DNA of 60,059 nucleotides from Patescibacteria group bacterium (GCA_027858235.1 JAQIDC010000028.1:77184-137242), one strand, 5' to 3'; shown: positions 1 through 60,059, counted from the first letter of the stretch. The notes: generated by a model not told the origin, from the sequence alone. Program-made: numbers and translations.

Positions 1-2
1 AG

Positions 3-344
3 GAACACTTCATCGTAATCTATTTATGCCCGTCTCGGAAAAATCCAAAGTGTGAACTGATCAGCCTCGGCACCTTAACCGCCTGTCTTGTACATCCTCG
101 AGAAGTCTTCCATCCTGCTATCAAATACAAATCAACTGATATTATTGTCCTTCACAACCACCCTAGTGGAGATGTCTCCCCCTCTGAAGCTGATATTCAA
201 TTAACTGAGAGATTAAAAAATGCCGGGCAACTGCTCGGCATTAATGTTTTGGATCATGTGATATTTGAAAAAGGAGATCGGTTTTATTCGTTTTGTAATG
301 AAAACCAAATATATAAAAAATATTTACAAAGAAAAACTAATTAA
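3..344 (+). CDS. radC: RadC-like JAB/JAMM domain protein, C-terminal part (5' end outside window)
   Basis: Open frame from the window edge to TAA 342-344. Translation: ...ISLGTLTACLVHPREVFHPAIKYKSTDIIVLHNHPSGDVSPSEADIQLTERLKNAGQLLGINVLDHVIFEKGDRFYSF... HNHPSGD is the RadC/JAMM signature. Not in the ORF track because the start lies outside the window. Confidence 0.8.
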   Translation, partial: EHFIVIYLCPSRKNPKCELISLGTLTACLVHPREVFHPAIKYKSTDIIVLHNHPSGDVSPSEADIQLTERLKNAGQLLGINVLDHVIFEKGDRFYSFCNENQIYKKYLQRKTN

Positions 345-3267
345 AACGCATTGCCTTATCACCATTATAGTCAATCTTAATCTGAGCATCGGTCAAAATA
401 TAATTATATAATCTTATCTCATCAATTTGTCCGTCAAAATACCCAGATCCAATTCGCCCTATTTCCATATCGCTCGCTGTTATGCCAGTATTTGTGGTTA
501 TCAAAATATGATTCCAGGAACCAGCTGTAACTGATCCGCCTGCCGTTGTATTTACATAAATAGACGGACTGGAAAAACCAAATGCGCTCACATTTCCAGA
601 CGATATTGTAACCGTATGCGTACCGCCATCAAAATCTATTATATCTTCAGTCGCACTATCTGGCTTTATCCAAAAACTGATAGTTTTCGTTATTACTCCT
701 GTGTCTCCTATATCAGCATAATCATCTGTACCGTCAAAACTCAAACTTGACTCAAACTTTCCACTTAGTCCATTATACCAGGCACTTACCGCCGACAAAG
801 TTGTGCAGGTGCCGGTAGCAGTTTGAGTTCCTCCTCCACCAACAATCAAACTACCATCATGAGCATTCCCTGAGTAATCGTAAACACTGTTGCCTTGACA
901 TTCGTTAAATTGCCAATATGCGCTTGCCTTCCCTCTATTATAATCCCAAGCTATCTGTGCCGGGGTGCGATCATAATCGTAAAAATAAATATGGTCAATA
1001 AAGCCTTTGAAATAATCGGAGCTAATCCTCCCAATATCAACCGCACTGGCATCGATACCTGTCCCAGTAGTAATAGTCACATAATGCCAATTAGTATCAG
1101 TTGTCGACGATACTACGCTGTCTAAATAAATCGACGGATTGACAAAATTATTTGCTGTCAACTTGCCTGACACCACTTCAATGTTTGCTGTTCCATTCAA
1201 GTCTAACACTTTCTCATTAGCACTGTTCGTTTTTAGCCAAAACGCTATTGTTTTAACTCCGTCATAAGCATTCCCCACAGAAACATAGTCATTGGCACCA
1301 TCAAACTCTAGACAATTACCCAGTTTACATTTATATGCCCCCCACCACTTTGGAGAACTTGCCAAACTTACAAATACTCCGTCACTTCCCTGTCCACTCT
1401 TATCGAAAGTAGTTGTACCAACTTTTTCATCCAATTTTAATTCCAATACCGGTGGATCACAAACAGAGGTGTCACCGGGTACGCAATATTTCCGAGATTT
1501 AGAGTAGCTCGGAGTTTTACCATCCGCTTCAGTAGACACGCTTCCCATTATTACGGCTTTCCCTTGATTTAATTCTATTTTTATATTATCCGTCGTTAGG
1601 GCATAATCCCAAATTTTAACTTCATCTAACAAGCCGGAAAAATAATCATTGCCGACCCGACCAATATCAAAATCATTCACATCGATTTGCTCAGAACTCA
1701 CAATAACAACATGATGCCAAGCAGTGTCAATGACGGAAGATTCAAATCCGTCAACATAAATTGTAGTGCTTGAAAATCCATTTGCCTGGATAGAACCTGA
1801 ATTTAAAGTGACAGTATGCGTTCCATTATCAAAATCCATCACACTGTCCGTCAAAGCATTTGCCTTAATCCAAAAACCAAACGCTGTAGAGCTAGCTTGA
1901 TTTATATCTCCCACATCAATCCAATCATCAGTTCCGTCGAATTCTACCGCACCATCCATTTTTCCATTTTGACTCCACATATCAACAGCCGATGTGTTGC
2001 TTCCGCTGGTCGAGGCAATCAACGATCCGTTTTTACCATTTAAACTAAAATCGTGACACAAGGAACCATAACCCTCATTAAAATTCCAATGTGCCACTGG
2101 AGCGCTCCCTTTAGTGCCGTTTAACATATAAGCACTATAAGAATATAAACCTATTGATTTTAATACTGGCGAGTAGCTATTGTCATTTACCAATGAAAAT
2201 TTTAGCTTATAGTAAAAGTTTGTTTCGCCACCCCAATTCAGCCCAGACAGACTGACTGCCCGACCAGCTGTTATGTTGTCACCAAAAGATAAATCATCCC
2301 AAGACCAGGCTGTGCCATCTGACGAATACCAATTACTGCCATCACTGGAAAACTGTGCTTTGACACTCGCCCCATACGGCATGTACGAAATCGCATATCC
2401 AAACCACTCATAACCGGTTAGTGGATCGGTAGTGGACGCCAAAAAATCCGATGAAACAAGAACACCAGTCCAATTATAATCTGAGCCGGTGAGCGGTGGA
2501 GCATCCGTACCATCATAAACTACACGTGCCTCAGTAAGCTTTGGCTGAACGGCTGGATCAATCATCGCTTCCAGACGTATTTTATAATAAAAACTGGCAC
2601 CGATCCAAGAAAGACCGGTCAAATCGATATTGTTGTCACCGTCACTCAAATCTGTCCAAGCGCCCTTTGTTCCACTGGCCGAATAAAAAGAAGATTTGTC
2701 CTGAGAAAAAGTAACCCGCGCCATTGATCCGGATGGCAAAGAAGTGGTAGCGTAAAAATTTGTAATCGAATTAACAGTAGCGCCTGATAACAAATTGTTA
2801 GATAAAATTATCCCCCATGAGCCATATCTGCTTGAAGTAGCGGTCGGTACATCTGTGCCGTCATAATTAACTCTTATTTCCCCCACTGTCGGAGTAGAGC
2901 TTGCGTCGGTCGTAGTGAGTTTTAATTTATAAAAAAGTAGCGCCCCAGTCCATGCTAGATCAGACATATCAATAATTGTTGTTCCGCTTGCAACATCTGT
3001 CCAAGCGCCTTTGGTACTTGAAGCGTTATAATACACAGTTTTATCTTGAGAAAAACTGATTGCCACGCTTGTTGAGGCTGGAATAGAAGCTGTAACATGA
3101 AAATTGTTAATATCACTTATGTCAGCTCCCGACAAAACATTATTTGACTTGAGTATTCCGCTTGCATAATAGCTTTCTGCCTTAGCTGAATTACAAGCAA
3201 AAACACCGACCAAAATTGTCAGGCTAAAAAAAACTCCTAAAAATGTAAATATTTTTAATTTATGCAT
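337..3267 (-). CDS. Secreted/anchored surface protein: three N-terminal ~110-aa tandem repeats plus three LamG (concanavalin-like lectin) modules
   Basis: 976-aa ORF with an N-terminal hydrophobic segment (IFTFLGVFFSLTILVGVFA). Three repeats: ..FSQDKTVYYNASSTKGAWTD.. / ..FSQDKSSFYSASGTKGAWTD.. / ..FSSDGSNWYSSDGTAWSWDD.. Three LamG-like modules: FDGTDDWIDVGD...LLDEVKIWDYALT; FDGANDYVSVGN...FIDHIYFYDYDRT; FDGTDDYADIGD...QIDEIRLYNYILT. Starts 12 nt after the RT stop on the same strand. Confidence 0.75.
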   Translation of the reverse strand: MHKLKIFTFLGVFFSLTILVGVFACNSAKAESYYASGILKSNNVLSGADISDINNFHVTASIPASTSVAISFSQDKTVYYNASSTKGAWTDVASGTTIIDMSDLAWTGALLFYKLKLTTTDASSTPTVGEIRVNYDGTDVPTATSSRYGSWGIILSNNLLSGATVNSITNFYATTSLPSGSMARVTFSQDKSSFYSASGTKGAWTDLSDGDNNIDLTGLSWIGASFYYKIRLEAMIDPAVQPKLTEARVVYDGTDAPPLTGSDYNWTGVLVSSDFLASTTDPLTGYEWFGYAISYMPYGASVKAQFSSDGSNWYSSDGTAWSWDDLSFGDNITAGRAVSLSGLNWGGETNFYYKLKFSLVNDNSYSPVLKSIGLYSYSAYMLNGTKGSAPVAHWNFNEGYGSLCHDFSLNGKNGSLIASTSGSNTSAVDMWSQNGKMDGAVEFDGTDDWIDVGDINQASSTAFGFWIKANALTDSVMDFDNGTHTVTLNSGSIQANGFSSTTIYVDGFESSVIDTAWHHVVIVSSEQIDVNDFDIGRVGNDYFSGLLDEVKIWDYALTTDNIKIELNQGKAVIMGSVSTEADGKTPSYSKSRKYCVPGDTSVCDPPVLELKLDEKVGTTTFDKSGQGSDGVFVSLASSPKWWGAYKCKLGNCLEFDGANDYVSVGNAYDGVKTIAFWLKTNSANEKVLDLNGTANIEVVSGKLTANNFVNPSIYLDSVVSSTTDTNWHYVTITTGTGIDASAVDIGRISSDYFKGFIDHIYFYDYDRTPAQIAWDYNRGKASAYWQFNECQGNSVYDYSGNAHDGSLIVGGGGTQTATGTCTTLSAVSAWYNGLSGKFESSLSFDGTDDYADIGDTGVITKTISFWIKPDSATEDIIDFDGGTHTVTISSGNVSAFGFSSPSIYVNTTAGGSVTAGSWNHILITTNTGITASDMEIGRIGSGYFDGQIDEIRLYNYILTDAQIKIDYNGDKAMRFN

Positions 3268-3279
3268 TTATATAAACTT

Positions 3280-4446
3280 TCATTTTTTCAATTTTAAATA
3301 ACTTATTTTTTTGTCCGAATTCAGAAAATTCTTAAACACACCCAAATGATTCTCAAAAATGTCTTTTTTAAGATTAAAGCAATACGAGTGGCTGAAATGT
3401 CCATAATATGAATTAATCTGGGACAAAATATCAACCAAATCTTCTTTTTCAACTCTCCTGTTATCTTTAAATATTTTATTTGCCTGATACAGCTTATTCT
3501 TTAAGCGCCGAACCACTTTTTGCCTGGATAATATTAAATTCGGCTTGATAAAATAACCGATAAAATCAATCCCTTTTTTTATAGATTGTATCTTGGTTTT
3601 ATTCTTGTTAAGCGACATCCCCAAAGTCTTGCTTAAAAATATATCGATCTCTACTCGCCACTTTTTAAGCTGATCGCAGTTTTCGTGAAGCAGAATAAAA
3701 TCATCTACATAACGGATATAATAACGACATTTTAATGTTCTTTTTACAAAATAATCCAATTCATTCAAATAAAGATTGGCAAAAAACTGTGATGAATAAT
3801 TACCAATCGGCAAGCCCCTGAATTCATCTTGATGCAGTAGTGATTTATGCGGTGGTATTAAGCTAAATAAAGTTCGGTCACCCTTGGCATAATAATTATC
3901 TTTCGGTCGGTGGAATATAATCGTTTTAGCTAGCCACAACACATCTTCTTGCCATTTTTTACTCCGTTTATGTTTCATGATTAGCCTTTCGGCCAACTTG
4001 AATAAAATCCGCTGATCAATAGACATAAAAAACCCTCTGATATCCAACTGAGCGTAAAAAATTTCTTTCTTATGATTAACTGTAATCTGCCGAATAAAAT
4101 CTCGTAATCTTTTGATTGCACGATGCGTGCCTTTTCCTGGACGACAGGCAAAGGAATCATGAATAAAAATCCGTTCTCCTTTATCTATAATTTCTCTGAT
4201 TAGCAAGTGGTGGACGATTCTATCTCGAAAATCAGCTGCGAATATTTCCCTTGGTACTGGCCTGGTAACCACAAAGCAGATTGATCGTCCGGGTCGATAA
4301 ACTCTAGCTTTCAATTCACTCAAAAGTAAATCAAGGTTTTTCTCATAATCCCACTCAAACTTTAAAGCATTGATCGTCTTTCTCTTAGTCTTCCGGCAAT
4401 CAAGATAAGCTTGAAATAGCTTAGTATAGGTAAACATTTCATTCAT
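3280..4446 (-). CDS. Diversity-generating retroelement (DGR) reverse transcriptase
   Basis: 388-aa ORF with RT motifs, including PIGNYSSQ (DGR-type [ILV]GxxxSQ) and a YVDD catalytic box. ATGA start/stop overlap with the upstream avd-like ORF. A TR/VR pair lies immediately upstream. Confidence 0.9.
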   Translation of the reverse strand: MNEMFTYTKLFQAYLDCRKTKRKTINALKFEWDYEKNLDLLLSELKARVYRPGRSICFVVTRPVPREIFAADFRDRIVHHLLIREIIDKGERIFIHDSFACRPGKGTHRAIKRLRDFIRQITVNHKKEIFYAQLDIRGFFMSIDQRILFKLAERLIMKHKRSKKWQEDVLWLAKTIIFHRPKDNYYAKGDRTLFSLIPPHKSLLHQDEFRGLPIGNYSSQFFANLYLNELDYFVKRTLKCRYYIRYVDDFILLHENCDQLKKWRVEIDIFLSKTLGMSLNKNKTKIQSIKKGIDFIGYFIKPNLILSRQKVVRRLKNKLYQANKIFKDNRRVEKEDLVDILSQINSYYGHFSHSYCFNLKKDIFENHLGVFKNFLNSDKKISYLKLKK

Positions 4447-4841
4447 ATATCTGGTTGCTGATCGACTGAATTATTGCATGGATTTTGGATTTTTTCCGCC
4501 CATTTTAGCCAGCCTCCGATCATTTCACCGATCTCCTTTAAATAACAGCCGTGGAGATGAACGAATTGCTTTTGCGAAATTATATTCAACTCCTGCATCA
4601 TACGCAAGCGTAGTTTTAGTTTGTCAAAACATGAACTCAGACAAAGTATTCTTTCATGTTTTTTTAAATTTTCAAGAACATTAATATCAAACACCAAATC
4701 CAAACACTGCCAACATAAAGTCAACGCGTCCTCGGCCAACGAATATTTGTATTGCTTTGGTGTATTTTGGAATATTTTGTATAGTATTTTTATCAATTGA
4801 TATAACTTACGATACAAAGGTAATTTATTTTGATGAAACAT
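4443..4841 (-). CDS. avd: DGR accessory variability determinant (Avd-like helical protein)
   Basis: 132-aa ORF between TR and RT, translationally coupled to RT (ATGA). Size and position are typical of Avd four-helix-bundle proteins. Called from context; homology cannot be verified here. Confidence 0.75.
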   Translation of the reverse strand: MFHQNKLPLYRKLYQLIKILYKIFQNTPKQYKYSLAEDALTLCWQCLDLVFDINVLENLKKHERILCLSSCFDKLKLRLRMMQELNIISQKQFVHLHGCYLKEIGEMIGGWLKWAEKIQNPCNNSVDQQPDI

Positions 4842-4908
4842 GGAAATTTTGCTGGAAACCCGGCTTCCACAGATGAAACCAGGTTATCCATTTGAGCTAA
4901 AATTGATT

Positions 4909-5039
4909 ACCCTCGGACACAACGCACTGAGTTGCTATTCGTCTTATTGTTGTTGTTCGTATTGCCGTCTGTGAAGTTCACGTTCCGGGCGTTCGTGTCA
5001 GAGTTCTCAGTACTAGACCAGTGGTTGCCCGTCCCAAAA
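4909..5039 (-). repeat. DGR template repeat (TR)
   Basis: 131 nt, gap-free alignment with 5290-5420 at a constant offset of 381. The coding-strand reading contains 12 AAY codons (FGTGNHWSSTENSDTNARNVNFTDGNTNNNNKTNSNSVRCVRG). Non-coding location, 67 nt upstream of avd. Confidence 0.9.
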
Positions 5040-5083
5040 CATATATCCCTGCACTAATTAATTCTCCGCTAGTCTGATTCCAT

Positions 5084-5099
5084 AATTTGCATGCAAATT
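5084..5099. promoter_or_regulatory. Perfect 16-bp palindrome AATTTGCATGCAAATT upstream of TR
   Basis: Read directly in the TR-VR spacer, 45 nt upstream (minus-strand sense) of the TR 5' end. Any operator or promoter role is inference. Confidence 0.3.
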
Positions 5100-5284
5100 C
5101 GGGTTAAAGACTGGCTGACTTACAATACTCCCCGTAAAAAAGGAGTGGCAGGAATCGTGGTAAATTTTAGCGCTCACTCCCGCAAAAGTCTTTTTATAAA
5201 AAAGCGCTTTTACGGCTCTGGCAAAATATCCAAATTTTTCAAATTACAAATTAAAAAAATTCCAAATTACCAAATATCCCAATT

Positions 5285-5974
5285 CTACCACCCTCGGACA
5301 CAACGCACTGAGTAGCTAGTCGTCTTACCGTAGTAGTCCGTATAGCCGTCTGTGAAGACCACGAGCCGGGCGTACGTGTCAGAGGCCTCAGTACTAGACC
5401 AGTGGGCGCCCGTCCCAAAATTACCATTAAAACTAGCCTGATTAGCGTAAATACACTGCAATTCAGAAACAGTCGGCAATCGGCCACCGATATTCTTGCA
5501 TGCCTGCCTAGCTGGATAATCTGTATAATTTATCGTATTATCCGCATCTAGATTATCTCCATCCTGTCCGCCATCTTGTAGACACTCAGGTAGATCACAA
5601 GCCGTATTGGCATTCTTCCATTGTTTTGTTCCGCTTATAGTTGTCGAGGCGACAACAATATACGCACCATCGCCGAAATCATTCTCGCAAACATCATCCG
5701 AAGCACAAATCCAAACAGCACTATCACATGTACGTACCGAAAGTTTAACCTCTCCGGCACCTGTATCAACATCTACCTGCCAAGTGTCAGATACCCGAGA
5801 TGTATCAGTAAAACTGTCAATCAATTCGCCGGCCAAAGCTACAAAACTTTTACCCCAAATAAAAATCACGAGTGTTAAAAGCAATATGCCCACAATTGCA
5901 ATTTTTGTTTTCTTGCTTGTAATAAAAAATTTTCTCAAAAAACCAACATCTGTATCTTTCTTGGCTTTATTCAT
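5285..5974 (-). CDS. DGR target protein: membrane-anchored, DUF1566/C-type-lectin-fold-like C-terminus carrying the VR
   Basis: 229 aa. K-rich N-terminus plus one TM helix (IAIVGILLLTLVIFIW). The C-terminus ..GGRLPTVSELQCIY..HWSSTEASD..SVRCVRGW resembles known DGR variable proteins. The last 44 codons coincide with the VR. Confidence 0.85.
   Translation of the reverse strand: MNKAKKDTDVGFLRKFFITSKKTKIAIVGILLLTLVIFIWGKSFVALAGELIDSFTDTSRVSDTWQVDVDTGAGEVKLSVRTCDSAVWICASDDVCENDFGDGAYIVVASTTISGTKQWKNANTACDLPECLQDGGQDGDNLDADNTINYTDYPARQACKNIGGRLPTVSELQCIYANQASFNGNFGTGAHWSSTEASDTYARLVVFTDGYTDYYGKTTSYSVRCVRGW
5290..5420 (-). repeat. DGR variable repeat (VR) at the 3' end of the target gene
   Basis: 17 mismatches to TR. 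All are at plus-strand T of TR (coding-strand A), substituted by A, C or G. All other bases are identical. Confidence 0.9.
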
Positions 5975-6202
5975 ATATTTTATACTTACTTCGCACTGAA
6001 AAAAATTAATTTTACAGTAAACAAAATTATATTATATATTTTTAATTATTTACTTATTTTATAATATTATTATACAACTATTTAATTTTTATTTCAAACC
6101 CTAGCAAATTCATAAACGGCCAACAGCGAAAGCAAAAGATGAAAATATCAAAAAAATTCTTCATAGGTTATTTGCTTTGTATTTGGCATATATTTAAATT
6201 AT

Positions 6203-6601
6203 TTATAATTCTCCTGACTCAATCAATCGCTTCAATATATTAGGCTCTGACTTAAGATTGATTAATATAATTTTATCTTTAGCATTATGTTTAGCTAGAA
6301 CATCCAGCTCAGCTTGCATTGTATAATCATCCAGCCAACGAAAGTCTTGACTATAATCAATTGCTTCGGTTTTAAGAGTATTCCAATCTGTAACTTTAAT
6401 CTTATTAAGAGTGGATAAAGAAGACTCTGGTAATTTATCAGAAAGATGAAATTTAGCATTATTCTCTTGACCACGACAATGAGTCGTTAACCAAAAAACA
6501 TTATGATGATTAGTTATATAATCCAAAAATTCCGCTACACATTCTGCGGGTTTCCCGTCTTTTGTAATTAATACTCCATCAATGTCTAAATATATATTCA
6601 T
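6203..6601 (-). CDS. HAD-superfamily-like small hydrolase
   Basis: 132 aa. N-terminal YLDIDGVL (HAD motif I, DxDG), WLTT and WLDD motifs further on. Confidence 0.5.
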   Translation of the reverse strand: MNIYLDIDGVLITKDGKPAECVAEFLDYITNHHNVFWLTTHCRGQENNAKFHLSDKLPESSLSTLNKIKVTDWNTLKTEAIDYSQDFRWLDDYTMQAELDVLAKHNAKDKIILINLKSEPNILKRLIESGEL

Positions 6602-6607
6602 TAATAA

Positions 6608-7201
6608 TTATTTATATAATTCAATTCCGCCTCTGTGACTTGGAAAATTACCCGAATTGGAAAATGCCCACAAAAATGCATTAGACAAGATTTTCCCGTT
6701 TTTCTTGCCGGTAAACTGATAATCACATTCAGGTATAATTTTAAGTTGTTTTTTTTGTGGCTGAATTACTTTCATCAAAACAAAACTTAGCAATCTCTCC
6801 TGTGCCAATTTCATCATCCGCTCCAGCTACTAAATATATCTCTCTCGCATAATTTCGTAATCCCCTGACCACATTCTCCTTGTTTACACTATCGGCTGGT
6901 GCGACAAGTAAAACCTTTTTTAATTTATAAAATTCTTCCAATATAATTGCTATAGCACTTGCCCCAGCTGAAACACCAGCTAAGCTCACCTCTATTTCCT
7001 TGCTCCCAATGATAGTTTCTGCATACGGCAAATTAGTAGAGCAATATTTATTATCTATCCTTATTACTGTAGCGATATTCTTCGCCTGGAGCATGTTGGC
7101 CAATTTTGTATATTTACGATTATACCCCTCAATACTTCCATCAGCTCCTGGATAAAAAATAATAACTGATTTATTTTCTGGTTATGTGTATTAATAAACA
7201 T
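6608..7201 (-). pseudogene. Decayed alpha/beta-hydrolase gene (at least two frame disruptions)
   Basis: Three frame pieces. MFINTHNQKI.. starts at the ATG at 7201. KSVIIFYPGADGS...GVSAGAS (GxSxG nucleophile elbow)...LVAGADDE is the track ORF 6741-7103. ..KQLKIIPECDYQF... is the track ORF 6608-6817. The last junction lies in an A8 run (plus-strand T8, 6749-6756). Deleting one A would fuse the two frames. Confidence 0.5.
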
Positions 7202-7211
7202 ACTTAATTGG

Positions 7212-8741
7212 CTATGCTTTACAATATAAAATTTCTTTATTCTCTAAATGCATCAAAAATTCCTCAATAGTTTTTGGCAAAATATCGAGATTATCTTTTT
7301 CTTTTACAAAATCAATCTGTCGCTCTGAATCTTTAAATATACTTGGTGCGATAAAGTAACACATTGATTCTCTGGCTGTTTTACTAAACTCTTCAAGATG
7401 TCTAGTTATCGGCCATATTTCCATCATAGTTTGAGATCGTCCCTCAGACATCGTAACTTCAATCAATATTCCATTGTCATCTTCATGACATTCAATATCT
7501 CCCTTATTGCCAACTCCACCAGCAGTAGATGTTGGTAGCCCTTCATCATCAGTCGGATAATTTGGAATAACTCTCACATCTGGAAATTTAGTCTTTACTG
7601 CAAGTGCTGATAAAAATTCTAATCTAACTGGGTTTGATAAATATTTCAAAATATCATCCTTGGACATTCTTTTTTGGGCAAGATTCATCATCTCCTCCTT
7701 TATCTGGTCCCAACTATAAATATTAACCCATTTGATTAATAACTCATCTCTTTCATCAATAGTTACAAGTTTGGCTTCAGCTAATATTAAATTATCATCT
7801 ATCTCGGACATGTATTTAAAGTACTCTTCCCCTGAATCATATTTTTTATATTCAGAATAATTTTCTAGCACATAATCTACTTTCTTTTGTTCATTCTTAT
7901 TAATATCAACAAAGCGACCACCGCCTCTCAATGAAATTAACCCCGTAAGCCTCATTTTTCTTATAAACTCATCAGGGTATTCTGACATTATTGATTTTGG
8001 TTTAAACTTTTTAAAATTACCTTCCATTATTTCATCAACACAAATCTCAACAATAACCTCCCAGCTAGGCTTATAACCATGTTCCTTTCTGATCCTCTTA
8101 ATTAATTGATAAAGTTTTTCTGAATCGTTATCTTTCCAAAAAATAATCAGAGGGAGTTCTAATTTTGATATACCTGCATCATTACACTCTTCATCTCTAT
8201 TCAATTTCGAAATTACTTCAAGTAACAAAACAAGCGGTACATTCTCATTGAGCACTCGCCTAAACGGACTATTGCTTTGGTATTTTACAAACGCATTCAA
8301 AAAAGCTTGTTGTTCAAATTCAGGATGTTCGCTATCAACTAACTTTAATCCTATTTCAGAAAATCTTATTTTTTCGCCACTCTTGTAATAAACAAAACCA
8401 AGCTCTTTGGCAAATTTAAACCATGTATCAAATCTTGAAGGCCACCCCTTGTTAAATCCAGCCTCTTTATGATTTTGAGGATTGTCTCTTAATACTCTTG
8501 AAACTTCCGTGTCGGTTAATGGATTTTTTTCTAAAATCTTATTTTTTACAGTTGTGGTTAAATTCATTGGTTTGTATAAACCAACTCTTATTATTTCTCC
8601 TGAAATTTTTTCAGCCAATTGATCGTCAAGAACTTGATTGTCATAATCTTTTAGCACTGCCAAAAACCACTTCAACCTTTCAGGGTTTCTCATGGTGGTT
8701 GTAAATAATAAAGGTTTATATTCCGAATTTCGTTTTGTCAT
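7212..8741 (-). CDS. Restriction endonuclease, AlwI/MlyI/PleI/Nt.BstNBI-family-like (type IIS)
   Basis: 509 aa. The N-terminal ..TTTMRNPERL.. and the C-terminal ..GDIECHEDDNGILIEVTMSEGRSQTMMEIWPITRH.. resemble the SPRxPEK and D..E..EVT.S.G..Q...E..PVTRH core I recall for this family. Last gene of an operon with two adenine MTases. Confidence 0.6.
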   Translation of the reverse strand: MTKRNSEYKPLLFTTTMRNPERLKWFLAVLKDYDNQVLDDQLAEKISGEIIRVGLYKPMNLTTTVKNKILEKNPLTDTEVSRVLRDNPQNHKEAGFNKGWPSRFDTWFKFAKELGFVYYKSGEKIRFSEIGLKLVDSEHPEFEQQAFLNAFVKYQSNSPFRRVLNENVPLVLLLEVISKLNRDEECNDAGISKLELPLIIFWKDNDSEKLYQLIKRIRKEHGYKPSWEVIVEICVDEIMEGNFKKFKPKSIMSEYPDEFIRKMRLTGLISLRGGGRFVDINKNEQKKVDYVLENYSEYKKYDSGEEYFKYMSEIDDNLILAEAKLVTIDERDELLIKWVNIYSWDQIKEEMMNLAQKRMSKDDILKYLSNPVRLEFLSALAVKTKFPDVRVIPNYPTDDEGLPTSTAGGVGNKGDIECHEDDNGILIEVTMSEGRSQTMMEIWPITRHLEEFSKTARESMCYFIAPSIFKDSERQIDFVKEKDNLDILPKTIEEFLMHLENKEILYCKA

Positions 8742-8745
8742 ACAA

Positions 8746-9651
8746 TTAATAGTTAGTAACCAAGACCTCCTTTATATCTTTTTTACCATTATTATGGTAG
8801 CTAATATAATTACTTTTAATCTTATATACTTTATATTTTTTCATCCATTTAATCAAGTGTCCGTTAGTGCTTCCGTTATAATGTGTTACATTAGACAATG
8901 CAAACCTGATTTTTCTCTTATTTAATTCGTCAATTGTTTTTAGTAAATCTTTTTCTGATTCTTCATTCCATATCTTATTATACTCACTAAACGTAATTAA
9001 ATATGGTGGGTCTAAATACACAAAATCATTTTCTGTAATTTTTTTACTGGCAAAAAATTTCCTAAAATCTTTTACGCTTATTATTGTTTTTCTCTCTTTA
9101 ACAATATTGAAATAATTATTTAGGGCGTTCAATACATTTTTATTAAAATCAACGTTACCCACAGGTAAGTTGAATTTACCACCGCCATTAAACCTAAGCA
9201 TTCTGTTAAATCCGTATATAAGCAATATGTATAAAATCAGCGGGTCATTTTTTATATTCTTATTAACACGTTTTTTTAATTCCTCATACCCCTCTTTATT
9301 ATATTTTGCAAAATAGGTTTTTTTGAATTCTTGCCTAAGCAAAGCTGGTATTACGTCCTCTTTGTATGACCTAGATAGATTATATTTATAAATTATTTTT
9401 TCTACATCTTTAAAAAATTTATCTGGATTCTTAGAGCTTTCAATTAAAAATTTATGAATGCCCATTAAATTTTTGTCTATATCATTTAGATAGTATTTTT
9501 TAGCTTCAATATTTAAAAAAACAGTTCCGCCGCCAGTAAAGGGTTCATAAAAATTATCAATTTCTTTTGGAAAAAAATCAATCAACTGTTTCATTAACTT
9601 ATATTTATCTCCCACATAAAAAAGTGGCGATCTTTTAATAGTTTTATTCAT
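8746..9651 (-). CDS. D12-class (Dam-like) N6-adenine DNA methyltransferase
   Basis: 301 aa. FYVGDKYKL, EPFTGGGTVF (AdoMet motif I) and LDPPY (motif IV) occur in the alpha-group order. Confidence 0.85.
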   Translation of the reverse strand: MNKTIKRSPLFYVGDKYKLMKQLIDFFPKEIDNFYEPFTGGGTVFLNIEAKKYYLNDIDKNLMGIHKFLIESSKNPDKFFKDVEKIIYKYNLSRSYKEDVIPALLRQEFKKTYFAKYNKEGYEELKKRVNKNIKNDPLILYILLIYGFNRMLRFNGGGKFNLPVGNVDFNKNVLNALNNYFNIVKERKTIISVKDFRKFFASKKITENDFVYLDPPYLITFSEYNKIWNEESEKDLLKTIDELNKRKIRFALSNVTHYNGSTNGHLIKWMKKYKVYKIKSNYISYHNNGKKDIKEVLVTNY

Positions 9652-9652
9652 G

Positions 9653-11458
9653 TCAAACTTTGGTTACAAATAAATATTCTTTGTGATTATTGAAATTTGT
9701 ATTACCAGCGTTAAAGTGTTTATGATTTTTTTCAAAAACTTTAGTTTTGCCTTTTTTAGTTAATATATCCTTAATTTCTTGAAGTGTAATTTTATTCTTT
9801 GATGAATTACTCTTTGGTTCGTAGGTGTTATTATATGAAACCACAAGATATTTTGCATCTATATCCCTTACTAAATCATCAAATCTATGCTTGGCACTAA
9901 CTCTACAATAGTCGCTCATATTTTCAGGTTCCGGTTTAAGGGCCACTCCATGCAATTCTGGTTTATCCCATTTTGTAAGAGTTTCTAAAACATGATAAAA
10001 ACGGCTATACTGTCTGGAATTATACGGTGGATCGATATAGGCCACATCTGCTCTTATTTTTTTAACCAATTCATTTGTATCTTCCCTGTAAATTGACACT
10101 TTATTTATTTCTATAGGATCAATGGGTCGCATAAAAAATGCATCTTCAACATTGTCTTTCTTAAAATAAGCATCATAATGGCCAACCGTATTAGCTATTT
10201 TGTCGATAGTATACAGCAATGAGGCAATAAGCATGTGATACTCTTTGCTCGTTAAGTTAGCTTTGTTCTCTTCAATATTTTCCCTGACTGCACCAATCAC
10301 TTTTGCTGAATTCTGACTAAAATATTTTCCACCAAAATTCTCTGAAAAATAATTGTCTTCCAGATCATCCCCGCATATATTGTTATAGTCCTTGATTATA
10401 TTATCAATTTTATTTTTATCCCATTTTCCGTTACCAAAAAATGCCTGATAAACTGCATAGTTTGAAAAAAGAAAATCATTTAAAATCACTTCTTTAAAAT
10501 GTTTGGTTGCAACTGCAGATACAACGCCTGTACCTGCAAAAACGTCTGCGAATGAATCACCCTTGCACTCTTTTTCAAGTATAGAAAAAATCCATTCAAT
10601 TAATTTATACTTACTACCAATATATCTTCTGTTTTGCAACTGGAGATGATTTTTTTTAATTTGAGGGGTATAAAAATAAGTTTCTTGAATTTTTTCCGCG
10701 CTAACTTCATAAGATGGTTTTTCAGTTTCCATTGAATTAAACAATGTGCCCTGCACTCCATCAGAAACGTAATCCAAGTTTTTATCTTGGCCTTTTAATT
10801 TATCATAAAAACTATAACCTCCGTTATTCTTAGCTGTTATAATGAAATCGGTAACTGGTATTCCCATTAACTCTCCTGCTTGAGTGATCTTCTCAACTAT
10901 TTTTATATCTTTTTCACTTGGCGTAGGATCACCTGAGGGGTGATTATGCACTAATATAATACTAGCTGAATTAAGCTCTACTGCTGGTTGAAATATTTCT
11001 CTGGGATGCAATAAACTTTTATCCAAAAGACCTATACTTATTACTTCTTTTTTAATCACTACATTTCGAGCATTCAAGTATAAACAAATTAAATATTCCT
11101 TTTTTTTATCTCTTAAATCTAAAGTTAAGGATAATGCATCGTTTGAGCTCTTAATTACAATTTCGTCACCGTTCTCTTCTTCATAATATCTCCTAACTAA
11201 AGAAATTGCAGATACTATCTGCAATGCTTTAGCTTGCCCGATTCCTGAGATAGTCAGCAAATCATCAACTTTAATATTTAAAAAATTCTTTCCAAATTTC
11301 TTGATTATTTGCTGGGATAAAACTTTAACATTTTTACCTTTTATTCCACTTCCAAGTAGTATAGCCAAAAGATCAGACTTTGAAAGAGCTTCTGGCCCCT
11401 TTTTTAAAAACTTTTCTCTTGGTCTGTCTATTTTTGGTATATTTTTTATTTTTGTCAT
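9653..11458 (-). CDS. Fusion protein: full-length RadC (HhH + JAB, HNHPSGD) fused to a D12-class N6-adenine DNA methyltransferase
   Basis: 601-aa uninterrupted ORF. Residues 1-~225 look like RadC (..LLAILLGSG..ISGIGQAKA..LHPREIF..ILVHNHPSGDPTPSEKD..). The C-terminal half has RRYIGSKYKL, DVFAGTGVV (motif I) and IDPPYNSRQYSRFYH (motif IV). Confidence 0.8.
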   Translation of the reverse strand: MTKIKNIPKIDRPREKFLKKGPEALSKSDLLAILLGSGIKGKNVKVLSQQIIKKFGKNFLNIKVDDLLTISGIGQAKALQIVSAISLVRRYYEEENGDEIVIKSSNDALSLTLDLRDKKKEYLICLYLNARNVVIKKEVISIGLLDKSLLHPREIFQPAVELNSASIILVHNHPSGDPTPSEKDIKIVEKITQAGELMGIPVTDFIITAKNNGGYSFYDKLKGQDKNLDYVSDGVQGTLFNSMETEKPSYEVSAEKIQETYFYTPQIKKNHLQLQNRRYIGSKYKLIEWIFSILEKECKGDSFADVFAGTGVVSAVATKHFKEVILNDFLFSNYAVYQAFFGNGKWDKNKIDNIIKDYNNICGDDLEDNYFSENFGGKYFSQNSAKVIGAVRENIEENKANLTSKEYHMLIASLLYTIDKIANTVGHYDAYFKKDNVEDAFFMRPIDPIEINKVSIYREDTNELVKKIRADVAYIDPPYNSRQYSRFYHVLETLTKWDKPELHGVALKPEPENMSDYCRVSAKHRFDDLVRDIDAKYLVVSYNNTYEPKSNSSKNKITLQEIKDILTKKGKTKVFEKNHKHFNAGNTNFNNHKEYLFVTKV

Positions 11459-11583
11459 TATACTTGAATATACTACATAAAAATCGCTAATTTACGATAA
11501 TTAATTATATTTATATTTTACTATTTTTAGCATTTAAATACAAGTAGAAATATCAAAAATAGACCACAATTATCCCCAAAAGT

Positions 11584-11612
11584 CAAAAAGATAGGTCCAA
11601 TCAAACCTATCT
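11584..11612 (-). terminator. Rho-independent terminator after the last phage-side gene
   Basis: Minus-strand RNA forms GAUAGGU-uugauugg-ACCUAUC followed by UUUUU. Sits 32 nt downstream of the stop at 11644. Confidence 0.5.
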
Positions 11613-11643
11613 CAATAACTTCTTATAAAAAATTTATCAATTT

Positions 11644-11991
11644 TCAACAAAATTCTATTTCAAACTGCTTATTTTTAAAATATTCTATTATCCGTTTATC
11701 TTTCCCTCTACTACCTAAATTCCAACTTTTAATTATTTCGAGTGGTTGATTATTTTTGTAATCATAAATAGTAAATACTAATCGCTTATCGTTCTTCATG
11801 ATAAACGCCCACTCTACTCTAACCTTGCTATCTCTCGACTCCCATTCTCCCTCCTTAGTACAATCATGTGGCTCACCAAATTTTTCTTTTAGTTCTTTAA
11901 AACTTGCGTGGACTGTGCCAATTCGACTTGTTCCAATAGTTGACTTCTTGGTTGCACTTTTAATTTTGAAATCTATTTTTAAGTTTTTCAT
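11644..11991 (-). CDS. Hypothetical protein (phage accessory/moron position)
   Basis: 115-aa ORF downstream of the lysis genes. No recognisable motif. Confidence 0.45.
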   Translation of the reverse strand: MKNLKIDFKIKSATKKSTIGTSRIGTVHASFKELKEKFGEPHDCTKEGEWESRDSKVRVEWAFIMKNDKRLVFTIYDYKNNQPLEIIKSWNLGSRGKDKRIIEYFKNKQFEIEFC

Positions 11992-12187
11992 ATCCTTTCA
12001 TGATAATTAAAATAATCTTTACACTTAACCCAGACAACTTAGCTACTTCTCCGACATTAAACATATTAGTTGCACCCGACAATCTAACATTTTCATAACA
12101 AATAAATTGTTCTTTGGTTATATTTTTCATATTGTGTTGGATGTTAACGTAATAAAAACCACATGGCAAGTCATTTATTCTCACCAA
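11960..12187 (-). CDS. Hypothetical small protein (start possibly the internal Met at 12130)
   Basis: 75-aa ORF. ..FICYENVRLSGATNMFNV.. recalls small phage proteins of unknown function. Confidence 0.4.
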   Translation of the reverse strand: MVRINDLPCGFYYVNIQHNMKNITKEQFICYENVRLSGATNMFNVGEVAKLSGLSVKIILIIMKGYEKLKNRFQN

Positions 12188-12202
12188 TATTAAACGCTTT
12201 TC

Positions 12203-12718
12203 TTATAGCTTTTTGGCTAATTCCAATACTTCTCCTAATAATTTAATTAACTTCTCCTTGTCGCTACTCCCAACTTCAACAGTTTGCACCAAGCTACGAA
12301 TAAAATTAATATCCATGTTTTTACCCGGGCAAGACTTGCTCGCAAAATCTCGATGAAAGATAATATTGTTTTTATTAATTTGATATTGCTGAACTAATTT
12401 CTTGAGCAAATCACGCAAAGCGAATACTTGTGTTGACGCTGGTTTTTCAATATCAAAATTTCCATCTAAACAAATATGAATACACTGCCCACTGTTCATA
12501 TCTCCCTGATAGCATGCCACTGTCTTCTCTCCATCCTTACGAGCTTGTCTAATGCGACCATTCTTGGCAATTTCGTAGTTGTACCCCAAATAGTATCCTA
12601 GAGAGCTGACAAGCCCCCATCTCCCTTTGTGGACTCTGTTATTTGCCTCAAATTGATCAGAATTTTTGTTATATGACACAGCACTGTGATGTATCATAAT
12701 ATATTTTGGTTTTTCCAT
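12203..12718 (-). CDS. N-acetylmuramoyl-L-alanine amidase (Amidase_2/PGRP-type endolysin)
   Basis: IMIHHSA...GYNYEI..NG.I...R......A......N...IHICLDGNFD...HRDF..KSCPG motifs. Start moved to the ATG at 12718 (MEKPKYIMIHH), 2 nt after the upstream stop. Confidence 0.85.
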   Translation of the reverse strand: MEKPKYIMIHHSAVSYNKNSDQFEANNRVHKGRWGLVSSLGYYLGYNYEIAKNGRIRQARKDGEKTVACYQGDMNSGQCIHICLDGNFDIEKPASTQVFALRDLLKKLVQQYQINKNNIIFHRDFASKSCPGKNMDINFIRSLVQTVEVGSSDKEKLIKLLGEVLELAKKL

Positions 12719-12720
12719 AA

Positions 12721-12948
12721 TTATTTGCTTATTACCATATAAATAAAATTTAAAATATTCCCAATCCCAAGTAAACCAACAAACCATTTAAGGTTTTTAA
12801 TTGTTGTTGCCACTTCAATTCTGAACTGGGTATTTTTCTTTACATTCCCATTGGTCTCGTCCAATCTCTTAATAATACCCTTGTGACCATTCGAATTGTC
12901 ATGTTTTAAGTCCTTGATTTTATCAAGAATCAAATCCAGTTTATCCAT
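12721..12948 (-). CDS. Small tail-anchored membrane protein (holin/lysis accessory candidate)
   Basis: 75 aa with a C-terminal TM segment WFVGLLGIGNILNFIYMVI. Lies between the two-TM ORF and the amidase. Confidence 0.45.
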   Translation of the reverse strand: MDKLDLILDKIKDLKHDNSNGHKGIIKRLDETNGNVKKNTQFRIEVATTIKNLKWFVGLLGIGNILNFIYMVISK

Positions 12949-12949
12949 A

Positions 12950-13114
12950 TTACTTATTATCTAAAAACTTTTTGTAAAACCCTCTCAAGACAAATACTCC
13001 CACGCCAATCAAAAGCAAAACTGTACCTTGCCAAACATTGCTTTGAATGACTGCCACTCCAGTGCTGACAAATATTGTCGCCACTGATAATAATAATTCT
13101 TTTGTGTAATTCAT
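12950..13114 (-). CDS. Holin-like 54-aa two-TM protein (below the ORF-track length cut-off)
   Basis: Hand translation: MNYTKELLLSVATIFVSTGVAVIQSNVWQGTVLLLIGVGVFVLRGFYKKFLDNK, with two hydrophobic helices and a basic C-terminus. Its stop is 1 nt from the next gene's start. Confidence 0.5.
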   Translation of the reverse strand: MNYTKELLLSVATIFVSTGVAVIQSNVWQGTVLLLIGVGVFVLRGFYKKFLDNK

Positions 13115-13133
13115 ACGATTATAAAATTAATAA

Positions 13134-14858
13134 TTAAAACCACATCCAACTGACTTCGTTAAATGAGACATCGACTGTTTCACCTGTGTTCCTGCCCTTA
13201 AGTCTGACTACACCGACTAACTTCATTCCTCCACTTTCTTCGGCGTTATTTTTAATACATTTTACAAATGAAAACTTGTAAACATCATTCCCCTTGTCTT
13301 CAATATCCTTTATAACCATATCCTGCAAACTTTCGTTTTCTCCAGCCTCAACTAGGCTAATTATTCCTTGAACATCAATTCTTAATACCTCAGCCAAAGT
13401 TGTATAGCTATATTTCAAATCACTGCCCATTGTTAAAATATTACCCACAATATTATCAATAGTTTTTATTTCCAACTTTTCATTCTCTCTAATTAAAACA
13501 TTGTCTCCAACCTCAAACTGTAATGCATCACTAATCTCCACATCTACCTGATCAGCATTTGCCAAACTGGCGAGATTTTTCTTTTCAACAATATTCTGCT
13601 CAACATAACAATTGACATTTATCGTTTCATTTTCTGTTTCAATATTTTTTATGAAATACCAGCCATATTTTGTCCGACCATCAGCTCCTGAAGAATAACC
13701 TGTGGCAAGTGTCGGTGAACTTGTGCCTGATATAGCCCCAGCCTCAATTCTTATTCGACCATTTCCTCCATTTCCGCCAGGGTAATAACCAAAATTTGAT
13801 CCGTTATAACCTTGACCACCAATACCTCCTCTTGCATGAATTATATTTGCTCCCATGGTTGCACCTAATAAACAAACAATAAATATCGTACCACCAGCAC
13901 CACCGCCTCCGCCTGCAGTTTTGTAGTTTGTTGTACTTCCATTGCTACCATTATTTCCGTCACAATCAACTTCACCGGCCATAACAAAGTTTTTACAACT
14001 TATTCTAATAATTCCTCCGCCAGTTGCCCCTGATCCTGAATTAGATAAAGCAGAACCACCACCGCCACCTCCTGATCCTTTGAGGTAAGCAATTGATTTA
14101 TCATCAATCGCTGCATTATTGTATGGTATTCCACCAATCCCACGGTCGCTTGAATAATATGAATAACTACCACTTCCTCCATTACTGCCATACCCTCCAC
14201 CTCCACCGCCAGCTGCGTTTGTACCTGATGCCACACCAGCACCTCCTCCTCCATGTCCAGTATTTTTTAATTGATAAACACTGCCCCCACCATTGCCTGC
14301 TCCACTTGATCCATAATTACCACCTCCGCCACCAGCATGTCCCCTGCCTTTCGCTGTTAACTTTCCACCTAGTTCAATCTCAAAAGCTCCTTGGCATTTA
14401 ATCTCGAAATTTCCACTTACGGTAACAGTGTGGCCGTTTTGAATTAAAACACTGCTAAAATTCTTCTCACTAGACCATGTTACATTCCCTGAACTAACAA
14501 ACACTCCATCACTTCCATCGCCTAAATTTGGTGCCAATGCTCTTGTGTATTTATTATTGCCAGTATCTAATACTCCCAAATATTTGCCAATCAAAGACCC
14601 TAAAGGATATGAATAAGCTAAATTAGCCGTCATTGTTAAAGTATTTACACTTATTGATTGAATAACTGCTGTTTCAAAAGTATCTTCACCGTCATAGACT
14701 ATAATCATCTCACCAACACTAAATTGTGATCCATCACTTACTTGTGCATCAGCTTGTCCACTTAAAGCATCGACTGCTAAATTATCAAATAATTCATCTA
14801 CAACTGAATTATCAATCAAATTATCCTGTTTTATTCCTATTAACTGTTTACTTGGCAT
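13134..14858 (-). CDS. Glycine-rich tail fibre / receptor-binding protein
   Basis: Long ORF after the tail genes. The central region is rich in GGGG(N/S/Y)G runs (..GHAGGGGGNYGSSGAGNGGGS..AAGGGGGGYGSNGGSGS..GSGGGGGGSAL..). Start moved to the ATG at 14858 (MPSKQL), just after the upstream stop at 14870. Confidence 0.6.
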   Translation of the reverse strand: MPSKQLIGIKQDNLIDNSVVDELFDNLAVDALSGQADAQVSDGSQFSVGEMIIVYDGEDTFETAVIQSISVNTLTMTANLAYSYPLGSLIGKYLGVLDTGNNKYTRALAPNLGDGSDGVFVSSGNVTWSSEKNFSSVLIQNGHTVTVSGNFEIKCQGAFEIELGGKLTAKGRGHAGGGGGNYGSSGAGNGGGSVYQLKNTGHGGGGAGVASGTNAAGGGGGGYGSNGGSGSYSYYSSDRGIGGIPYNNAAIDDKSIAYLKGSGGGGGGSALSNSGSGATGGGIIRISCKNFVMAGEVDCDGNNGSNGSTTNYKTAGGGGGAGGTIFIVCLLGATMGANIIHARGGIGGQGYNGSNFGYYPGGNGGNGRIRIEAGAISGTSSPTLATGYSSGADGRTKYGWYFIKNIETENETINVNCYVEQNIVEKKNLASLANADQVDVEISDALQFEVGDNVLIRENEKLEIKTIDNIVGNILTMGSDLKYSYTTLAEVLRIDVQGIISLVEAGENESLQDMVIKDIEDKGNDVYKFSFVKCIKNNAEESGGMKLVGVVRLKGRNTGETVDVSFNEVSWMWF

Positions 14859-14869
14859 ATTTAAAAATA

Positions 14870-15301
14870 TTACGTATAAAATTTTGCATTCATAGACATT
14901 GACGTTGCAATTATTCCACCTGAAGATGAAATTGAAAGAGTCGATCCACTCCAACTTAATGATACGCCACTGTTCGAATTACCTGATGAAGTATAAAGCT
15001 TTCCTTCTCTATGCACGGCTGACGTTGCACCCTCTTTTGCCAACACAACTTGTCCATAATGTTGTTCTGAATATCCACTTGGATACCAGCTAAAATTTAC
15101 AATTACAAATCTTGCACTAGCTGGCACTGCAATACTTGAGCCACCCCCTGAGCTAATATAATCCCAATGACTTGCCTGATTTAGGTTTATAATATTTTGT
15201 GCCAAATTTCGGATAGCTTTCATTATTGCATTAATCTCAAATGCAAATAATTTATTTTGTTTTTGCTTGTTGTCTAAACTCATAGCTTCTATATTTTGCA
15301 A
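14870..15301 (-). CDS. Phage tail-fibre-associated hypothetical protein
   Basis: 143-aa ORF in the tail-tip module. Confidence 0.45.
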   Translation of the reverse strand: MQNIEAMSLDNKQKQNKLFAFEINAIMKAIRNLAQNIINLNQASHWDYISSGGGSSIAVPASARFVIVNFSWYPSGYSEQHYGQVVLAKEGATSAVHREGKLYTSSGNSNSGVSLSWSGSTLSISSSGGIIATSMSMNAKFYT

Positions 15302-15470
15302 TATTCTTTTTCTTGTCTTTCAAAAAATATGCTGGTTTATCTTTTTTATTAAAAACTTCTTTCTTGCCATTAAATTCAGCCTCGAATACATCACGCCTTA
15401 AACCTAAAACACTGACTATGTCATATGCCTCAAGCTTATCTTTAACATTTATTTTAATCTTTAAAATCAT
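15252..15470 (-). CDS. Hypothetical phage protein
   Basis: 72-aa ORF. ATGA overlap with the upstream gene. Confidence 0.4.
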   Translation of the reverse strand: MILKIKINVKDKLEAYDIVSVLGLRRDVFEAEFNGKKEVFNKKDKPAYFLKDKKKNIAKYRSYEFRQQAKTK

Positions 15471-16033
15471 ACGCTTATAAAAGTATATTTCTGACTAATA
15501 ACTAAAACTGTGTTGCTATCTTTTGCCCAATTTAATCCTGTTAAATGCGACCATAATTTGCCGGTGTTGGGATTTCCATCACCGTCAATAGCATTTCCAA
15601 ATTCCGTATAAGTGCCTGAGCATTCTGTTTCTGTAAAAAAAGCGGTTAATATAACAATATTGGAACTATCTGTTCCACTGGCCATGTCATTGCGATAATC
15701 CTCGGCTATGAGCTGTGTGTCATTTGATGATGCTGTACCAGATCCCGTGCCAAGTAAGGCTTTATTAATATGCCCAGTATAACTAATATCTCCCACTAGC
15801 CTTTTAATCAAAGCATTAAATCCATTATTACAAATCACATTAAATCTTCTTTGCTCCTGAACTACATCTCCCAAAATGTAATATTTTATTATTCCCGGAA
15901 AAGTTGATCTTAAACTAGATATAAATTTATTAAACAACCTATCTTTTTTACTTAATTTTGACTGGTTGTAAAATCTGGCGGTAATATCACCAACAGCATG
16001 TGCATTTTCTTTTGTGTGTTTTTTTGTTATCAT
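15467..16033 (-). CDS. Phage tail-tip/baseplate hypothetical protein
   Basis: 188-aa ORF in the tail module. Confidence 0.45.
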   Translation of the reverse strand: MITKKHTKENAHAVGDITARFYNQSKLSKKDRLFNKFISSLRSTFPGIIKYYILGDVVQEQRRFNVICNNGFNALIKRLVGDISYTGHINKALLGTGSGTASSNDTQLIAEDYRNDMASGTDSSNIVILTAFFTETECSGTYTEFGNAIDGDGNPNTGKLWSHLTGLNWAKDSNTVLVISQKYTFISV

Positions 16034-16037
16034 ATTT

Positions 16038-17537
16038 TTAACTTAATTCTCCCGTGTCTAAACAAAACTCTCTTTTTGAATCAGAGTGTCCTATTGGAAC
16101 ATACGGTGCCAAAACAAATATTGGTCTAACTCCTGCTCCAAATGGGTCTTTTTCAATTGACTCATCAACCTCAATCGCCTGATGATCAATTTCCTCTGAT
16201 GCTAAACCTACTTCCTCATTAACTTGAGCCGTCTGATAATCAAGATAATATTTTTTTAAAACCGCATCAGCATTTAAAGAAACTTTTTTATTTTCACCCA
16301 CTAATAAACTCTGTAAAAATGAAATCATTCCTAAAGTTTTAAGTGTGGCTAATTCAGCTGTCCATTCTCCCTCGGTAGCAGTAAACATTTTGAGGCTAAC
16401 TCGCATAATCAAAAAGTTTTCATTTATACTTCTGCTAGTCAAATTGATACCTATAGTCTGCCCTGAACTTAAACCACTTACATACGTTCTAAATCCTCCC
16501 TCTCTGATTGTATTGGCATATGCTGACAGTTGAGCCTCGCCATATTGCTTTGCCTCATTTGCTGTCTTTATACTTTTGTCAATTTTTTTAAATTCAAATC
16601 TCCCATACTTTGAAATACTGGCATTGTCTTCAACCTGCGCCATAATCGGAATTAAATAATATCCGCTTACCTCTATCGAATCTCCACCAATTGGAGGATT
16701 AACAAATCTGACATATTTCTCGTTATAACTCCAAAGACAGTCATAATTTTCGTCATTATTTAAAAACTCAACTCCCACTGCCACCTCTACGCTATTCACT
16801 AAAACTGTTGGCTTTTTTGAAAACTTATAATCAGTGGCAAAACTTTTCTGATTCCCATCTCCATCATGAATTTTAGTTCTTTCATTATCTGAAGTAATTT
16901 CACCACCCTCAATTATTACTACATTTCTAAGTTGACTTAAATCATTCTCAATACTTAAACTGTCTCGGATATAATTATTACCACCATCAGCAATATTAAA
17001 TGGTGCTGGCTCATCATTTTTAGCAAAAAAATGAATATCATTGTCATAGTCTATATACCAGCTATAATTAAACAATTCACAAAGCTCACTTAAGCATTTG
17101 CTGACACTCAAATTATTAAATACAACCACCGTAACTTCTAAATTACAATTAACATTATTGTAAGTAATACTTGACCCAGCCAAATAATTGTCTACGATAT
17201 ATGAAATAATTTCATTGACTGTTTTATCTTCGAATCTATCAATAACCAAAATCCTGTCTAAATCCAAAGTATAGTCCTTGGTTTCAATTTCATAATAAAC
17301 AACATCACCCTCGGCATAGTTTCCCACTCTAATAATCTTGCCAGCAAATATTTTTGTTAACCCGTCAAAAACTTCTACGGTGTCACTAATTTCTGGCTTA
17401 TAGCTTTGCCCTTCAAAAACCTTAATTGTAAAATTGCATAAATTTGGCTGTTCGTTAATATTATCTTCAATCCCAAAGCTCTCCCAGTCAACTAAGTTCG
17501 TTTTTTCTTCATTGTTTATTTTTACTGCTATATTCAT
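16038..17537 (-). CDS. Phage distal tail / tail-tip protein
   Basis: 499-aa ORF immediately downstream of the tape measure gene, the canonical Dit/Tal position. Confidence 0.55.
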   Translation of the reverse strand: MNIAVKINNEEKTNLVDWESFGIEDNINEQPNLCNFTIKVFEGQSYKPEISDTVEVFDGLTKIFAGKIIRVGNYAEGDVVYYEIETKDYTLDLDRILVIDRFEDKTVNEIISYIVDNYLAGSSITYNNVNCNLEVTVVVFNNLSVSKCLSELCELFNYSWYIDYDNDIHFFAKNDEPAPFNIADGGNNYIRDSLSIENDLSQLRNVVIIEGGEITSDNERTKIHDGDGNQKSFATDYKFSKKPTVLVNSVEVAVGVEFLNNDENYDCLWSYNEKYVRFVNPPIGGDSIEVSGYYLIPIMAQVEDNASISKYGRFEFKKIDKSIKTANEAKQYGEAQLSAYANTIREGGFRTYVSGLSSGQTIGINLTSRSINENFLIMRVSLKMFTATEGEWTAELATLKTLGMISFLQSLLVGENKKVSLNADAVLKKYYLDYQTAQVNEEVGLASEEIDHQAIEVDESIEKDPFGAGVRPIFVLAPYVPIGHSDSKREFCLDTGELS

Positions 17538-17538
17538 A

Positions 17539-19179
17539 TCAACCTAATAGATTACTTGTCTTTAATTTTCTGATCATCAAGTCACCAATTCTCTCTGCTC
17601 CTTTTCTGTCCATTATTGTATTACCTGAAATATTTACATTAATAATATTCCCCCTGCCTCCCAGTCTATTATTTGGAATAATATTGCCATTATTCCCTGG
17701 GACAAATAACTCCGGGCCCTGCTCTCCCACTAAATATGCTTTACTTGGACTTACAAAACCTCCTGTCGCTCTAGCACCACCAAAACCCAAGGTATTGCCA
17801 ATCGCATTTTTTGCACCCTGCACTATATTTAATCTCTTAATACTATTAATAAGCTTATCTATCCAGCCGACTACTTTCGATATTGAGGTAGTGGTTGCAT
17901 CCCAAATTCCCTTAAACTTTTCAATACCTGTATTAGCCCCCTCAATAATTCTTGTTAATGTCTGAATTAATACAATTAAACTAACTTCCAGTATTTTGAC
18001 CACGGCAATTAAAGCACCTAATAGTATTACTCCGATAACTTGGGCAAACACTTCTAAAAACGGCTTAAGCGGTTCTAGTGCCTCCCACAACTTTTGTAAT
18101 TCAGGCAGTAAATTCTCCTTAAAAACTAATGCAATATTTTCCCATGATGTTCTAAATATTGTAAGCAAGCTTTTATACTTTGTTACAATATCAATTCCAG
18201 TTTTTACCATATCAACAAAACTTTTTGAAATATCAATAACTGTCTTAATAGTGGTCTTTAATGCCTCAAATGATTTTAATAATACTTGTCCGATTATGTC
18301 AGCTGTCTCTTTAAGTTGCGGATTGATTTCATTTTCTTCAGTAAAGGCCCATTCCCTAAAACTCTTGATTGATTTATAGACATACTCAATCATCGGCTTC
18401 ATGGCATTATCAAGCATGTCTCCCAAAATAAGTTTTAAACTAACAATTCCGTCTTTTACCGAATTAGACATTTTATACCAACTACCCATTGCCTCGGTAT
18501 ATGATCCCTCCATTCTGGTTGCTTCGCCTATAATAGCGTTATACATTGCTTGTGTTTTTTGAGCATATGTTAATTCACTAGTTTTGATTCCCAGTTCACT
18601 TGAAACATCTTTATAAACTTTGATCAAATTCATCTCTATCCCATATTCACTTAATAGCTCTGGCCTAAGCTTAACAACAGCTTGCATCATCGCCTTGATT
18701 GCATCATTTGAATTTTTGTTTGAAGCGGCTGCAACATCTCTACCTCTGGCCACAATTTCCAATGCCTGCTTTTCACTCATGTTCGTCATGATCGCAGTCT
18801 TGGTTAATTCAATCGATGTCAACATGTCTTTATTTTCCATTCGAATACTTTTCACTAGTGCGTCAATTTGTTTTTTTGTCCAGTTATTATTTTCTCCTAA
18901 TTTATATATAACTGCTTTAGATTGTCCCAATTGACCAGTTAAACTTATACTCTCCTTGATAAGCCCTGACAATCCACTAGCAAGTCTACTTACCGTGCCA
19001 ACTATTGCTCCATAAGCTAAATTACCAACTGTAACCGCCTTGGCCATAGAACCAAAAGAGCCAGATGATTTATTAACCTCACCTGTCATGTCGCCCATTG
19101 CCTTGCCTACTTTTTTTATTTCAGAGCTGGCATTGTCAACGGCTTTTAATATAATTTGCAACTCCTTGTTATTTGCCAT
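17539..19179 (-). CDS. Tail tape measure protein
   Basis: 546 aa, mostly helical, with a hydrophobic segment (VIGVILLGALIAVVKILEVSLIVLI) and a C-terminal ..GFGGARATGGFVSPSKAYLVGEQGPELFVP.. motif typical of tape measure proteins. Follows the chaperone pair. Confidence 0.8.
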   Translation of the reverse strand: MANNKELQIILKAVDNASSEIKKVGKAMGDMTGEVNKSSGSFGSMAKAVTVGNLAYGAIVGTVSRLASGLSGLIKESISLTGQLGQSKAVIYKLGENNNWTKKQIDALVKSIRMENKDMLTSIELTKTAIMTNMSEKQALEIVARGRDVAAASNKNSNDAIKAMMQAVVKLRPELLSEYGIEMNLIKVYKDVSSELGIKTSELTYAQKTQAMYNAIIGEATRMEGSYTEAMGSWYKMSNSVKDGIVSLKLILGDMLDNAMKPMIEYVYKSIKSFREWAFTEENEINPQLKETADIIGQVLLKSFEALKTTIKTVIDISKSFVDMVKTGIDIVTKYKSLLTIFRTSWENIALVFKENLLPELQKLWEALEPLKPFLEVFAQVIGVILLGALIAVVKILEVSLIVLIQTLTRIIEGANTGIEKFKGIWDATTTSISKVVGWIDKLINSIKRLNIVQGAKNAIGNTLGFGGARATGGFVSPSKAYLVGEQGPELFVPGNNGNIIPNNRLGGRGNIINVNISGNTIMDRKGAERIGDLMIRKLKTSNLLG

Positions 19180-19650
19180 TTTGTTTTTTGTTTCTTTCGC
19201 TAATATAAATTAGCACCTCGTTTATAAACTCCCATCTCTGTGATTTAAACTCATGTTCAGTCCAGCCCAACTCGGCACAGAAGAAAGCCCTGATAGCCTT
19301 GAAGCTACTATCACCAAACCGCACGAATCTGGCTATCTCGTACCTTGCGGATTGGCTTGTGCTAAAAAATCTTTTACAAAATTTAAGCTCTCTTGTATGA
19401 ATTTAATATCATCAATGCTAAACAAATTTACATTTTCAACAGTTACTGGCAATTTTTTATCATTATCATCTGTTGCATCCCAATCCTCAATAATTCTAGT
19501 AAGTAAAACCAAAATCTGTCTTATATCGCTTTTTTCTTTTTCAATCTCCTCAATATCCTGAGCTAACACCCCATCTCGCACTTTGACTGTAATTCCACTT
19601 TTGGGAAGTTTTATATTTTTTATTTCTCTTAAATCTTTAAGTATTGGCAT
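19169..19650 (-). CDS. Tail assembly chaperone, long isoform made by a -1 programmed frameshift (gpGT-like)
   Basis: The -1 frame downstream of the slippery site is open for 64 codons (..STSQSARYEIARFVRFGDSSFKAIRAFFCAELGWTEHEFKSQRWEFINEVLIYISERNKKQNGK). It has no start codon of its own and ends at TAA 19169-19171, overlapping the tape measure start. Confidence 0.5.
19333..19650 (-). CDS. Tail assembly chaperone (gpG-like short form)
   Basis: 105-aa acidic ORF between the major tail and tape measure genes. Confidence 0.65.
   Translation of the reverse strand: MPILKDLREIKNIKLPKSGITVKVRDGVLAQDIEEIEKEKSDIRQILVLLTRIIEDWDATDDNDKKLPVTVENVNLFSIDDIKFIQESLNFVKDFLAQANPQGTR
19363..19369 (-). promoter_or_regulatory. 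-1 ribosomal frameshift slippery heptamer T_TTT_TTA
   Basis: Minus-strand sequence gaT TTT TTA gca is in the zero frame of the chaperone ORF, matching X_XXY_YYZ. It lies 10 codons before the zero-frame stop. Confidence 0.55.
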
Positions 19651-19654
19651 ATAT

Positions 19655-20629
19655 TTAATAACTAGCTTCTTCGTTAGTTAATACTGCGATAATGCTCTTG
19701 GCATCAGCACTTGAATAAAACGCTTTAAAGCCGACCGTTACTTTAGCGATTTCGTTATTGTCTCCAGCAATTAATGGTTCTCTAAATTTTATCTTTGCTA
19801 AATCAATAACAAGTTTTGGATTTGAGCTTGCGCCAATAACATTCGCTGTATTTACAGTCTCCAACCTCATCACTTTTTTATTTCCATTCAAAGCATAATC
19901 CATTAAATCAGTATTCTTAAAAAACATTTCAATATTACCCTCAATCGTTAACTGCTTGTTCAAAAAATCATTCGGCTCAATACTCCCAAGCTTGTCATCA
20001 TCTTCAATGTTTTTATTTATGTTTATTTCTACACTTTGTACATCTATTGCACTAGCACCCCCAAGACTTGCCAAATCATCTGCTAGTTTGACATTAATAT
20101 CTTTGCCCAGAAAATAATTCTCTGTAACATAGGCTGGTATATTTGTCGCTGGTACGCCCGACTTGCCTCTGACTGCTACTTCAAACTTGAGATAGTCTTT
20201 AGCAACTGCGTTCAACTTAAGTGTTTCAATTACTGAATTAGTATAAACCTTTTGTTCATTATCTCCCCTTTTAACCTCAAGGCTTAAAGTTGGATGTTTG
20301 GCTGACTGTAATACCTCAAAATTATGGTCATAAACTCCAGTATCTACTGACTCCACTGATATAACACTACCCAGTGTAGCCAGCATTATAAGTCCAAAGC
20401 TTTTATCAAAAACTTCACCAGCAATGGTGCCACCGCTCATTTTTTTACTAATCTCTTGATCTTCACTATCCTCAATTACCCCCACAGCTCGTTCACTCAC
20501 TGCAACTTCAATTTTTTCATTTACATCCTCTGACAATGGTTTAAGCCAATAGGTTGGGGCAACAACCGTCCCTCGCACAGTTTCTCGACCAATACCAATA
20601 TTAAATTTTCTTTTTAATGTTTCTGTCAT
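19655..20629 (-). CDS. Major tail (tube) protein
   Basis: 324-aa ORF directly upstream of the chaperone and tape measure genes. Positional call. Confidence 0.6.
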   Translation of the reverse strand: MTETLKRKFNIGIGRETVRGTVVAPTYWLKPLSEDVNEKIEVAVSERAVGVIEDSEDQEISKKMSGGTIAGEVFDKSFGLIMLATLGSVISVESVDTGVYDHNFEVLQSAKHPTLSLEVKRGDNEQKVYTNSVIETLKLNAVAKDYLKFEVAVRGKSGVPATNIPAYVTENYFLGKDINVKLADDLASLGGASAIDVQSVEININKNIEDDDKLGSIEPNDFLNKQLTIEGNIEMFFKNTDLMDYALNGNKKVMRLETVNTANVIGASSNPKLVIDLAKIKFREPLIAGDNNEIAKVTVGFKAFYSSADAKSIIAVLTNEEASY

Positions 20630-20634
20630 ATGTT

Positions 20635-20820
20635 TTATTCTTTATTTAATTTTTTAAACTTTTCATCTGCCTCCTCCTTTGATTTGGCTTTTATAGTAAC
20701 TTTGCCAGGATAATTAAATTCTTGCTCTATTGAGCCATTTATTTCTTTATCCTCAATTTTAGTGTCTGGCTTATTCGGACGAATACTTTTGTCCTCGATT
20801 TGTGATTTTTTCATAGACAT
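20635..20820 (-). CDS. Hypothetical small phage protein
   Basis: 61-aa K/E-rich ORF. Confidence 0.35.
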   Translation of the reverse strand: MSMKKSQIEDKSIRPNKPDTKIEDKEINGSIEQEFNYPGKVTIKAKSKEEADEKFKKLNKE

Positions 20821-20827
20821 AATAGTT

Positions 20828-21238
20828 TTATGTTAGTTGTTTAAGTTTTATACAAATTATTTCCATTTCCAGCACCCTCATTAAAAGTTCTCTATCCTCC
20901 CATGTAAAACTGCTGGCTACCTGAACATCATCGCAAGCTCCGCCCAAAGTATCATCGTGATCAAACATATCATCAATTATTTCTGATAAGTTTATAAGCA
21001 AATTTTCTCCGTCTTCTTGACCTCTTGTGTTTTCGTTTATCTCTTGAAGTATCTGCAATTTAAATTTATAAATCTTTTTTATTGTTTTAACGCTCTCTCT
21101 CACTTTTTCATTTTCACTGCCTAAAATAATTGCAACAGGATATTTGGTAAAATGACCTTTATTGTATTTGTAGACCTCCTTTAAATCCTCAATACTACTA
21201 AGCTTGTTATAAATTGCGTTTAAAATATTATTTCTCAT
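20828..21238 (-). CDS. Tail terminator / tail completion protein (positional)
   Basis: 136-aa ORF between the gp10-like gene and the tail tube gene. Confidence 0.45.
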   Translation of the reverse strand: MRNNILNAIYNKLSSIEDLKEVYKYNKGHFTKYPVAIILGSENEKVRESVKTIKKIYKFKLQILQEINENTRGQEDGENLLINLSEIIDDMFDHDDTLGGACDDVQVASSFTWEDRELLMRVLEMEIICIKLKQLT

Positions 21239-21696
21239 AATCTTTTGATTATTTTTTCTAATACATCAACAAATATTTTTCTTACTTTTATATTTGTCAT
21301 GTTCACAGTCCTGTCAACAAACGGATTAGCTTTTGTTCCTTTACGCATAATTGATTTTTGTAATGCATATGGGTTGATTCCTTTTTTTATTGCCCAAATT
21401 CTAAGCGGTGACCTAGGGCTACTCACTGGCACATAGTGTGGTCTTGTTCCCTCATGAACCGATATAGCATATTTTTTCTTTGGAACTATTATTATGCTAT
21501 TTTTTGTTAGCCTCATTCCTATGCTTTGACGTAAATGGTTGCTAACACCAATCGGAACCTCCCTTTTTTCAGTACCGACAATAAGCTTGCCCGACTTTAA
21601 CAATCCTTTGTTTATTTCCTGATTAGAAACTACCGGGTACATTTTAAAAACTTCTCTAATCTCGTTTAAATTTTCAATCTCAATCTCAAATGGCAT
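21235..21696 (-). CDS. HK97 gp10-family head-tail joining protein
   Basis: 153 aa. ..VSNHLRQSI.. and ..YAISVHEGT.. resemble the gp10-family pattern. Position fits. Confidence 0.55.
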   Translation of the reverse strand: MPFEIEIENLNEIREVFKMYPVVSNQEINKGLLKSGKLIVGTEKREVPIGVSNHLRQSIGMRLTKNSIIIVPKKKYAISVHEGTRPHYVPVSSPRSPLRIWAIKKGINPYALQKSIMRKGTKANPFVDRTVNMTNIKVRKIFVDVLEKIIKRL

Positions 21697-21697
21697 A

Positions 21698-22006
21698 TTA
21701 ATTATTTGGCTTTATAATTATCGCCTCAATTCTGGACAATGAACGATATTCAATTTTTTTTAAATTTTTAACTATATACGCTTGTCCATCGCATTCAATT
21801 TTATCTGCCTCTCTGATATCCGAATATAGTTCTGCATACAATTTAGACATCTCGGCCGGGTTTCCCTCGCTTATCATCAAATCTTCTGCCTTGATAGACA
21901 TAATGACTCCATTGATATCATTTATTCTTTCATATTCCTCGGTTTTCTTTTCTACGTCGCTTACCAGTCTATAAACCGCTATAATCTTTTCAAAAGCAAA
22001 TCTCAT
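21698..22006 (-). CDS. Head closure / head-tail adaptor protein (positional)
   Basis: 102-aa ORF. ATGA-type overlap with the upstream connector gene. Confidence 0.5.
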   Translation of the reverse strand: MRFAFEKIIAVYRLVSDVEKKTEEYERINDINGVIMSIKAEDLMISEGNPAEMSKLYAELYSDIREADKIECDGQAYIVKNLKKIEYRSLSRIEAIIIKPNN

Positions 22007-22542
22007 ATATTGAACTTTTTATACTTTGATAATATTGCCAAAATATCCTGTGACAAATAACTCTCCCAAGTAACACCTGCATCTCCTAAATTTTCCATTT
22101 TAATTCCATCACTCTTCCTTTTATTCCATAAGGCCCCAACCATTCTAAGAATGGCCAGTTTTAAATCTTTTGGCAGATCAGCTGTTGTAAACCCAGCCTT
22201 ATAACTTATTTTGTAATTTCTCTCACCTCCGATAACTTGATCCAGTTTTATAATCCCTTCGCGCGGATAAAGGGTATATTTACTATCAGGAGTATCAATC
22301 CACGATCCATCTTTTTCCCGTTGAACTACCAAAGTCTTAATATTTAAGCTATTCTCAAGAAAAATATCATCATCTATTTCGTACCCGTCAAAATATTCGA
22401 CTACATCATCTTCCTTAATTTTATTGTTAGCTATAGCCTCGATCCATCTAACTGCTCCCGAAATCAAAACCTCTATGACATCGTCATAGTTACTCGTATT
22501 CAAGCTTATATACAATTTGAAATCATCTGCAGTTATTAGCAT
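22003..22542 (-). CDS. gp6-like head-tail connector protein
   Basis: 179-aa ORF. The N-terminal ..ITADDFKLYI..NTSNYDDVIEVLISGAVRWIE.. is typical of gp6-like connectors. Confidence 0.55.
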   Translation of the reverse strand: MLITADDFKLYISLNTSNYDDVIEVLISGAVRWIEAIANNKIKEDDVVEYFDGYEIDDDIFLENSLNIKTLVVQREKDGSWIDTPDSKYTLYPREGIIKLDQVIGGERNYKISYKAGFTTADLPKDLKLAILRMVGALWNKRKSDGIKMENLGDAGVTWESYLSQDILAILSKYKKFNI

Positions 22543-22548
22543 AGTACT

Positions 22549-22785
22549 TTAGATTTTTTGACAAACTTTTTTCTTAATTAACTCCTTAGCCTCTTCTGGA
22601 TCAAGCCCGGCTTTCTCTCCCTTGATATAAGGAGTATAACTTCTTAGAAATTCCACGCTTGTCATTTTTTTTGACTTAGTGTTATCTTTTTTATTTTTGT
22701 TTTCTTCGTTGTTTTTGTTCTCCTCCTTATTTTTATTTTCCTCCTGATTTTCGCCTTGTTCTTGTGTCTTGTTTTCTTTTGACAT
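22549..22785 (-). CDS. Hypothetical protein with a low-complexity E/N/K N-terminus
   Basis: 78-aa ORF after the capsid gene. Confidence 0.4.
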   Translation of the reverse strand: MSKENKTQEQGENQEENKNKEENKNNEENKNKKDNTKSKKMTSVEFLRSYTPYIKGEKAGLDPEEAKELIKKKVCQKI

Positions 22786-22830
22786 AAATTTTTTGCTTAA
22801 TAGATTAAATTAATTATGTTATTCTCCTTA

Positions 22831-22862
22831 CTCTCCCCCTGCAGTAATTAACAGGGGGAGAG
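22831..22862 (-). terminator. Strong stem-loop just downstream of the major capsid gene (attenuator/terminator candidate)
   Basis: Perfect 11-bp GC-rich stem CTCTCCCCCTG / CAGGGGGAGAG with a 10-nt loop, 20 nt after the capsid stop. No clear U-tract. Confidence 0.4.
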
Positions 22863-22881
22863 TATAGTAAAATAACTATTT

Positions 22882-23952
22882 CTAAACACTTGCATCAACA
22901 ACCCCAGTCAACTTCTTCCCTGCATCTGGCAAAGTATAAACTCCATCAATAGCCTCGGCTACAACCAATTCAGTCTGTAACTTGCTGATAATTTTATCAG
23001 TATCCACAAACATCTGCTCTCCATCCTTAATCCAGTAATACCATGGGTCAAACAACATAATTTCTGTCTCATCTCCTCCCGCTCCAAGATTGGACGGAAT
23101 ATCAACACTTTCATATACTGGACGATTGAATACCGTTTGATCTCTAACGTCAAATATCGGCAAGTCATTCAGATCTTTAAGCTTTCTTAACAACTTCATA
23201 CCCTCTGAAGATGTCATAAACACCGCATTCTGCCTGTACTGCTCGGGTAGTTCATAAAAGAGATTAACTAAATCGTCATAACTAAACTTTACTTTTTCCT
23301 GAGCAATTTCACTAAATCCAGCACTTCTTAATCCTGTTGGTTTTCCAGCACCATCTCCAGCAACAAACGACTGCTCTTCAACATCTCTCATCTTTCTTGA
23401 GCAAAGCTCTCCAATAAAATTAATAATATTAAAGGCTGAAGTGTTCAACAGCTTTCTCGGAATCAACACTCTAGTTGCAAGATAATAATCATACAAGTTC
23501 TTCTTTGAGATTGTCGGGTTACTTTCAGTTATTTCCTCATTCTCATCCACCCAATAAGCAATTACACCAGTACCTTCTAAAGGAAGTTTAAACTCTCCGC
23601 TTAACTTAAAGACAAATGACAACTTTCTCATCTTTGATATCTTGTCCCTCTTGGTCAAAATAAAATCAGCCAATTCAGTTGGAACGGTATGCCCGAATGA
23701 AGCATTGCTTGAGTCAACTGCTTTCTCGTCAACATTGCCCAGACATACATCTTGGATAAATTTAGCTGCTTTAACCATTTTCTCCTCAGTAGTATCTTCT
23801 TTCTTATCCCTAACTCCTGTTTTAATTTCTTTTAATACCTCACTTTTGAAATCAGGCAAGATTTCGTTAACTCCATCTTTAATGATTCCTTTCAAGTCAT
23901 CCATAGTTATTTCTTTAACCTGAGTTTGAATCGTTTCTTTTTCTTTGTTCAT
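22882..23952 (-). CDS. HK97-family major capsid protein
   Basis: 356 aa. Follows the prohead protease. An N-terminal delta-like helical region precedes the capsid body. Confidence 0.85.
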   Translation of the reverse strand: MNKEKETIQTQVKEITMDDLKGIIKDGVNEILPDFKSEVLKEIKTGVRDKKEDTTEEKMVKAAKFIQDVCLGNVDEKAVDSSNASFGHTVPTELADFILTKRDKISKMRKLSFVFKLSGEFKLPLEGTGVIAYWVDENEEITESNPTISKKNLYDYYLATRVLIPRKLLNTSAFNIINFIGELCSRKMRDVEEQSFVAGDGAGKPTGLRSAGFSEIAQEKVKFSYDDLVNLFYELPEQYRQNAVFMTSSEGMKLLRKLKDLNDLPIFDVRDQTVFNRPVYESVDIPSNLGAGGDETEIMLFDPWYYWIKDGEQMFVDTDKIISKLQTELVVAEAIDGVYTLPDAGKKLTGVVDASV

Positions 23953-23978
23953 AATTTTGAAATAAATTAATAATTAAA

Positions 23979-24728
23979 TTACTTCGTTATTCGAAGTATA
24001 AATTCGCAAGCCTTATCTGCTTGCTTTACTGCTTGCCTGATACGGAATATTTTTTTATTATCCGCAAGGACGTCGACCTTTGTCCCTTTTTGATTTACCA
24101 GGGACTTTAAATGTTTAATATACTTATTACTTAATTCAACCCTCTCTGCCTTACCGTTACTAAAATAAATCTTTGCTCTTTTTTTTTCGTAATCAACATC
24201 AATGTAATTCACTTTTTCCAAACTCTTTATATACAATAGTCTTGTCTTCGGATTAGCCCCTGCTAGTACTGGCGACCACTCATAAAGTTTTACTTTTTTA
24301 ATAATTCTGTTATCATTCTCATCCCATTCATAATCTAAAATCTTAAAGCCAATACTGAACTCATCAATTATTCCAAACTTAATATCACTGTATGCCTCTT
24401 TGCCTCTCTGGGTTTCCAAATTAAACTGTGCCCTGATCAATAAACCCTCATCATCCTCTTCAGCTTTTAAAGTCTTGGCTATTGGAATACTCCAATCATG
24501 CATCCACACTCCCTTGGGATATTTAACCTTTAAACTGTCTGCAAATGCCCCACGTTTTATAATATCTCCATCCAAATCAATATTATTGAATATGGATACA
24601 TAGGCCTCAATAATTCCAGCATTCTCGCTTTCTTTCTTGCTTTCCTTTTTTTCAATAATTTTAAATCTAGCCTTAACTCTGACTCTGGTTATTTCATCAT
24701 GTTTTTTATTTTTTTCTTTATTCTTCAT
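23979..24728 (-). CDS. HK97-family prohead (maturation) protease
   Basis: ..IIEAYVSIFNNIDLDGDIIKRGAFADSL.. and ..DEFSIGF.. resemble the S78/U35 protease pattern. Lies between the portal and capsid genes. Confidence 0.8.
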   Translation of the reverse strand: MKNKEKNKKHDEITRVRVKARFKIIEKKESKKESENAGIIEAYVSIFNNIDLDGDIIKRGAFADSLKVKYPKGVWMHDWSIPIAKTLKAEEDDEGLLIRAQFNLETQRGKEAYSDIKFGIIDEFSIGFKILDYEWDENDNRIIKKVKLYEWSPVLAGANPKTRLLYIKSLEKVNYIDVDYEKKRAKIYFSNGKAERVELSNKYIKHLKSLVNQKGTKVDVLADNKKIFRIRQAVKQADKACEFILRITK

Positions 24729-24745
24729 ATTTATAAATTAAATTA

Positions 24746-26797
24746 TTAAACAGGGGTAAAATCACATTTACAGTTCGGATGAACTGGTATCTCTCCCTCG
24801 ATTGATTTAATAGTCCACTCTTTACCAGATTGACCTATACATACCTCACAAGCATCAGGCGATAACAACCATTCAGCGCTGGTAAATCCATAATGCTCAT
24901 ATGTCTTCCTGTGAGCCTCAACCACTCCTCTGGCCGTTTCTGTTCTTGCTATCATCTCCGCTCTATAATCTTTTGCAAAATCAAATACTTTCTCTACTCT
25001 TAACCTTAATTTCTCCAAACTCTCCCCATCATCTACTCCCTCTTTCATTTCCTTTTCAAAATCATTAATAGTCGTGTCTGTTATAATTCTCCCAGACTCT
25101 CGGCTTACTTTTCCCAACCACTCTTTTATAAACTCCATATCAATAACCATATTCTCCCCAATAAGCTCGCTTGCTCCAGCCACTCCAGCCATAACTGTTT
25201 CATAAATCAAAGGATCAATTACTGAAATTACTGTCTCTAGCTCATATGTCATATTTATTCCGTGTTTTGTTAAAACATCTTTCTGATAGTTATCTTCAAT
25301 AGATTTTATAAATCTCTCTTTCTGATCTTCAAAAAATTCTATAAATTTCTTTTTCCATATCTTCTCCATTCTTTTCTCATTGTCCATACGGATTTTATAA
25401 AACCTTTCTTTTTGCTCATCACTCAATGTTTTCTTTTCAACAATTTTTAAAACTATTCCCTTTTTATTAATCAAACTGTTTGCCATTTTATTGCTTGCTT
25501 TCTCTCCAAGTTTTCTAAGTTTTACATCTCTGTTTAATATTCTTCTTTTAATTTTCTTTTGCAGTTTTAAATTTACTCCTCCCGATCTTAACGCTTTAAT
25601 CTTTATAGTCTTTGTTTCTTTGCCTCCAATGATAGGCATACTAGATAACGGCATATAAATATAGTCTCCTCCGTTTATCGGTTCAAATCCCTCTGACTCT
25701 CTTATCTCATTGGTGGTCATCCATTTATTCCAAGATGCCTCTTTTTTCTTTAAATCCATTTCCTCATCTTCTTTTGCTAAATGCTCAAATCCAAGCCATA
25801 AATCCTTGCCAAACATTGGTACTAAAAATTCATTAATCTGCTCAATCATCTCTGTGGCCAAAGGTTCAAGTGTCCATTTATTAAATACATATTCAGCTGC
25901 GATAGCACTTGCCCTGTTAACATCTTCAAATACTCCCAGTACAGGTTTAGGCACTCCAAATATTGATAATATTTCATCTCTATTCATTTTCCTACTTTCA
26001 ATAAAATCTAAATCTTTAGGGGGTATTGTTACTGGTTTAAATTTAATTCCACCCTCAAGCAATTGAACATTGTGCGAATTTTCATATCCCTGATATTTTT
26101 TTCTAAATTCCTTTTTTAATCTTTTAATCATTTTTGCATCTGCGTTGCCCTCCATTTCCAAAAAACCACTTGGTCTAGCATCGTTTTTTAAGAGGTTGCT
26201 GTTTGACTGTAAAATATAATCATCATTTTGTGCGGTCATTCTCACAGCCTCAATAATCCCTATACCTTTATCTGGGTTCTTTGGATTATAGTTTTTTAAA
26301 AACAACACCTCCTCTTTTTCAAATTCTTTTTTGTATGATCCTATCTCATATGTATATCCCAAAATATTTCCATTATCATCTTTTTTAACTTTGAAATATT
26401 CTGGTCTAGCTATATAAATATTACTTGGTGTTTTATCTGTTTTATTAGTCTTGCTTAAAATCCAAGGACTAGCTCCAAGTAAATCTCTGTACACCACACT
26501 CAACTGAATAAAATTATATTTAGTCATCTCTGGATTAATCCTATACAAAAGTTCTAGTAATTCATGTTCAATTATTTCTTCTACTTCGCCGTTCTTTTTA
26601 AGTCTATAAAGTTTAAACTCTATTTGAGCTAATCCCATGCTTCGTCTAGACACACAGGCATACACCCAAGACTTATAAAAATCCAAAGCATCAGTTTTGG
26701 TAACCACCGATGACATAATTCCTGAATTAACAAAAAACGAATACGGTACTGCCTGCTTTCCAATTATTTGATTGTAAAATCTTTTTACTAAATTCAT
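24746..26797 (-). CDS. Portal protein fused to an SPP1 gp7 / Mu F-like head morphogenesis domain
   Basis: 683 aa. N-terminal HK97-type portal features (..KSWVYACVSRRSMGLAQIEFKLYR..). The C-terminus ..ARTETARGVVEAHRKTYEHYGF..CEVC..IPVHPNCKCDF is the MuF signature. Confidence 0.85.
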   Translation of the reverse strand: MNLVKRFYNQIIGKQAVPYSFFVNSGIMSSVVTKTDALDFYKSWVYACVSRRSMGLAQIEFKLYRLKKNGEVEEIIEHELLELLYRINPEMTKYNFIQLSVVYRDLLGASPWILSKTNKTDKTPSNIYIARPEYFKVKKDDNGNILGYTYEIGSYKKEFEKEEVLFLKNYNPKNPDKGIGIIEAVRMTAQNDDYILQSNSNLLKNDARPSGFLEMEGNADAKMIKRLKKEFRKKYQGYENSHNVQLLEGGIKFKPVTIPPKDLDFIESRKMNRDEILSIFGVPKPVLGVFEDVNRASAIAAEYVFNKWTLEPLATEMIEQINEFLVPMFGKDLWLGFEHLAKEDEEMDLKKKEASWNKWMTTNEIRESEGFEPINGGDYIYMPLSSMPIIGGKETKTIKIKALRSGGVNLKLQKKIKRRILNRDVKLRKLGEKASNKMANSLINKKGIVLKIVEKKTLSDEQKERFYKIRMDNEKRMEKIWKKKFIEFFEDQKERFIKSIEDNYQKDVLTKHGINMTYELETVISVIDPLIYETVMAGVAGASELIGENMVIDMEFIKEWLGKVSRESGRIITDTTINDFEKEMKEGVDDGESLEKLRLRVEKVFDFAKDYRAEMIARTETARGVVEAHRKTYEHYGFTSAEWLLSPDACEVCIGQSGKEWTIKSIEGEIPVHPNCKCDFTPV

Positions 26798-28173
26798 AAA
26801 CTTGTTATTTTGGGTTGTGGTTGTTTAGCTATTTCAAAATACATTCTAAACATCAATGCATCTGCAATATCTGGCGACCGTCCAATATTATCTCTAATTT
26901 TATCTTTATCTTCTAACGCAATCTTGCTATCCCTATCAATGTTTTTTTGTTTAATCTGTTCAAGCTCTTCAATCAACAAATGTTTAATTTGAATATCACT
27001 TGGCTCATTAATTCCTATTTTTCCATCTTCAGCAAGTTGAGCTAATTTGAAATAACACTGTGTTTTTAAATTACTAAAATTTACTTGTTTTGTTTTATCT
27101 CTCATAGCCTCTTCGGGTTGAATTGCTTGCGAGTTATTTATAAACCCGACACTGCCATCAATCTGATCAACTACTCCTCCTCCAACACCATCCTCGTCCA
27201 ATATAATATGCGACCGTCTCACTTGTTTCCGTTCAGCATATTTTATAATCCACTCTGCTGACTTAGCTGTATTTTTCTTAATGTCATAATCCAAGGCTAT
27301 TATTTCTTTAACTTGCAATCCCTCCCAGTATGTAATAACCATTTTATCTCTGCCTTTTCTAGCTACGTCCCCTGTAATAAACCTCTCTTTACTAAACTCT
27401 GCCTTGTTAGTAAATAAATCACTGATAACGTCATAGTCGAACAAACAAGATGGGTCATCATCATAGTTCCAATTACCAAGCAATAGTCTCTCTCTTGTTG
27501 CCTTATCCTTAATGCTTTTTAAATTATTAATGTAATGCTTTGAAATGTATGGATTATCAATCACCAAGGCTTGAACAAACTTCTTCTCCGGCTCTAGTTT
27601 TTTGTCATCCCACGGTTTATAAAACTCCTGATATACCCATTGCTTGCTTGGATTACATGTTCCTAGTATTTTTGGAATAAGATCAAACTCATCCAACTTA
27701 TATCTAATCCTTGACCTAACAATGCTCCAAGCCTTAAATGTTATCTGATTAACCTCATCAACAAATGCTCCTGATATTTCCAAACTACCTAAACTATCAA
27801 AATTCGGGTCACTCGGATACAAAAATAAATCCTTTAACAAAATTGAACTGCCATTTGTAAACCTGATAACACCCTCAATTGAGTTATACCTGAAGTCCTC
27901 CTCGTTCCTGATGTCCCACATTTTACAAAGATCAAAAAATGTCTGTAGCGTTGTCTCTTTTAAACTTTTCAACTTTGACCTACCCATTAACCATCTGCTA
28001 CCGGGATACTGACCGCACATAATAATCAACCAAGCACAACCTAATAAACTCTTACCCCCACCTGCACCTCCACCAAACAAAATCTCAAATGTACTTTGGT
28101 CAACCAAATAATTCCATGCCTCACTCTGTTTTTTTGTTTGTTGCCAATTTATTTCCATTTTGTTTGCTTCCAA
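26794..28173 (-). CDS. terL: Terminase large subunit
   Basis: Walker A FGGGAGGGKS near the N-terminus, followed by a C-terminal nuclease region. Precedes the portal gene with an ATGA overlap. Confidence 0.9.
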   Translation of the reverse strand: MEANKMEINWQQTKKQSEAWNYLVDQSTFEILFGGGAGGGKSLLGCAWLIIMCGQYPGSRWLMGRSKLKSLKETTLQTFFDLCKMWDIRNEEDFRYNSIEGVIRFTNGSSILLKDLFLYPSDPNFDSLGSLEISGAFVDEVNQITFKAWSIVRSRIRYKLDEFDLIPKILGTCNPSKQWVYQEFYKPWDDKKLEPEKKFVQALVIDNPYISKHYINNLKSIKDKATRERLLLGNWNYDDDPSCLFDYDVISDLFTNKAEFSKERFITGDVARKGRDKMVITYWEGLQVKEIIALDYDIKKNTAKSAEWIIKYAERKQVRRSHIILDEDGVGGGVVDQIDGSVGFINNSQAIQPEEAMRDKTKQVNFSNLKTQCYFKLAQLAEDGKIGINEPSDIQIKHLLIEELEQIKQKNIDRDSKIALEDKDKIRDNIGRSPDIADALMFRMYFEIAKQPQPKITSL

Positions 28174-28540
28174 CAGTCGATATATTTATCTTGAACGTTC
28201 TGCCTTCTTCATTTTTCAACTCAACACTTTCTTTGGCTTTACCTAACTGTCTATCTAAATACTCTTTAATGGCTGTAATATTTCCCTTGGCACCCTCTCT
28301 AAAAAGAACTGTCAACAATATTGCTACCCTTTCCACTTTTTTGCCATTTACCTCTTCTACTTCCAACCCATGTCCCTCGATTAATTCTTTCATTTTTCGA
28401 ACATTTTCATTGTCTATCTTAAGCTTTCTGCCTGCACCTTTCCTTGCTCCGCCATGCTTCTTTTTCTTCCTTGGTTTTGAATTTTTTTTCAAGTTTTCAA
28501 GTTTAGGCTTTTTTTGCTTTTTGTCCTGTGTAGTTTTCAT
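28121..28540 (-). CDS. Terminase small subunit candidate (basic DNA-binding protein)
   Basis: 139-aa K/R-rich ORF immediately upstream of terL. Positional call. Confidence 0.4.
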   Translation of the reverse strand: MKTTQDKKQKKPKLENLKKNSKPRKKKKHGGARKGAGRKLKIDNENVRKMKELIEGHGLEVEEVNGKKVERVAILLTVLFREGAKGNITAIKEYLDRQLGKAKESVELKNEEGRTFKINISTVGSKQNGNKLATNKKTE

Positions 28541-29741
28541 ATCTTTTTATAATTACATCAACATATTTCGGGTCTAATTCCATTACGTAACATCTCCTGT
28601 CTAATTGATGACAAGCCATTAAGGTAGAACCAGAACCTCCAAATAAATCAACAACAATATCATTTTTTTCACTACTCTTTTTTAATGCTCTTTCTGGTAA
28701 TCTCAAAGGTTTTTGTGTTGGATGCACATAATTCTGCGTAACATCTCTTTTCTCATACCAAACATCTAACATCTCTTTATAATCATCAAAATCAAAATTA
28801 AATACGTCTTTTAAATTAGTTATTTTCTTATTTTTATAATGTGTTTTCTTTTTCTTCCAACCAAGCATGCAAGGTTCATATTGTCTGTGGTAGTCTTGTC
28901 CTCGACTAAATACCATTGAATTCTTAAGCCAAATTATGATTTGACTCATGTGCCAATCTGCATTCTCAAAGGCAAATCTATTAATATGATTATTTTTATT
29001 AGCAAACCACCAATAGATAGTCACATCGTCAGTTGTAAAATGAGAAAGGTTGAATAAAACATCAGTGTAAAAATCAACGCAGTCTTTATCGCTTTTATTA
29101 TCATTAAATATTTTTCCTCCAGTTCCCCCAAACTTAGTTGAACTATAATCAAGCCCTCCAGGTGATTTATAATCAACATTATATGGTGGATCAGTAAAAA
29201 TCATTCTCCCCAGTTTCCCATCCATTAATTTCTCAACATCCTCCCTTATTGCTGAATCACCACACATTAATCTATGCTCTCCCAGTTGATAAATATCTCC
29301 CAATTTTGCAACCGCCTCTTTTATGCCATCGTATTCTTTTTGTGCATCAAACTCATCTTCTTTAATTTCAATAATTAAATCTATGTCAAAGCCGGTAATC
29401 TCAATCTTTTCTTTATCCAGCAACTTTAATTCTTCAATAACCAAATCCATATCCCAGTCACTCTCATTGAGTTTATTATCTGCTAATCGATAAGCCCTTG
29501 CCTCTTGCTCGTTTAAATCAACAACTATGCAAGGAACTTCCTTTAATTCAAGAATTTGAGCTGCTTCATACCTCCCATGTCCGACTATAATAATATTCTT
29601 TTTATCTAAAACTATTGGCTGATTAAAACCAAAATCTTTAATACTTTTAGCAATCTGATTAATTTGTTTAACCGGGTGCTTTTTTGCATTCTTCGCGTAA
29701 GGTTTAATCTCTTCAATTTTTACCAATTTTTCATTTTTCAT
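28503..29741 (-). CDS. ParB-like nuclease domain fused to an N6/N4 DNA methyltransferase
   Basis: N-terminal ParB-like ..NQPIVLDKKNIIIVGHGRYEAA.. Then FTDPPYNVDY (motif IV), followed by FGGSGSTLMA (motif I), i.e. beta-group order. Confidence 0.85.
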   Translation of the reverse strand: MKNEKLVKIEEIKPYAKNAKKHPVKQINQIAKSIKDFGFNQPIVLDKKNIIIVGHGRYEAAQILELKEVPCIVVDLNEQEARAYRLADNKLNESDWDMDLVIEELKLLDKEKIEITGFDIDLIIEIKEDEFDAQKEYDGIKEAVAKLGDIYQLGEHRLMCGDSAIREDVEKLMDGKLGRMIFTDPPYNVDYKSPGGLDYSSTKFGGTGGKIFNDNKSDKDCVDFYTDVLFNLSHFTTDDVTIYWWFANKNNHINRFAFENADWHMSQIIIWLKNSMVFSRGQDYHRQYEPCMLGWKKKKTHYKNKKITNLKDVFNFDFDDYKEMLDVWYEKRDVTQNYVHPTQKPLRLPERALKKSSEKNDIVVDLFGGSGSTLMACHQLDRRCYVMELDPKYVDVIIKRYENYTGQKAKKA

Positions 29742-30117
29742 TTTTTGTAAATTTTATAACCAAGAGTTTATCAATTTCTCTATTGTTAAATTTTCCATCT
29801 TTTAATATGTTTTTAAATACTTTCTCAAGCTCAATTATTATCTCTCTAACTTGTGGTTTATAAGGACCAACTCTTTTGCCGTCATTGCCCTTGACTCCTT
29901 GCAACCCTCTAAGCAATGGATCCTGTTTAACTTTTACATGTTTGCTTATACTCGCATTCTCTTGGTCACCATTCTTATAAAATATTGCAATCGGCAATAC
30001 GCCAATTAAGAAAAAATCTGTGATCTGTTTGACTCCTCCTTTTTTCTTTTTATATTCATTGTTGAAATCAACTCTTAAATATAAATTATTTCTAATTATT
30101 GTTTTTAAATTTTTCAT
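29731..30117 (-). CDS. Hypothetical phage protein
   Basis: 128-aa ORF in the early/replication module. Confidence 0.45.
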   Translation of the reverse strand: MKNLKTIIRNNLYLRVDFNNEYKKKKGGVKQITDFFLIGVLPIAIFYKNGDQENASISKHVKVKQDPLLRGLQGVKGNDGKRVGPYKPQVREIIIELEKVFKNILKDGKFNNREIDKLLVIKFTKNEK

Positions 30118-30845
30118 AGTCGGTCTTTGTTCGGTCTAAAAAACTTTTTATAACCTGCTTTTTTAGCAAGCCCCATTGCACATGCTCCTTTATTTTTTGC
30201 ATCCGTGCTTTCTGAGACATCAATTAATATATTAATAGTTGTCTGAAATCCAAGCTGGTTCACCACCTCAACCCATGCCTTGATATTTTTTATATCTTTA
30301 ATTCTTTCCAAGTGATATTCCAGTTGTCCTCTTTTAATATCTGTTAATGGTTTTATATATTTTCTAACAACGTTAACGTTGGATTTAATAATATGATTAT
30401 TAGTATAATGATTGTGTTCTTTTTCACGAACGGTAGAGGGGGTTATCCGTTCGTTTTGACGAACACTACCGTTCGCTTTATCGAACGGTGTGGATAAAGC
30501 GTTCGATTTAACGAACAGTTCATCAACTTTAGCTGTCAATTTTACATAAAATTTATTTCCCTCCCTTTGTGTTTTTAAATATCCCTCATTGCTTATTTTT
30601 TTAATTCTTTCTGATATTCTGCTTTTTGACTTAACTCTAAGCAACGGCATCTCCTCCATTAAATAGTTAAAATTTACCCACGTGTAGCCGTTCTTGCGCT
30701 GTTTTTCCACCCTTTCGCTAAGTGATGAGCATAAATAATACAAATAATCCAAAATCGCCCCATCTGCTATATCGAGCGAGGTATTAGCTAAAGCCATTTG
30801 GTTGATGTTTATATTGTATTTCATGTGACAAGCATGTGAGTACAT
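30114..30845 (-). CDS. Phage replication organizer/initiator candidate (winged-helix N-terminus)
   Basis: 243 aa. Sits downstream of the AAA_24 ATPase gene in the early operon. Contains a cluster of DNA-level iterons in its linker region, similar to the arrangement in the lambda O gene. Confidence 0.45.
   Translation of the reverse strand: MYSHACHMKYNININQMALANTSLDIADGAILDYLYYLCSSLSERVEKQRKNGYTWVNFNYLMEEMPLLRVKSKSRISERIKKISNEGYLKTQREGNKFYVKLTAKVDELFVKSNALSTPFDKANGSVRQNERITPSTVREKEHNHYTNNHIIKSNVNVVRKYIKPLTDIKRGQLEYHLERIKDIKNIKAWVEVVNQLGFQTTINILIDVSESTDAKNKGACAMGLAKKAGYKKFFRPNKDRL
30368..30520. repeat. Origin-like element: 14-bp palindrome, AT-rich stretch and seven alternating CGAAC/GTTCG iterons
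   Basis: CAACGTTAACGTTG at 30368-30381. AT-rich stretch at 30386-30415. CGAAC at 30427, 30460, 30482 and 30512. GTTCG at 30449, 30471 and 30501. Spacings are 22, 11, 11, 11, 19 and 11 bp. The motifs fall in different codon phases. Confidence 0.45.
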
Positions 30846-30944
30846 TTATAGACTTATGAAACAAGAGGTGAATTCAGTCGAAACCGAATCCTCGGACTAA
30901 GCCGACCTCTTGCCTCACAAGGCTATAAAGCCCTGTGTGTTTTA

Positions 30945-31151
30945 TTAAAAAAACAAAAATGTTTTATATGTTCTAGGCTTTCCAACATTAAGCTTTCTTT
31001 CAATTTCTGCAATCCGCTGACTATCTCTTTCATTCTCTCTTTTCACAATTTGCCTAAATTCACCAAGCAAATAATTCCTTGATTGAATTCTTGATTTTAA
31101 TCTAATCTTCTCCGAAATTAAATGCGGAACGCTTGGTGTTTTACTTAACAT
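30945..31151 (-). CDS. Hypothetical small phage protein
   Basis: 68-aa ORF overlapping the end of the ATPase gene. Confidence 0.4.
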   Translation of the reverse strand: MLSKTPSVPHLISEKIRLKSRIQSRNYLLGEFRQIVKRENERDSQRIAEIERKLNVGKPRTYKTFLFF

Positions 31152-32301
31152 CTTTTGCCCCCCTTCTAGTTTTACTTTTTACCGTTTTTTTTTGGATCAC
31201 CTTCTCTTCTGCTTTATCAGGAAATTGATCGGCAAAATAATTAATAATAGCCTCTTTTAGTTTTTCAAGCCCGGGTGCAAGCTCAGCTAATCCTTTCCGC
31301 TTAATCTCCTCCCAACTATTTGTGTTAAACACCTTTTCGCATATTTCTATTCTTGATTTTTTATCAGCTGCACCACTGCTTGGCCAAGCCTTAACTAATT
31401 CATTGGTAATTTTTTCAAGTACTATTTCCTTACTCCTGATATAATCTCTTTTATCCTCTTCTGTCTTGAATAGTCCGCTGGAATCGGTTTCTTGAGCTTC
31501 TCTTTCATCAGGATCAGATAGCATCTCATCAATTGCCGGTTCAAAGTTTTTGAAGGTAGGATTTATAAATGTTTTGCCGTCAATAAGAGTTGATCTATCT
31601 TTTACGATCGTAGCCTGTCTATAGACTTTTTTATCTCTACCCATAATTTCTTCAAATCTTTCCATTAAAACTAATATATCAGGCTCATAAGCTGTCTCAC
31701 CCTCAACTTTCATTTTTATACCAGATTTAAAGATTTCCCTTTTTCCAGTTTCCGCGTTTATCTCATTTTCATACTCGAACCCAGCTCGACCGCACATAAT
31801 GATATTATATGGATCTCTTACTAATGGATCGGAAAATTCAGACTTCCACATTGGCTTTAATATTCCCCAATCCTGAAATTGAAGATAATTCCTCTTCATC
31901 TTTCTTTTAAAGGCCTCAACTGTATCCTCCCAAACATGAGAAATACTATCGATTATCAAAATGTCAGATACTTGCTCTTCTTTCAATAGTCTCATCGTTT
32001 CTTTCAGGTCTGCTAATGTCCTTGATTCTTTTACAAGTAGTTCTATGCCAGCTTCTTTAAAAATAGTTTTTAAAAATTTAGCTGACTTTTCTGTGTCGAA
32101 CATTACAACTGGTTTCTTTGACTTAATTTTTTTGTGAAGACCAATTGCCACTACTGCTGATGTGTATGTTTTGCCTGTCCCAGCAAAACCTTCAAACGCC
32201 GCCTTAAAATACGGTTTAGTGTTGGCAACCTCCATAAAGAAGTTACCTAGATAACCAGTTTTCTGCTTTAAAGCAGTTCTGGTAATTGTTTTAGTTTGCA
32301 T
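31141..32301 (-). CDS. AAA_24 / Sak4-like phage ATPase (RecA-fold)
   Basis: Walker A GFAGTGKTYTS and Walker B ILIIDSISHVWE. First large gene of the early operon. Confidence 0.7.
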   Translation of the reverse strand: MQTKTITRTALKQKTGYLGNFFMEVANTKPYFKAAFEGFAGTGKTYTSAVVAIGLHKKIKSKKPVVMFDTEKSAKFLKTIFKEAGIELLVKESRTLADLKETMRLLKEEQVSDILIIDSISHVWEDTVEAFKRKMKRNYLQFQDWGILKPMWKSEFSDPLVRDPYNIIMCGRAGFEYENEINAETGKREIFKSGIKMKVEGETAYEPDILVLMERFEEIMGRDKKVYRQATIVKDRSTLIDGKTFINPTFKNFEPAIDEMLSDPDEREAQETDSSGLFKTEEDKRDYIRSKEIVLEKITNELVKAWPSSGAADKKSRIEICEKVFNTNSWEEIKRKGLAELAPGLEKLKEAIINYFADQFPDKAEEKVIQKKTVKSKTRRGAKDVK

Positions 32302-32482
32302 AATTTTTCTTGATCAACCCCCTAAAAGGGTGGATATTATTAATTTGTTAAAATCATTTTTAGCTTGACTAATAATGCCAAAATTGATAGGTTTGTACTG
32401 AAATCTCTTGAGAAGACTGCATTATTTTCCTAAGAGATATTCATCGCATCTAAGACATCCGCTCCCACAAAGGGCGGGTGTC

Positions 32483-32626
32483 TTATTTTATTTGACCTAA
32501 CCTGTGTCTTGCGTTTTCAAGCATTTGCAAATCACGCCAAATATCATAAGGTTCAAGAGATCCTCCTAATGGATAGTCTTCGCAACATTCAACCACTTCG
32601 GCGACCTCTTGGGGTTTTTGATTCAT
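32483..32626 (-). CDS. Small acidic ORF (47 aa) with a strong Shine-Dalgarno site (below the ORF-track cut-off)
   Basis: AAAGGGGGTGAttatATG. Translation: MNQKPQEVAEVVECCEDYPLGGSLEPYDIWRDLQMLENARHRLGQIK. Confidence 0.4.
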   Translation of the reverse strand: MNQKPQEVAEVVECCEDYPLGGSLEPYDIWRDLQMLENARHRLGQIK

Positions 32627-32691
32627 ATAATCACCCCCTTTCTAGTTATCCCGGACTCTGCCGAAATAAATTATTTTATTAAATTGTTAAA

Positions 32692-32877
32692 CTACTTTTT
32701 GACTATCCTATAATTCTTCTGTAAATATATTAATTCCTCAACCTTTACTTCCAATGTACTTTTTTCCTGCTTCTGTTTGAATGGATTTAAATTCTGTCTT
32801 ACCAAATCAATGACTGTGGCTAAGGTCCCAAAATAATCATCACTTTCAATATGGAATTGTAAATTTTTCTTATCCAT
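32692..32877 (-). CDS. Hypothetical small protein at the prophage edge
   Basis: 61-aa ORF. No obvious Shine-Dalgarno site. Confidence 0.35.
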   Translation of the reverse strand: MDKKNLQFHIESDDYFGTLATVIDLVRQNLNPFKQKQEKSTLEVKVEELIYLQKNYRIVKK

Positions 32878-32882
32878 AAAAA

Positions 32883-32934
32883 AAATCCATAAAAAATTAA
32901 TTAATCACCTTTTTAATTAATTTCTTATGGATTT
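32883..32934 (-). terminator. Long AT-rich inverted repeat (22-nt arms, 21/22 paired), terminator-like on the minus strand
   Basis: AAATCCATAAAAAATTAATTAA / TTAATTAATTTCTTATGGATTT with an 8-nt loop. On the minus strand it is followed by a U-run. Confidence 0.4.
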
Positions 32935-32996
32935 ATGTTTTTATCCACAAAATATAGTATCTCTAATATTTTGTGCCAAAATGCTCTAAAACCAAT

Positions 32997-33034
32997 CAAA
33001 AAGGCTACAAAATATTATTTTGTAGCCTTTTTTA
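32997..33034 (-). terminator. Rho-independent terminator of ftsZ (bidirectional shape)
   Basis: Perfect 11-bp stem GGCTACAAAAT / ATTTTGTAGCC with a 3-nt loop, flanked by A- and T-runs. About 35 nt downstream of the ftsZ stop. Confidence 0.65.
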
Positions 33035-33068
33035 TGCTAATATTGCAATATATTGAACGATTTTACCC

Positions 33069-34262
33069 TTACATCATCTTTTTTCGAATAAAGGCTGGAA
33101 TTCCTATTTCATCATCATCTTCGCCTCCTTCTGTATCTATTGTTTCTTTCTTGGCTGGCTCCTGTTGAGCTTCTTTTAGAGGAGAAAACTTAGATGGCTT
33201 GCTCTCCTCCTCTTTCTTTAGCTTTGCATCCTCATCTTGTTCATTGGACAAGAAAGCACTTGGAGTATATCCTCTATCAATAGAACCTAAATCTCCTTTA
33301 CTCCCAACCCTTCCGTCAAAACCTGTAGCCACCACTGTTATTTTAATTTCATCTTTCATTTTCTCATCAATTACAGTACCAAAGATAATTTTGGCATCTT
33401 CGTCTGCTGAGGCAGTAATAATTTTTGAAGCTTCACTAACCTCAACCATACCGAGAGAAGGACCCCCTGTAATAGTAAAGAGTATTCCTCGAGCTCCTTC
33501 AATAGACATTTCAAGTAAAGGTGAATTAATAGCTGCTTTTGCTGCCTCAAGAGCCTTATTCTCTCCACTAGCCTGCCCAATACCCATTAGAGCAGATCCT
33601 GCATTAGCCATAACGGCCTTAACATCAGCAAAGTCAACATTAATAAGACCAGGAACTGTAATGAGTTCTGCTATCCCTTGGACACCTTGTCTTAAAACCT
33701 CATCGACTATTTGGAAAGCGTCCAAAAGTGATGTTTTTTTATCTATGCTTTGTAAAAGTTTGTCATTTGGAATTGTAATTATTGTATCAACCTTATCAGA
33801 TAGCTCTGTTAAGCCTCTTTCTGCTAGATTTTTTCTTTGTGCCCCTTCGAAAGCAAATGGCTTTGTAATCACAGCAACTGTTAGAGCACCTAGGTCACGA
33901 GCAATCTCAGCCACCACAGGAGAAGCTCCTGTACCAGTTCCACCACCCATACCGCAGGTAACAAAAACCATATCAGCGTCTTTAAGTGCGTCTCTTATTT
34001 CATTTTGTGATTCTTCGGCAGCTTGTGCTCCCAATTCAGGATTCATTCCAGCGCCTAATCCTCTAGTTATTGATTTTCCAATATGCAATTTGATGTTTGC
34101 CTTATTGTAGTGCAGTGCTTGAACGTCTGTATTAACCGCAATAAACTCGACACCCTTAACACCGGCGTCAATCATTCTATCAATAGCGGTTCCTCCTCCT
34201 CCTCCAACTCCAACTACTTTAATTTTAGCAAAAGTTTCAATTGCTGGTTTTACTTCAGCCAT
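33069..34262 (-). CDS. ftsZ: Cell division GTPase FtsZ
   Basis: [13 protein letters not shown], tubulin signature [16 protein letters not shown], and the C-terminal peptide [14 protein letters not shown]. Confidence 0.97.
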
Positions 34263-34333
34263 ATAAAAATATTAATAATTTATCTTTTAATCTATATAAT
34301 CTTAATATAAAGGTTTAAAATTGGCAAGCTATC

Positions 34334-35593
34334 TTATGGCTTGAACTTTGAAAAAATATCTCGAACATTTCTCACCACTCCATCAAGGGTTTTTTTAAGG
34401 GCAACACCCCTAGAACCACCGTCATCTATAAATTGGTTACCCCAAGCAACAAGTCCAAGTGCTGTTAAATAGTTTTGCTCATTAACTTTTTCGATAACGG
34501 TTGGGATTGTTTTGTTTACAGCAATACAAGCAGGAAGCCTTAACTCTCTTTTTGCAACATCAATAATATCATTCAGTTTTGTGCCGGCGCCAACTAAGAA
34601 GACTCCGGCTGGAAGCATGCCAGATCTATCAACTTTTTTTAACTCAATATCAACTTTTTTAAATATCTCTTCGACCCTAGCTTCAATAATTTCTGAAATA
34701 TATTTTTTGGAAATTACTCTAGAATCTTCTTCTGAGTTTTCTTCTCTGGCCATTTCAGAAATATCCACTTCGTCTTTTTTCCCAAATTTTTCAGAATTAG
34801 CAGAACCATGTTCTATTTTTATTCTCTCAGCCAAATTGATAGGACACCTAAGCCCGATAGCAACATCGGCAGTGATGTGTTCTGACCCAATAGGCAAGAT
34901 TGCAGTATGCAATAATTCACCTTCTTCAAAAACAGCCAAGCTAGTTGTTGATGAGCCAATATTAACTAGTATCGCACCAAGCTCTTTTTGCTTTGAGCCA
35001 ATAACAGCTTCAGCGGCTGCCAATGGAGATAAAACTAAATCTTCAATACCAAGACCAGTTCTATATATCGCTTTTGTTAGATTATTAATTTGAGATGAAA
35101 GTCCTTGAATAATTAAAGCTTCAACTTCTAACCTGACTCCAGTCATCCCAATGGGGTCTTTAATATCTTCTTGATTATCAACAATATATTTTACAGGGAT
35201 AACATGTAATATTTCATAATTAGGAGGAACCGACAAAGCCCTAGCAGCCTCAATGGCGCGCTCTACATCATCGCGACCGATTTCATTATCACTTTTTGAG
35301 ACAGCAACAACACCCTTACTTCTTTCACATTTAATGTGGGGGCCGTTAATGCCCACCCAAACACTTGAGATGGGGACACCGACAAGCCTTTCAGCTTTTT
35401 CTAGACAAGCAGAAATAGAAGATGTAACATCTTCTATGCTATTTACTGTTCCCTTATTAATTCCTTCGGAGGGAACGGAGACAGCACCAATAATTTGAAC
35501 CTTGTCACCGCTGTCACTATTAATTCTTTGACCTACTACTAACCTAACTTCAGTTGAGCCAATATCTAGTCCGGCAATTATGTCATCTTTCAT
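34334..35593 (-). CDS. ftsA: Cell division protein FtsA
   Basis: Actin-fold motifs (GLDIGSTEVRLVVG, ..VNIGSSTTSLAVF..). Sits directly upstream of ftsZ. Confidence 0.9.
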   Translation of the reverse strand: MKDDIIAGLDIGSTEVRLVVGQRINSDSGDKVQIIGAVSVPSEGINKGTVNSIEDVTSSISACLEKAERLVGVPISSVWVGINGPHIKCERSKGVVAVSKSDNEIGRDDVERAIEAARALSVPPNYEILHVIPVKYIVDNQEDIKDPIGMTGVRLEVEALIIQGLSSQINNLTKAIYRTGLGIEDLVLSPLAAAEAVIGSKQKELGAILVNIGSSTTSLAVFEEGELLHTAILPIGSEHITADVAIGLRCPINLAERIKIEHGSANSEKFGKKDEVDISEMAREENSEEDSRVISKKYISEIIEARVEEIFKKVDIELKKVDRSGMLPAGVFLVGAGTKLNDIIDVAKRELRLPACIAVNKTIPTVIEKVNEQNYLTALGLVAWGNQFIDDGGSRGVALKKTLDGVVRNVRDIFSKFKP

Positions 35594-35698
35594 AAATAAA
35601 AATTATGTACAAATTTTTTATACATCTACAATTATATAATATATTATACTAAAAATTGAAAAATAAAACAATAGATTTTGGCCAAGTTAAGGAAAAGA

Positions 35699-36064
35699 CT
35701 ACAAAGTATCAATCAAATAAGGCCAAAATATAGAAATCCCTATTATTAAAGAAATAATTGAGGCGAGCATCACTGCAGCAGCGGTTATATCTTTAATTTC
35801 CTTAACATAAGTGTTGATTCTCGGTTTTAAGACGTCTGCTACTCTTTCAACAGCACTGTTTATGGTTTCCATTAATAGAACAAGTCCTATCGAAAAAACT
35901 ATTAACAATAATTCAATCTTGTCTATTCTATAAAACCAAGCAAGCGATAAAGCGAGAAGCCCTAAAAAAAACTGAATTCTTAAATTCTGTTCCTCCTTAA
36001 ATATTTTGATCAGTCCGTTAACGGCATATTTAAAACTTTTAAACAGTCTGCGTATTTTAATCAT
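35699..36064 (-). CDS. dgkA: Diacylglycerol/undecaprenol kinase family membrane protein
   Basis: 121 aa, three TM helices, ..ETINSAVERVAD.. motif. Confidence 0.8.
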   Translation of the reverse strand: MIKIRRLFKSFKYAVNGLIKIFKEEQNLRIQFFLGLLALSLAWFYRIDKIELLLIVFSIGLVLLMETINSAVERVADVLKPRINTYVKEIKDITAAAVMLASIISLIIGISIFWPYLIDTL

Positions 36065-36066
36065 TG

Positions 36067-36474
36067 TTATAATTTTAATGTTTTAATAAAATTCTCCCCC
36101 AGAGCAATCATTTTAAACTCCTCTTTCTCTGTTTTATCATCATAACCCAATAAATGAAGAAGACCGTGTACTAATATAAAAACAAGCTCTTCCCTCACGC
36201 TATTATTAAAATTCTTAGCCTGTCTTTCTATTTGGGCATAATCAATAATCAACTCTCCAAGGAACTCTTCTTCTCCTTCAAATGATAATATATCCGTTAT
36301 TTTATTATAGCCTCTATATATTTTATTTATAGTTTGCATGCGCCTGTCACCAACGAAAACCACTGACAACTCAAATTTGTTTTTTTTATATTTTGTTAAA
36401 AATTGCTCAGAGACTTTTTTAACTAACTTTAAATCTATCTTTGTTCTAGTCTTATTTGAAATATCAATAGGCAT
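36067..36474 (-). CDS. ybeY: rRNA maturation endoribonuclease YbeY
   Basis: HGLLHLLGYDD zinc-binding motif; 135 aa. Confidence 0.9.
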   Translation of the reverse strand: MPIDISNKTRTKIDLKLVKKVSEQFLTKYKKNKFELSVVFVGDRRMQTINKIYRGYNKITDILSFEGEEEFLGELIIDYAQIERQAKNFNNSVREELVFILVHGLLHLLGYDDKTEKEEFKMIALGENFIKTLKL

Positions 36475-36477
36475 ATT

Positions 36478-37605
36478 CTAATTCAGAACCGTGAAAGTGT
36501 TAAAAACAATTTCAAAAATATTTAAATATTTATTGTTATCATTGCTTGAGTAATTCAGGGCAATAACATAGTTATCTATATTGTTCTTAAAAAATATAGC
36601 TTTTGAATCTGCATTCTTTATTGCCCTCCAGCTACCTTTAGCGAAACCCAAGTTGCTATCAATAACATTAACTCCAAATTGACTTTTGTACCAGTCTTCT
36701 ATGCTTAGTTTTTTTTCATTAGCTTCAATAAATATTTGAAAAAATTGTTCTTCTCCTAAGTCTAGAATTATAGCATCATTGGTGTTTGCGGTTACTGTAA
36801 AAGATACTGGATGATAAAAAGAAAATTGATATTTAGAGTTTGTAAATTTTTTAAAATTTAAGTTATCACTTATCTCACCTTCTCCCAGAGGATTGTATCC
36901 ATTTAACATTTCAGCTAAATCTGCATAAGTGTCGCTGTCTGTGTCTGGGGAAGAATCACTAGTTCCTGCTGCTATTTCTTCTTCTTTCGAGAGGCCATCC
37001 TTATCATAATCTGTTAAAATTATTGTGGGAGTAGGAACCTCTTGTTCCTCAGAAATCATCTCTTCTGAGTCTATATCACTATCTTGATCTATTAAGTTTT
37101 CAACTTCTTTTTCTTGAGCTACTGCACCCTCAATTTCCTCGGCTATAACTTCTCTTTTTTTCTCTGAGTTAACGGTTGCTGTATCGGGGGTATTTTCTTT
37201 AATCTGATTATTCGTTTTTTCTGGAGCTTTAACCTTTTGACCCAGGTCGCCCTCTCTGACTTCGTCATTCACCTTGTCTTGTGTTGCAATATTGGTTTCC
37301 GTATTTGTCTTATTGGATTGCTCTTCATTGATGACAATGCTAGGATTAGCCACATTTGCACCATCCCCCTTCATGATAAAATAATAATAAGACCCAGCTA
37401 AAGACAAAATTAGAAATAAGGAACCAAAAATTAAAATAATAAACCCTGTCTTTTTTGCGTTATCTGCTTCTCCCTCTACGTGAGCTGATGATTTCTTATA
37501 ACCCTTGGGCATTGTGAAAACATGAGTATCTTTAAAATTAAAATTCCCTTTTTTTGTTGCTCCAGATTGGATTATTTCTATATTTTTTTTAATGCTACTG
37601 TCCAT
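36478..37605 (-). CDS. Membrane-anchored acidic protein with one TSP3-like Ca-binding motif
   Basis: 375 aa. TM segment FIILIFGSLFLILSLAGSYYYFI. An acidic linker is followed by ..DYDKDGLSKEEE.. Confidence 0.5.
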   Translation of the reverse strand: MDSSIKKNIEIIQSGATKKGNFNFKDTHVFTMPKGYKKSSAHVEGEADNAKKTGFIILIFGSLFLILSLAGSYYYFIMKGDGANVANPSIVINEEQSNKTNTETNIATQDKVNDEVREGDLGQKVKAPEKTNNQIKENTPDTATVNSEKKREVIAEEIEGAVAQEKEVENLIDQDSDIDSEEMISEEQEVPTPTIILTDYDKDGLSKEEEIAAGTSDSSPDTDSDTYADLAEMLNGYNPLGEGEISDNLNFKKFTNSKYQFSFYHPVSFTVTANTNDAIILDLGEEQFFQIFIEANEKKLSIEDWYKSQFGVNVIDSNLGFAKGSWRAIKNADSKAIFFKNNIDNYVIALNYSSNDNNKYLNIFEIVFNTFTVLN

Positions 37606-37609
37606 ATTT

Positions 37610-38404
37610 TTATTTTATATCATATAGTTTACCATCTCCATTTGGGTTATAACCAGCCTTCACTTCGCTGCCATCTGAAAAACTATCCCCATCAGTATCT
37701 TTGTTCTTTGGATCAGTTCCATAAACAGCGACCTCTTCTCTATCAAACAAGCCATCACCATCCGTATCAATATTATTTATATTTATTCCAAGTTCCATCT
37801 CTTTTTGGTCACTCAAACCATCACCATCTGTATCCTTATCACTGGCGACCGTGTTGTTGGTTTTTACATCATTTTTTTTAACTTCTTGAATATCTTCTAT
37901 TTGATTATTTTCTGGAACAATATTTTTTAAGGAGTCTTCATTAATATTTTCTTCATCTTCAACCACCCTTTCAACAACATCTTGCTCTGTATTTTTTTCT
38001 GTATTAAAAATAATATCTTTTAAGAATTTATCGTAAGCAAAGTATCCACCGACAGCCACAAGTACGACAAGAATAATGATTAAAAATATTTTCAAAAAAG
38101 GAGATTTTTCTTTTTCAGTTTCATTTTGATTATTTTCTTTATCCACCGGGGCAAATACATCTGGTTTTTCTTTTCCTTGATTATATGATGATCCTTCTGA
38201 GGCGTTATTTTCCATCGCTAAATCATCCTCCTCATTAGAAAAAATATCTTCTATTCCCTCGGCAGGAACAACTGGAGTTCTTTCAGTAACATCACTCACA
38301 TTTTCTTCATTGATCTCCTCACTTTCATTCTCAATATTTTTTTTTATAGAAGCTTCTCCCCCTTCGAAATTTACGTTTTCTTTTTTATCAATTTCATCAA
38401 ACAT
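37610..38404 (-). CDS. Membrane-anchored protein with thrombospondin type-3-like repeats
   Basis: 264 aa. TM segment IFLIIILVVLVAVGGYFAY. C-terminal DTDGDGLSDQKE / DTDGDGLFDREE / DTDGDSFSDGSE repeats. Confidence 0.6.
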   Translation of the reverse strand: MFDEIDKKENVNFEGGEASIKKNIENESEEINEENVSDVTERTPVVPAEGIEDIFSNEEDDLAMENNASEGSSYNQGKEKPDVFAPVDKENNQNETEKEKSPFLKIFLIIILVVLVAVGGYFAYDKFLKDIIFNTEKNTEQDVVERVVEDEENINEDSLKNIVPENNQIEDIQEVKKNDVKTNNTVASDKDTDGDGLSDQKEMELGININNIDTDGDGLFDREEVAVYGTDPKNKDTDGDSFSDGSEVKAGYNPNGDGKLYDIK

Positions 38405-38430
38405 AATATTTTTATTATTTTCTTTTTTTA

Positions 38431-40089
38431 TTATACCCCAGAAGCTGTCCTTGGGTCAAAGCCGGCTTGAACCTCTTCCCCGTCGAGGAATCCGTCATTG
38501 TCAGTATCTAAGTCTTTTGGATTAGTAAAATATTTATTTATTTCATCTCCATCTGATAAACCATCTCCGTCAGTATCACTTTTTATTGGGTCTAGATCAT
38601 TTTTTATTTCATAGAGATTATTAAGACCATCTCCATCTGTGTCTTTTGATATTGGATCTAGTCCTTTTTTAATTGATTCATAATCTGTTACGTCATCTCC
38701 ATTAGTATCGCTTTTGTAAATATTTGTTCCTAATTCAATTTCTTCTTTATCAGATAATCTGTCTCCATCAAAATCAAAATCACCTGGTCCCAGAGGGTTT
38801 GTTCCTGCCTCTATTTCATCCCTATCATTCACACCATCTCCATCAGTATCTTTTTTGGTGGCGTTGGTTAAATAGAATATCTCATCAACATCTATTAATC
38901 CATCTCCATCGGTATCACTTTTCCAGCCTTCACCAAGTGGGTTTTTACCGTTCTTTATTTCATTATAATCACTTAACCCATCTCCATCTGTGTCTCTATT
39001 GTTTGGATCTGTTCCCCAAAGAATCTCTTCAGCATCAGTTAGCCTGTCATTATCGGAGTCTCCTGAAAGTGGGTCACTATCCGCGCTGTCTAATATTCCG
39101 TCACCATCTGAATCTGGTCGCTGGACACTGGTGCCTAATTGTATTTCATCGTAATCAGATAAACCATCTTGATCAGTATCAGCATCCAGTGGGTTACCTC
39201 CTTTTTTTTCTATAATTTCTTCATAGTCACTTAGCCCATCACCATCTGTATCTGGATTAAAGGGGTCTGTATTCATCCAGAGTTCTTTTTCATCCCAAAG
39301 ACCATCGCCATCAATATCTAGTTCAGTTACTTTTTTATTAATATTTTCTGGCTTAAATTTTTCAAAACATACTCTTTGATATTTACTGGAAAGTAATTTT
39401 TGACAATCTTCTTTGATGCTAATTAAATAATAATCCCTAGCTGAATTACAATCCTCTCTATCTCCCCTATCTTTTAAATCATCACAAGCATCATAGAAAT
39501 TTTGAAAACACAAATTTTTATATTCTAATGTTTCTATTGAACTACATTCATTTATTTCATATCTTTCAGGAATAACAAAAGCATTTGTTCTATCTAGGCA
39601 TTCTTGTTTTTCGTAAGGTTCTCCTTCAAAAATTTCACAAAAATCTGTGTAACGAGTAGCTATGCTAGAGTCCTGAATACAAGACATAGAACGACTATGA
39701 TTTGGAATACGTTTACAACTATTAACGCTGTATAATTCCCTAACTAAACCATAAATACACTCACTTCTTTTATCGTAATTATTTATTTCTAAACAATAAC
39801 TAATGTCATCATTTAAATAAGCTACATTATAATTTACTTGGTTTAGACACTCTTCTTTTTCTTCCCCGACCAAATCTATACAATCCTCAAAACCCAAAAC
39901 AACTGGCGTGAAAGTTTCTCTTTTTACGTCATTTGGATTTGTACTTATTATTTTTTCTCGTTGTGGTGTTTCTACTTGTTCATAAACTATATTTTCTTCA
40001 TCATTTTTAAAAACCAAATAAAGAGAAATTAAAAGAATCAATATAAGAAAAGAAAGAATAGCTATACTTTTTAAATTTAGAAATTTCAT
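38431..40089 (-). CDS. Anchored protein with a Cys-rich region and more than 10 TSP3-like (DxDxDGxxDxxE) repeats
   Basis: Start moved to the ATG at 40089 (MKFLNLKSIAILSFLILILLISL), removing the overlap with the upstream gene. Repeats include DIDGDGLWDEKE, DTDGDGLSDYEE, DTDQDGLSDYDE, DSDGDGILDSAD and others. Confidence 0.7.
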   Translation of the reverse strand: MKFLNLKSIAILSFLILILLISLYLVFKNDEENIVYEQVETPQREKIISTNPNDVKRETFTPVVLGFEDCIDLVGEEKEECLNQVNYNVAYLNDDISYCLEINNYDKRSECIYGLVRELYSVNSCKRIPNHSRSMSCIQDSSIATRYTDFCEIFEGEPYEKQECLDRTNAFVIPERYEINECSSIETLEYKNLCFQNFYDACDDLKDRGDREDCNSARDYYLISIKEDCQKLLSSKYQRVCFEKFKPENINKKVTELDIDGDGLWDEKELWMNTDPFNPDTDGDGLSDYEEIIEKKGGNPLDADTDQDGLSDYDEIQLGTSVQRPDSDGDGILDSADSDPLSGDSDNDRLTDAEEILWGTDPNNRDTDGDGLSDYNEIKNGKNPLGEGWKSDTDGDGLIDVDEIFYLTNATKKDTDGDGVNDRDEIEAGTNPLGPGDFDFDGDRLSDKEEIELGTNIYKSDTNGDDVTDYESIKKGLDPISKDTDGDGLNNLYEIKNDLDPIKSDTDGDGLSDGDEINKYFTNPKDLDTDNDGFLDGEEVQAGFDPRTASGV

Positions 40090-40099
40090 AAATATTTTT

Positions 40100-41329
40100 C
40101 TAATAACAATAACACAAAGTCTCACCAATCCTAAAACCAGCTGTTGCTGTTTCCATGCAGTGCACGCCACCTGTTAAATAACCTGATTTACAATCATTGG
40201 TGGCTAAATTACTATTTAGATTGCAATCATTTCCATTGTCATGCATAACAGAAACACAAGAATTTGATACTACCTGAGAAAGACCAACTCCAACACAAAC
40301 CCTGTTTTCTCTTAAGCAGACATCATCACAATTAAAAACACTTGAATAATATACTAAGTTCGAATGATCCATTACATAGCCACCTATACCCATATCTGAA
40401 GCAAGTGCTCTTACTACCAAGAATGGGGTCCCAACTATATTCCCGTCTTGAAGCTCGGCAACATTACCTCGACAACATTCGTCAAAAACAGGTGAACCAC
40501 CCATAACACTAAAAATATCAAAACATTCAAGCATCCCAGTATTTTCACAGGTAAACATTCCCTTTTGACATTCACCGCTATCAATAATTCCATTATCATT
40601 TGTATCTATATAACAACCTCTGGCTAAATCTGGATCCGTGGCGCAACCAAGCTGGCAATCGGAAGAGCATGATAGTTGCAATACTGCAAAAGTTGAATCA
40701 CTTACAGGACCAACCCTTAGTTCATAGTCAGCCTTTGTTTCCATCGGGTCACAGGTTTCTAGGGGATTTCCAGTAATAGGATGTGCGCTTTGAACAATTC
40801 CATCTCCACACCAGCCACCTCCACTAAAAGAATCTAGAAATGAACATGAGCCAGTACAATCTGTCGCTGGAAAACATGGTCCTGAGCAGGCATAAGATTT
40901 ACTCATGCTGCTTTCAGAAGGAGTAAAAGCTATACCATTTAATCCATCGCATTCTTCATTGCCGTCATTTATAGGACCTCCATCTCCTTCTGAGTTTGGA
41001 GTCTGAACTCCATTATCTCCGCAATAAGAATCTACAACCAAGGTGTAGGCATAGGGATCGGATACAGCGCCATATTCATCAGTAACTGTCACCTCAATAA
41101 TATGTGTGCCCACACTAGCTGAGGATCCGCTAATAATCCCTGTATTGGGGTCAATTACAACCCCTGGAGTAGTTTCAGTCAATGAATAAGAAAAAGAATT
41201 TCCTTCCTGATCAACGGCATCAATATTGCAAGGAGTTAAAACACTTTGGGCGACTGAACCTTTTACGGAGAATAAAATAAAAAATAGTAATATTAAACTA
41301 AAATTTAATTTATTAAATATTTTTATCAT
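40100..41329 (-). CDS. Secreted protein: Ig-like (He_PIG-type) domain plus Cys-rich CGDG..ECD repeats
   Basis: Signal peptide. ..FSYSLTETTPGVVIDPNTGIISG.. Then YCGDNGVQ...EECDG and WCGDGIVQ...ETCD. Confidence 0.6.
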   Translation of the reverse strand: MIKIFNKLNFSLILLFFILFSVKGSVAQSVLTPCNIDAVDQEGNSFSYSLTETTPGVVIDPNTGIISGSSASVGTHIIEVTVTDEYGAVSDPYAYTLVVDSYCGDNGVQTPNSEGDGGPINDGNEECDGLNGIAFTPSESSMSKSYACSGPCFPATDCTGSCSFLDSFSGGGWCGDGIVQSAHPITGNPLETCDPMETKADYELRVGPVSDSTFAVLQLSCSSDCQLGCATDPDLARGCYIDTNDNGIIDSGECQKGMFTCENTGMLECFDIFSVMGGSPVFDECCRGNVAELQDGNIVGTPFLVVRALASDMGIGGYVMDHSNLVYYSSVFNCDDVCLRENRVCVGVGLSQVVSNSCVSVMHDNGNDCNLNSNLATNDCKSGYLTGGVHCMETATAGFRIGETLCYCY

Positions 41330-41351
41330 CTTTTTTTTATAAATTAATTAT

Positions 41352-43913
41352 CTATTCATAACAATCATTTGTATTTGTATCATAGGTACCAATACCATTA
41401 CAAAGTAAATCTCTATTACAAACAGCTCTGTTTGTTGTCCCCGATAGTAAAATACAATCACTATCATAAGCAGCAATAAAATCTGCTGTTGTTGAGCCAT
41501 TGGAGATTTGAGTATCCCAAAAATTAAGACCTACTAATTCACCACATCTTTTTCCATAGGTTTCATACCAAATGGAAGAAGTTGAAGTAAGTCCACAAGA
41601 CAGGGGCTCAATAAGATTGACAAAAGCCTCATAAATACATTCTCTTCCGATGCAACTAGGAGCTATTGCACAATCAGCATCATCACAGCAAGCCACCTCA
41701 TCTTGATAACTGTTATATGGCAACCAAAATCCAGAACAAACTTCATTCCAATTAAAAGCGTCACAAATAGCCCCTGGTTCAGAACAGGTTGCATCACATT
41801 CTTGATAATAATGACCAGTAGAAGAATTTGTATCATCTACACAAAAAGGGCCATCTTGTACAATCGATTCAGTGCAAAGACCCGGGTTGATATCCAAACA
41901 TGGGTCACCAACACTACATCCACCACTACCAATCAGGCCCTGAAAAGTTCCTGTAGACTGATGATATCCAGAACATTCGGAGAGAGTAAACCCTCTCCTA
42001 TTTACACTCCCTACAACATTTGTAGCCACAAGCAAACAAGAAACTACACTTCCTGTTTGATAGCCAGAAGTAACTACAGGGGTCGTTCCGTTGCAATTGA
42101 CAGGTGCACCACACCATGTGCATGTAAGAGCATCTGATGTATTAACTGTAACATTCACGGTAACAGTTCCCCCTGTATTAATGTTGTTAACAATCCAAGG
42201 ATTTGGACTGACTGATAAACTAACAATAGTCGGCAGAAGAAGAGTTGGGGGAGGAACAAATGCCACGGGAAGTGATCTTAATCTATCCTGGCAAGTTGAT
42301 AAAGGTTGTATCACTGGTTTATGATTTATAACATTTATAATAAGTTGTTCGGAATTACTCACACCATAAGAATCTGTAACTGTTAAATTTCTCACAAAAG
42401 GAGTTGTTCCGTGATTGATAATATTAGAGACTGGATCCGGAACAAGTATACCTGATACCAAAAAATCCCAATAATTTCCACTCGGAGTAAAAGTTGTACT
42501 AAAATTGTTTGGCAAGGGCTGATCAAGAGAATAAGTAAGAGGATAATTTAGGACATCTCCAGAAACTGTAAATCCCCCAGAAAAAGGAAGAGTGCTACTG
42601 GCAACATGATAAAGAGGGAGTGAATTTATAATCGGAGGAAAGTTTTGAACCTGGATAGAAAAAGTCTGAGTAGTAAAAGCACCGGAAGGATCGGTGAGAG
42701 TTATTGAAAAACTATAAGTTCCTACGGCTCCTACCGTTGTAGCTTCTACTAATATTTGATTATTTACAGCTGTGAATGTCAAGGAAGGTGCTCCTGACCA
42801 ATCTGTCCAAGTTGTCATCGAAGTATCAATGCTCCATGTAATAGTATCGTTATTGGGGTCTACTCCTTGAATATAGGCTGTATAGGAATGCCCTATAAAA
42901 GCAGTTGGTATATTAGAGGCTATTACCTGAGGAGGATAATTAACTGTACTGGCTGAGCCTACTATTGGTGTGATTGGAGTAATAGGCGCTAGTGGAGTGA
43001 CAATAGGGACAGCCGCTGTGCCAGCAGCACAAGCCCCACTACCTACTCCAAAAACAAAAACTGATTCCATTTCGGAACAGATATCAAAAGTAGAACCATC
43101 TGGGTTGGCCTGATAAATAAAAGCCCTACTATTTAAAGGTAAATCTAGGTCGGTGTCGACAATAGGATCAGCAAATTCTTTATCATTTTCATTCCAACAA
43201 GTTATATCGTCATAACCAACACAGTCTCCTAATTCATTTATGGGGTCAACGGGAAGCTGAACACCAAGTTCTTTTGAAAGGGTTCCCTGCCAACTAGGCC
43301 AAGTTGAGACAGTTTTATTTGGCAAATATGTTCCAGCTGAAAGAGTCGGATAATGGCCATTATTTTTCATATATTCATCCAATGCTATATTAAACTCAGC
43401 AATATTTGCTAATCTGGTTGTATCTCTAATGGTTTCGGATTTATCCGAAGAACAATATTCTCCAAGAGGACAATCATCATTAGTAACGCAGAGCACTGAA
43501 GAAAAATCAGGAGAACAAAAACCTGTGGCAGTATTTATATTTCTATTAAATTTCCAATTATCCAAAATACGAGCAAAAATGTCTTCTGTATCACTATCAG
43601 CTGATATATTATATGAAATTATATAAATATTTGTAAATAAAGTAGGAACTGCTCCAGCAATATTAGCCGCATTCACATAAACAGTATTACCATTTCGAAT
43701 GGCCTCATACCCATCAACTAGTAAAGATTGGGGAGTCCCGATGAATCCTTGCTCTGTATACCAACGTTGAGAAGAGTAGTGAGTAGGGTTTGGAAGAACC
43801 CTAACAGAAATAGCATCTGATGATTCTTGGGCGAAAGATTGATTTTTAAATACAAAAAAAATACTTAAAATAAAAAGACTAAGAAATAAAAATTTTATTT
43901 TTTTATAATGCAT
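41352..43913 (-). CDS. Secreted 853-aa protein: pseudopilin-like N-region, Ig-like domains, Cys-rich C-terminus
   Basis: Signal peptide. ..IALDEYMKNNGHYPT.. is pilin-like. ..YTAYIQGVDPNNDTITWSID.. is He_PIG-like. The C-terminal third is Cys-rich. Confidence 0.55.
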   Translation of the reverse strand: MHYKKIKFLFLSLFILSIFFVFKNQSFAQESSDAISVRVLPNPTHYSSQRWYTEQGFIGTPQSLLVDGYEAIRNGNTVYVNAANIAGAVPTLFTNIYIISYNISADSDTEDIFARILDNWKFNRNINTATGFCSPDFSSVLCVTNDDCPLGEYCSSDKSETIRDTTRLANIAEFNIALDEYMKNNGHYPTLSAGTYLPNKTVSTWPSWQGTLSKELGVQLPVDPINELGDCVGYDDITCWNENDKEFADPIVDTDLDLPLNSRAFIYQANPDGSTFDICSEMESVFVFGVGSGACAAGTAAVPIVTPLAPITPITPIVGSASTVNYPPQVIASNIPTAFIGHSYTAYIQGVDPNNDTITWSIDTSMTTWTDWSGAPSLTFTAVNNQILVEATTVGAVGTYSFSITLTDPSGAFTTQTFSIQVQNFPPIINSLPLYHVASSTLPFSGGFTVSGDVLNYPLTYSLDQPLPNNFSTTFTPSGNYWDFLVSGILVPDPVSNIINHGTTPFVRNLTVTDSYGVSNSEQLIINVINHKPVIQPLSTCQDRLRSLPVAFVPPPTLLLPTIVSLSVSPNPWIVNNINTGGTVTVNVTVNTSDALTCTWCGAPVNCNGTTPVVTSGYQTGSVVSCLLVATNVVGSVNRRGFTLSECSGYHQSTGTFQGLIGSGGCSVGDPCLDINPGLCTESIVQDGPFCVDDTNSSTGHYYQECDATCSEPGAICDAFNWNEVCSGFWLPYNSYQDEVACCDDADCAIAPSCIGRECIYEAFVNLIEPLSCGLTSTSSIWYETYGKRCGELVGLNFWDTQISNGSTTADFIAAYDSDCILLSGTTNRAVCNRDLLCNGIGTYDTNTNDCYE

Positions 43914-43927
43914 TTTATATAATCAAT

Positions 43928-46900
43928 TTAATAAGTTTCGATAACAAGTTCGTTCTGACAATCAGCCGGGTTGGGACATGCACCAGTAATAACAACATCT
44001 TGAACTGGATGCCCTTCTCTTATCTGGATAATAGTTTCATCGTTATGATAAATTTCAACTTCAGTCGGGAGATTACCGTTAAACCACATTCCATCGTATT
44101 CAGAAGCAACTCCATCCACCAACCAAGAAAATTCATAATTAACACCATTATTCTTCCATATTCTGTCAGAATCAGCTTCATTTGTTCCTCCAATTACTTG
44201 AGTGCCAAAAATACCTCCTACACTTTTATCAAAAGAATTAAAAGGGAAATCGAATTGAGTAATTCCTTCATTGGCATTTATTTCTTGATATCCAACGGGA
44301 TCTGACTCAGAATTATTTGAATAAACAATATAATATTTATGGCTAGTATCAACAACTTCTTTCCAAGAGGTCTCTCCTTCCCCCTGACTCATAATAGTAG
44401 CTATTGGTGGATCATTATTTAAGGCTCCTTCGTATCCAAAAACATAATATTCAACATCAGATTGACTATCCCATGTAAGCTGAATTTCGTTTGTCTCTTC
44501 AAGATATTTAACCTGTGTTATTTCAAGATAGTCAGGGTCAGCACACTCGCCATTCACACAATCAGGAGATACACCCGCTGGTGTTGTCGCTTGGGTTGCA
44601 TCTGGCTCCATCATCTCAACAACAATATCATCAACAACCTCTTGATTATCTGTTGGACCATTTTTTATAATAAATCTATACTTTCTTCCACTACTTAAAT
44701 TTTTTATAACCGTGCTGTGTTTACCATCCGCTTCAATAACTTGTTCACGACAGATAGATCCCGGACTTGTACTACAAAGAGGAATTCTTAGTTCACCTCC
44801 TTGAGCCTCTGCGCTATTTATAAAAGAATAGGAAATTTTCTTTATAAAATATTTAATAATATCTCCAAAAAGATTTATTCTATTTCCTTCTTCTTCAAAC
44901 TCTTCAAAAATACCAGCAATACTTCCCATATCTATATAATAAATATCATCTTGATTGGCTAAACTAGCTGAAATCCACCCAAGAGCAACTTGAGTAGCTC
45001 CTGAAATAACAGTAGCTGAAGTAACAGCCGGAATTACCGAAACCTCATTTGAATAAGCACTTTCGTTCCCAGAAGCGTCAACGGCTGTAACTGCAAAAAA
45101 GTAAATAGTTCCATTTGTTAAATCAGTTATAGAAGCCGCTGTAGCATCTCCAACATTTTGTGAGCTACCATAACAATCTGGTGGCGTAGAGGCAGCACAA
45201 CCAGTTCCTGCTTTCCAATAGAGATTATAAGAAACTGCGTCAACAACTGGGTTCCATTCTATTTCCGCCTCAGCATTACCAATAGCAGCATTTATTACAA
45301 GAGGGGCAACTGGATCTTGAGTATCTTCTGGAACGGCTGTTATTTCATTCGATAAATCACTCTCTGCTCCACTTTCATATACAGCAGTTATAGCAAAATA
45401 ATATGTCTGTCCGTTAATAAGATCTGGGACAATTACGGGAGAAACTAGGGTGTGCGGAACAAAAGGACCAACAGACATGGTGCTTGTATAATTACCACTG
45501 CTTGTACCATAGTGTATCAAAAATTCATCAAGCACTTCCCCCGCATCAGGAACAAAATTACCCCACCAAATATCAATCGATTCTCCAGCTGCTGGGACAG
45601 AAGAAACATCTAGAGCAATAGTAGACAAATCTGGAGTTGCTTCTCTAAAAAAATAATATTCTTTAAATAAATCCTGGTCAGTATCACGGCCACGGATAAT
45701 AGCATCATCTAGTATTGGCGGTAAGTCATCGAAGGTACTTTCTGATCCTTGATCACGACAATAATAAAATTCATAGTTTGTATTAGCGCAGGTTCCTGCT
45801 CCTTCGGGTAAAATATCACAATTGTTATCCTGGTCTTGCCAAGGAGCCCAAAGACCAGCTCCATCAATTGGTGGCCAAGGATTATTGCATAAAAATAAAT
45901 AAATGTTAGCACTTCCCGTGTGAGTCTCTGCTGGAAGAGCTAAAGAGCCAGTAACAGCTGTTGTTGCTTCAGCTTCTGTACTTCCTTCCGTGGCTGTTGA
46001 GTCAGCTCTAATTAATTTTTTATTACTGTTGGCTGGGAACACTCCTGCAAAATCAGCAAGTCCGTAGTTATTTATCACCCACCCCCATGCCCAAGTATAA
46101 AGTCCTGCAACAGGATTTAGACTTTGTCCACTCATAGTCCTTGCTGTCGCTACAAAAAGTTTGTCTGCATCTCTCTCAGTGTCAAAAGTACCACTAACAT
46201 TTAAAATATCTGTGTCTTCTTCCACTAAGCTGTTTTCTGTTGTTTGAAATAAATATGAAGCAGGATCAACATCAATATAGTCTATTGTGCAAAGCCCTTG
46301 ATTTTCTCCTTGATCAGACAAAGTTACGAATGACCAGATATAGGAATTCACATAATCGGTAGAATTGAATGTTTCCAGAGGGTAAGTCGAATTAACTCCC
46401 ATGCTTACACTAAATCTATCTAGAACACCTCTTGGAATATCATCGAGAGTATCTTCGTCACCAAGAATAATTGCATAATGTCTAATATCACCATCCAAAG
46501 CTCTATTAGGCGCAAAAGTTAATACTCCCTGTCCAGCTGTATTGTTATAGCCATCACTCTTTCCTTGAATTGCACAAAAATTATTTGTGGGTGTAACAAA
46601 ATTATATGCACTAGCCTCACCAAATATCAATGAAGTAATTTTTTCTTTTATATTGTTGAATACTTTTGCAAATACATTTTTATTTATATAATTTTCATCT
46701 CCATTTTCTATAGTCAAATAATTAGTTCCATCTGGACAAGAATCATTTCCGTAATCACCAAGCAAAATTATATTACCCCTGAAACTAGAAGTGTCCATTT
46801 CCGTATCAAAATAAGCTTCTAATAAAACATTTCGGCAGACATCGGTACTTCCTGGAGCGGGTTCGTCAGGTGGAGAGGTGCTAACAACCTGAGGTCTTGG

Positions 46901-49900
46901 ACGGCAACAAGTATCATCGCCACAAGCGGCTGTATTTGGATTACCACATTCTAAATCGGTATCACAACCACAATACAATCCCCTGGTAGCACCGCCACAT
47001 GGACTTTTGTCAGGTTGACAAGTTAGAGTATCTCCCTCTGGAGAGATTATTGTTTGAGGGATTGTCGGATCACAACAACAAGTACCACAATCTTCAATTG
47101 GATCAGAAATGAGAGGATCATCTAAACAAGAATACCCAGTCCCACAAGCAAAGCTTGGGTTACAAGTAAAAACAGAAGTCAAACCAATTGTAAGATCTTG
47201 AATACATTGCGCGCCTGGTAGGGTATTCTCTGGTTGACAAGTGCAACTCGTTCCACAGAACAATCCAGGTAAACACATTGATTGATCTGGATCACAAATA
47301 CCAGGTAGTAGTGGGTCATCACAATCAGCTCCAATTCCTCCTCCCGGGGGTGTTAAAACATCAAGGCAAACGCCGCTCAATAATGGATCTCCTGTTGGAG
47401 CTGTAGAATCAATATAACAAAATTTACCAGCAGTTCCTGTGCAATTACAAGCCAAATCACTAGCCGCCTGCTCAGAGGCACTGACAGTTGTATTGTCTGC
47501 ACCATCTTCTACACGACATCCAGTACACAAACCATAGTCAGCCTGAACCGTAGCATCAGCCATGTCACCACAGCCTCCAGCCTCACAAGTAAGTCCAAGA
47601 CAACAATCATTAGCTGCTACCTCACAACAACATTCACAAGTAGCCGGTCCTTCACAAAAACCAGAAACATTACAAGCCGAAGCACTATTGCAAACAGAAC
47701 CGCCTATAGCACACTGACCAAGAGAACAAGAATAACCCGTATCGCATAAGTCACATGTTAGAGGGCCTAAGGTTGGGCTACCGACTGTACACCAACCATT
47801 TGTGTCTTGATATGTTCCTGTCGGACAACTTGCTCCACCGGTCTGAATTTGCCAAGCACCAACTTGTCCACTAGCTGCAGTTACTAAAGCGCAAGTAGCG
47901 TCATATGGAGTGGCATCAAAAGTCATTGATGTTGTCTGAGAACAAGTATCCTGATAGGCACCACCAAATGTTGCCACACATCTATTTAGAGTATTATCAT
48001 ATTCGCAATTACCAAGGCCGCAACCAGCAAGACTTTCACAATAACTATCACTACAAAATCCTGTTAGGGGTGCTGGATCAGTTTGACATTCACCCGGTGA
48101 ATTTGGACAATTATTTCCATCGACCAAACAAGCGTTTCCACTAGACCAACCAGAGCAAGTCAACCCTGTTGTAGTTGCCGTACCAATCACACCCTCAGAT
48201 GTGAAAGTCCAACCATACCCAGTGGTAGTAATAGCTGCGCCATCATTACAGGTTCCTGTATTTCGACAAATTCCATCCCAATAAGTATCGGCCGCACAAC
48301 ATTCTTCTATACCTGTCGTACACTGAAAAAGCGGATCAGTCGGAGCTATGCTAGGATCACAATTTCCAACCATAAAGGGAAAAGGATTTGAAGGTGCTAA
48401 TGTGGTTGCTCTTACTGGACCAGTCTGAGAACCAGCTGGAACAACGGTTTCAATACTTTGATTTGTCCAAGTAAGGATACTTGGGGCATTAATAGTGTCA
48501 TAAAAATCAACAGCACCAATTGTAGTAGTAAAATTATCACCAATTATTTCAACATCAAAACCAATAGGACCATTATGTGGAATCATTTCACAAATACCAG
48601 GACCGGGAGGTGCATTAATTGCGTCAAATGTTTCTGGCAAACTAGAGAACCCTGCATTATTTGTAACTACTACATCATAAAGCCCAAAATTACCATCCGT
48701 TCTAATTTGGGGAGGAACCTTCATTATAATATAATTATTTCGCCACCAAGAATCTTGACATTCTATTGGAAAATCAAGACCATCAGCAACATAGGTTGAG
48801 CCAGTTACCTGGTGAGTAAATAACACTTGAGCTGGTGCCAAATAAGAATTTCCAAAATTATTCCCAAAAATTGTCGAATATTGTCCAGGAGGAGCCGGAT
48901 TAGGATTAATATGGTCAATGATAGGAGTATTATTTAAATCAATATAAACGTTAAAACTAAGAGCATTAGAATAAGCTCCATCGGCAGTCACAAAAACAGT
49001 ATTATTCCCTCCTCTAATATTTGGGACATCTGCATCCACAGAAGTATTTGTCCAGTTAATAATATTTGTAGCAGAAGTCGAACCAATCATGCTTCCAAAA
49101 GAAACTTCCTGAATAGTTCCGGTAAATGAAACTCCTTGTAGATTAAAAGTGTCTTCGTAATAACCAAAAGCAGGGTTAACCAAACAAAGACCTGGTCTAT
49201 TTGTTGCGTTTATTAAAAAATCATCAATAGCAGGACCTCTAGTATTGTTTGTAACATCTTCTTCTAAATCAATTTGCCTTACTATTCGAACGGGTCCATC
49301 TTGAGCACCAGCTGGTACCACTACAATAATCTGCCAATCGTTCCAGCTGTCAGTACAATTAGTATTTACTGAATTTGGGAATTGAGCAAGAATTGTTGGA
49401 TTCCCTGTAGCATCTGAAAAATATACTTGACCAGTAGTGGTTCCAAAGAATCTTCCACCAAGAGTTACGAAATCGCCAATTGCTCCATTTGGTGTTCCAA
49501 GTTCATCAACTGGACTAATCCAATCTATAATAGGAGCTCCCCCACAAAGACATGTGGTTCCATCGCAAGACAAGGCAGACATACACATGGTATCGTCAGG
49601 ATCACAAACCGGAGTTAAAGTATCAAGATCACATGGATCACCAAAACCACCTAAGAGCTGACAAGTACAACTTGCCGGTTCACAATATTCTGTTGCAGTT
49701 ACACAGAAAGAATTGTCTGGGTCACAGACTGGAGTCAAGGTATTCCCATCACATGAAAGTCCACTTGGTCCTGGTCCTGGAGGTAATGGACCTCCACCAC
49801 CACCACCTCCTCCACCTGCCCCACCAGTCGTTGTCCCTAAAAGTCTAGACAATATAAAGCTAGCGATAGCAAAAGCTGAAAGGATAATTAAAAGTCCTAT

Positions 49901-50191
49901 CACAGCTGAAATCAAAATCTTTTTAGCCTTGTCTATTTTACTAGGATCACCAGAACTCATCGTCCAAAGAAATCCAGCATAAAGAATTAAAACTAAAGCA
50001 ATAACACCTAAAAAGCCAAGAAAAACTCGAATAACATTAGCGGCTATAATCCTCGGGTCTGTGTCTCCAAGACCAATACCGGATGCTTGATTAATTCCTG
50101 TATCAATTTGGGCCAAAACAGTATTTCCTATGACAAAAGCAAAGGAGAAAATAATCAAAAATACAGCAATTTTTTTAAAACTTTTTAACAT
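43928..50191 (-). CDS. Giant (2087-aa) surface protein: TrbC/VirB2-like pilin N-module, poly-Gly/Pro linker, Cys-knot repeats, IPT/TIG, SbsA-Ig and Fn3-like domains
   Basis: Uninterrupted 6.26-kb ORF. The N-terminus has a signal peptide plus two TM helices, paralogous to the neighbouring 612-aa protein. GGAGGGGGGGGGPLPPGPGP linker. Repeated ..LTPVCDPD..C.. modules. Confidence 0.75.
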   Translation of the reverse strand: MLKSFKKIAVFLIIFSFAFVIGNTVLAQIDTGINQASGIGLGDTDPRIIAANVIRVFLGFLGVIALVLILYAGFLWTMSSGDPSKIDKAKKILISAVIGLLIILSAFAIASFILSRLLGTTTGGAGGGGGGGGGPLPPGPGPSGLSCDGNTLTPVCDPDNSFCVTATEYCEPASCTCQLLGGFGDPCDLDTLTPVCDPDDTMCMSALSCDGTTCLCGGAPIIDWISPVDELGTPNGAIGDFVTLGGRFFGTTTGQVYFSDATGNPTILAQFPNSVNTNCTDSWNDWQIIVVVPAGAQDGPVRIVRQIDLEEDVTNNTRGPAIDDFLINATNRPGLCLVNPAFGYYEDTFNLQGVSFTGTIQEVSFGSMIGSTSATNIINWTNTSVDADVPNIRGGNNTVFVTADGAYSNALSFNVYIDLNNTPIIDHINPNPAPPGQYSTIFGNNFGNSYLAPAQVLFTHQVTGSTYVADGLDFPIECQDSWWRNNYIIMKVPPQIRTDGNFGLYDVVVTNNAGFSSLPETFDAINAPPGPGICEMIPHNGPIGFDVEIIGDNFTTTIGAVDFYDTINAPSILTWTNQSIETVVPAGSQTGPVRATTLAPSNPFPFMVGNCDPSIAPTDPLFQCTTGIEECCAADTYWDGICRNTGTCNDGAAITTTGYGWTFTSEGVIGTATTTGLTCSGWSSGNACLVDGNNCPNSPGECQTDPAPLTGFCSDSYCESLAGCGLGNCEYDNTLNRCVATFGGAYQDTCSQTTSMTFDATPYDATCALVTAASGQVGAWQIQTGGASCPTGTYQDTNGWCTVGSPTLGPLTCDLCDTGYSCSLGQCAIGGSVCNSASACNVSGFCEGPATCECCCEVAANDCCLGLTCEAGGCGDMADATVQADYGLCTGCRVEDGADNTTVSASEQAASDLACNCTGTAGKFCYIDSTAPTGDPLLSGVCLDVLTPPGGGIGADCDDPLLPGICDPDQSMCLPGLFCGTSCTCQPENTLPGAQCIQDLTIGLTSVFTCNPSFACGTGYSCLDDPLISDPIEDCGTCCCDPTIPQTIISPEGDTLTCQPDKSPCGGATRGLYCGCDTDLECGNPNTAACGDDTCCRPRPQVVSTSPPDEPAPGSTDVCRNVLLEAYFDTEMDTSSFRGNIILLGDYGNDSCPDGTNYLTIENGDENYINKNVFAKVFNNIKEKITSLIFGEASAYNFVTPTNNFCAIQGKSDGYNNTAGQGVLTFAPNRALDGDIRHYAIILGDEDTLDDIPRGVLDRFSVSMGVNSTYPLETFNSTDYVNSYIWSFVTLSDQGENQGLCTIDYIDVDPASYLFQTTENSLVEEDTDILNVSGTFDTERDADKLFVATARTMSGQSLNPVAGLYTWAWGWVINNYGLADFAGVFPANSNKKLIRADSTATEGSTEAEATTAVTGSLALPAETHTGSANIYLFLCNNPWPPIDGAGLWAPWQDQDNNCDILPEGAGTCANTNYEFYYCRDQGSESTFDDLPPILDDAIIRGRDTDQDLFKEYYFFREATPDLSTIALDVSSVPAAGESIDIWWGNFVPDAGEVLDEFLIHYGTSSGNYTSTMSVGPFVPHTLVSPVIVPDLINGQTYYFAITAVYESGAESDLSNEITAVPEDTQDPVAPLVINAAIGNAEAEIEWNPVVDAVSYNLYWKAGTGCAASTPPDCYGSSQNVGDATAASITDLTNGTIYFFAVTAVDASGNESAYSNEVSVIPAVTSATVISGATQVALGWISASLANQDDIYYIDMGSIAGIFEEFEEEGNRINLFGDIIKYFIKKISYSFINSAEAQGGELRIPLCSTSPGSICREQVIEADGKHSTVIKNLSSGRKYRFIIKNGPTDNQEVVDDIVVEMMEPDATQATTPAGVSPDCVNGECADPDYLEITQVKYLEETNEIQLTWDSQSDVEYYVFGYEGALNNDPPIATIMSQGEGETSWKEVVDTSHKYYIVYSNNSESDPVGYQEINANEGITQFDFPFNSFDKSVGGIFGTQVIGGTNEADSDRIWKNNGVNYEFSWLVDGVASEYDGMWFNGNLPTEVEIYHNDETIIQIREGHPVQDVVITGACPNPADCQNELVIETY

Positions 50192-52030
50192 TTAGTTACA
50201 AGGTAATGTGCTTAAAGCTCCTTCACAACAATAAGGGAAAGCAGTCGGGGTTGATGTTGGAGTTGGTGAACATCCAGGCCCAGCACTTGTATAAAAACAA
50301 TTTTGATAAATATCTTTAAGGCCCGCATTAAACTCAGGAGTATAATCATTAAAATCAAGAAAAGGATCATGCCTTATTTCTATAGTAGTTTGCTTACTTG
50401 GAATATTGTCATATTTGGCGAGAGAAAAAGGCAAGGAACTGGTCGAATAAAGAGCAACTGAACCGATTGCAGTAGGTGGCCAATGTTTTATCATGCTAGA
50501 ACTCATCATTAGCCTGTCAAAAGTAGCTGTTGGTCTTTCATTGTATCCGACATCAACATCCCCTATCCCAGGATAAATACTCAACATAGTTGGAGCGCTC
50601 AAAAGTATCTGATCTGAAGTATTAAAATCCCATCTATATGAATCTCCTTGAGTTAAAGGATCTGGAATATTTTCATTATAAGGTGGTAGACCACTTTGTG
50701 AATCAGGTCCTTGAGCGTTGCCATCTTTATTTCCATCCAAAGAATTATCAGCCATATCAACTGTTCCATCAAATGGGAAAAGAGCAGTTGCTTCACCAGT
50801 CATAACCAAAGTAGCTGCCTTAACTAATACCTCAATACTACTTGTAGCTGGCAAACAATATACTCTATCTCCACAAGAATTTCTGCCACAAAAATCTTCA
50901 GTTAGAAATTCAACTGTTCGATATTGATTTGAAATATAAAAATTACCATCAACAATGTCTGCCCCCGTTAAATCATTAACAACTATATTATTGAAGCCAG
51001 CAAGAGTAGAACCGCTTGATGAAAGTGGACTAACGGCTTCGTTAAAATTAATCTGTACTACAACATTTCTAGGTTCCGTCGTTGATGGATAAGGAATAAC
51101 GCTTACTACTCTTGGAGGGGTAACATCTATTATGGTACTAACTAAGAACTGCCACACATAACCAATTGCGCCAATGGCTCCAGGAAAAGCATCCGTTCCA
51201 TCCCCTTTATCCAACTGGCTTGAAAAAGCAACTGAATAATATAATGCTTCCGAAGGACTACCAAGATAATCAAATGGTTTGAACCGGAAAGTTCTATTGT
51301 CAGGCATAACATTTGCGATAACCTCGGTTACTAGCGTAGCAGTTGCCGTACCATCATCAGTTTTGTAAATTAAAACATAATCTTCATCAATTAAATCACA
51401 CTCGCCTGGATCATTTTGTGAATTAGAATTAAAATCATCGCAATCTCCTAGGAGAGCATTTCCGTTTGTATTTTGAATAATTTGTGTTGGATCCATGTCC
51501 TCTTTGAAGGTAACAACTATACTTGTATTTCTTGGGACGTTTACTTGGTCACGTTCTGGATAATGAGATTCTATAATACTGTTTCCGGAAGTTGGGACGC
51601 CATTATTAAAACCACCAGCTCCACTGCCACTGCCACTGCCCCCACCCATAGAGGCCCCGAGCAAAGCATTTATAATAAACGTGGCTATTGCAAAAGCAGA
51701 CAATATAATAATAAGGCCAATGGCCGCACTTGATAAAATCTTTTTTGCCTTATCTACCTTGTCTGGAGCTCCAGCACTCGTCATATACATCCAACCAGCA
51801 TAAAGAATTAGAACCAAAGCAATAATACCAAGAAACCCTAATATCACCCTAATAACCCGCGCAACAATAATTCTCGGGTCAGTATCAGAAAGGCCAATCC
51901 CTGCTGCACTATTTATACCTGTGTCAACTTGAGCAAATACGAAATCTGGCAACAAAAAAATAGCTACAGCAAATAAAATACTGAAAACAGCTATTCCTAA
52001 AATCCTTCCTTTAATTTTTTTATTAAGCAT
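50192..52030 (-). CDS. 612-aa surface protein: TrbC/VirB2-like pilin N-module, Gly/Ser linker, SbsA-Ig-like domains
   Basis: The N-terminal ~93 aa are about 74% identical (hand alignment) to the same region of the 2087-aa protein. ..ESHYPERDQVNVPRNTSIVVTFKEDMDP.. and ..VVSVIPYPSTTEPRNVVVQINFNEAVSP.. look Big_5-like. Confidence 0.7.
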   Translation of the reverse strand: MLNKKIKGRILGIAVFSILFAVAIFLLPDFVFAQVDTGINSAAGIGLSDTDPRIIVARVIRVILGFLGIIALVLILYAGWMYMTSAGAPDKVDKAKKILSSAAIGLIIILSAFAIATFIINALLGASMGGGSGSGSGAGGFNNGVPTSGNSIIESHYPERDQVNVPRNTSIVVTFKEDMDPTQIIQNTNGNALLGDCDDFNSNSQNDPGECDLIDEDYVLIYKTDDGTATATLVTEVIANVMPDNRTFRFKPFDYLGSPSEALYYSVAFSSQLDKGDGTDAFPGAIGAIGYVWQFLVSTIIDVTPPRVVSVIPYPSTTEPRNVVVQINFNEAVSPLSSSGSTLAGFNNIVVNDLTGADIVDGNFYISNQYRTVEFLTEDFCGRNSCGDRVYCLPATSSIEVLVKAATLVMTGEATALFPFDGTVDMADNSLDGNKDGNAQGPDSQSGLPPYNENIPDPLTQGDSYRWDFNTSDQILLSAPTMLSIYPGIGDVDVGYNERPTATFDRLMMSSSMIKHWPPTAIGSVALYSTSSLPFSLAKYDNIPSKQTTIEIRHDPFLDFNDYTPEFNAGLKDIYQNCFYTSAGPGCSPTPTSTPTAFPYCCEGALSTLPCN

Positions 52031-52145
52031 GGAGGGCCTAAATTAATTCAAAATAAGACAAAACCAAGAGCCTTAACTCTCTTTGACTTTTCCACATTTT
52101 TATAATAGTATTATAACATAAATTACTAAAGAATGACCAGGCCCT

Positions 52146-53630
52146 ATGGAGATGACAATAGACAGAATTATAAATAAGGTTAAAGAAAATAGTCCAGAAG
52201 CTGACTTGGATTTATTGCGCCTTGCTTATGATTTTGCAAATGATGCTCACAAGGGCCAAAAAAGAAAAACTGGAGAGCCCTATATCCAACACACCCTACA
52301 TACTGCCTTTCTACTCGCTCAGGTTAAAGCCGATCCTGAAACTATTATGGCAGGACTTCTCCACGATGTTCCAGAAGATACTGAAAAAACATTAAAAGAC
52401 GTTAAAGACAATTTTGGAGGTGAGGTAGCTTTTCTAGTAGAAGGGATTACAAAACTTTCCAAAATTAAATATAGAGGAGTAGACAGATACAATGAGTCTT
52501 TGAGAAAAATGTTTTTGGCCATGGCTCAAGATTTAAGAGTTATTTTAATAAAATTTGCTGACAGACTTCATAATTTAAGAACCCTAGAAGGTCTTCCTGA
52601 GAAAAAAAGAACAAGAATTGCTCGTGAAACCCTAGAAATTTATGCTCCAATTGCAGGACTACTTGGTATTTGGCGCTTTAAATGGCAACTCGAAGACCTC
52701 TGTTTTAAGCATCTCTATCCTGAAGAATTCAAAAAACTCGAATACAAATATGAGGTTGAACAACGAGTTGAGCGCAACCAATATATTCAAAAAATTAAAA
52801 AAGAATTAGGAAATAAGCTAAAAGAAGTCGGCCTTAAGGAGTTTGATATACTTGGCCGGTTTAAGCATCTCTATAGTATTTATAAAAAAATGCAAATCAA
52901 AAATAGACGTTTTGATGAGATTTATGATGTATTTGCACTGAGAGTAGTTGTCCCTAATATTTCTGACTGTTATCGAGTTCTTGGGGTTATTCACGAATTA
53001 TGGAAACCAAAATCTTCTCGTTTCAAAGATTACATTGCTGTTCCAAAACCAAATGGCTACAGAAGTTTGCATACAACTGTTTTCGGGCCAGGTGGGAAAG
53101 CGACTGAATTTCAAATAAGAACCACTGAAATGAATGACGAGGCTTTTTACGGAATTGCCGCTCATTGGTACTACAAAAAAGAAGGAGGAATTCAGAAGAA
53201 TGCTGAAAATCAGCCAAGATGGGTTAAGGATATTCTAGTAACTCAAAAAGAAGCTATGAATTCCAATGAATTTATTCAAAAAATTAAAATTGATATTTTC
53301 CAAAAACGAAAGTTTGTCTTTTCTCCCAAAGGAGATGTTTTTGATATGCCTGAAGGTTCTACTCCAATTGATTTTGCCTACGCCGTTCACACCGAAATTG
53401 GGAACCATGCAACTGGAGCGCTTGTAAACAATACTATGGCCAAACTCGACCAGACATTAAAGAATGGAGATATGGTTGAAATACTAATAGACAAAAAAAG
53501 AAAAGGACCCAATAAAGACTGGCTCAAATTTGTAAAGACAGGAAGAGCTAAAGATAAAATAAACCAAGCCCTGAAAGGATCATCTCATTTTGATAATATT
53601 ATAAAACTACTGCCTTATACAAAAAAATAA
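52146..53630 (+). CDS. rel: Bifunctional (p)ppGpp synthetase/hydrolase (RelA/SpoT homologue), short form ending after TGS
   Basis: HD motif ..LLHDVPEDT.. Synthetase region ..RFKHLYSIYKKM..YDVFALRVVV.. TGS region ..VFSPKGDVFDMPEGSTPIDFAYAVHTEIG.. Confidence 0.93.
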   Translation: MEMTIDRIINKVKENSPEADLDLLRLAYDFANDAHKGQKRKTGEPYIQHTLHTAFLLAQVKADPETIMAGLLHDVPEDTEKTLKDVKDNFGGEVAFLVEGITKLSKIKYRGVDRYNESLRKMFLAMAQDLRVILIKFADRLHNLRTLEGLPEKKRTRIARETLEIYAPIAGLLGIWRFKWQLEDLCFKHLYPEEFKKLEYKYEVEQRVERNQYIQKIKKELGNKLKEVGLKEFDILGRFKHLYSIYKKMQIKNRRFDEIYDVFALRVVVPNISDCYRVLGVIHELWKPKSSRFKDYIAVPKPNGYRSLHTTVFGPGGKATEFQIRTTEMNDEAFYGIAAHWYYKKEGGIQKNAENQPRWVKDILVTQKEAMNSNEFIQKIKIDIFQKRKFVFSPKGDVFDMPEGSTPIDFAYAVHTEIGNHATGALVNNTMAKLDQTLKNGDMVEILIDKKRKGPNKDWLKFVKTGRAKDKINQALKGSSHFDNIIKLLPYTKK

Positions 53631-53640
53631 TTTTCAATGA

Positions 53641-53677
53641 AAAAACGGAGCTAAATAAATAGCTCCGTTTTGTTTTA
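53641..53677 (+). terminator. Rho-independent terminator of rel (bidirectional shape)
   Basis: AACGGAGCT-aaataaat-AGCTCCGTT followed by TTTGTTTT, 14 nt after the rel stop. An A-run lies on the other side. Confidence 0.7.
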
Positions 53678-53909
53678 CGATTTACAAAAAGATACAGGAA
53701 CTTCAGACTCTTCAGCAATTTGATAAACTGCAGCCATTCAACAGAATATTAAATTTTCGTTAGAGGTGTGACTTAAAAAGCCTCCATGAAGTTTAAAAAA
53801 AATTATTTTCTTTCGCGGACACTGCGCACTCTTTAGAATTCATTTTTTCTAAAAGCTCTTCAAAGGAATACTTTTTCTTTCTATTTTCACTCATCTTCGC
53901 TCTCCTCAC

Positions 53910-54221
53910 TTATTTGTCAAGCTTAACAATCTTTCTTCCTTTAGCTTTTACTTTAGCTTCGTTCATAATCTTGTCATGATTTTCAAAATAATAATCAGTT
54001 TTTACAACATTGCAAGCAATCTCAATCTTAAACTCTCCTTTTTCGATATTTCCACTTTGATAAAAAATAACAACACAGCTAATAGGAAGTCTAGAATAAA
54101 CCTCAGATTGAGAAGTAGCTGTTTCTCCTTTTTCCCACGAAATAATATCTTGTTTTTTAGCTAACTTTCTCACAAGCATCTCCTTTCGTAAATTAAATTT
54201 CAAATGAGCATTCCTTAACAA
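53910..54221 (-). CDS. Hypothetical protein (start uncertain: TTG 54221, ATG 54179 or GTG 54173)
   Basis: 103-aa track ORF. No recognisable motif. Confidence 0.4.
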   Translation of the reverse strand: MLRNAHLKFNLRKEMLVRKLAKKQDIISWEKGETATSQSEVYSRLPISCVVIFYQSGNIEKGEFKIEIACNVVKTDYYFENHDKIMNEAKVKAKGRKIVKLDK

Positions 54222-54249
54222 AAAAATCGTCTTTTGAGGACGATTTTTA
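54221..54249 (-). terminator. Hairpin terminator (bidirectional shape)
   Basis: AAAAATCGTC-ttttgag-GACGATTTTT with flanking A/T runs. Confidence 0.5.
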
Positions 54250-54411
54250 AAAAACTAGTTTAAATATCCTCAAAGCAACAAAAATATATCACTAATAATA
54301 ATATTAATAACGAGGTGAATTCCAAAGGAAGAGAGGGTGACCTGGGTCATTTGAGATATATTTTTATTGCTCTGATTGTTATACATATGTTAAATAATAA
54401 AATTTAAATTA

Positions 54412-54438
54412 GGGAGAAGAAGGGTCTCTTCTTCTCCC
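54412..54438 (-). terminator. Perfect 11-bp hairpin downstream of the 149-aa gene
   Basis: GGGAGAAGAAG-ggtct-CTTCTTCTCCC, 47 nt after the stop at 54485. An AU-rich tail follows. Confidence 0.5.
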
Positions 54439-54484
54439 ATAGTAATTTTTAAATAAGACTTATGATTGCTTGATTTAAAAATAT

Positions 54485-54934
54485 TTAAGAAAGGGGCTGG
54501 GTTAGAAAACTGAATCCAACCAATGCTGCACCGGGGCGTGCTGGTGGATTTTCTGAAACCAAAAGTTTAGATGGTTTTATAAAATCTCCCAGGACTACAA
54601 TACAATTTTTTTCAAATTCTGTGTGACCACAACTTTGACAGTATTTACCTGGATGGAGTTTATTTGTTTGACACTTTTTACACATCAAAACAAAATCTTT
54701 AATCACTTCACTTTCATCATTGTGTACACTTTTTTTATTTTCAATCGGACGAGGCAAACTAACAGAATCCATAAGACTACTAATACCTTTTTTCAAACAA
54801 TCTTTTTGATGCAAAAGGCCTTTCCTTCTTTTCTCGCCAAGTCTTTTGTTTTTCAATTTCTTTTCGACTCGAACAAGGTCAGAACACAACTTAGTGTGCT
54901 TTTTTTCGGTTGAAGATAGTGGTCGCCCTTTCAT
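54485..54934 (-). CDS. Basic protein with a CxxC...CxxC zinc-ribbon
   Basis: 149 aa. ..MCKKCQTNKLHPGKYCQSCGH.. Shine-Dalgarno site AGAGGAGGT upstream of the ATG. Confidence 0.5.
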   Translation of the reverse strand: MKGRPLSSTEKKHTKLCSDLVRVEKKLKNKRLGEKRRKGLLHQKDCLKKGISSLMDSVSLPRPIENKKSVHNDESEVIKDFVLMCKKCQTNKLHPGKYCQSCGHTEFEKNCIVVLGDFIKPSKLLVSENPPARPGAALVGFSFLTQPLS

Positions 54935-54958
54935 AGTACCTCCTCTTAGGTATTGGTG

Positions 54959-55120
54959 TTAACCTGCAAGAACATTCTTAAGCTCTGATATTTTCTTCTC
55001 CAATGACTCCTTAGCCTCTTTTGTTTTTGCCGTTGGAAGAAAAAATTCGTATTTTTTAAGCTGGAAATTTAGATAACCTCTATCACTATCTGGATATGAT
55101 TTTGCATCTGAATCTGGCAT
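54959..55120 (-). CDS. Small ORF (53 aa) upstream of the zinc-ribbon gene (below the ORF-track cut-off)
   Basis: Hand translation: MPDSDAKSYPDSDRGYLNFQLKKYEFFLPTAKTKEAKESLEKKISELKNVLAG. Purine-rich AAGGGAAAG upstream. Its stop is 24 nt before the next start. Confidence 0.35.
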   Translation of the reverse strand: MPDSDAKSYPDSDRGYLNFQLKKYEFFLPTAKTKEAKESLEKKISELKNVLAG

Positions 55121-55162
55121 TTCACTTTCCCTTTCTTGATTATTAAAAGATCAAATTATACT

Positions 55163-55189
55163 CAAAAAAACCGTCCCTTATTGGACGGC
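55163..55189 (-). terminator. Rho-independent terminator (minus strand)
   Basis: Minus-strand RNA forms CCGUCC-aauaag-GGACGG followed by UUUUUUU. Confidence 0.55.
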
Positions 55190-55351
55190 CTACATATTTT
55201 TAGTTTATTTTATATAAATATATTAGTCGTCCAATTTTTTAACAGGTAAAATCACTGCCATTCTAATGACAGATAACTTGCCTAAAATTGTAAAACTATA
55301 TTTATTCATATGTTAATTATACTAACATATTTTTAATTTTTGTCAAATACA

Positions 55352-55385
55352 AAAGGTGCTACGTAGCATGTTACGTAGCACCTTT
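55352..55385 (-). terminator. Terminator of ndk (perfect 14-bp stem)
   Basis: AAAGGTGCTACGTA-gcatgt-TACGTAGCACCTTT, 23 nt after the ndk stop. T/A runs on both sides. Confidence 0.7.
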
Positions 55386-55407
55386 TTATTTGAATCTGCG
55401 GATTAAT

Positions 55408-56016
55408 TTATTCTTTAATTCCGTCTAGATCAACGTCATAAAGCATTGCTTCAACTATTAATCTATAATCAAGAATTTCATCTTCTGAAAACCAAATTTT
55501 TATTTCCTTCTCAGCTTCTTCTACTTCACCAGAAGCATGAATCAAGTTTCTAACGCTTCTCTCTCCTTGATCAGCCATAGCATAAGAGTCCAGGGTGTAG
55601 TCACCACGAATTGTTCCAACATCACTTGATAATGGCTCTGTTCCACCAGTAATCTTTCTTACCAATGGGATAGCACCAGCACCTTGCCAAATCATAGCAA
55701 CAACAGGTCCAGCACTCAAATACTTTGCATTTCTCTCAAGAACAGCAACTCCACAATCTTTATTTGTCGCGAATGGGGATTTCAAGCCTTTCTTCTCATA
55801 AGAAGCGTTAGCTTTTCTTCCAACTTCCTCTAACCACTCTTCTCCACCAACCATATAATGTTCTGTTGCTCTCTCGGGTGTTGGCATTACCATTTTCATA
55901 GCAACTAGTTTTAAACCAACTTTTTCGTATCTTTTAATAATTTCGCCAATTAATGTTCTTTGAACTCCATCTGGTTTAATAATAACCACAGTTCTTTCGT
56001 TTTTTAGATGACTCAT
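55408..56016 (-). CDS. ndk: Nucleoside diphosphate kinase (long form with an internal insertion)
   Basis: ..VVIIKPDGVQRTLIGEIIKRYEKVGLKLVAMKM.., ..GPVVAMIWQG.., ..GTIRGDY.., ..NLIHASG.. (catalytic His). 202 aa. Confidence 0.93.
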   Translation of the reverse strand: MSHLKNERTVVIIKPDGVQRTLIGEIIKRYEKVGLKLVAMKMVMPTPERATEHYMVGGEEWLEEVGRKANASYEKKGLKSPFATNKDCGVAVLERNAKYLSAGPVVAMIWQGAGAIPLVRKITGGTEPLSSDVGTIRGDYTLDSYAMADQGERSVRNLIHASGEVEEAEKEIKIWFSEDEILDYRLIVEAMLYDVDLDGIKE

Positions 56017-56076
56017 ACAAAAATAAAATTCTATAAAAGTTTAATCAACTCAAATAGAATCATTTATAATTAAATA

Positions 56077-56454
56077 TTATTTAAATTCCTTTTTTACCTT
56101 ATCGAGAACTTCCGCTGGTGTCAAGTTCGCTTTTACAAGATAATCTTTTGCTCCCAATTCTTGCCCCTTCTGGATGTCTTCTTCTGTGCCTAGATTTGTT
56201 AAAAGAAAAACAGATATATTCTTTGTTTTGGTGTCCGCTTTTAATTTTTCGAGCACTGTAAACCCGTCTAGTTGTGGCATTATAATATCAAGAAGTATTA
56301 AATCAGGTTTATTACTTAAAGCTAATTCAAGACCATCAGCGCCATTATCGGCCATCAAAACTTCAAAATTAGCCTGTTCAAACTTTGTTTTATACATAGC
56401 GCTAATCATATTATCATCCTCCACTAGAAGTATTGTTTTTTTCCCATTTGCCAT
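56077..56454 (-). CDS. Single-domain response regulator (CheY-like receiver)
   Basis: ..ILLVEDD.., ..DLILLDIIMPQLDG.. (phospho-acceptor Asp), ..TNLG..KDYLVK.. Confidence 0.85.
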   Translation of the reverse strand: MANGKKTILLVEDDNMISAMYKTKFEQANFEVLMADNGADGLELALSNKPDLILLDIIMPQLDGFTVLEKLKADTKTKNISVFLLTNLGTEEDIQKGQELGAKDYLVKANLTPAEVLDKVKKEFK

Positions 56455-56573
56455 AATGTTTCTTTAATTTAATCTAATTATAGCAAGATAGCTTATTTTT
56501 TCAATAGACCTAATGAATTTGTCATTCTGGAATGAAGCGCCAGCGAAACGATAGAATCTTTAAACCATACCTC

Positions 56574-57422
56574 TTAATAAACCACTCCCAATCCAACCCC
56601 ATCACTAAAAAAACTAATATCGCCATACGCATCGGTTCTAAATATTTTTGTTCCAATTTTATTAAGCATATTTAAAACGCCTATATTTGGATGTCCAAAT
56701 TTATTATCCTCTCCAACAGAAATAACAGCATATTCAGGAGAAACAATGTTTATAAAGTTCTCATCGTTTGTCTTTGAACCATGATGAGCCAATTTCAAAA
56801 CATCAGATTCTAACCCTCCATTATCTATTATCTCAAGCTCCTCTTCTCTCTCGGCATCTCCCATAAACAAAAAACTTTTATCACCATAAGCCAATCGAGA
56901 AATAACAGAAGTGTTGTTCACATTTTTGTGGACTTCTTTGCTAATATCCTTTTCGGGATATAAGATATCAAAATATAGATTATCCCCCAATTTTATTCTT
57001 TGTTTTTTATCAATGACAATTATCTCCGCTCCTTCTCTCTCGGCTTCCTCTAAAAATGTTTTATAAATTATCGAGTCGTAATCAATTCCTGAATACATAA
57101 TCCTCTCAACATCATACCTCCTAATTATCTCAATTAAACCAGTAAGATGATCTTCATGAGGGTGGGTTAATATCATCAACTCTATGTCATTATTCCAAAA
57201 ACCCAATCTGCTACTCAACTTTTCCAAAACGCTGTTGTCGGGACTACCATCAATCACAATATCTTGACCATAGGGAGTTTTAATCAAAGCAGAGTCCCCT
57301 TGTCCAACGTCGAAGAAAATTACTTCGAGTTTTTTTGAAACATTATTTTTTATAAATAAAAAAACTGTAATTAATATAATCACAATTCCAAAAAATAAAT
57401 ATATCTTTTGCCATTTATTCAT
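56574..57422 (-). CDS. Metallo-beta-lactamase-fold protein, ComEC/Rec2 C-terminal-domain-like, membrane-anchored
   Basis: N-terminal TM helix. ..FFDVGQGDSALI.., ..LTHPHEDHLTG.., ..KLAHHGS.. Confidence 0.75.
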   Translation of the reverse strand: MNKWQKIYLFFGIVIILITVFLFIKNNVSKKLEVIFFDVGQGDSALIKTPYGQDIVIDGSPDNSVLEKLSSRLGFWNNDIELMILTHPHEDHLTGLIEIIRRYDVERIMYSGIDYDSIIYKTFLEEAEREGAEIIVIDKKQRIKLGDNLYFDILYPEKDISKEVHKNVNNTSVISRLAYGDKSFLFMGDAEREEELEIIDNGGLESDVLKLAHHGSKTNDENFINIVSPEYAVISVGEDNKFGHPNIGVLNMLNKIGTKIFRTDAYGDISFFSDGVGLGVVY

Positions 57423-57427
57423 AAAAA

Positions 57428-59113
57428 CTAAACAGGCAAAGTGTGTTTCAATAACATCTGCTCTCTTTGTTGTCTCACTAGTTTTTTAGTAGTTTTTCTG
57501 TTCCAGTCTTCTCCTTTCAAGATATTGGCGAGCCAATCTCCGGCAATCAAATGTGGCATCATCACGTAGTCTGCCCCGGCCTCATACATCTCGTTAAGAA
57601 AACGAACATATGAAAGAGTCCCTATAATTATTGGTTTTGAATGGCTTTCTCTAACATGCTTTATCATTGTTACCTGACAGCTACTGCTTGGCAGAGTGGA
57701 AATAATCATTTTAGTGCTTGCCAAGGGCAACTCGGATAATAACTCTATATCTGTAGCATCACCAAAAAAACAAGGAACATTTCTAGTTTTTAACTTCTCG
57801 ATAGCAATAGGATCAAAATCAACAACAGCAAAATTAACCTTCATTTCACTTAAAGCATCAACAACTTTCCATCCTATTCTATGATATCCAAAAACCAGAA
57901 CATCATATTTTTTTAATTTTTCTTCGGGGCTTGAATATTTGTCCTTTCCAAAAAGTCTTAAAAATCCTTCCATCTTTTTATAAATCTGACCATTGTACAT
58001 TATTAAATAAGACGAAATAAATATTGTCACAAGGGCTACAAAGGTAAATAGGGGTAATAAATTAGAATTCATAAAACCTTGTTGCTCAACAACAAATAAA
58101 AACACAAAACCAAATTCAGATACTTGCGCTGCTGTAAGACCAGCCCTAAAGGAAACTCTTCTTGAGAATTTCATTGTTCTGTAAAGAACGTACAGGATAA
58201 AAGGATTCCCTATTAAAACAAAAAGGGAAAGAATAATCCCTGGAACAATCACCTCCCCAAAACCACCAATGTTCATTTCACTTCCAAGAATTATAAAAAA
58301 CATTACAATAAAAAAATCTCGAAGAGGTTTTAATCTACTAGTAATCTCCTCTCTATAAATAGAAGAACCTAGAGAAAGGCCGGCAACAATAGCACCCACC
58401 TCAAGAGATAATCCAACCCATTCAGCCAGTCCTGCCACAGAAAAACACCAAGCTATAGTAAATATCAAGAGAAATTCACCTGATTTAGCAACCCTATTTA
58501 GGAGCAATAGAATAATTCTTGATGTTAAATATATTGCCATCAAAAAAAGTGTGCTCTTTAAAAGTACGGCTGTTAACGAAAAAGCAATCGGCCCGCCCTC
58601 TTTAAATGCAGGCAGCATCATCAAGAGTACTATCGCAATAATATCTTGAATAAGCATAAGTCCAACAGTGTAGCGACCGTAAACTGTTTCCGTCTCCCTC
58701 TTCTCAGCCAAAAGCTTCATTATAATAATAGTCGAAGAAAATGTGATAGCGATAGCAAGATAAGTTGAAAATTCTCTATCAAACCCAAGCCAAGTCAATA
58801 TCAAAAAACCAACTAGGGCCGTAAAAAGAACTTGCCCTCCACCAGTAACAGCGGCAACCTTCCCTATCTTTTTTAAAAAGTGAAAATTAAGACTAAGCCC
58901 AACCAAAAACAATAGAAGAATAACTCCAAACTCGGCAAAAATATGAAAATACTCCTGGCTACTATTTATAATATTTAGAAAAACAGGTCCAACTAAAATA
59001 CCCGTAATTATATAGGAAATAATTAAGGGTTGTTTAAGTAATTGCACCAAAAAAGAAACAGCAATAGCTACCCCTAAAATGATACTTATATTTAGAAATA
59101 TTGAATCGACCAT
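57428..59113 (-). CDS. CPA2-family cation:proton antiporter with a C-terminal TrkA-N/RCK domain (Kef-like)
   Basis: 561 aa. About 12 TM segments, then a Rossmann-like ..YDVLVFGYHRIGWKV.. region. Confidence 0.85.
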   Translation of the reverse strand: MVDSIFLNISIILGVAIAVSFLVQLLKQPLIISYIITGILVGPVFLNIINSSQEYFHIFAEFGVILLLFLVGLSLNFHFLKKIGKVAAVTGGGQVLFTALVGFLILTWLGFDREFSTYLAIAITFSSTIIIMKLLAEKRETETVYGRYTVGLMLIQDIIAIVLLMMLPAFKEGGPIAFSLTAVLLKSTLFLMAIYLTSRIILLLLNRVAKSGEFLLIFTIAWCFSVAGLAEWVGLSLEVGAIVAGLSLGSSIYREEITSRLKPLRDFFIVMFFIILGSEMNIGGFGEVIVPGIILSLFVLIGNPFILYVLYRTMKFSRRVSFRAGLTAAQVSEFGFVFLFVVEQQGFMNSNLLPLFTFVALVTIFISSYLIMYNGQIYKKMEGFLRLFGKDKYSSPEEKLKKYDVLVFGYHRIGWKVVDALSEMKVNFAVVDFDPIAIEKLKTRNVPCFFGDATDIELLSELPLASTKMIISTLPSSSCQVTMIKHVRESHSKPIIIGTLSYVRFLNEMYEAGADYVMMPHLIAGDWLANILKGEDWNRKTTKKLVRQQREQMLLKHTLPV

Positions 59114-59224
59114 AAGTTGTTTTATGTTTATATTATAACATAAATTTATTTATTTTGCTTTTATTTCCAAATACTTTGACATAATTATTAAAATTGCGTA
59201 AATTTATGTTACAATTTAAAAAAT

Positions 59225-59745
59225 ATGCAATATAACAATTGTCCAAAATGTGGAACAAAATATAAAAGAAACCAAATTGATAACAAAAATATTTATCAAA
59301 ATCTTTTTGCATGTCAAAAATGTAATTTTATTTTTTATAATAACCCAAAACCTGCTGTGGTAGGATTAATTTATAATAACGAAAATAAATTACTTTTAGT
59401 AAAAAGAAAAATTAAACCTTATGTTGGATACTGGGACTTGCCTGGTGGTTTTGTTAATGCAAATGAAAACCCCTCTAACTCAATCATTAGAGAAATTAAA
59501 GAAGAACTAAACCTAGATGCTAAAATAATTAATATTGAAAATACTTTTACAGAAAATTATAAAAACAAAGGAAGAAATAACGAATAATATAATTTAGTTA
59601 TCATTGCTTACCATCCTTTAAAGATATGGTAGCCATGGATGATGTAAGTGACTACAAATTTTTTTCAATAAATAACTTACCAAAAAAAATCGCTTTTCCG
59701 GAAAAAAGAAAATTTTTTAGCAATCTAGTCAAACAAAGAAACTAA
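59225..59745 (+). pseudogene. Zinc-ribbon NUDIX hydrolase interrupted by an in-frame TAA and a frameshift
   Basis: CPKCG...CQKC ribbon. Nudix box GGFVNANENPSNSIIREIKEELNL. TAA at 59585-59587 is followed in frame by YNLVIIAYHPLKIW, then a stop. The C-terminal part, MVAMDDVSDYKFFSINNLPKKIAFP.., continues in the +2 frame to TAA at 59743-59745. Confidence 0.55.
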
Positions 59746-59792
59746 ACTTCCAATTGGAAGCTTAGCTTCTAAGTAAGATATTTTACTATAAG

Positions 59793-60059
59793 CTATAAAT
59801 TTTCCGCAAAAAACTTATCAATATCTTCAACTTTAATCGTCTCTTGTTTCATTGTGTCTCTATCTCGAACAGTTACTGTCCCTTTTTCAAGAGTATCAAA
59901 ATCAACAGTCAAACAATAAGGTGTTCCAATCTCATCTTGTCTTCTATATCTTTTACCAACATTTCCATTATCATCAAACTCGCAAGTATATTTTTGACTT
60001 AAATTAGCAAAAACTTCTTTTGCTTTTTCAACCAAATCTGGCTTATTTTTAAGTAATGG
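59793..60059 (-). CDS. glyQS: Glycine--tRNA ligase (GlyQS type), C-terminal anticodon-binding part; 5' end outside window
   Basis: ..GKRYRRQDEIGTPYCLTVDFDTLEKGTVTVRDRDTMKQE.. matches the GlyRS C-terminus as I recall it. The frame stays open to the window edge (..PLLKNKPDLVEKAKEVF..). Confidence 0.8.
   Translation of the reverse strand, partial: PLLKNKPDLVEKAKEVFANLSQKYTCEFDDNGNVGKRYRRQDEIGTPYCLTVDFDTLEKGTVTVRDRDTMKQETIKVEDIDKFFAENL

What the first reader, a model, noticed from the sequence alone, without database searches (positions are those of the whole stretch)
3280..5974. Complete diversity-generating retroelement: target(VR) - TR - avd - RT
The minus-strand order is:
- target ORF (5974->5285) with the VR at its 3' end
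- 250-nt spacer
- TR
- 67-nt spacer
- 132-aa avd-like ORF
- RT, with an ATGA overlap to avd

TR (4909-5039) and VR (5290-5420) align gap-free over 131 nt at a constant offset of 381, with 17 mismatches. Every mismatch is a plus-strand T in TR, meaning an A on the coding strand. Each is replaced in VR by A, C or G, and no other base differs. This is the adenine-specific signature of DGR mutagenic retrohoming. The RT carries IGNYSSQ and YVDD motifs. The two repeats stand out as GC-rich islands in an AT-rich background.

DGRs are a known system class, but this cassette looks intact. It sits between a surface-protein gene and an R-M/prophage block in what seems to be a small-genome organism.
Basis: partly seen in the sequence, partly recalled or inferred. 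Interest (0 to 1): 0.8.

Follow-up and report, generated by a model that had tools for sequence, protein, structure and literature searches.

The report
Active DGR on a CPR prophage
This is a complete diversity-generating retroelement that was rewriting the tip of a small membrane-anchored lectin-like protein in wild populations; it is a known kind of system, here carried by a prophage of an ultra-small (CPR) bacterium and always paired with a large secreted LamG protein.

Summary
TR 4909-5039 and VR 5290-5420 (minus strand) align without gaps over 131 nt. They have 17 mismatches, all at TR adenines (chance 1.6e-10) and all in positions 1 or 2 of AAY codons.

The genes fit a DGR. The RT's best solved relative is the Bordetella phage DGR RT, and it keeps the IGxxxSQ/YVDD motifs. 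avd is a bAvd. The target's C-terminal domain is C-type-lectin-like.

The element is active. Another assembly of the same genome differs from the window at 15 of 14,446 bases, all in VR at TR-adenine positions. A 95%-identical relative carries three non-A TR changes, and its VR copies all three.

Context beyond the finding:
- The cassette lies inside a ~35-kb prophage integrated into the 3' end of ftsZ.
- The target is a membrane-anchored, Cys-rich protein, not a recognisable virion protein.
- The 976-aa LamG gene after the RT is a conserved partner, found in all relatives examined with enough flanking DNA. One natural LamG-target fusion exists.

Verdict: a genuine, active DGR and a new member of a known kind (CPR-type DGRs). 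Interest is moderate.

The parts
6069..6097 (-). Promoter-like site (TTGAAA-17-TATAAT, 11 of 12) about 95 nt upstream of the target start codon
   Evidence: It lies inside the block that is 95% conserved with L085. This is a consensus match only.
5285..5974 (-). DGR target gene (229 aa): Lys-rich N-terminus, one transmembrane helix (about residues 25-45), then an 8-Cys ectodomain with a C-type-lectin-like fold
   Evidence: Pfam Lcl_C/DUF1566 at 35.1 bits against a cut-off of 34.9. Hydropathy peak of 2.33 at residues 27-45, and the 8 Cys positions; all 8 are invariant or nearly invariant in the 46-sequence family alignment. AF2 pLDDT is 85-97 for residues 80-229. Foldseek top hits are the Legionella Lcl C-terminal domain 8q4e (TM 0.64), Bd2740 and classical C-type lectins.
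5290..5420 (-). Variable repeat (VR), covering the last 43 codons of the target
5040..5289 (-). VR-TR spacer: target stop codon, an AT-rich stretch and several hairpins (for example CCGTAAAAG...CTTTTGCGG; GGGAGTG...CACTCC followed by a T-run)
   Evidence: There is no GC-rich GRNA hairpin within 4-34 bp of VR. Its function is not established.
4909..5039 (-). Template repeat (TR), non-coding, with 41 A including 12 AAY codons in the VR frame
   Evidence: It is identical in all five assemblies of this element.
4854..4889 (-). Predicted stem-loop 20-55 nt 3' of TR (GGAUAACCUGGUUUC-AUCUGUG-GAAGCCGGGUUUCC), a candidate Avd/RT-binding element of the DGR RNA
   Evidence: A stem-loop occurs at the same place in the TR-avd-RT relatives examined. 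This class of element is described in bioRxiv 10.1101/2023.10.23.563531. There is no covariation support.
4443..4841 (-). avd (132 aa), accessory variability determinant
   Evidence: Pfam bAvd PF22296, E 8.6e-15, 55.6 bits against a cut-off of 40. NCBIfam DivGenRetAVD, E 1.9e-17, full length, but 63.5 bits against a cut-off of 80.
3280..4446 (-). DGR reverse transcriptase (388 aa), translationally coupled to avd by an ATGA overlap
   Evidence: RVT_1, E 1.6e-19. Best PDB match is 8ub7_A, E 2.9e-34. IGNYSSQ matches the [I/V/L]GxxxSQ signature. R66, I214 and Q220 align with bRT R74, I181 and Q187. YVDD is present.
337..3267 (-). Conserved partner gene (976 aa): signal peptide, three ~125-aa N-terminal repeats with no Pfam match, then a C-terminal LamG region. 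It starts 12 nt after the RT stop.
   Evidence: Pfam Laminin_G_3, two stretches reported; the three-repeat reading of the C-terminal half is from the sequence. Homologues lie next to the DGR or target in every relative examined with enough flanking DNA. A natural fusion with a target-like domain exists (P0188). It contains no VR.
33069..33099 (-). attL core: the last 10 codons plus stop of ftsZ (TCCAGCCTTTATTCGAAAAAAGATGATGTAA), repeated just after the integrase beyond the window start
   Evidence: 31 nt, 90-94% identity, E 3e-5 to 8e-7. It is the only copy in the window.
1..33068 (-). Integrated ~35-kb prophage, which continues about 1.9 kb beyond window position 1 through RadC and the integrase to attR. 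Gene order on the minus strand: replication, ParB-MTase, terminase, portal, capsid, tail, endolysin, R-M system, DGR, LamG.
   Evidence: PHROGs, Pfam, gene lists for L081, att repeats.

Best explanation
This is a complete diversity-generating retroelement that was active recently.

Proposed mechanism, step by step:
1. An RNA containing TR (4909-5039) and its 3' spacer is bound by the Avd-RT complex. The two genes are translationally coupled.
2. The RT copies TR into cDNA faithfully, except opposite adenines, where it inserts any base.
3. The cDNA replaces VR (5290-5420) at the 3' end of the target gene. It is guided by the invariant 13-nt 5' and 24-nt 3' identity segments.
4. This randomises 12 Asn (AAY) codons. 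Each can become 15 amino acids and never a stop, giving about 1.3e14 possible proteins.
5. The randomised positions lie in the C-terminal strands of the predicted C-type-lectin-like domain.
6. The target has one N-terminal membrane helix and a disulfide-rich ectodomain.
7. The cassette, together with a conserved secreted LamG partner protein, is cargo of a ~35-kb temperate phage integrated into the 3' end of ftsZ. The host is a CPR bacterium resembling Moranbacteria.
8. The cassette therefore most likely diversifies a cell-surface binding protein of the lysogen rather than a virion fibre.

What is shown:
- the adenine-only footprint;
- VR change between isogenic genomes;
- TR-to-VR copying of non-A changes;
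- protein family and fold assignments;
- the element boundaries.

What is inferred from the BPP-1 paradigm:
- RNA binding, cis-priming and the cDNA integration chemistry;
- surface display, the ligand and the benefit to the host.
For: Footprint:
- 17 of 17 TR/VR mismatches are at TR adenines, P = 1.6e-10, all in AAY codon positions 1 or 2.

Activity:
- L081, a different JGI sample, is identical to the window over 14,446 nt except at 15 positions. All 15 are in VR at TR-adenine positions.
- TR is identical in all five assemblies.
- Three other assemblies break or carry an N-gap exactly at VR or TR.

Directional copying:
- In the 95%-identical relative L085, TR differs from the window TR at three non-A positions (C9T, C76T, G126A), and its VR carries the same three changes.
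- All 14 of its own TR/VR mismatches are at A.

Proteins:
- The RT's best PDB match is 8ub7_A, E 2.9e-34. The published bRT numbering (R74, I181, Q187) fits that chain.
- The IGxxxSQ and YVDD motifs are present.
- The RT is 44% identical to RTs of GenBank Pseudomonas, Burkholderia and Shewanella phages, annotated there only as RT or retron-type RT.
- Avd matches Pfam and NCBIfam models.
- The target has a CLec-like fold.

Homologous cassettes:
- Homologous cassettes show A-biased TR/VR pairs, with 0-2 non-A mismatches each.
- The named protein and locus relatives are CPR or DPANN.

Prophage:
- Phage structural genes are present.
- The ftsZ-3'-end core is repeated after the integrase, with a single copy in the window.

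Surface-protein reading:
- TM helix and 8 conserved Cys.
- Orthologous cassettes sit in chromosomal surface-protein neighbourhoods without phage structural genes.
Against: - No reads were mapped, so within-sample heterogeneity is inferred only from assembly breaks and between-sample differences.
- BPP-1-type target elements were not found. There is no GC-rich GRNA hairpin 4-34 bp after VR, and no upstream/downstream duplex around TR better than shuffled controls.
- The stem-loop 3' of TR is a prediction without covariation support.
- No convincing promoter for the TR RNA was found.
- The NCBIfam Avd score is below its curated cut-off.
- L085 carries the same target-to-integrase block behind entirely different upstream genes. 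Whether the DGR always travels with this phage is therefore open.
- Surface localisation and the role of the LamG partner are untested.
Confidence: 0.93

Rival explanations
1. This is a phage tropism-switching DGR of the BPP-1 type. The 229-aa target, and perhaps the LamG protein, would be virion receptor-binding proteins diversified to follow changes in the host receptor.
For: - The cassette lies inside the att-bounded prophage, downstream of the tail and lysis genes.
- The RT is 44% identical to RTs of cultured phages.
- ConA/LamG-like domains do occur in phage fibres (my own knowledge).
Against: - The target has an N-terminal transmembrane anchor and the LamG protein has a signal peptide. 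Neither is expected for virion proteins assembled in the cytoplasm.
- The target, avd and RT were not scanned against PHROGs, so absence of a structural-protein match was not tested for them.
- The cassette is separated from the tail module by the endolysin gene and an R-M system.
- Orthologous target-DGR-LamG cassettes sit in chromosomal neighbourhoods without phage structural genes (L087, L176, L086, L184).
- There is no BPP-1-type hairpin after VR.
Confidence: 0.08
2. The DGR-LamG-RadC-integrase block is an independent integrative island, or old chromosomal DNA, that merely abuts the prophage. It is not phage cargo.
For: - L085 shares only window 1 to about 6206 (95% identity). Upstream it has a type I R-M system, Dcm, HATPase and NOV_C genes instead of the AlwI R-M system and phage genes.
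- The homology starts immediately after the stop codons of the unrelated upstream genes.
- Related cassettes are chromosomal elsewhere.
Against: - Only one copy of the ftsZ att core occurs in the window, at the far side of the phage genes. The next copy is just after the integrase.
- No internal att copy separates the phage genes from the DGR block.
- All genes from 32 kb to the integrase are co-directional.
- The L085 contig could not be extended to see whether phage genes lie further upstream (one search found nothing).
Confidence: 0.15
3. This is a relic DGR. The TR/VR footprint records past activity, and the element no longer diversifies.
For: One relative, L174, has its RT split into 131-aa and 218-aa ORFs and no detectable A-biased repeat pair. 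Decay therefore does occur in this family.
Against: - All ORFs are intact and the RT catalytic motifs are present.
- Two assemblies are otherwise 100% identical over 14.4 kb yet differ at 15 VR positions. This requires VR turnover that is fast relative to the background substitution rate.
Confidence: 0.04
4. The RT belongs to another prokaryotic RT system (retron, group II intron, or a defence-associated DRT/UG RT), and the repeat is coincidental.
For: There are weak sub-threshold hits to the group II (93.6 bits against a 300 cut-off), retron St85 and Drt3a models, and to PADLOC UG/DRT profiles. This is expected for any RT domain.
Against: - All of these hits are far below their curated cut-offs.
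- The bRT match is about 23 orders of magnitude better than any group II RT in the PDB.
- Rfam finds no group II intron or retron RNA anywhere in the window.
- An Avd gene is present, and so is the adenine-specific footprint.
Confidence: 0.01

Closest known systems
CPR/DPANN diversity-generating retroelements (Paul et al. 2017, cited from memory; the 'CPR set' with architecture B3 in Wu et al. 2018, PMC5758913; DGR clade 2 in Roux et al. 2021, PMC8144416)
   Same: - The RT's closest relatives (55-82% identity) are from CPR bacteria where they are named.
- TR precedes avd, which precedes the RT. Wu et al. report this order for 90% of CPR DGRs.
- There is a single adjacent target with a C-terminal VR.
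   Different: - Roux et al. describe CPR DGRs as almost entirely cell-encoded, with targets usually lacking a recognisable TM or conserved domain.
- Here the cassette is inside a prophage, and the target has a clear TM helix plus an Lcl_C/DUF1566 domain.
- avd is co-directional with the RT and overlaps it, whereas the B3 notation of Wu et al. marks avd as reverse-oriented.
- Placement in clade 2 itself was not tested.
Bordetella phage BPP-1 DGR (mtd-avd-TR-brt)
   Same: - Adenine-specific TR-to-VR transfer.
- The RT is homologous to bRT (E 2.9e-34), with the R74 and I181 equivalents and the IGxxxSQ motif conserved.
- An Avd partner is present.
- The variable protein has a CLec-fold domain with the VR at its C-terminus.
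- It is carried by a temperate phage.
   Different: - Gene order is target-TR-avd-RT, so only 67 nt of non-coding spacer follow TR, against a 140-nt Sp in BPP-1.
- There is no GC-rich GRNA hairpin 4-34 bp after VR, and no supported duplex flanking TR.
- The target is a small membrane-anchored protein, not the tail-fibre tip protein Mtd.
Legionella pneumophila DGR (LdtA, a DUF1566/CLec2 target; category 'd' of Wu et al.)
   Same: - The target matches the same domain family (Lcl_C/DUF1566).
- Its best structural match is the Legionella Lcl C-terminal domain.
- It is a short target consisting mostly of that domain.
- It is predicted to be surface-exposed with conserved cysteines.
- The cassette sits on a mobile element.
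   Different: - The anchor is an N-terminal TM helix rather than a lipoprotein/TAT signal.
- The cassette order differs (avd-TR-RT in Legionella).
- The host is a CPR bacterium.
- A conserved LamG partner gene is present.

Membership tests
Diversity-generating retroelement (DGR) | Near-identical TR/VR pair whose differences are confined to adenines of TR | tested here: met
   131 nt, 17 of 17 mismatches at TR-A, all 90 non-A positions identical, P = 1.6e-10.
Diversity-generating retroelement (DGR) | RT of the DGR type: [I/V/L]GxxxSQ in motif 4, YxDD catalytic motif, closest to known DGR RTs | tested here: met
   IGNYSSQ and YVDD are present. 8ub7_A (bRT) scores E 2.9e-34, against 5.8e-11 for the best group II RT. 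The bRT R74, I181 and Q187 equivalents are conserved. No full RT phylogeny was built.
Diversity-generating retroelement (DGR) | VR at the 3' end of a protein-coding target, in a C-type-lectin-fold domain, with variable sites at AAY codons | tested here: met
   VR covers the last 43 codons, with 12 AAY codons. Pfam Lcl_C matches. AF2 plus Foldseek indicate a CLec-like fold.
Diversity-generating retroelement (DGR) | Avd accessory protein next to the RT | tested here: met
   Pfam bAvd is above its cut-off. NCBIfam DivGenRetAVD matches full length at E 1.9e-17 but below its cut-off. There is a 4-nt overlap with the RT.
Diversity-generating retroelement (DGR) | Ongoing unidirectional TR-to-VR transfer (VR varies, TR does not; TR changes propagate to VR) | tested here: met
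   The window and L081 differ at 15 of 14,446 nt, all in VR at TR-A sites, with TR identical. In L085, three non-A TR substitutions are mirrored in VR. Read-level heterogeneity could not be tested.
Diversity-generating retroelement (DGR) | Structured RNA 3' of TR (Avd-binding stem-loop) and an upstream/downstream duplex, as in the bRT-Avd-RNA structure | tested here: inconclusive
   A stem-loop is predicted at 4854-4889 and at the equivalent place in relatives. The sequences are not alignable, so there is no covariation test. The duplex is no better than shuffled controls.
BPP-1-type phage DGR target site | GC-rich 7-10-bp hairpin with a GRNA tetraloop 4-34 bp downstream of VR (Guo et al. 2011, PMC3240598) | tested here: not met
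   The sequence after VR is AT-rich. The nearest stable hairpins start about 50 and 75 nt downstream and lack GRNA loops. The fold z-score is -1.7.
Diversity-generating retroelement (DGR) | Adenine-mutagenic, cis-primed cDNA synthesis by RT-Avd | not testable with these tools
   This needs biochemical reconstitution or cDNA sequencing.
Group II intron | Ribozyme RNA domains around the RT ORF, and an RT reaching the maturase family score | tested here: not met
   Rfam finds no family above gathering score in the 60-kb window. TIGR04416 scores 93.6 bits against a 300 cut-off.
Retron / defence-associated RT (DRT, UG) | RT reaching the family-specific score, msr/msd RNA, and an effector gene | tested here: not met
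   Retron St85 scores 56 bits against a 235 cut-off and Drt3a 49 against 200. There is no retron RNA in Rfam. The PADLOC UG/DRT hits are weaker than the generic RT profile.

The most novel reading that the evidence does not exclude
The small membrane-anchored CLec target and the large secreted LamG protein (three N-terminal repeats of an undescribed domain plus LamG domains) may form a conserved two-component surface module in Moranbacteria-like CPR bacteria. In that reading the DGR is built into the operon to diversify only the small subunit.

A temperate phage that integrates into ftsZ would then have captured the whole module with its DGR. Lysogeny would give the ultra-small host a hypervariable surface binder, for example for attaching to its partner cell or for excluding other phages.

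This would make the LamG protein a previously unlisted DGR-linked component. It would also make this a case of DGR-based lysogenic conversion in the CPR.
Probability: 0.35. Interest if true: 0.6.

Novelty: new member of a known kind. Interest (0 to 1): 0.4.

Why it matters
DGRs are the only known natural machines for targeted protein hypermutation in prokaryotes. They are abundant in CPR bacteria, where almost nothing is known about what they diversify or whether phages carry them.

This locus offers three things:
- A clean natural before-and-after pair: two genomes identical over 14.4 kb except for 15 adenine-templated VR changes.
- A CPR target with an interpretable topology: a TM anchor and a disulfide-rich lectin-like ectodomain.
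- Two testable links: carriage on a prophage with a defined att site in ftsZ, and an obligate-looking LamG partner.

None of this changes the DGR paradigm. It does give a well-defined cassette for reconstitution and for asking what CPR cells recognise with these proteins.

Tried and rejected
- A second VR or remote target in the window: none was found, at 60% or more non-A identity over the full length or 85% over 40-nt windows.
- tRNA genes as att sites: none in the window, L081 or L085.
- Rfam: no hits at gathering thresholds.
- A 14-nt direct repeat (window 32451 / L081 14987) was considered as the att site. It was dropped in favour of the 31-nt ftsZ-end core.
- A cPRT-stop-like duplex between the TR flanks: no better than shuffled controls.
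- A BPP-1-type hairpin after VR: absent.
- Covariation test of the stem-loop 3' of TR: not possible. Relatives are either almost identical (L085) or not alignable.
- Metagenome scan with the RT: only loci at 44% identity or less. Viral scan: only 33-36% identity. Neither yielded closer cassettes.
- Extending the L085 contig upstream by exact-pattern search of GTDB representatives: no match.
- P0002, the 82%-identical RT: no DNA was available.
- Avd against PDB sequences: no hit.
- Paul et al. 2017 could not be read.
Full report
**1. Observation**

The repeat finder recovers the pair independently: 4909-5039 and 5290-5420, 131 nt, 87% identity, spacing 381.

On the minus (coding) strand the two copies differ at 17 positions.
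- At every one, TR has A and VR has T (7), G (6) or C (4).
- All 90 non-A positions are identical.
- Given 41 A in 131 nt, the chance that 17 random mismatch positions all fall on A is 1.6e-10.
- All 17 lie in the first or second position of 12 AAC/AAT codons when TR is read in the VR frame. TR encodes FGTGNHWSSTENSDTNARNVNFTDGNTNNNNKTNSNSVRCVRG. VR encodes FGTGAHWSSTEASDTYARLVVFTDGYTDYYGKTTSYSVRCVRG.

Homology stops sharply on both sides.

The stated layout is correct: a 250-nt and a 67-nt spacer, an ATGA overlap between avd and RT, and the IGNYSSQ and YVDD motifs. TR is 50% G+C in a 35% G+C window, and there is no other VR-like copy in the 60 kb.

**2. The genes**

*RT (3280-4446).*
- It has an RVT_1 domain, E 1.6e-19.
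- Among all PDB sequences its best match is 8ub7_A (328 aa), E 2.9e-34. The next best, a group II maturase RT, scores 5.8e-11.
- The residue numbering of that chain (R74, I181-G-S-L-T-S-Q187) is the numbering published for the Bordetella phage bRT. There, R74 and I181 promote adenine mutagenesis, and I181 and Q187 bracket the DGR signature [I/V/L]GxxxSQ (PMC7826257).
- The window RT has R66, I214 and Q220 at the aligned positions.
- Curated NCBIfam models for group II, retron St85 and Drt3a RTs are hit only far below their cut-offs.
- PADLOC DRT/UG profiles score below a generic RT profile.
- Rfam finds no group II or retron RNA in the window.

*avd (4443-4841).*
- It matches Pfam bAvd above threshold.
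- It matches NCBIfam DivGenRetAVD over its full length at E 1.9e-17, but at 63.5 bits, below the curated 80-bit cut-off.

*Target (5285-5974).*
- It matches Pfam Lcl_C (formerly DUF1566) just above threshold.
- With a 46-sequence alignment, AlphaFold2 gives pLDDT 85-97 for residues about 80-229.
- Foldseek's best hits are the Legionella Lcl C-terminal domain (8q4e, TM 0.64) and Bdellovibrio Bd2740. These are followed by many classical C-type lectin domains and FGE-type domains.
- The N-terminus is Lys-rich and is followed by a 19-residue hydrophobic stretch (KD 2.33 at residues 27-45).
- The ectodomain has eight cysteines, all invariant or nearly invariant across the family.
- This points to a type II membrane anchor with a disulfide-bonded extracytoplasmic lectin-like domain. 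This topology is an inference.

**3. Evidence that it is active**

The exact RT protein occurs on contigs from three JGI metagenomes and one SRA run.

- *L081.* It aligns to the window over 14,446 nt with 15 differences. All 15 lie in VR, and all are at positions where TR has A. TR and everything else are identical. The two VRs encode different proteins at 10 of the 12 Asn-templated codons.
- *The other three assemblies.* They fail at this spot. L082 has a run of N from VR position 14 to TR position 14. L083 starts at the first base of TR. L084 starts inside VR after the variable part. This is what a heterogeneous VR plus a repeat would do to an assembler. It is not proof.
- *L085 (GCA_003934915.1).* It is 95% identical over 6.2 kb. 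Its TR differs from the window TR at three non-A positions (C9T, C76T, G126A), and its VR has the same three bases. Its 14 TR/VR mismatches are again all at A.

TR information is therefore copied into VR across at least positions 9-126. This is the directional homing expected of a DGR.

Across the three VRs, 25 of the 41 TR adenines have changed. These include A68 and A80 outside AAY codons, so mutagenesis is not limited to the Asn codons.

**4. Mechanism and departures from the prototype**

By homology the mechanism is the BPP-1 one. Avd-RT binds a TR-containing RNA and makes cis-primed cDNA with misincorporation opposite A. The cDNA then replaces VR.

Features relevant to that model:
- A strong promoter-like site lies 95 nt upstream of the target (6097-6069).
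- No convincing promoter was found between VR and TR.
- A stable stem-loop is predicted 20-55 nt 3' of TR (4854-4889). A stem-loop occurs at the equivalent place in the relatives with the same gene order that were examined.
- This matches the 'Avd-binding stem-loop just downstream of TR' reported for 207 of 278 DGRs (bioRxiv 10.1101/2023.10.23.563531).
- The sequences are not alignable, so I have no covariation support.

Features not found:
- The upstream/downstream duplex described in that work is no better than shuffled controls here.
- The GC-rich GRNA hairpin that phage DGRs carry 4-34 bp after VR (PMC3240598) is absent.

Gene order is target-TR-avd-RT.
- In my survey of 103 DGR loci related by RT, this order is the one used by the closest relatives (RT identity 50% or more).
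- The more distant, mostly archaeal, loci have TR about 50 nt upstream of the RT.
- Wu et al. report TR-avd-RT order (their B3) for 90% of CPR DGRs. The order is therefore typical for the lineage.

**5. Organism and mobile-element context**

*Host.*
- Named homologues of the RT are CPR bacteria (Falkowbacteria, Nealsonbacteria, Paceibacterota and others).
- Named homologues of the target are all Candidatus Moranbacteria/Moraniibacteriota.
- From about 33 kb the window encodes FtsZ, FtsA, a Na+/H+ antiporter and giant T4SS-pilin-domain proteins.

*Prophage.*
- Window positions 12-32 kb encode a phage module: a replication ATPase, a ParB-methyltransferase, terminase, portal, major capsid, tail, tape measure and baseplate proteins. 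The gene list for L081 adds an Amidase_2 endolysin.
- Then follow an R-M system (a RadC-Dam fusion, a second methyltransferase and an AlwI-type endonuclease), two small ORFs, the DGR and the LamG gene.
- L081 shows that RadC and a tyrosine integrase follow just beyond the window start.

*Boundaries.*
- The last 31 nt of ftsZ (window 33069-33099, encoding PAFIRKKMM plus the stop) recur immediately after the integrase.
- They recur again 4.3 kb further on, after an integrase-less island. They also follow the integrase in L085.
- The window has only the one copy.
- The simplest reading is a ~35-kb temperate phage integrated into the 3' end of ftsZ, with the R-M system and the DGR-LamG block as cargo near the integrase end. 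A second small element sits in tandem at the same site.

*Caveat.*
- L085 has the same target-to-integrase block behind unrelated defence genes. I could not extend that contig.
- The block is therefore modular, and its permanent linkage to this phage is not shown.

*Relation to known phages.*
- The portal is at most 31% identical, over half its length, to any GenBank phage.
- The RT is 44% identical to RTs of several cultured Pseudomonas, Burkholderia and Shewanella phages.

**6. A conserved partner gene**

The 976-aa ORF that starts 12 nt after the RT (337-3267) has:
- a signal peptide;
- three ~125-aa repeats with no Pfam match (motifs FSQD..YY.A.GTKG.W, L.W.G..FYYK);
- a C-terminal LamG (Laminin_G_3) region.

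*Starting from the DGR.* A homologue lies next to the DGR in every close relative with enough flanking DNA. These are L085, L174, L175, L176/L177, L087/L088, L002, L003 and L011. L086 adds an array of nine Lcl_C-type paralogues interleaved with two LamG proteins. Among the more distant DGR loci (RT identity 44% or less), none showed similarity at E<1e-6 (15 of 177 loci hit, all close relatives), though many of those loci have little downstream sequence.

*Starting from the LamG side.*
- An alignment of the N-terminal module found five loci among GTDB representatives. All five have a target homologue just upstream, and four have avd, RT and an A-biased TR/VR pair in between.
- Three further family members from the large protein database again sit next to an Lcl_C gene, a DGR RT, or both.
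- One of these, P0188, is a natural fusion: signal peptide, three repeats, a LamG domain and a complete target-like lectin ectodomain.

Synteny plus this fusion argue that the diversified small protein and the LamG protein work together. What they do is unknown. This gene is not among the DGR accessory genes listed by Wu et al., which are avd, HRDC, MSL and CH1.

**7. Comparison and verdict**

All sequence-testable defining features of a DGR are met, and activity is documented by natural variation. The locus belongs with the CPR-type DGRs, so it is a new member of a known kind.

It departs from the general description of CPR DGRs in Roux et al. 2021, which calls them almost entirely cell-encoded with targets lacking a recognisable TM or other domain. 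It is prophage-borne, and its target is a TM-anchored DUF1566-type protein like the Legionella LdtA class. It departs from BPP-1 in gene order, target type and the absence of the post-VR hairpin.

A specialist would not be surprised by the DGR itself. The isogenic VR pair, the ftsZ att site and the LamG partner make it a useful, well-defined example. Interest is 0.4.

Noticed in passing
window 337-3267 (-); L085, L174-L186: The 976-aa signal-peptide protein (three novel N-terminal repeats plus a LamG region) is syntenic with the DGR or its target in every relative examined with enough flanking DNA. One homologue (P0188, L183 970-3054) is fused to a target-like lectin domain.
   Followed up: yes
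window 33069-33099; L081 about 16270-16300 and 20625-20655: The 3' end of ftsZ (PAFIRKKMM plus stop) serves as the attachment core. It is present three times in the source genome. The copies bound the ~35-kb prophage and a tandem 4.2-kb integrase-less island (a DUF4143 AAA ATPase plus two unknown genes).
   Followed up: partly
window 9653-11458 (-), 8746-9651 (-), 7212-8741 (-): The prophage carries an R-M system: an unusual RadC/JAB-Dam methyltransferase fusion (601 aa), a second D12-class methyltransferase and an AlwI-family endonuclease. L085 has a type I R-M system, a Dcm methyltransferase and a HATPase at the equivalent position, which suggests a defence-cargo hotspot just upstream of the DGR.
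   Followed up: partly
L176 10638-11201; L087 13595-16249; L183 6388-6732: Relatives carry a second Avd-like four-helix-bundle gene (PF05635, 23S_rRNA_IVP) next to the LamG gene. In L087 it is fused to the N-terminus of the LamG protein. The window lacks it.
   Followed up: no
L086 8385-19150 (1.27-Mb Moraniibacteriota contig): An array of nine ~220-aa paralogues of the target is interleaved with two ~1150-aa LamG proteins. No RT or A-biased repeat was detected within the 20 kb seen.
   Followed up: no
L174 1771-3246: A relative whose target is 69% identical has its RT region split into 131-aa and 218-aa ORFs and no detectable TR/VR pair. It is probably a decaying copy of the same cassette.
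   Followed up: no
window 5128-5200 (-): The VR-TR spacer contains overlapping hairpins, one followed by a T-run (GGGAGTG...CACTCC TTTTTT, and ACTCC-TTTTTTACG-GGAGT). This could be a terminator or a switch between the target mRNA and the TR RNA. The simple terminator scan did not detect it.
   Followed up: no
L184 (contig end 7 nt before the RT), L186, L083, L084: Contigs of unrelated assemblies end at or just beside the TR/VR region of these cassettes. This suggests that DGR repeats and VR heterogeneity systematically break short-read assemblies there.
   Followed up: no
window 43928-50191 (-), 50192-52030 (-), 38431-41329 (-): The host region encodes a 2087-aa protein and a 612-aa protein with N-terminal T4SS_pilin domains plus fn3/Big_5 domains. 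It also encodes TSP3-repeat and He_PIG proteins. This is a large surface-protein cluster, typical of CPR genomes.
   Followed up: no
window 28503-29741 (-): The prophage encodes a ParB-like nuclease domain fused to a DNA methyltransferase (phrog_498), next to the terminase gene.
   Followed up: no
window 6203-6601 (-): This 132-aa ORF begins MNIYLDIDGVL, a HAD-like DxDG motif, and has no family hit. The 95% homology with L085 begins immediately after its stop codon, which marks the upstream edge of the conserved DGR block.
   Followed up: partly
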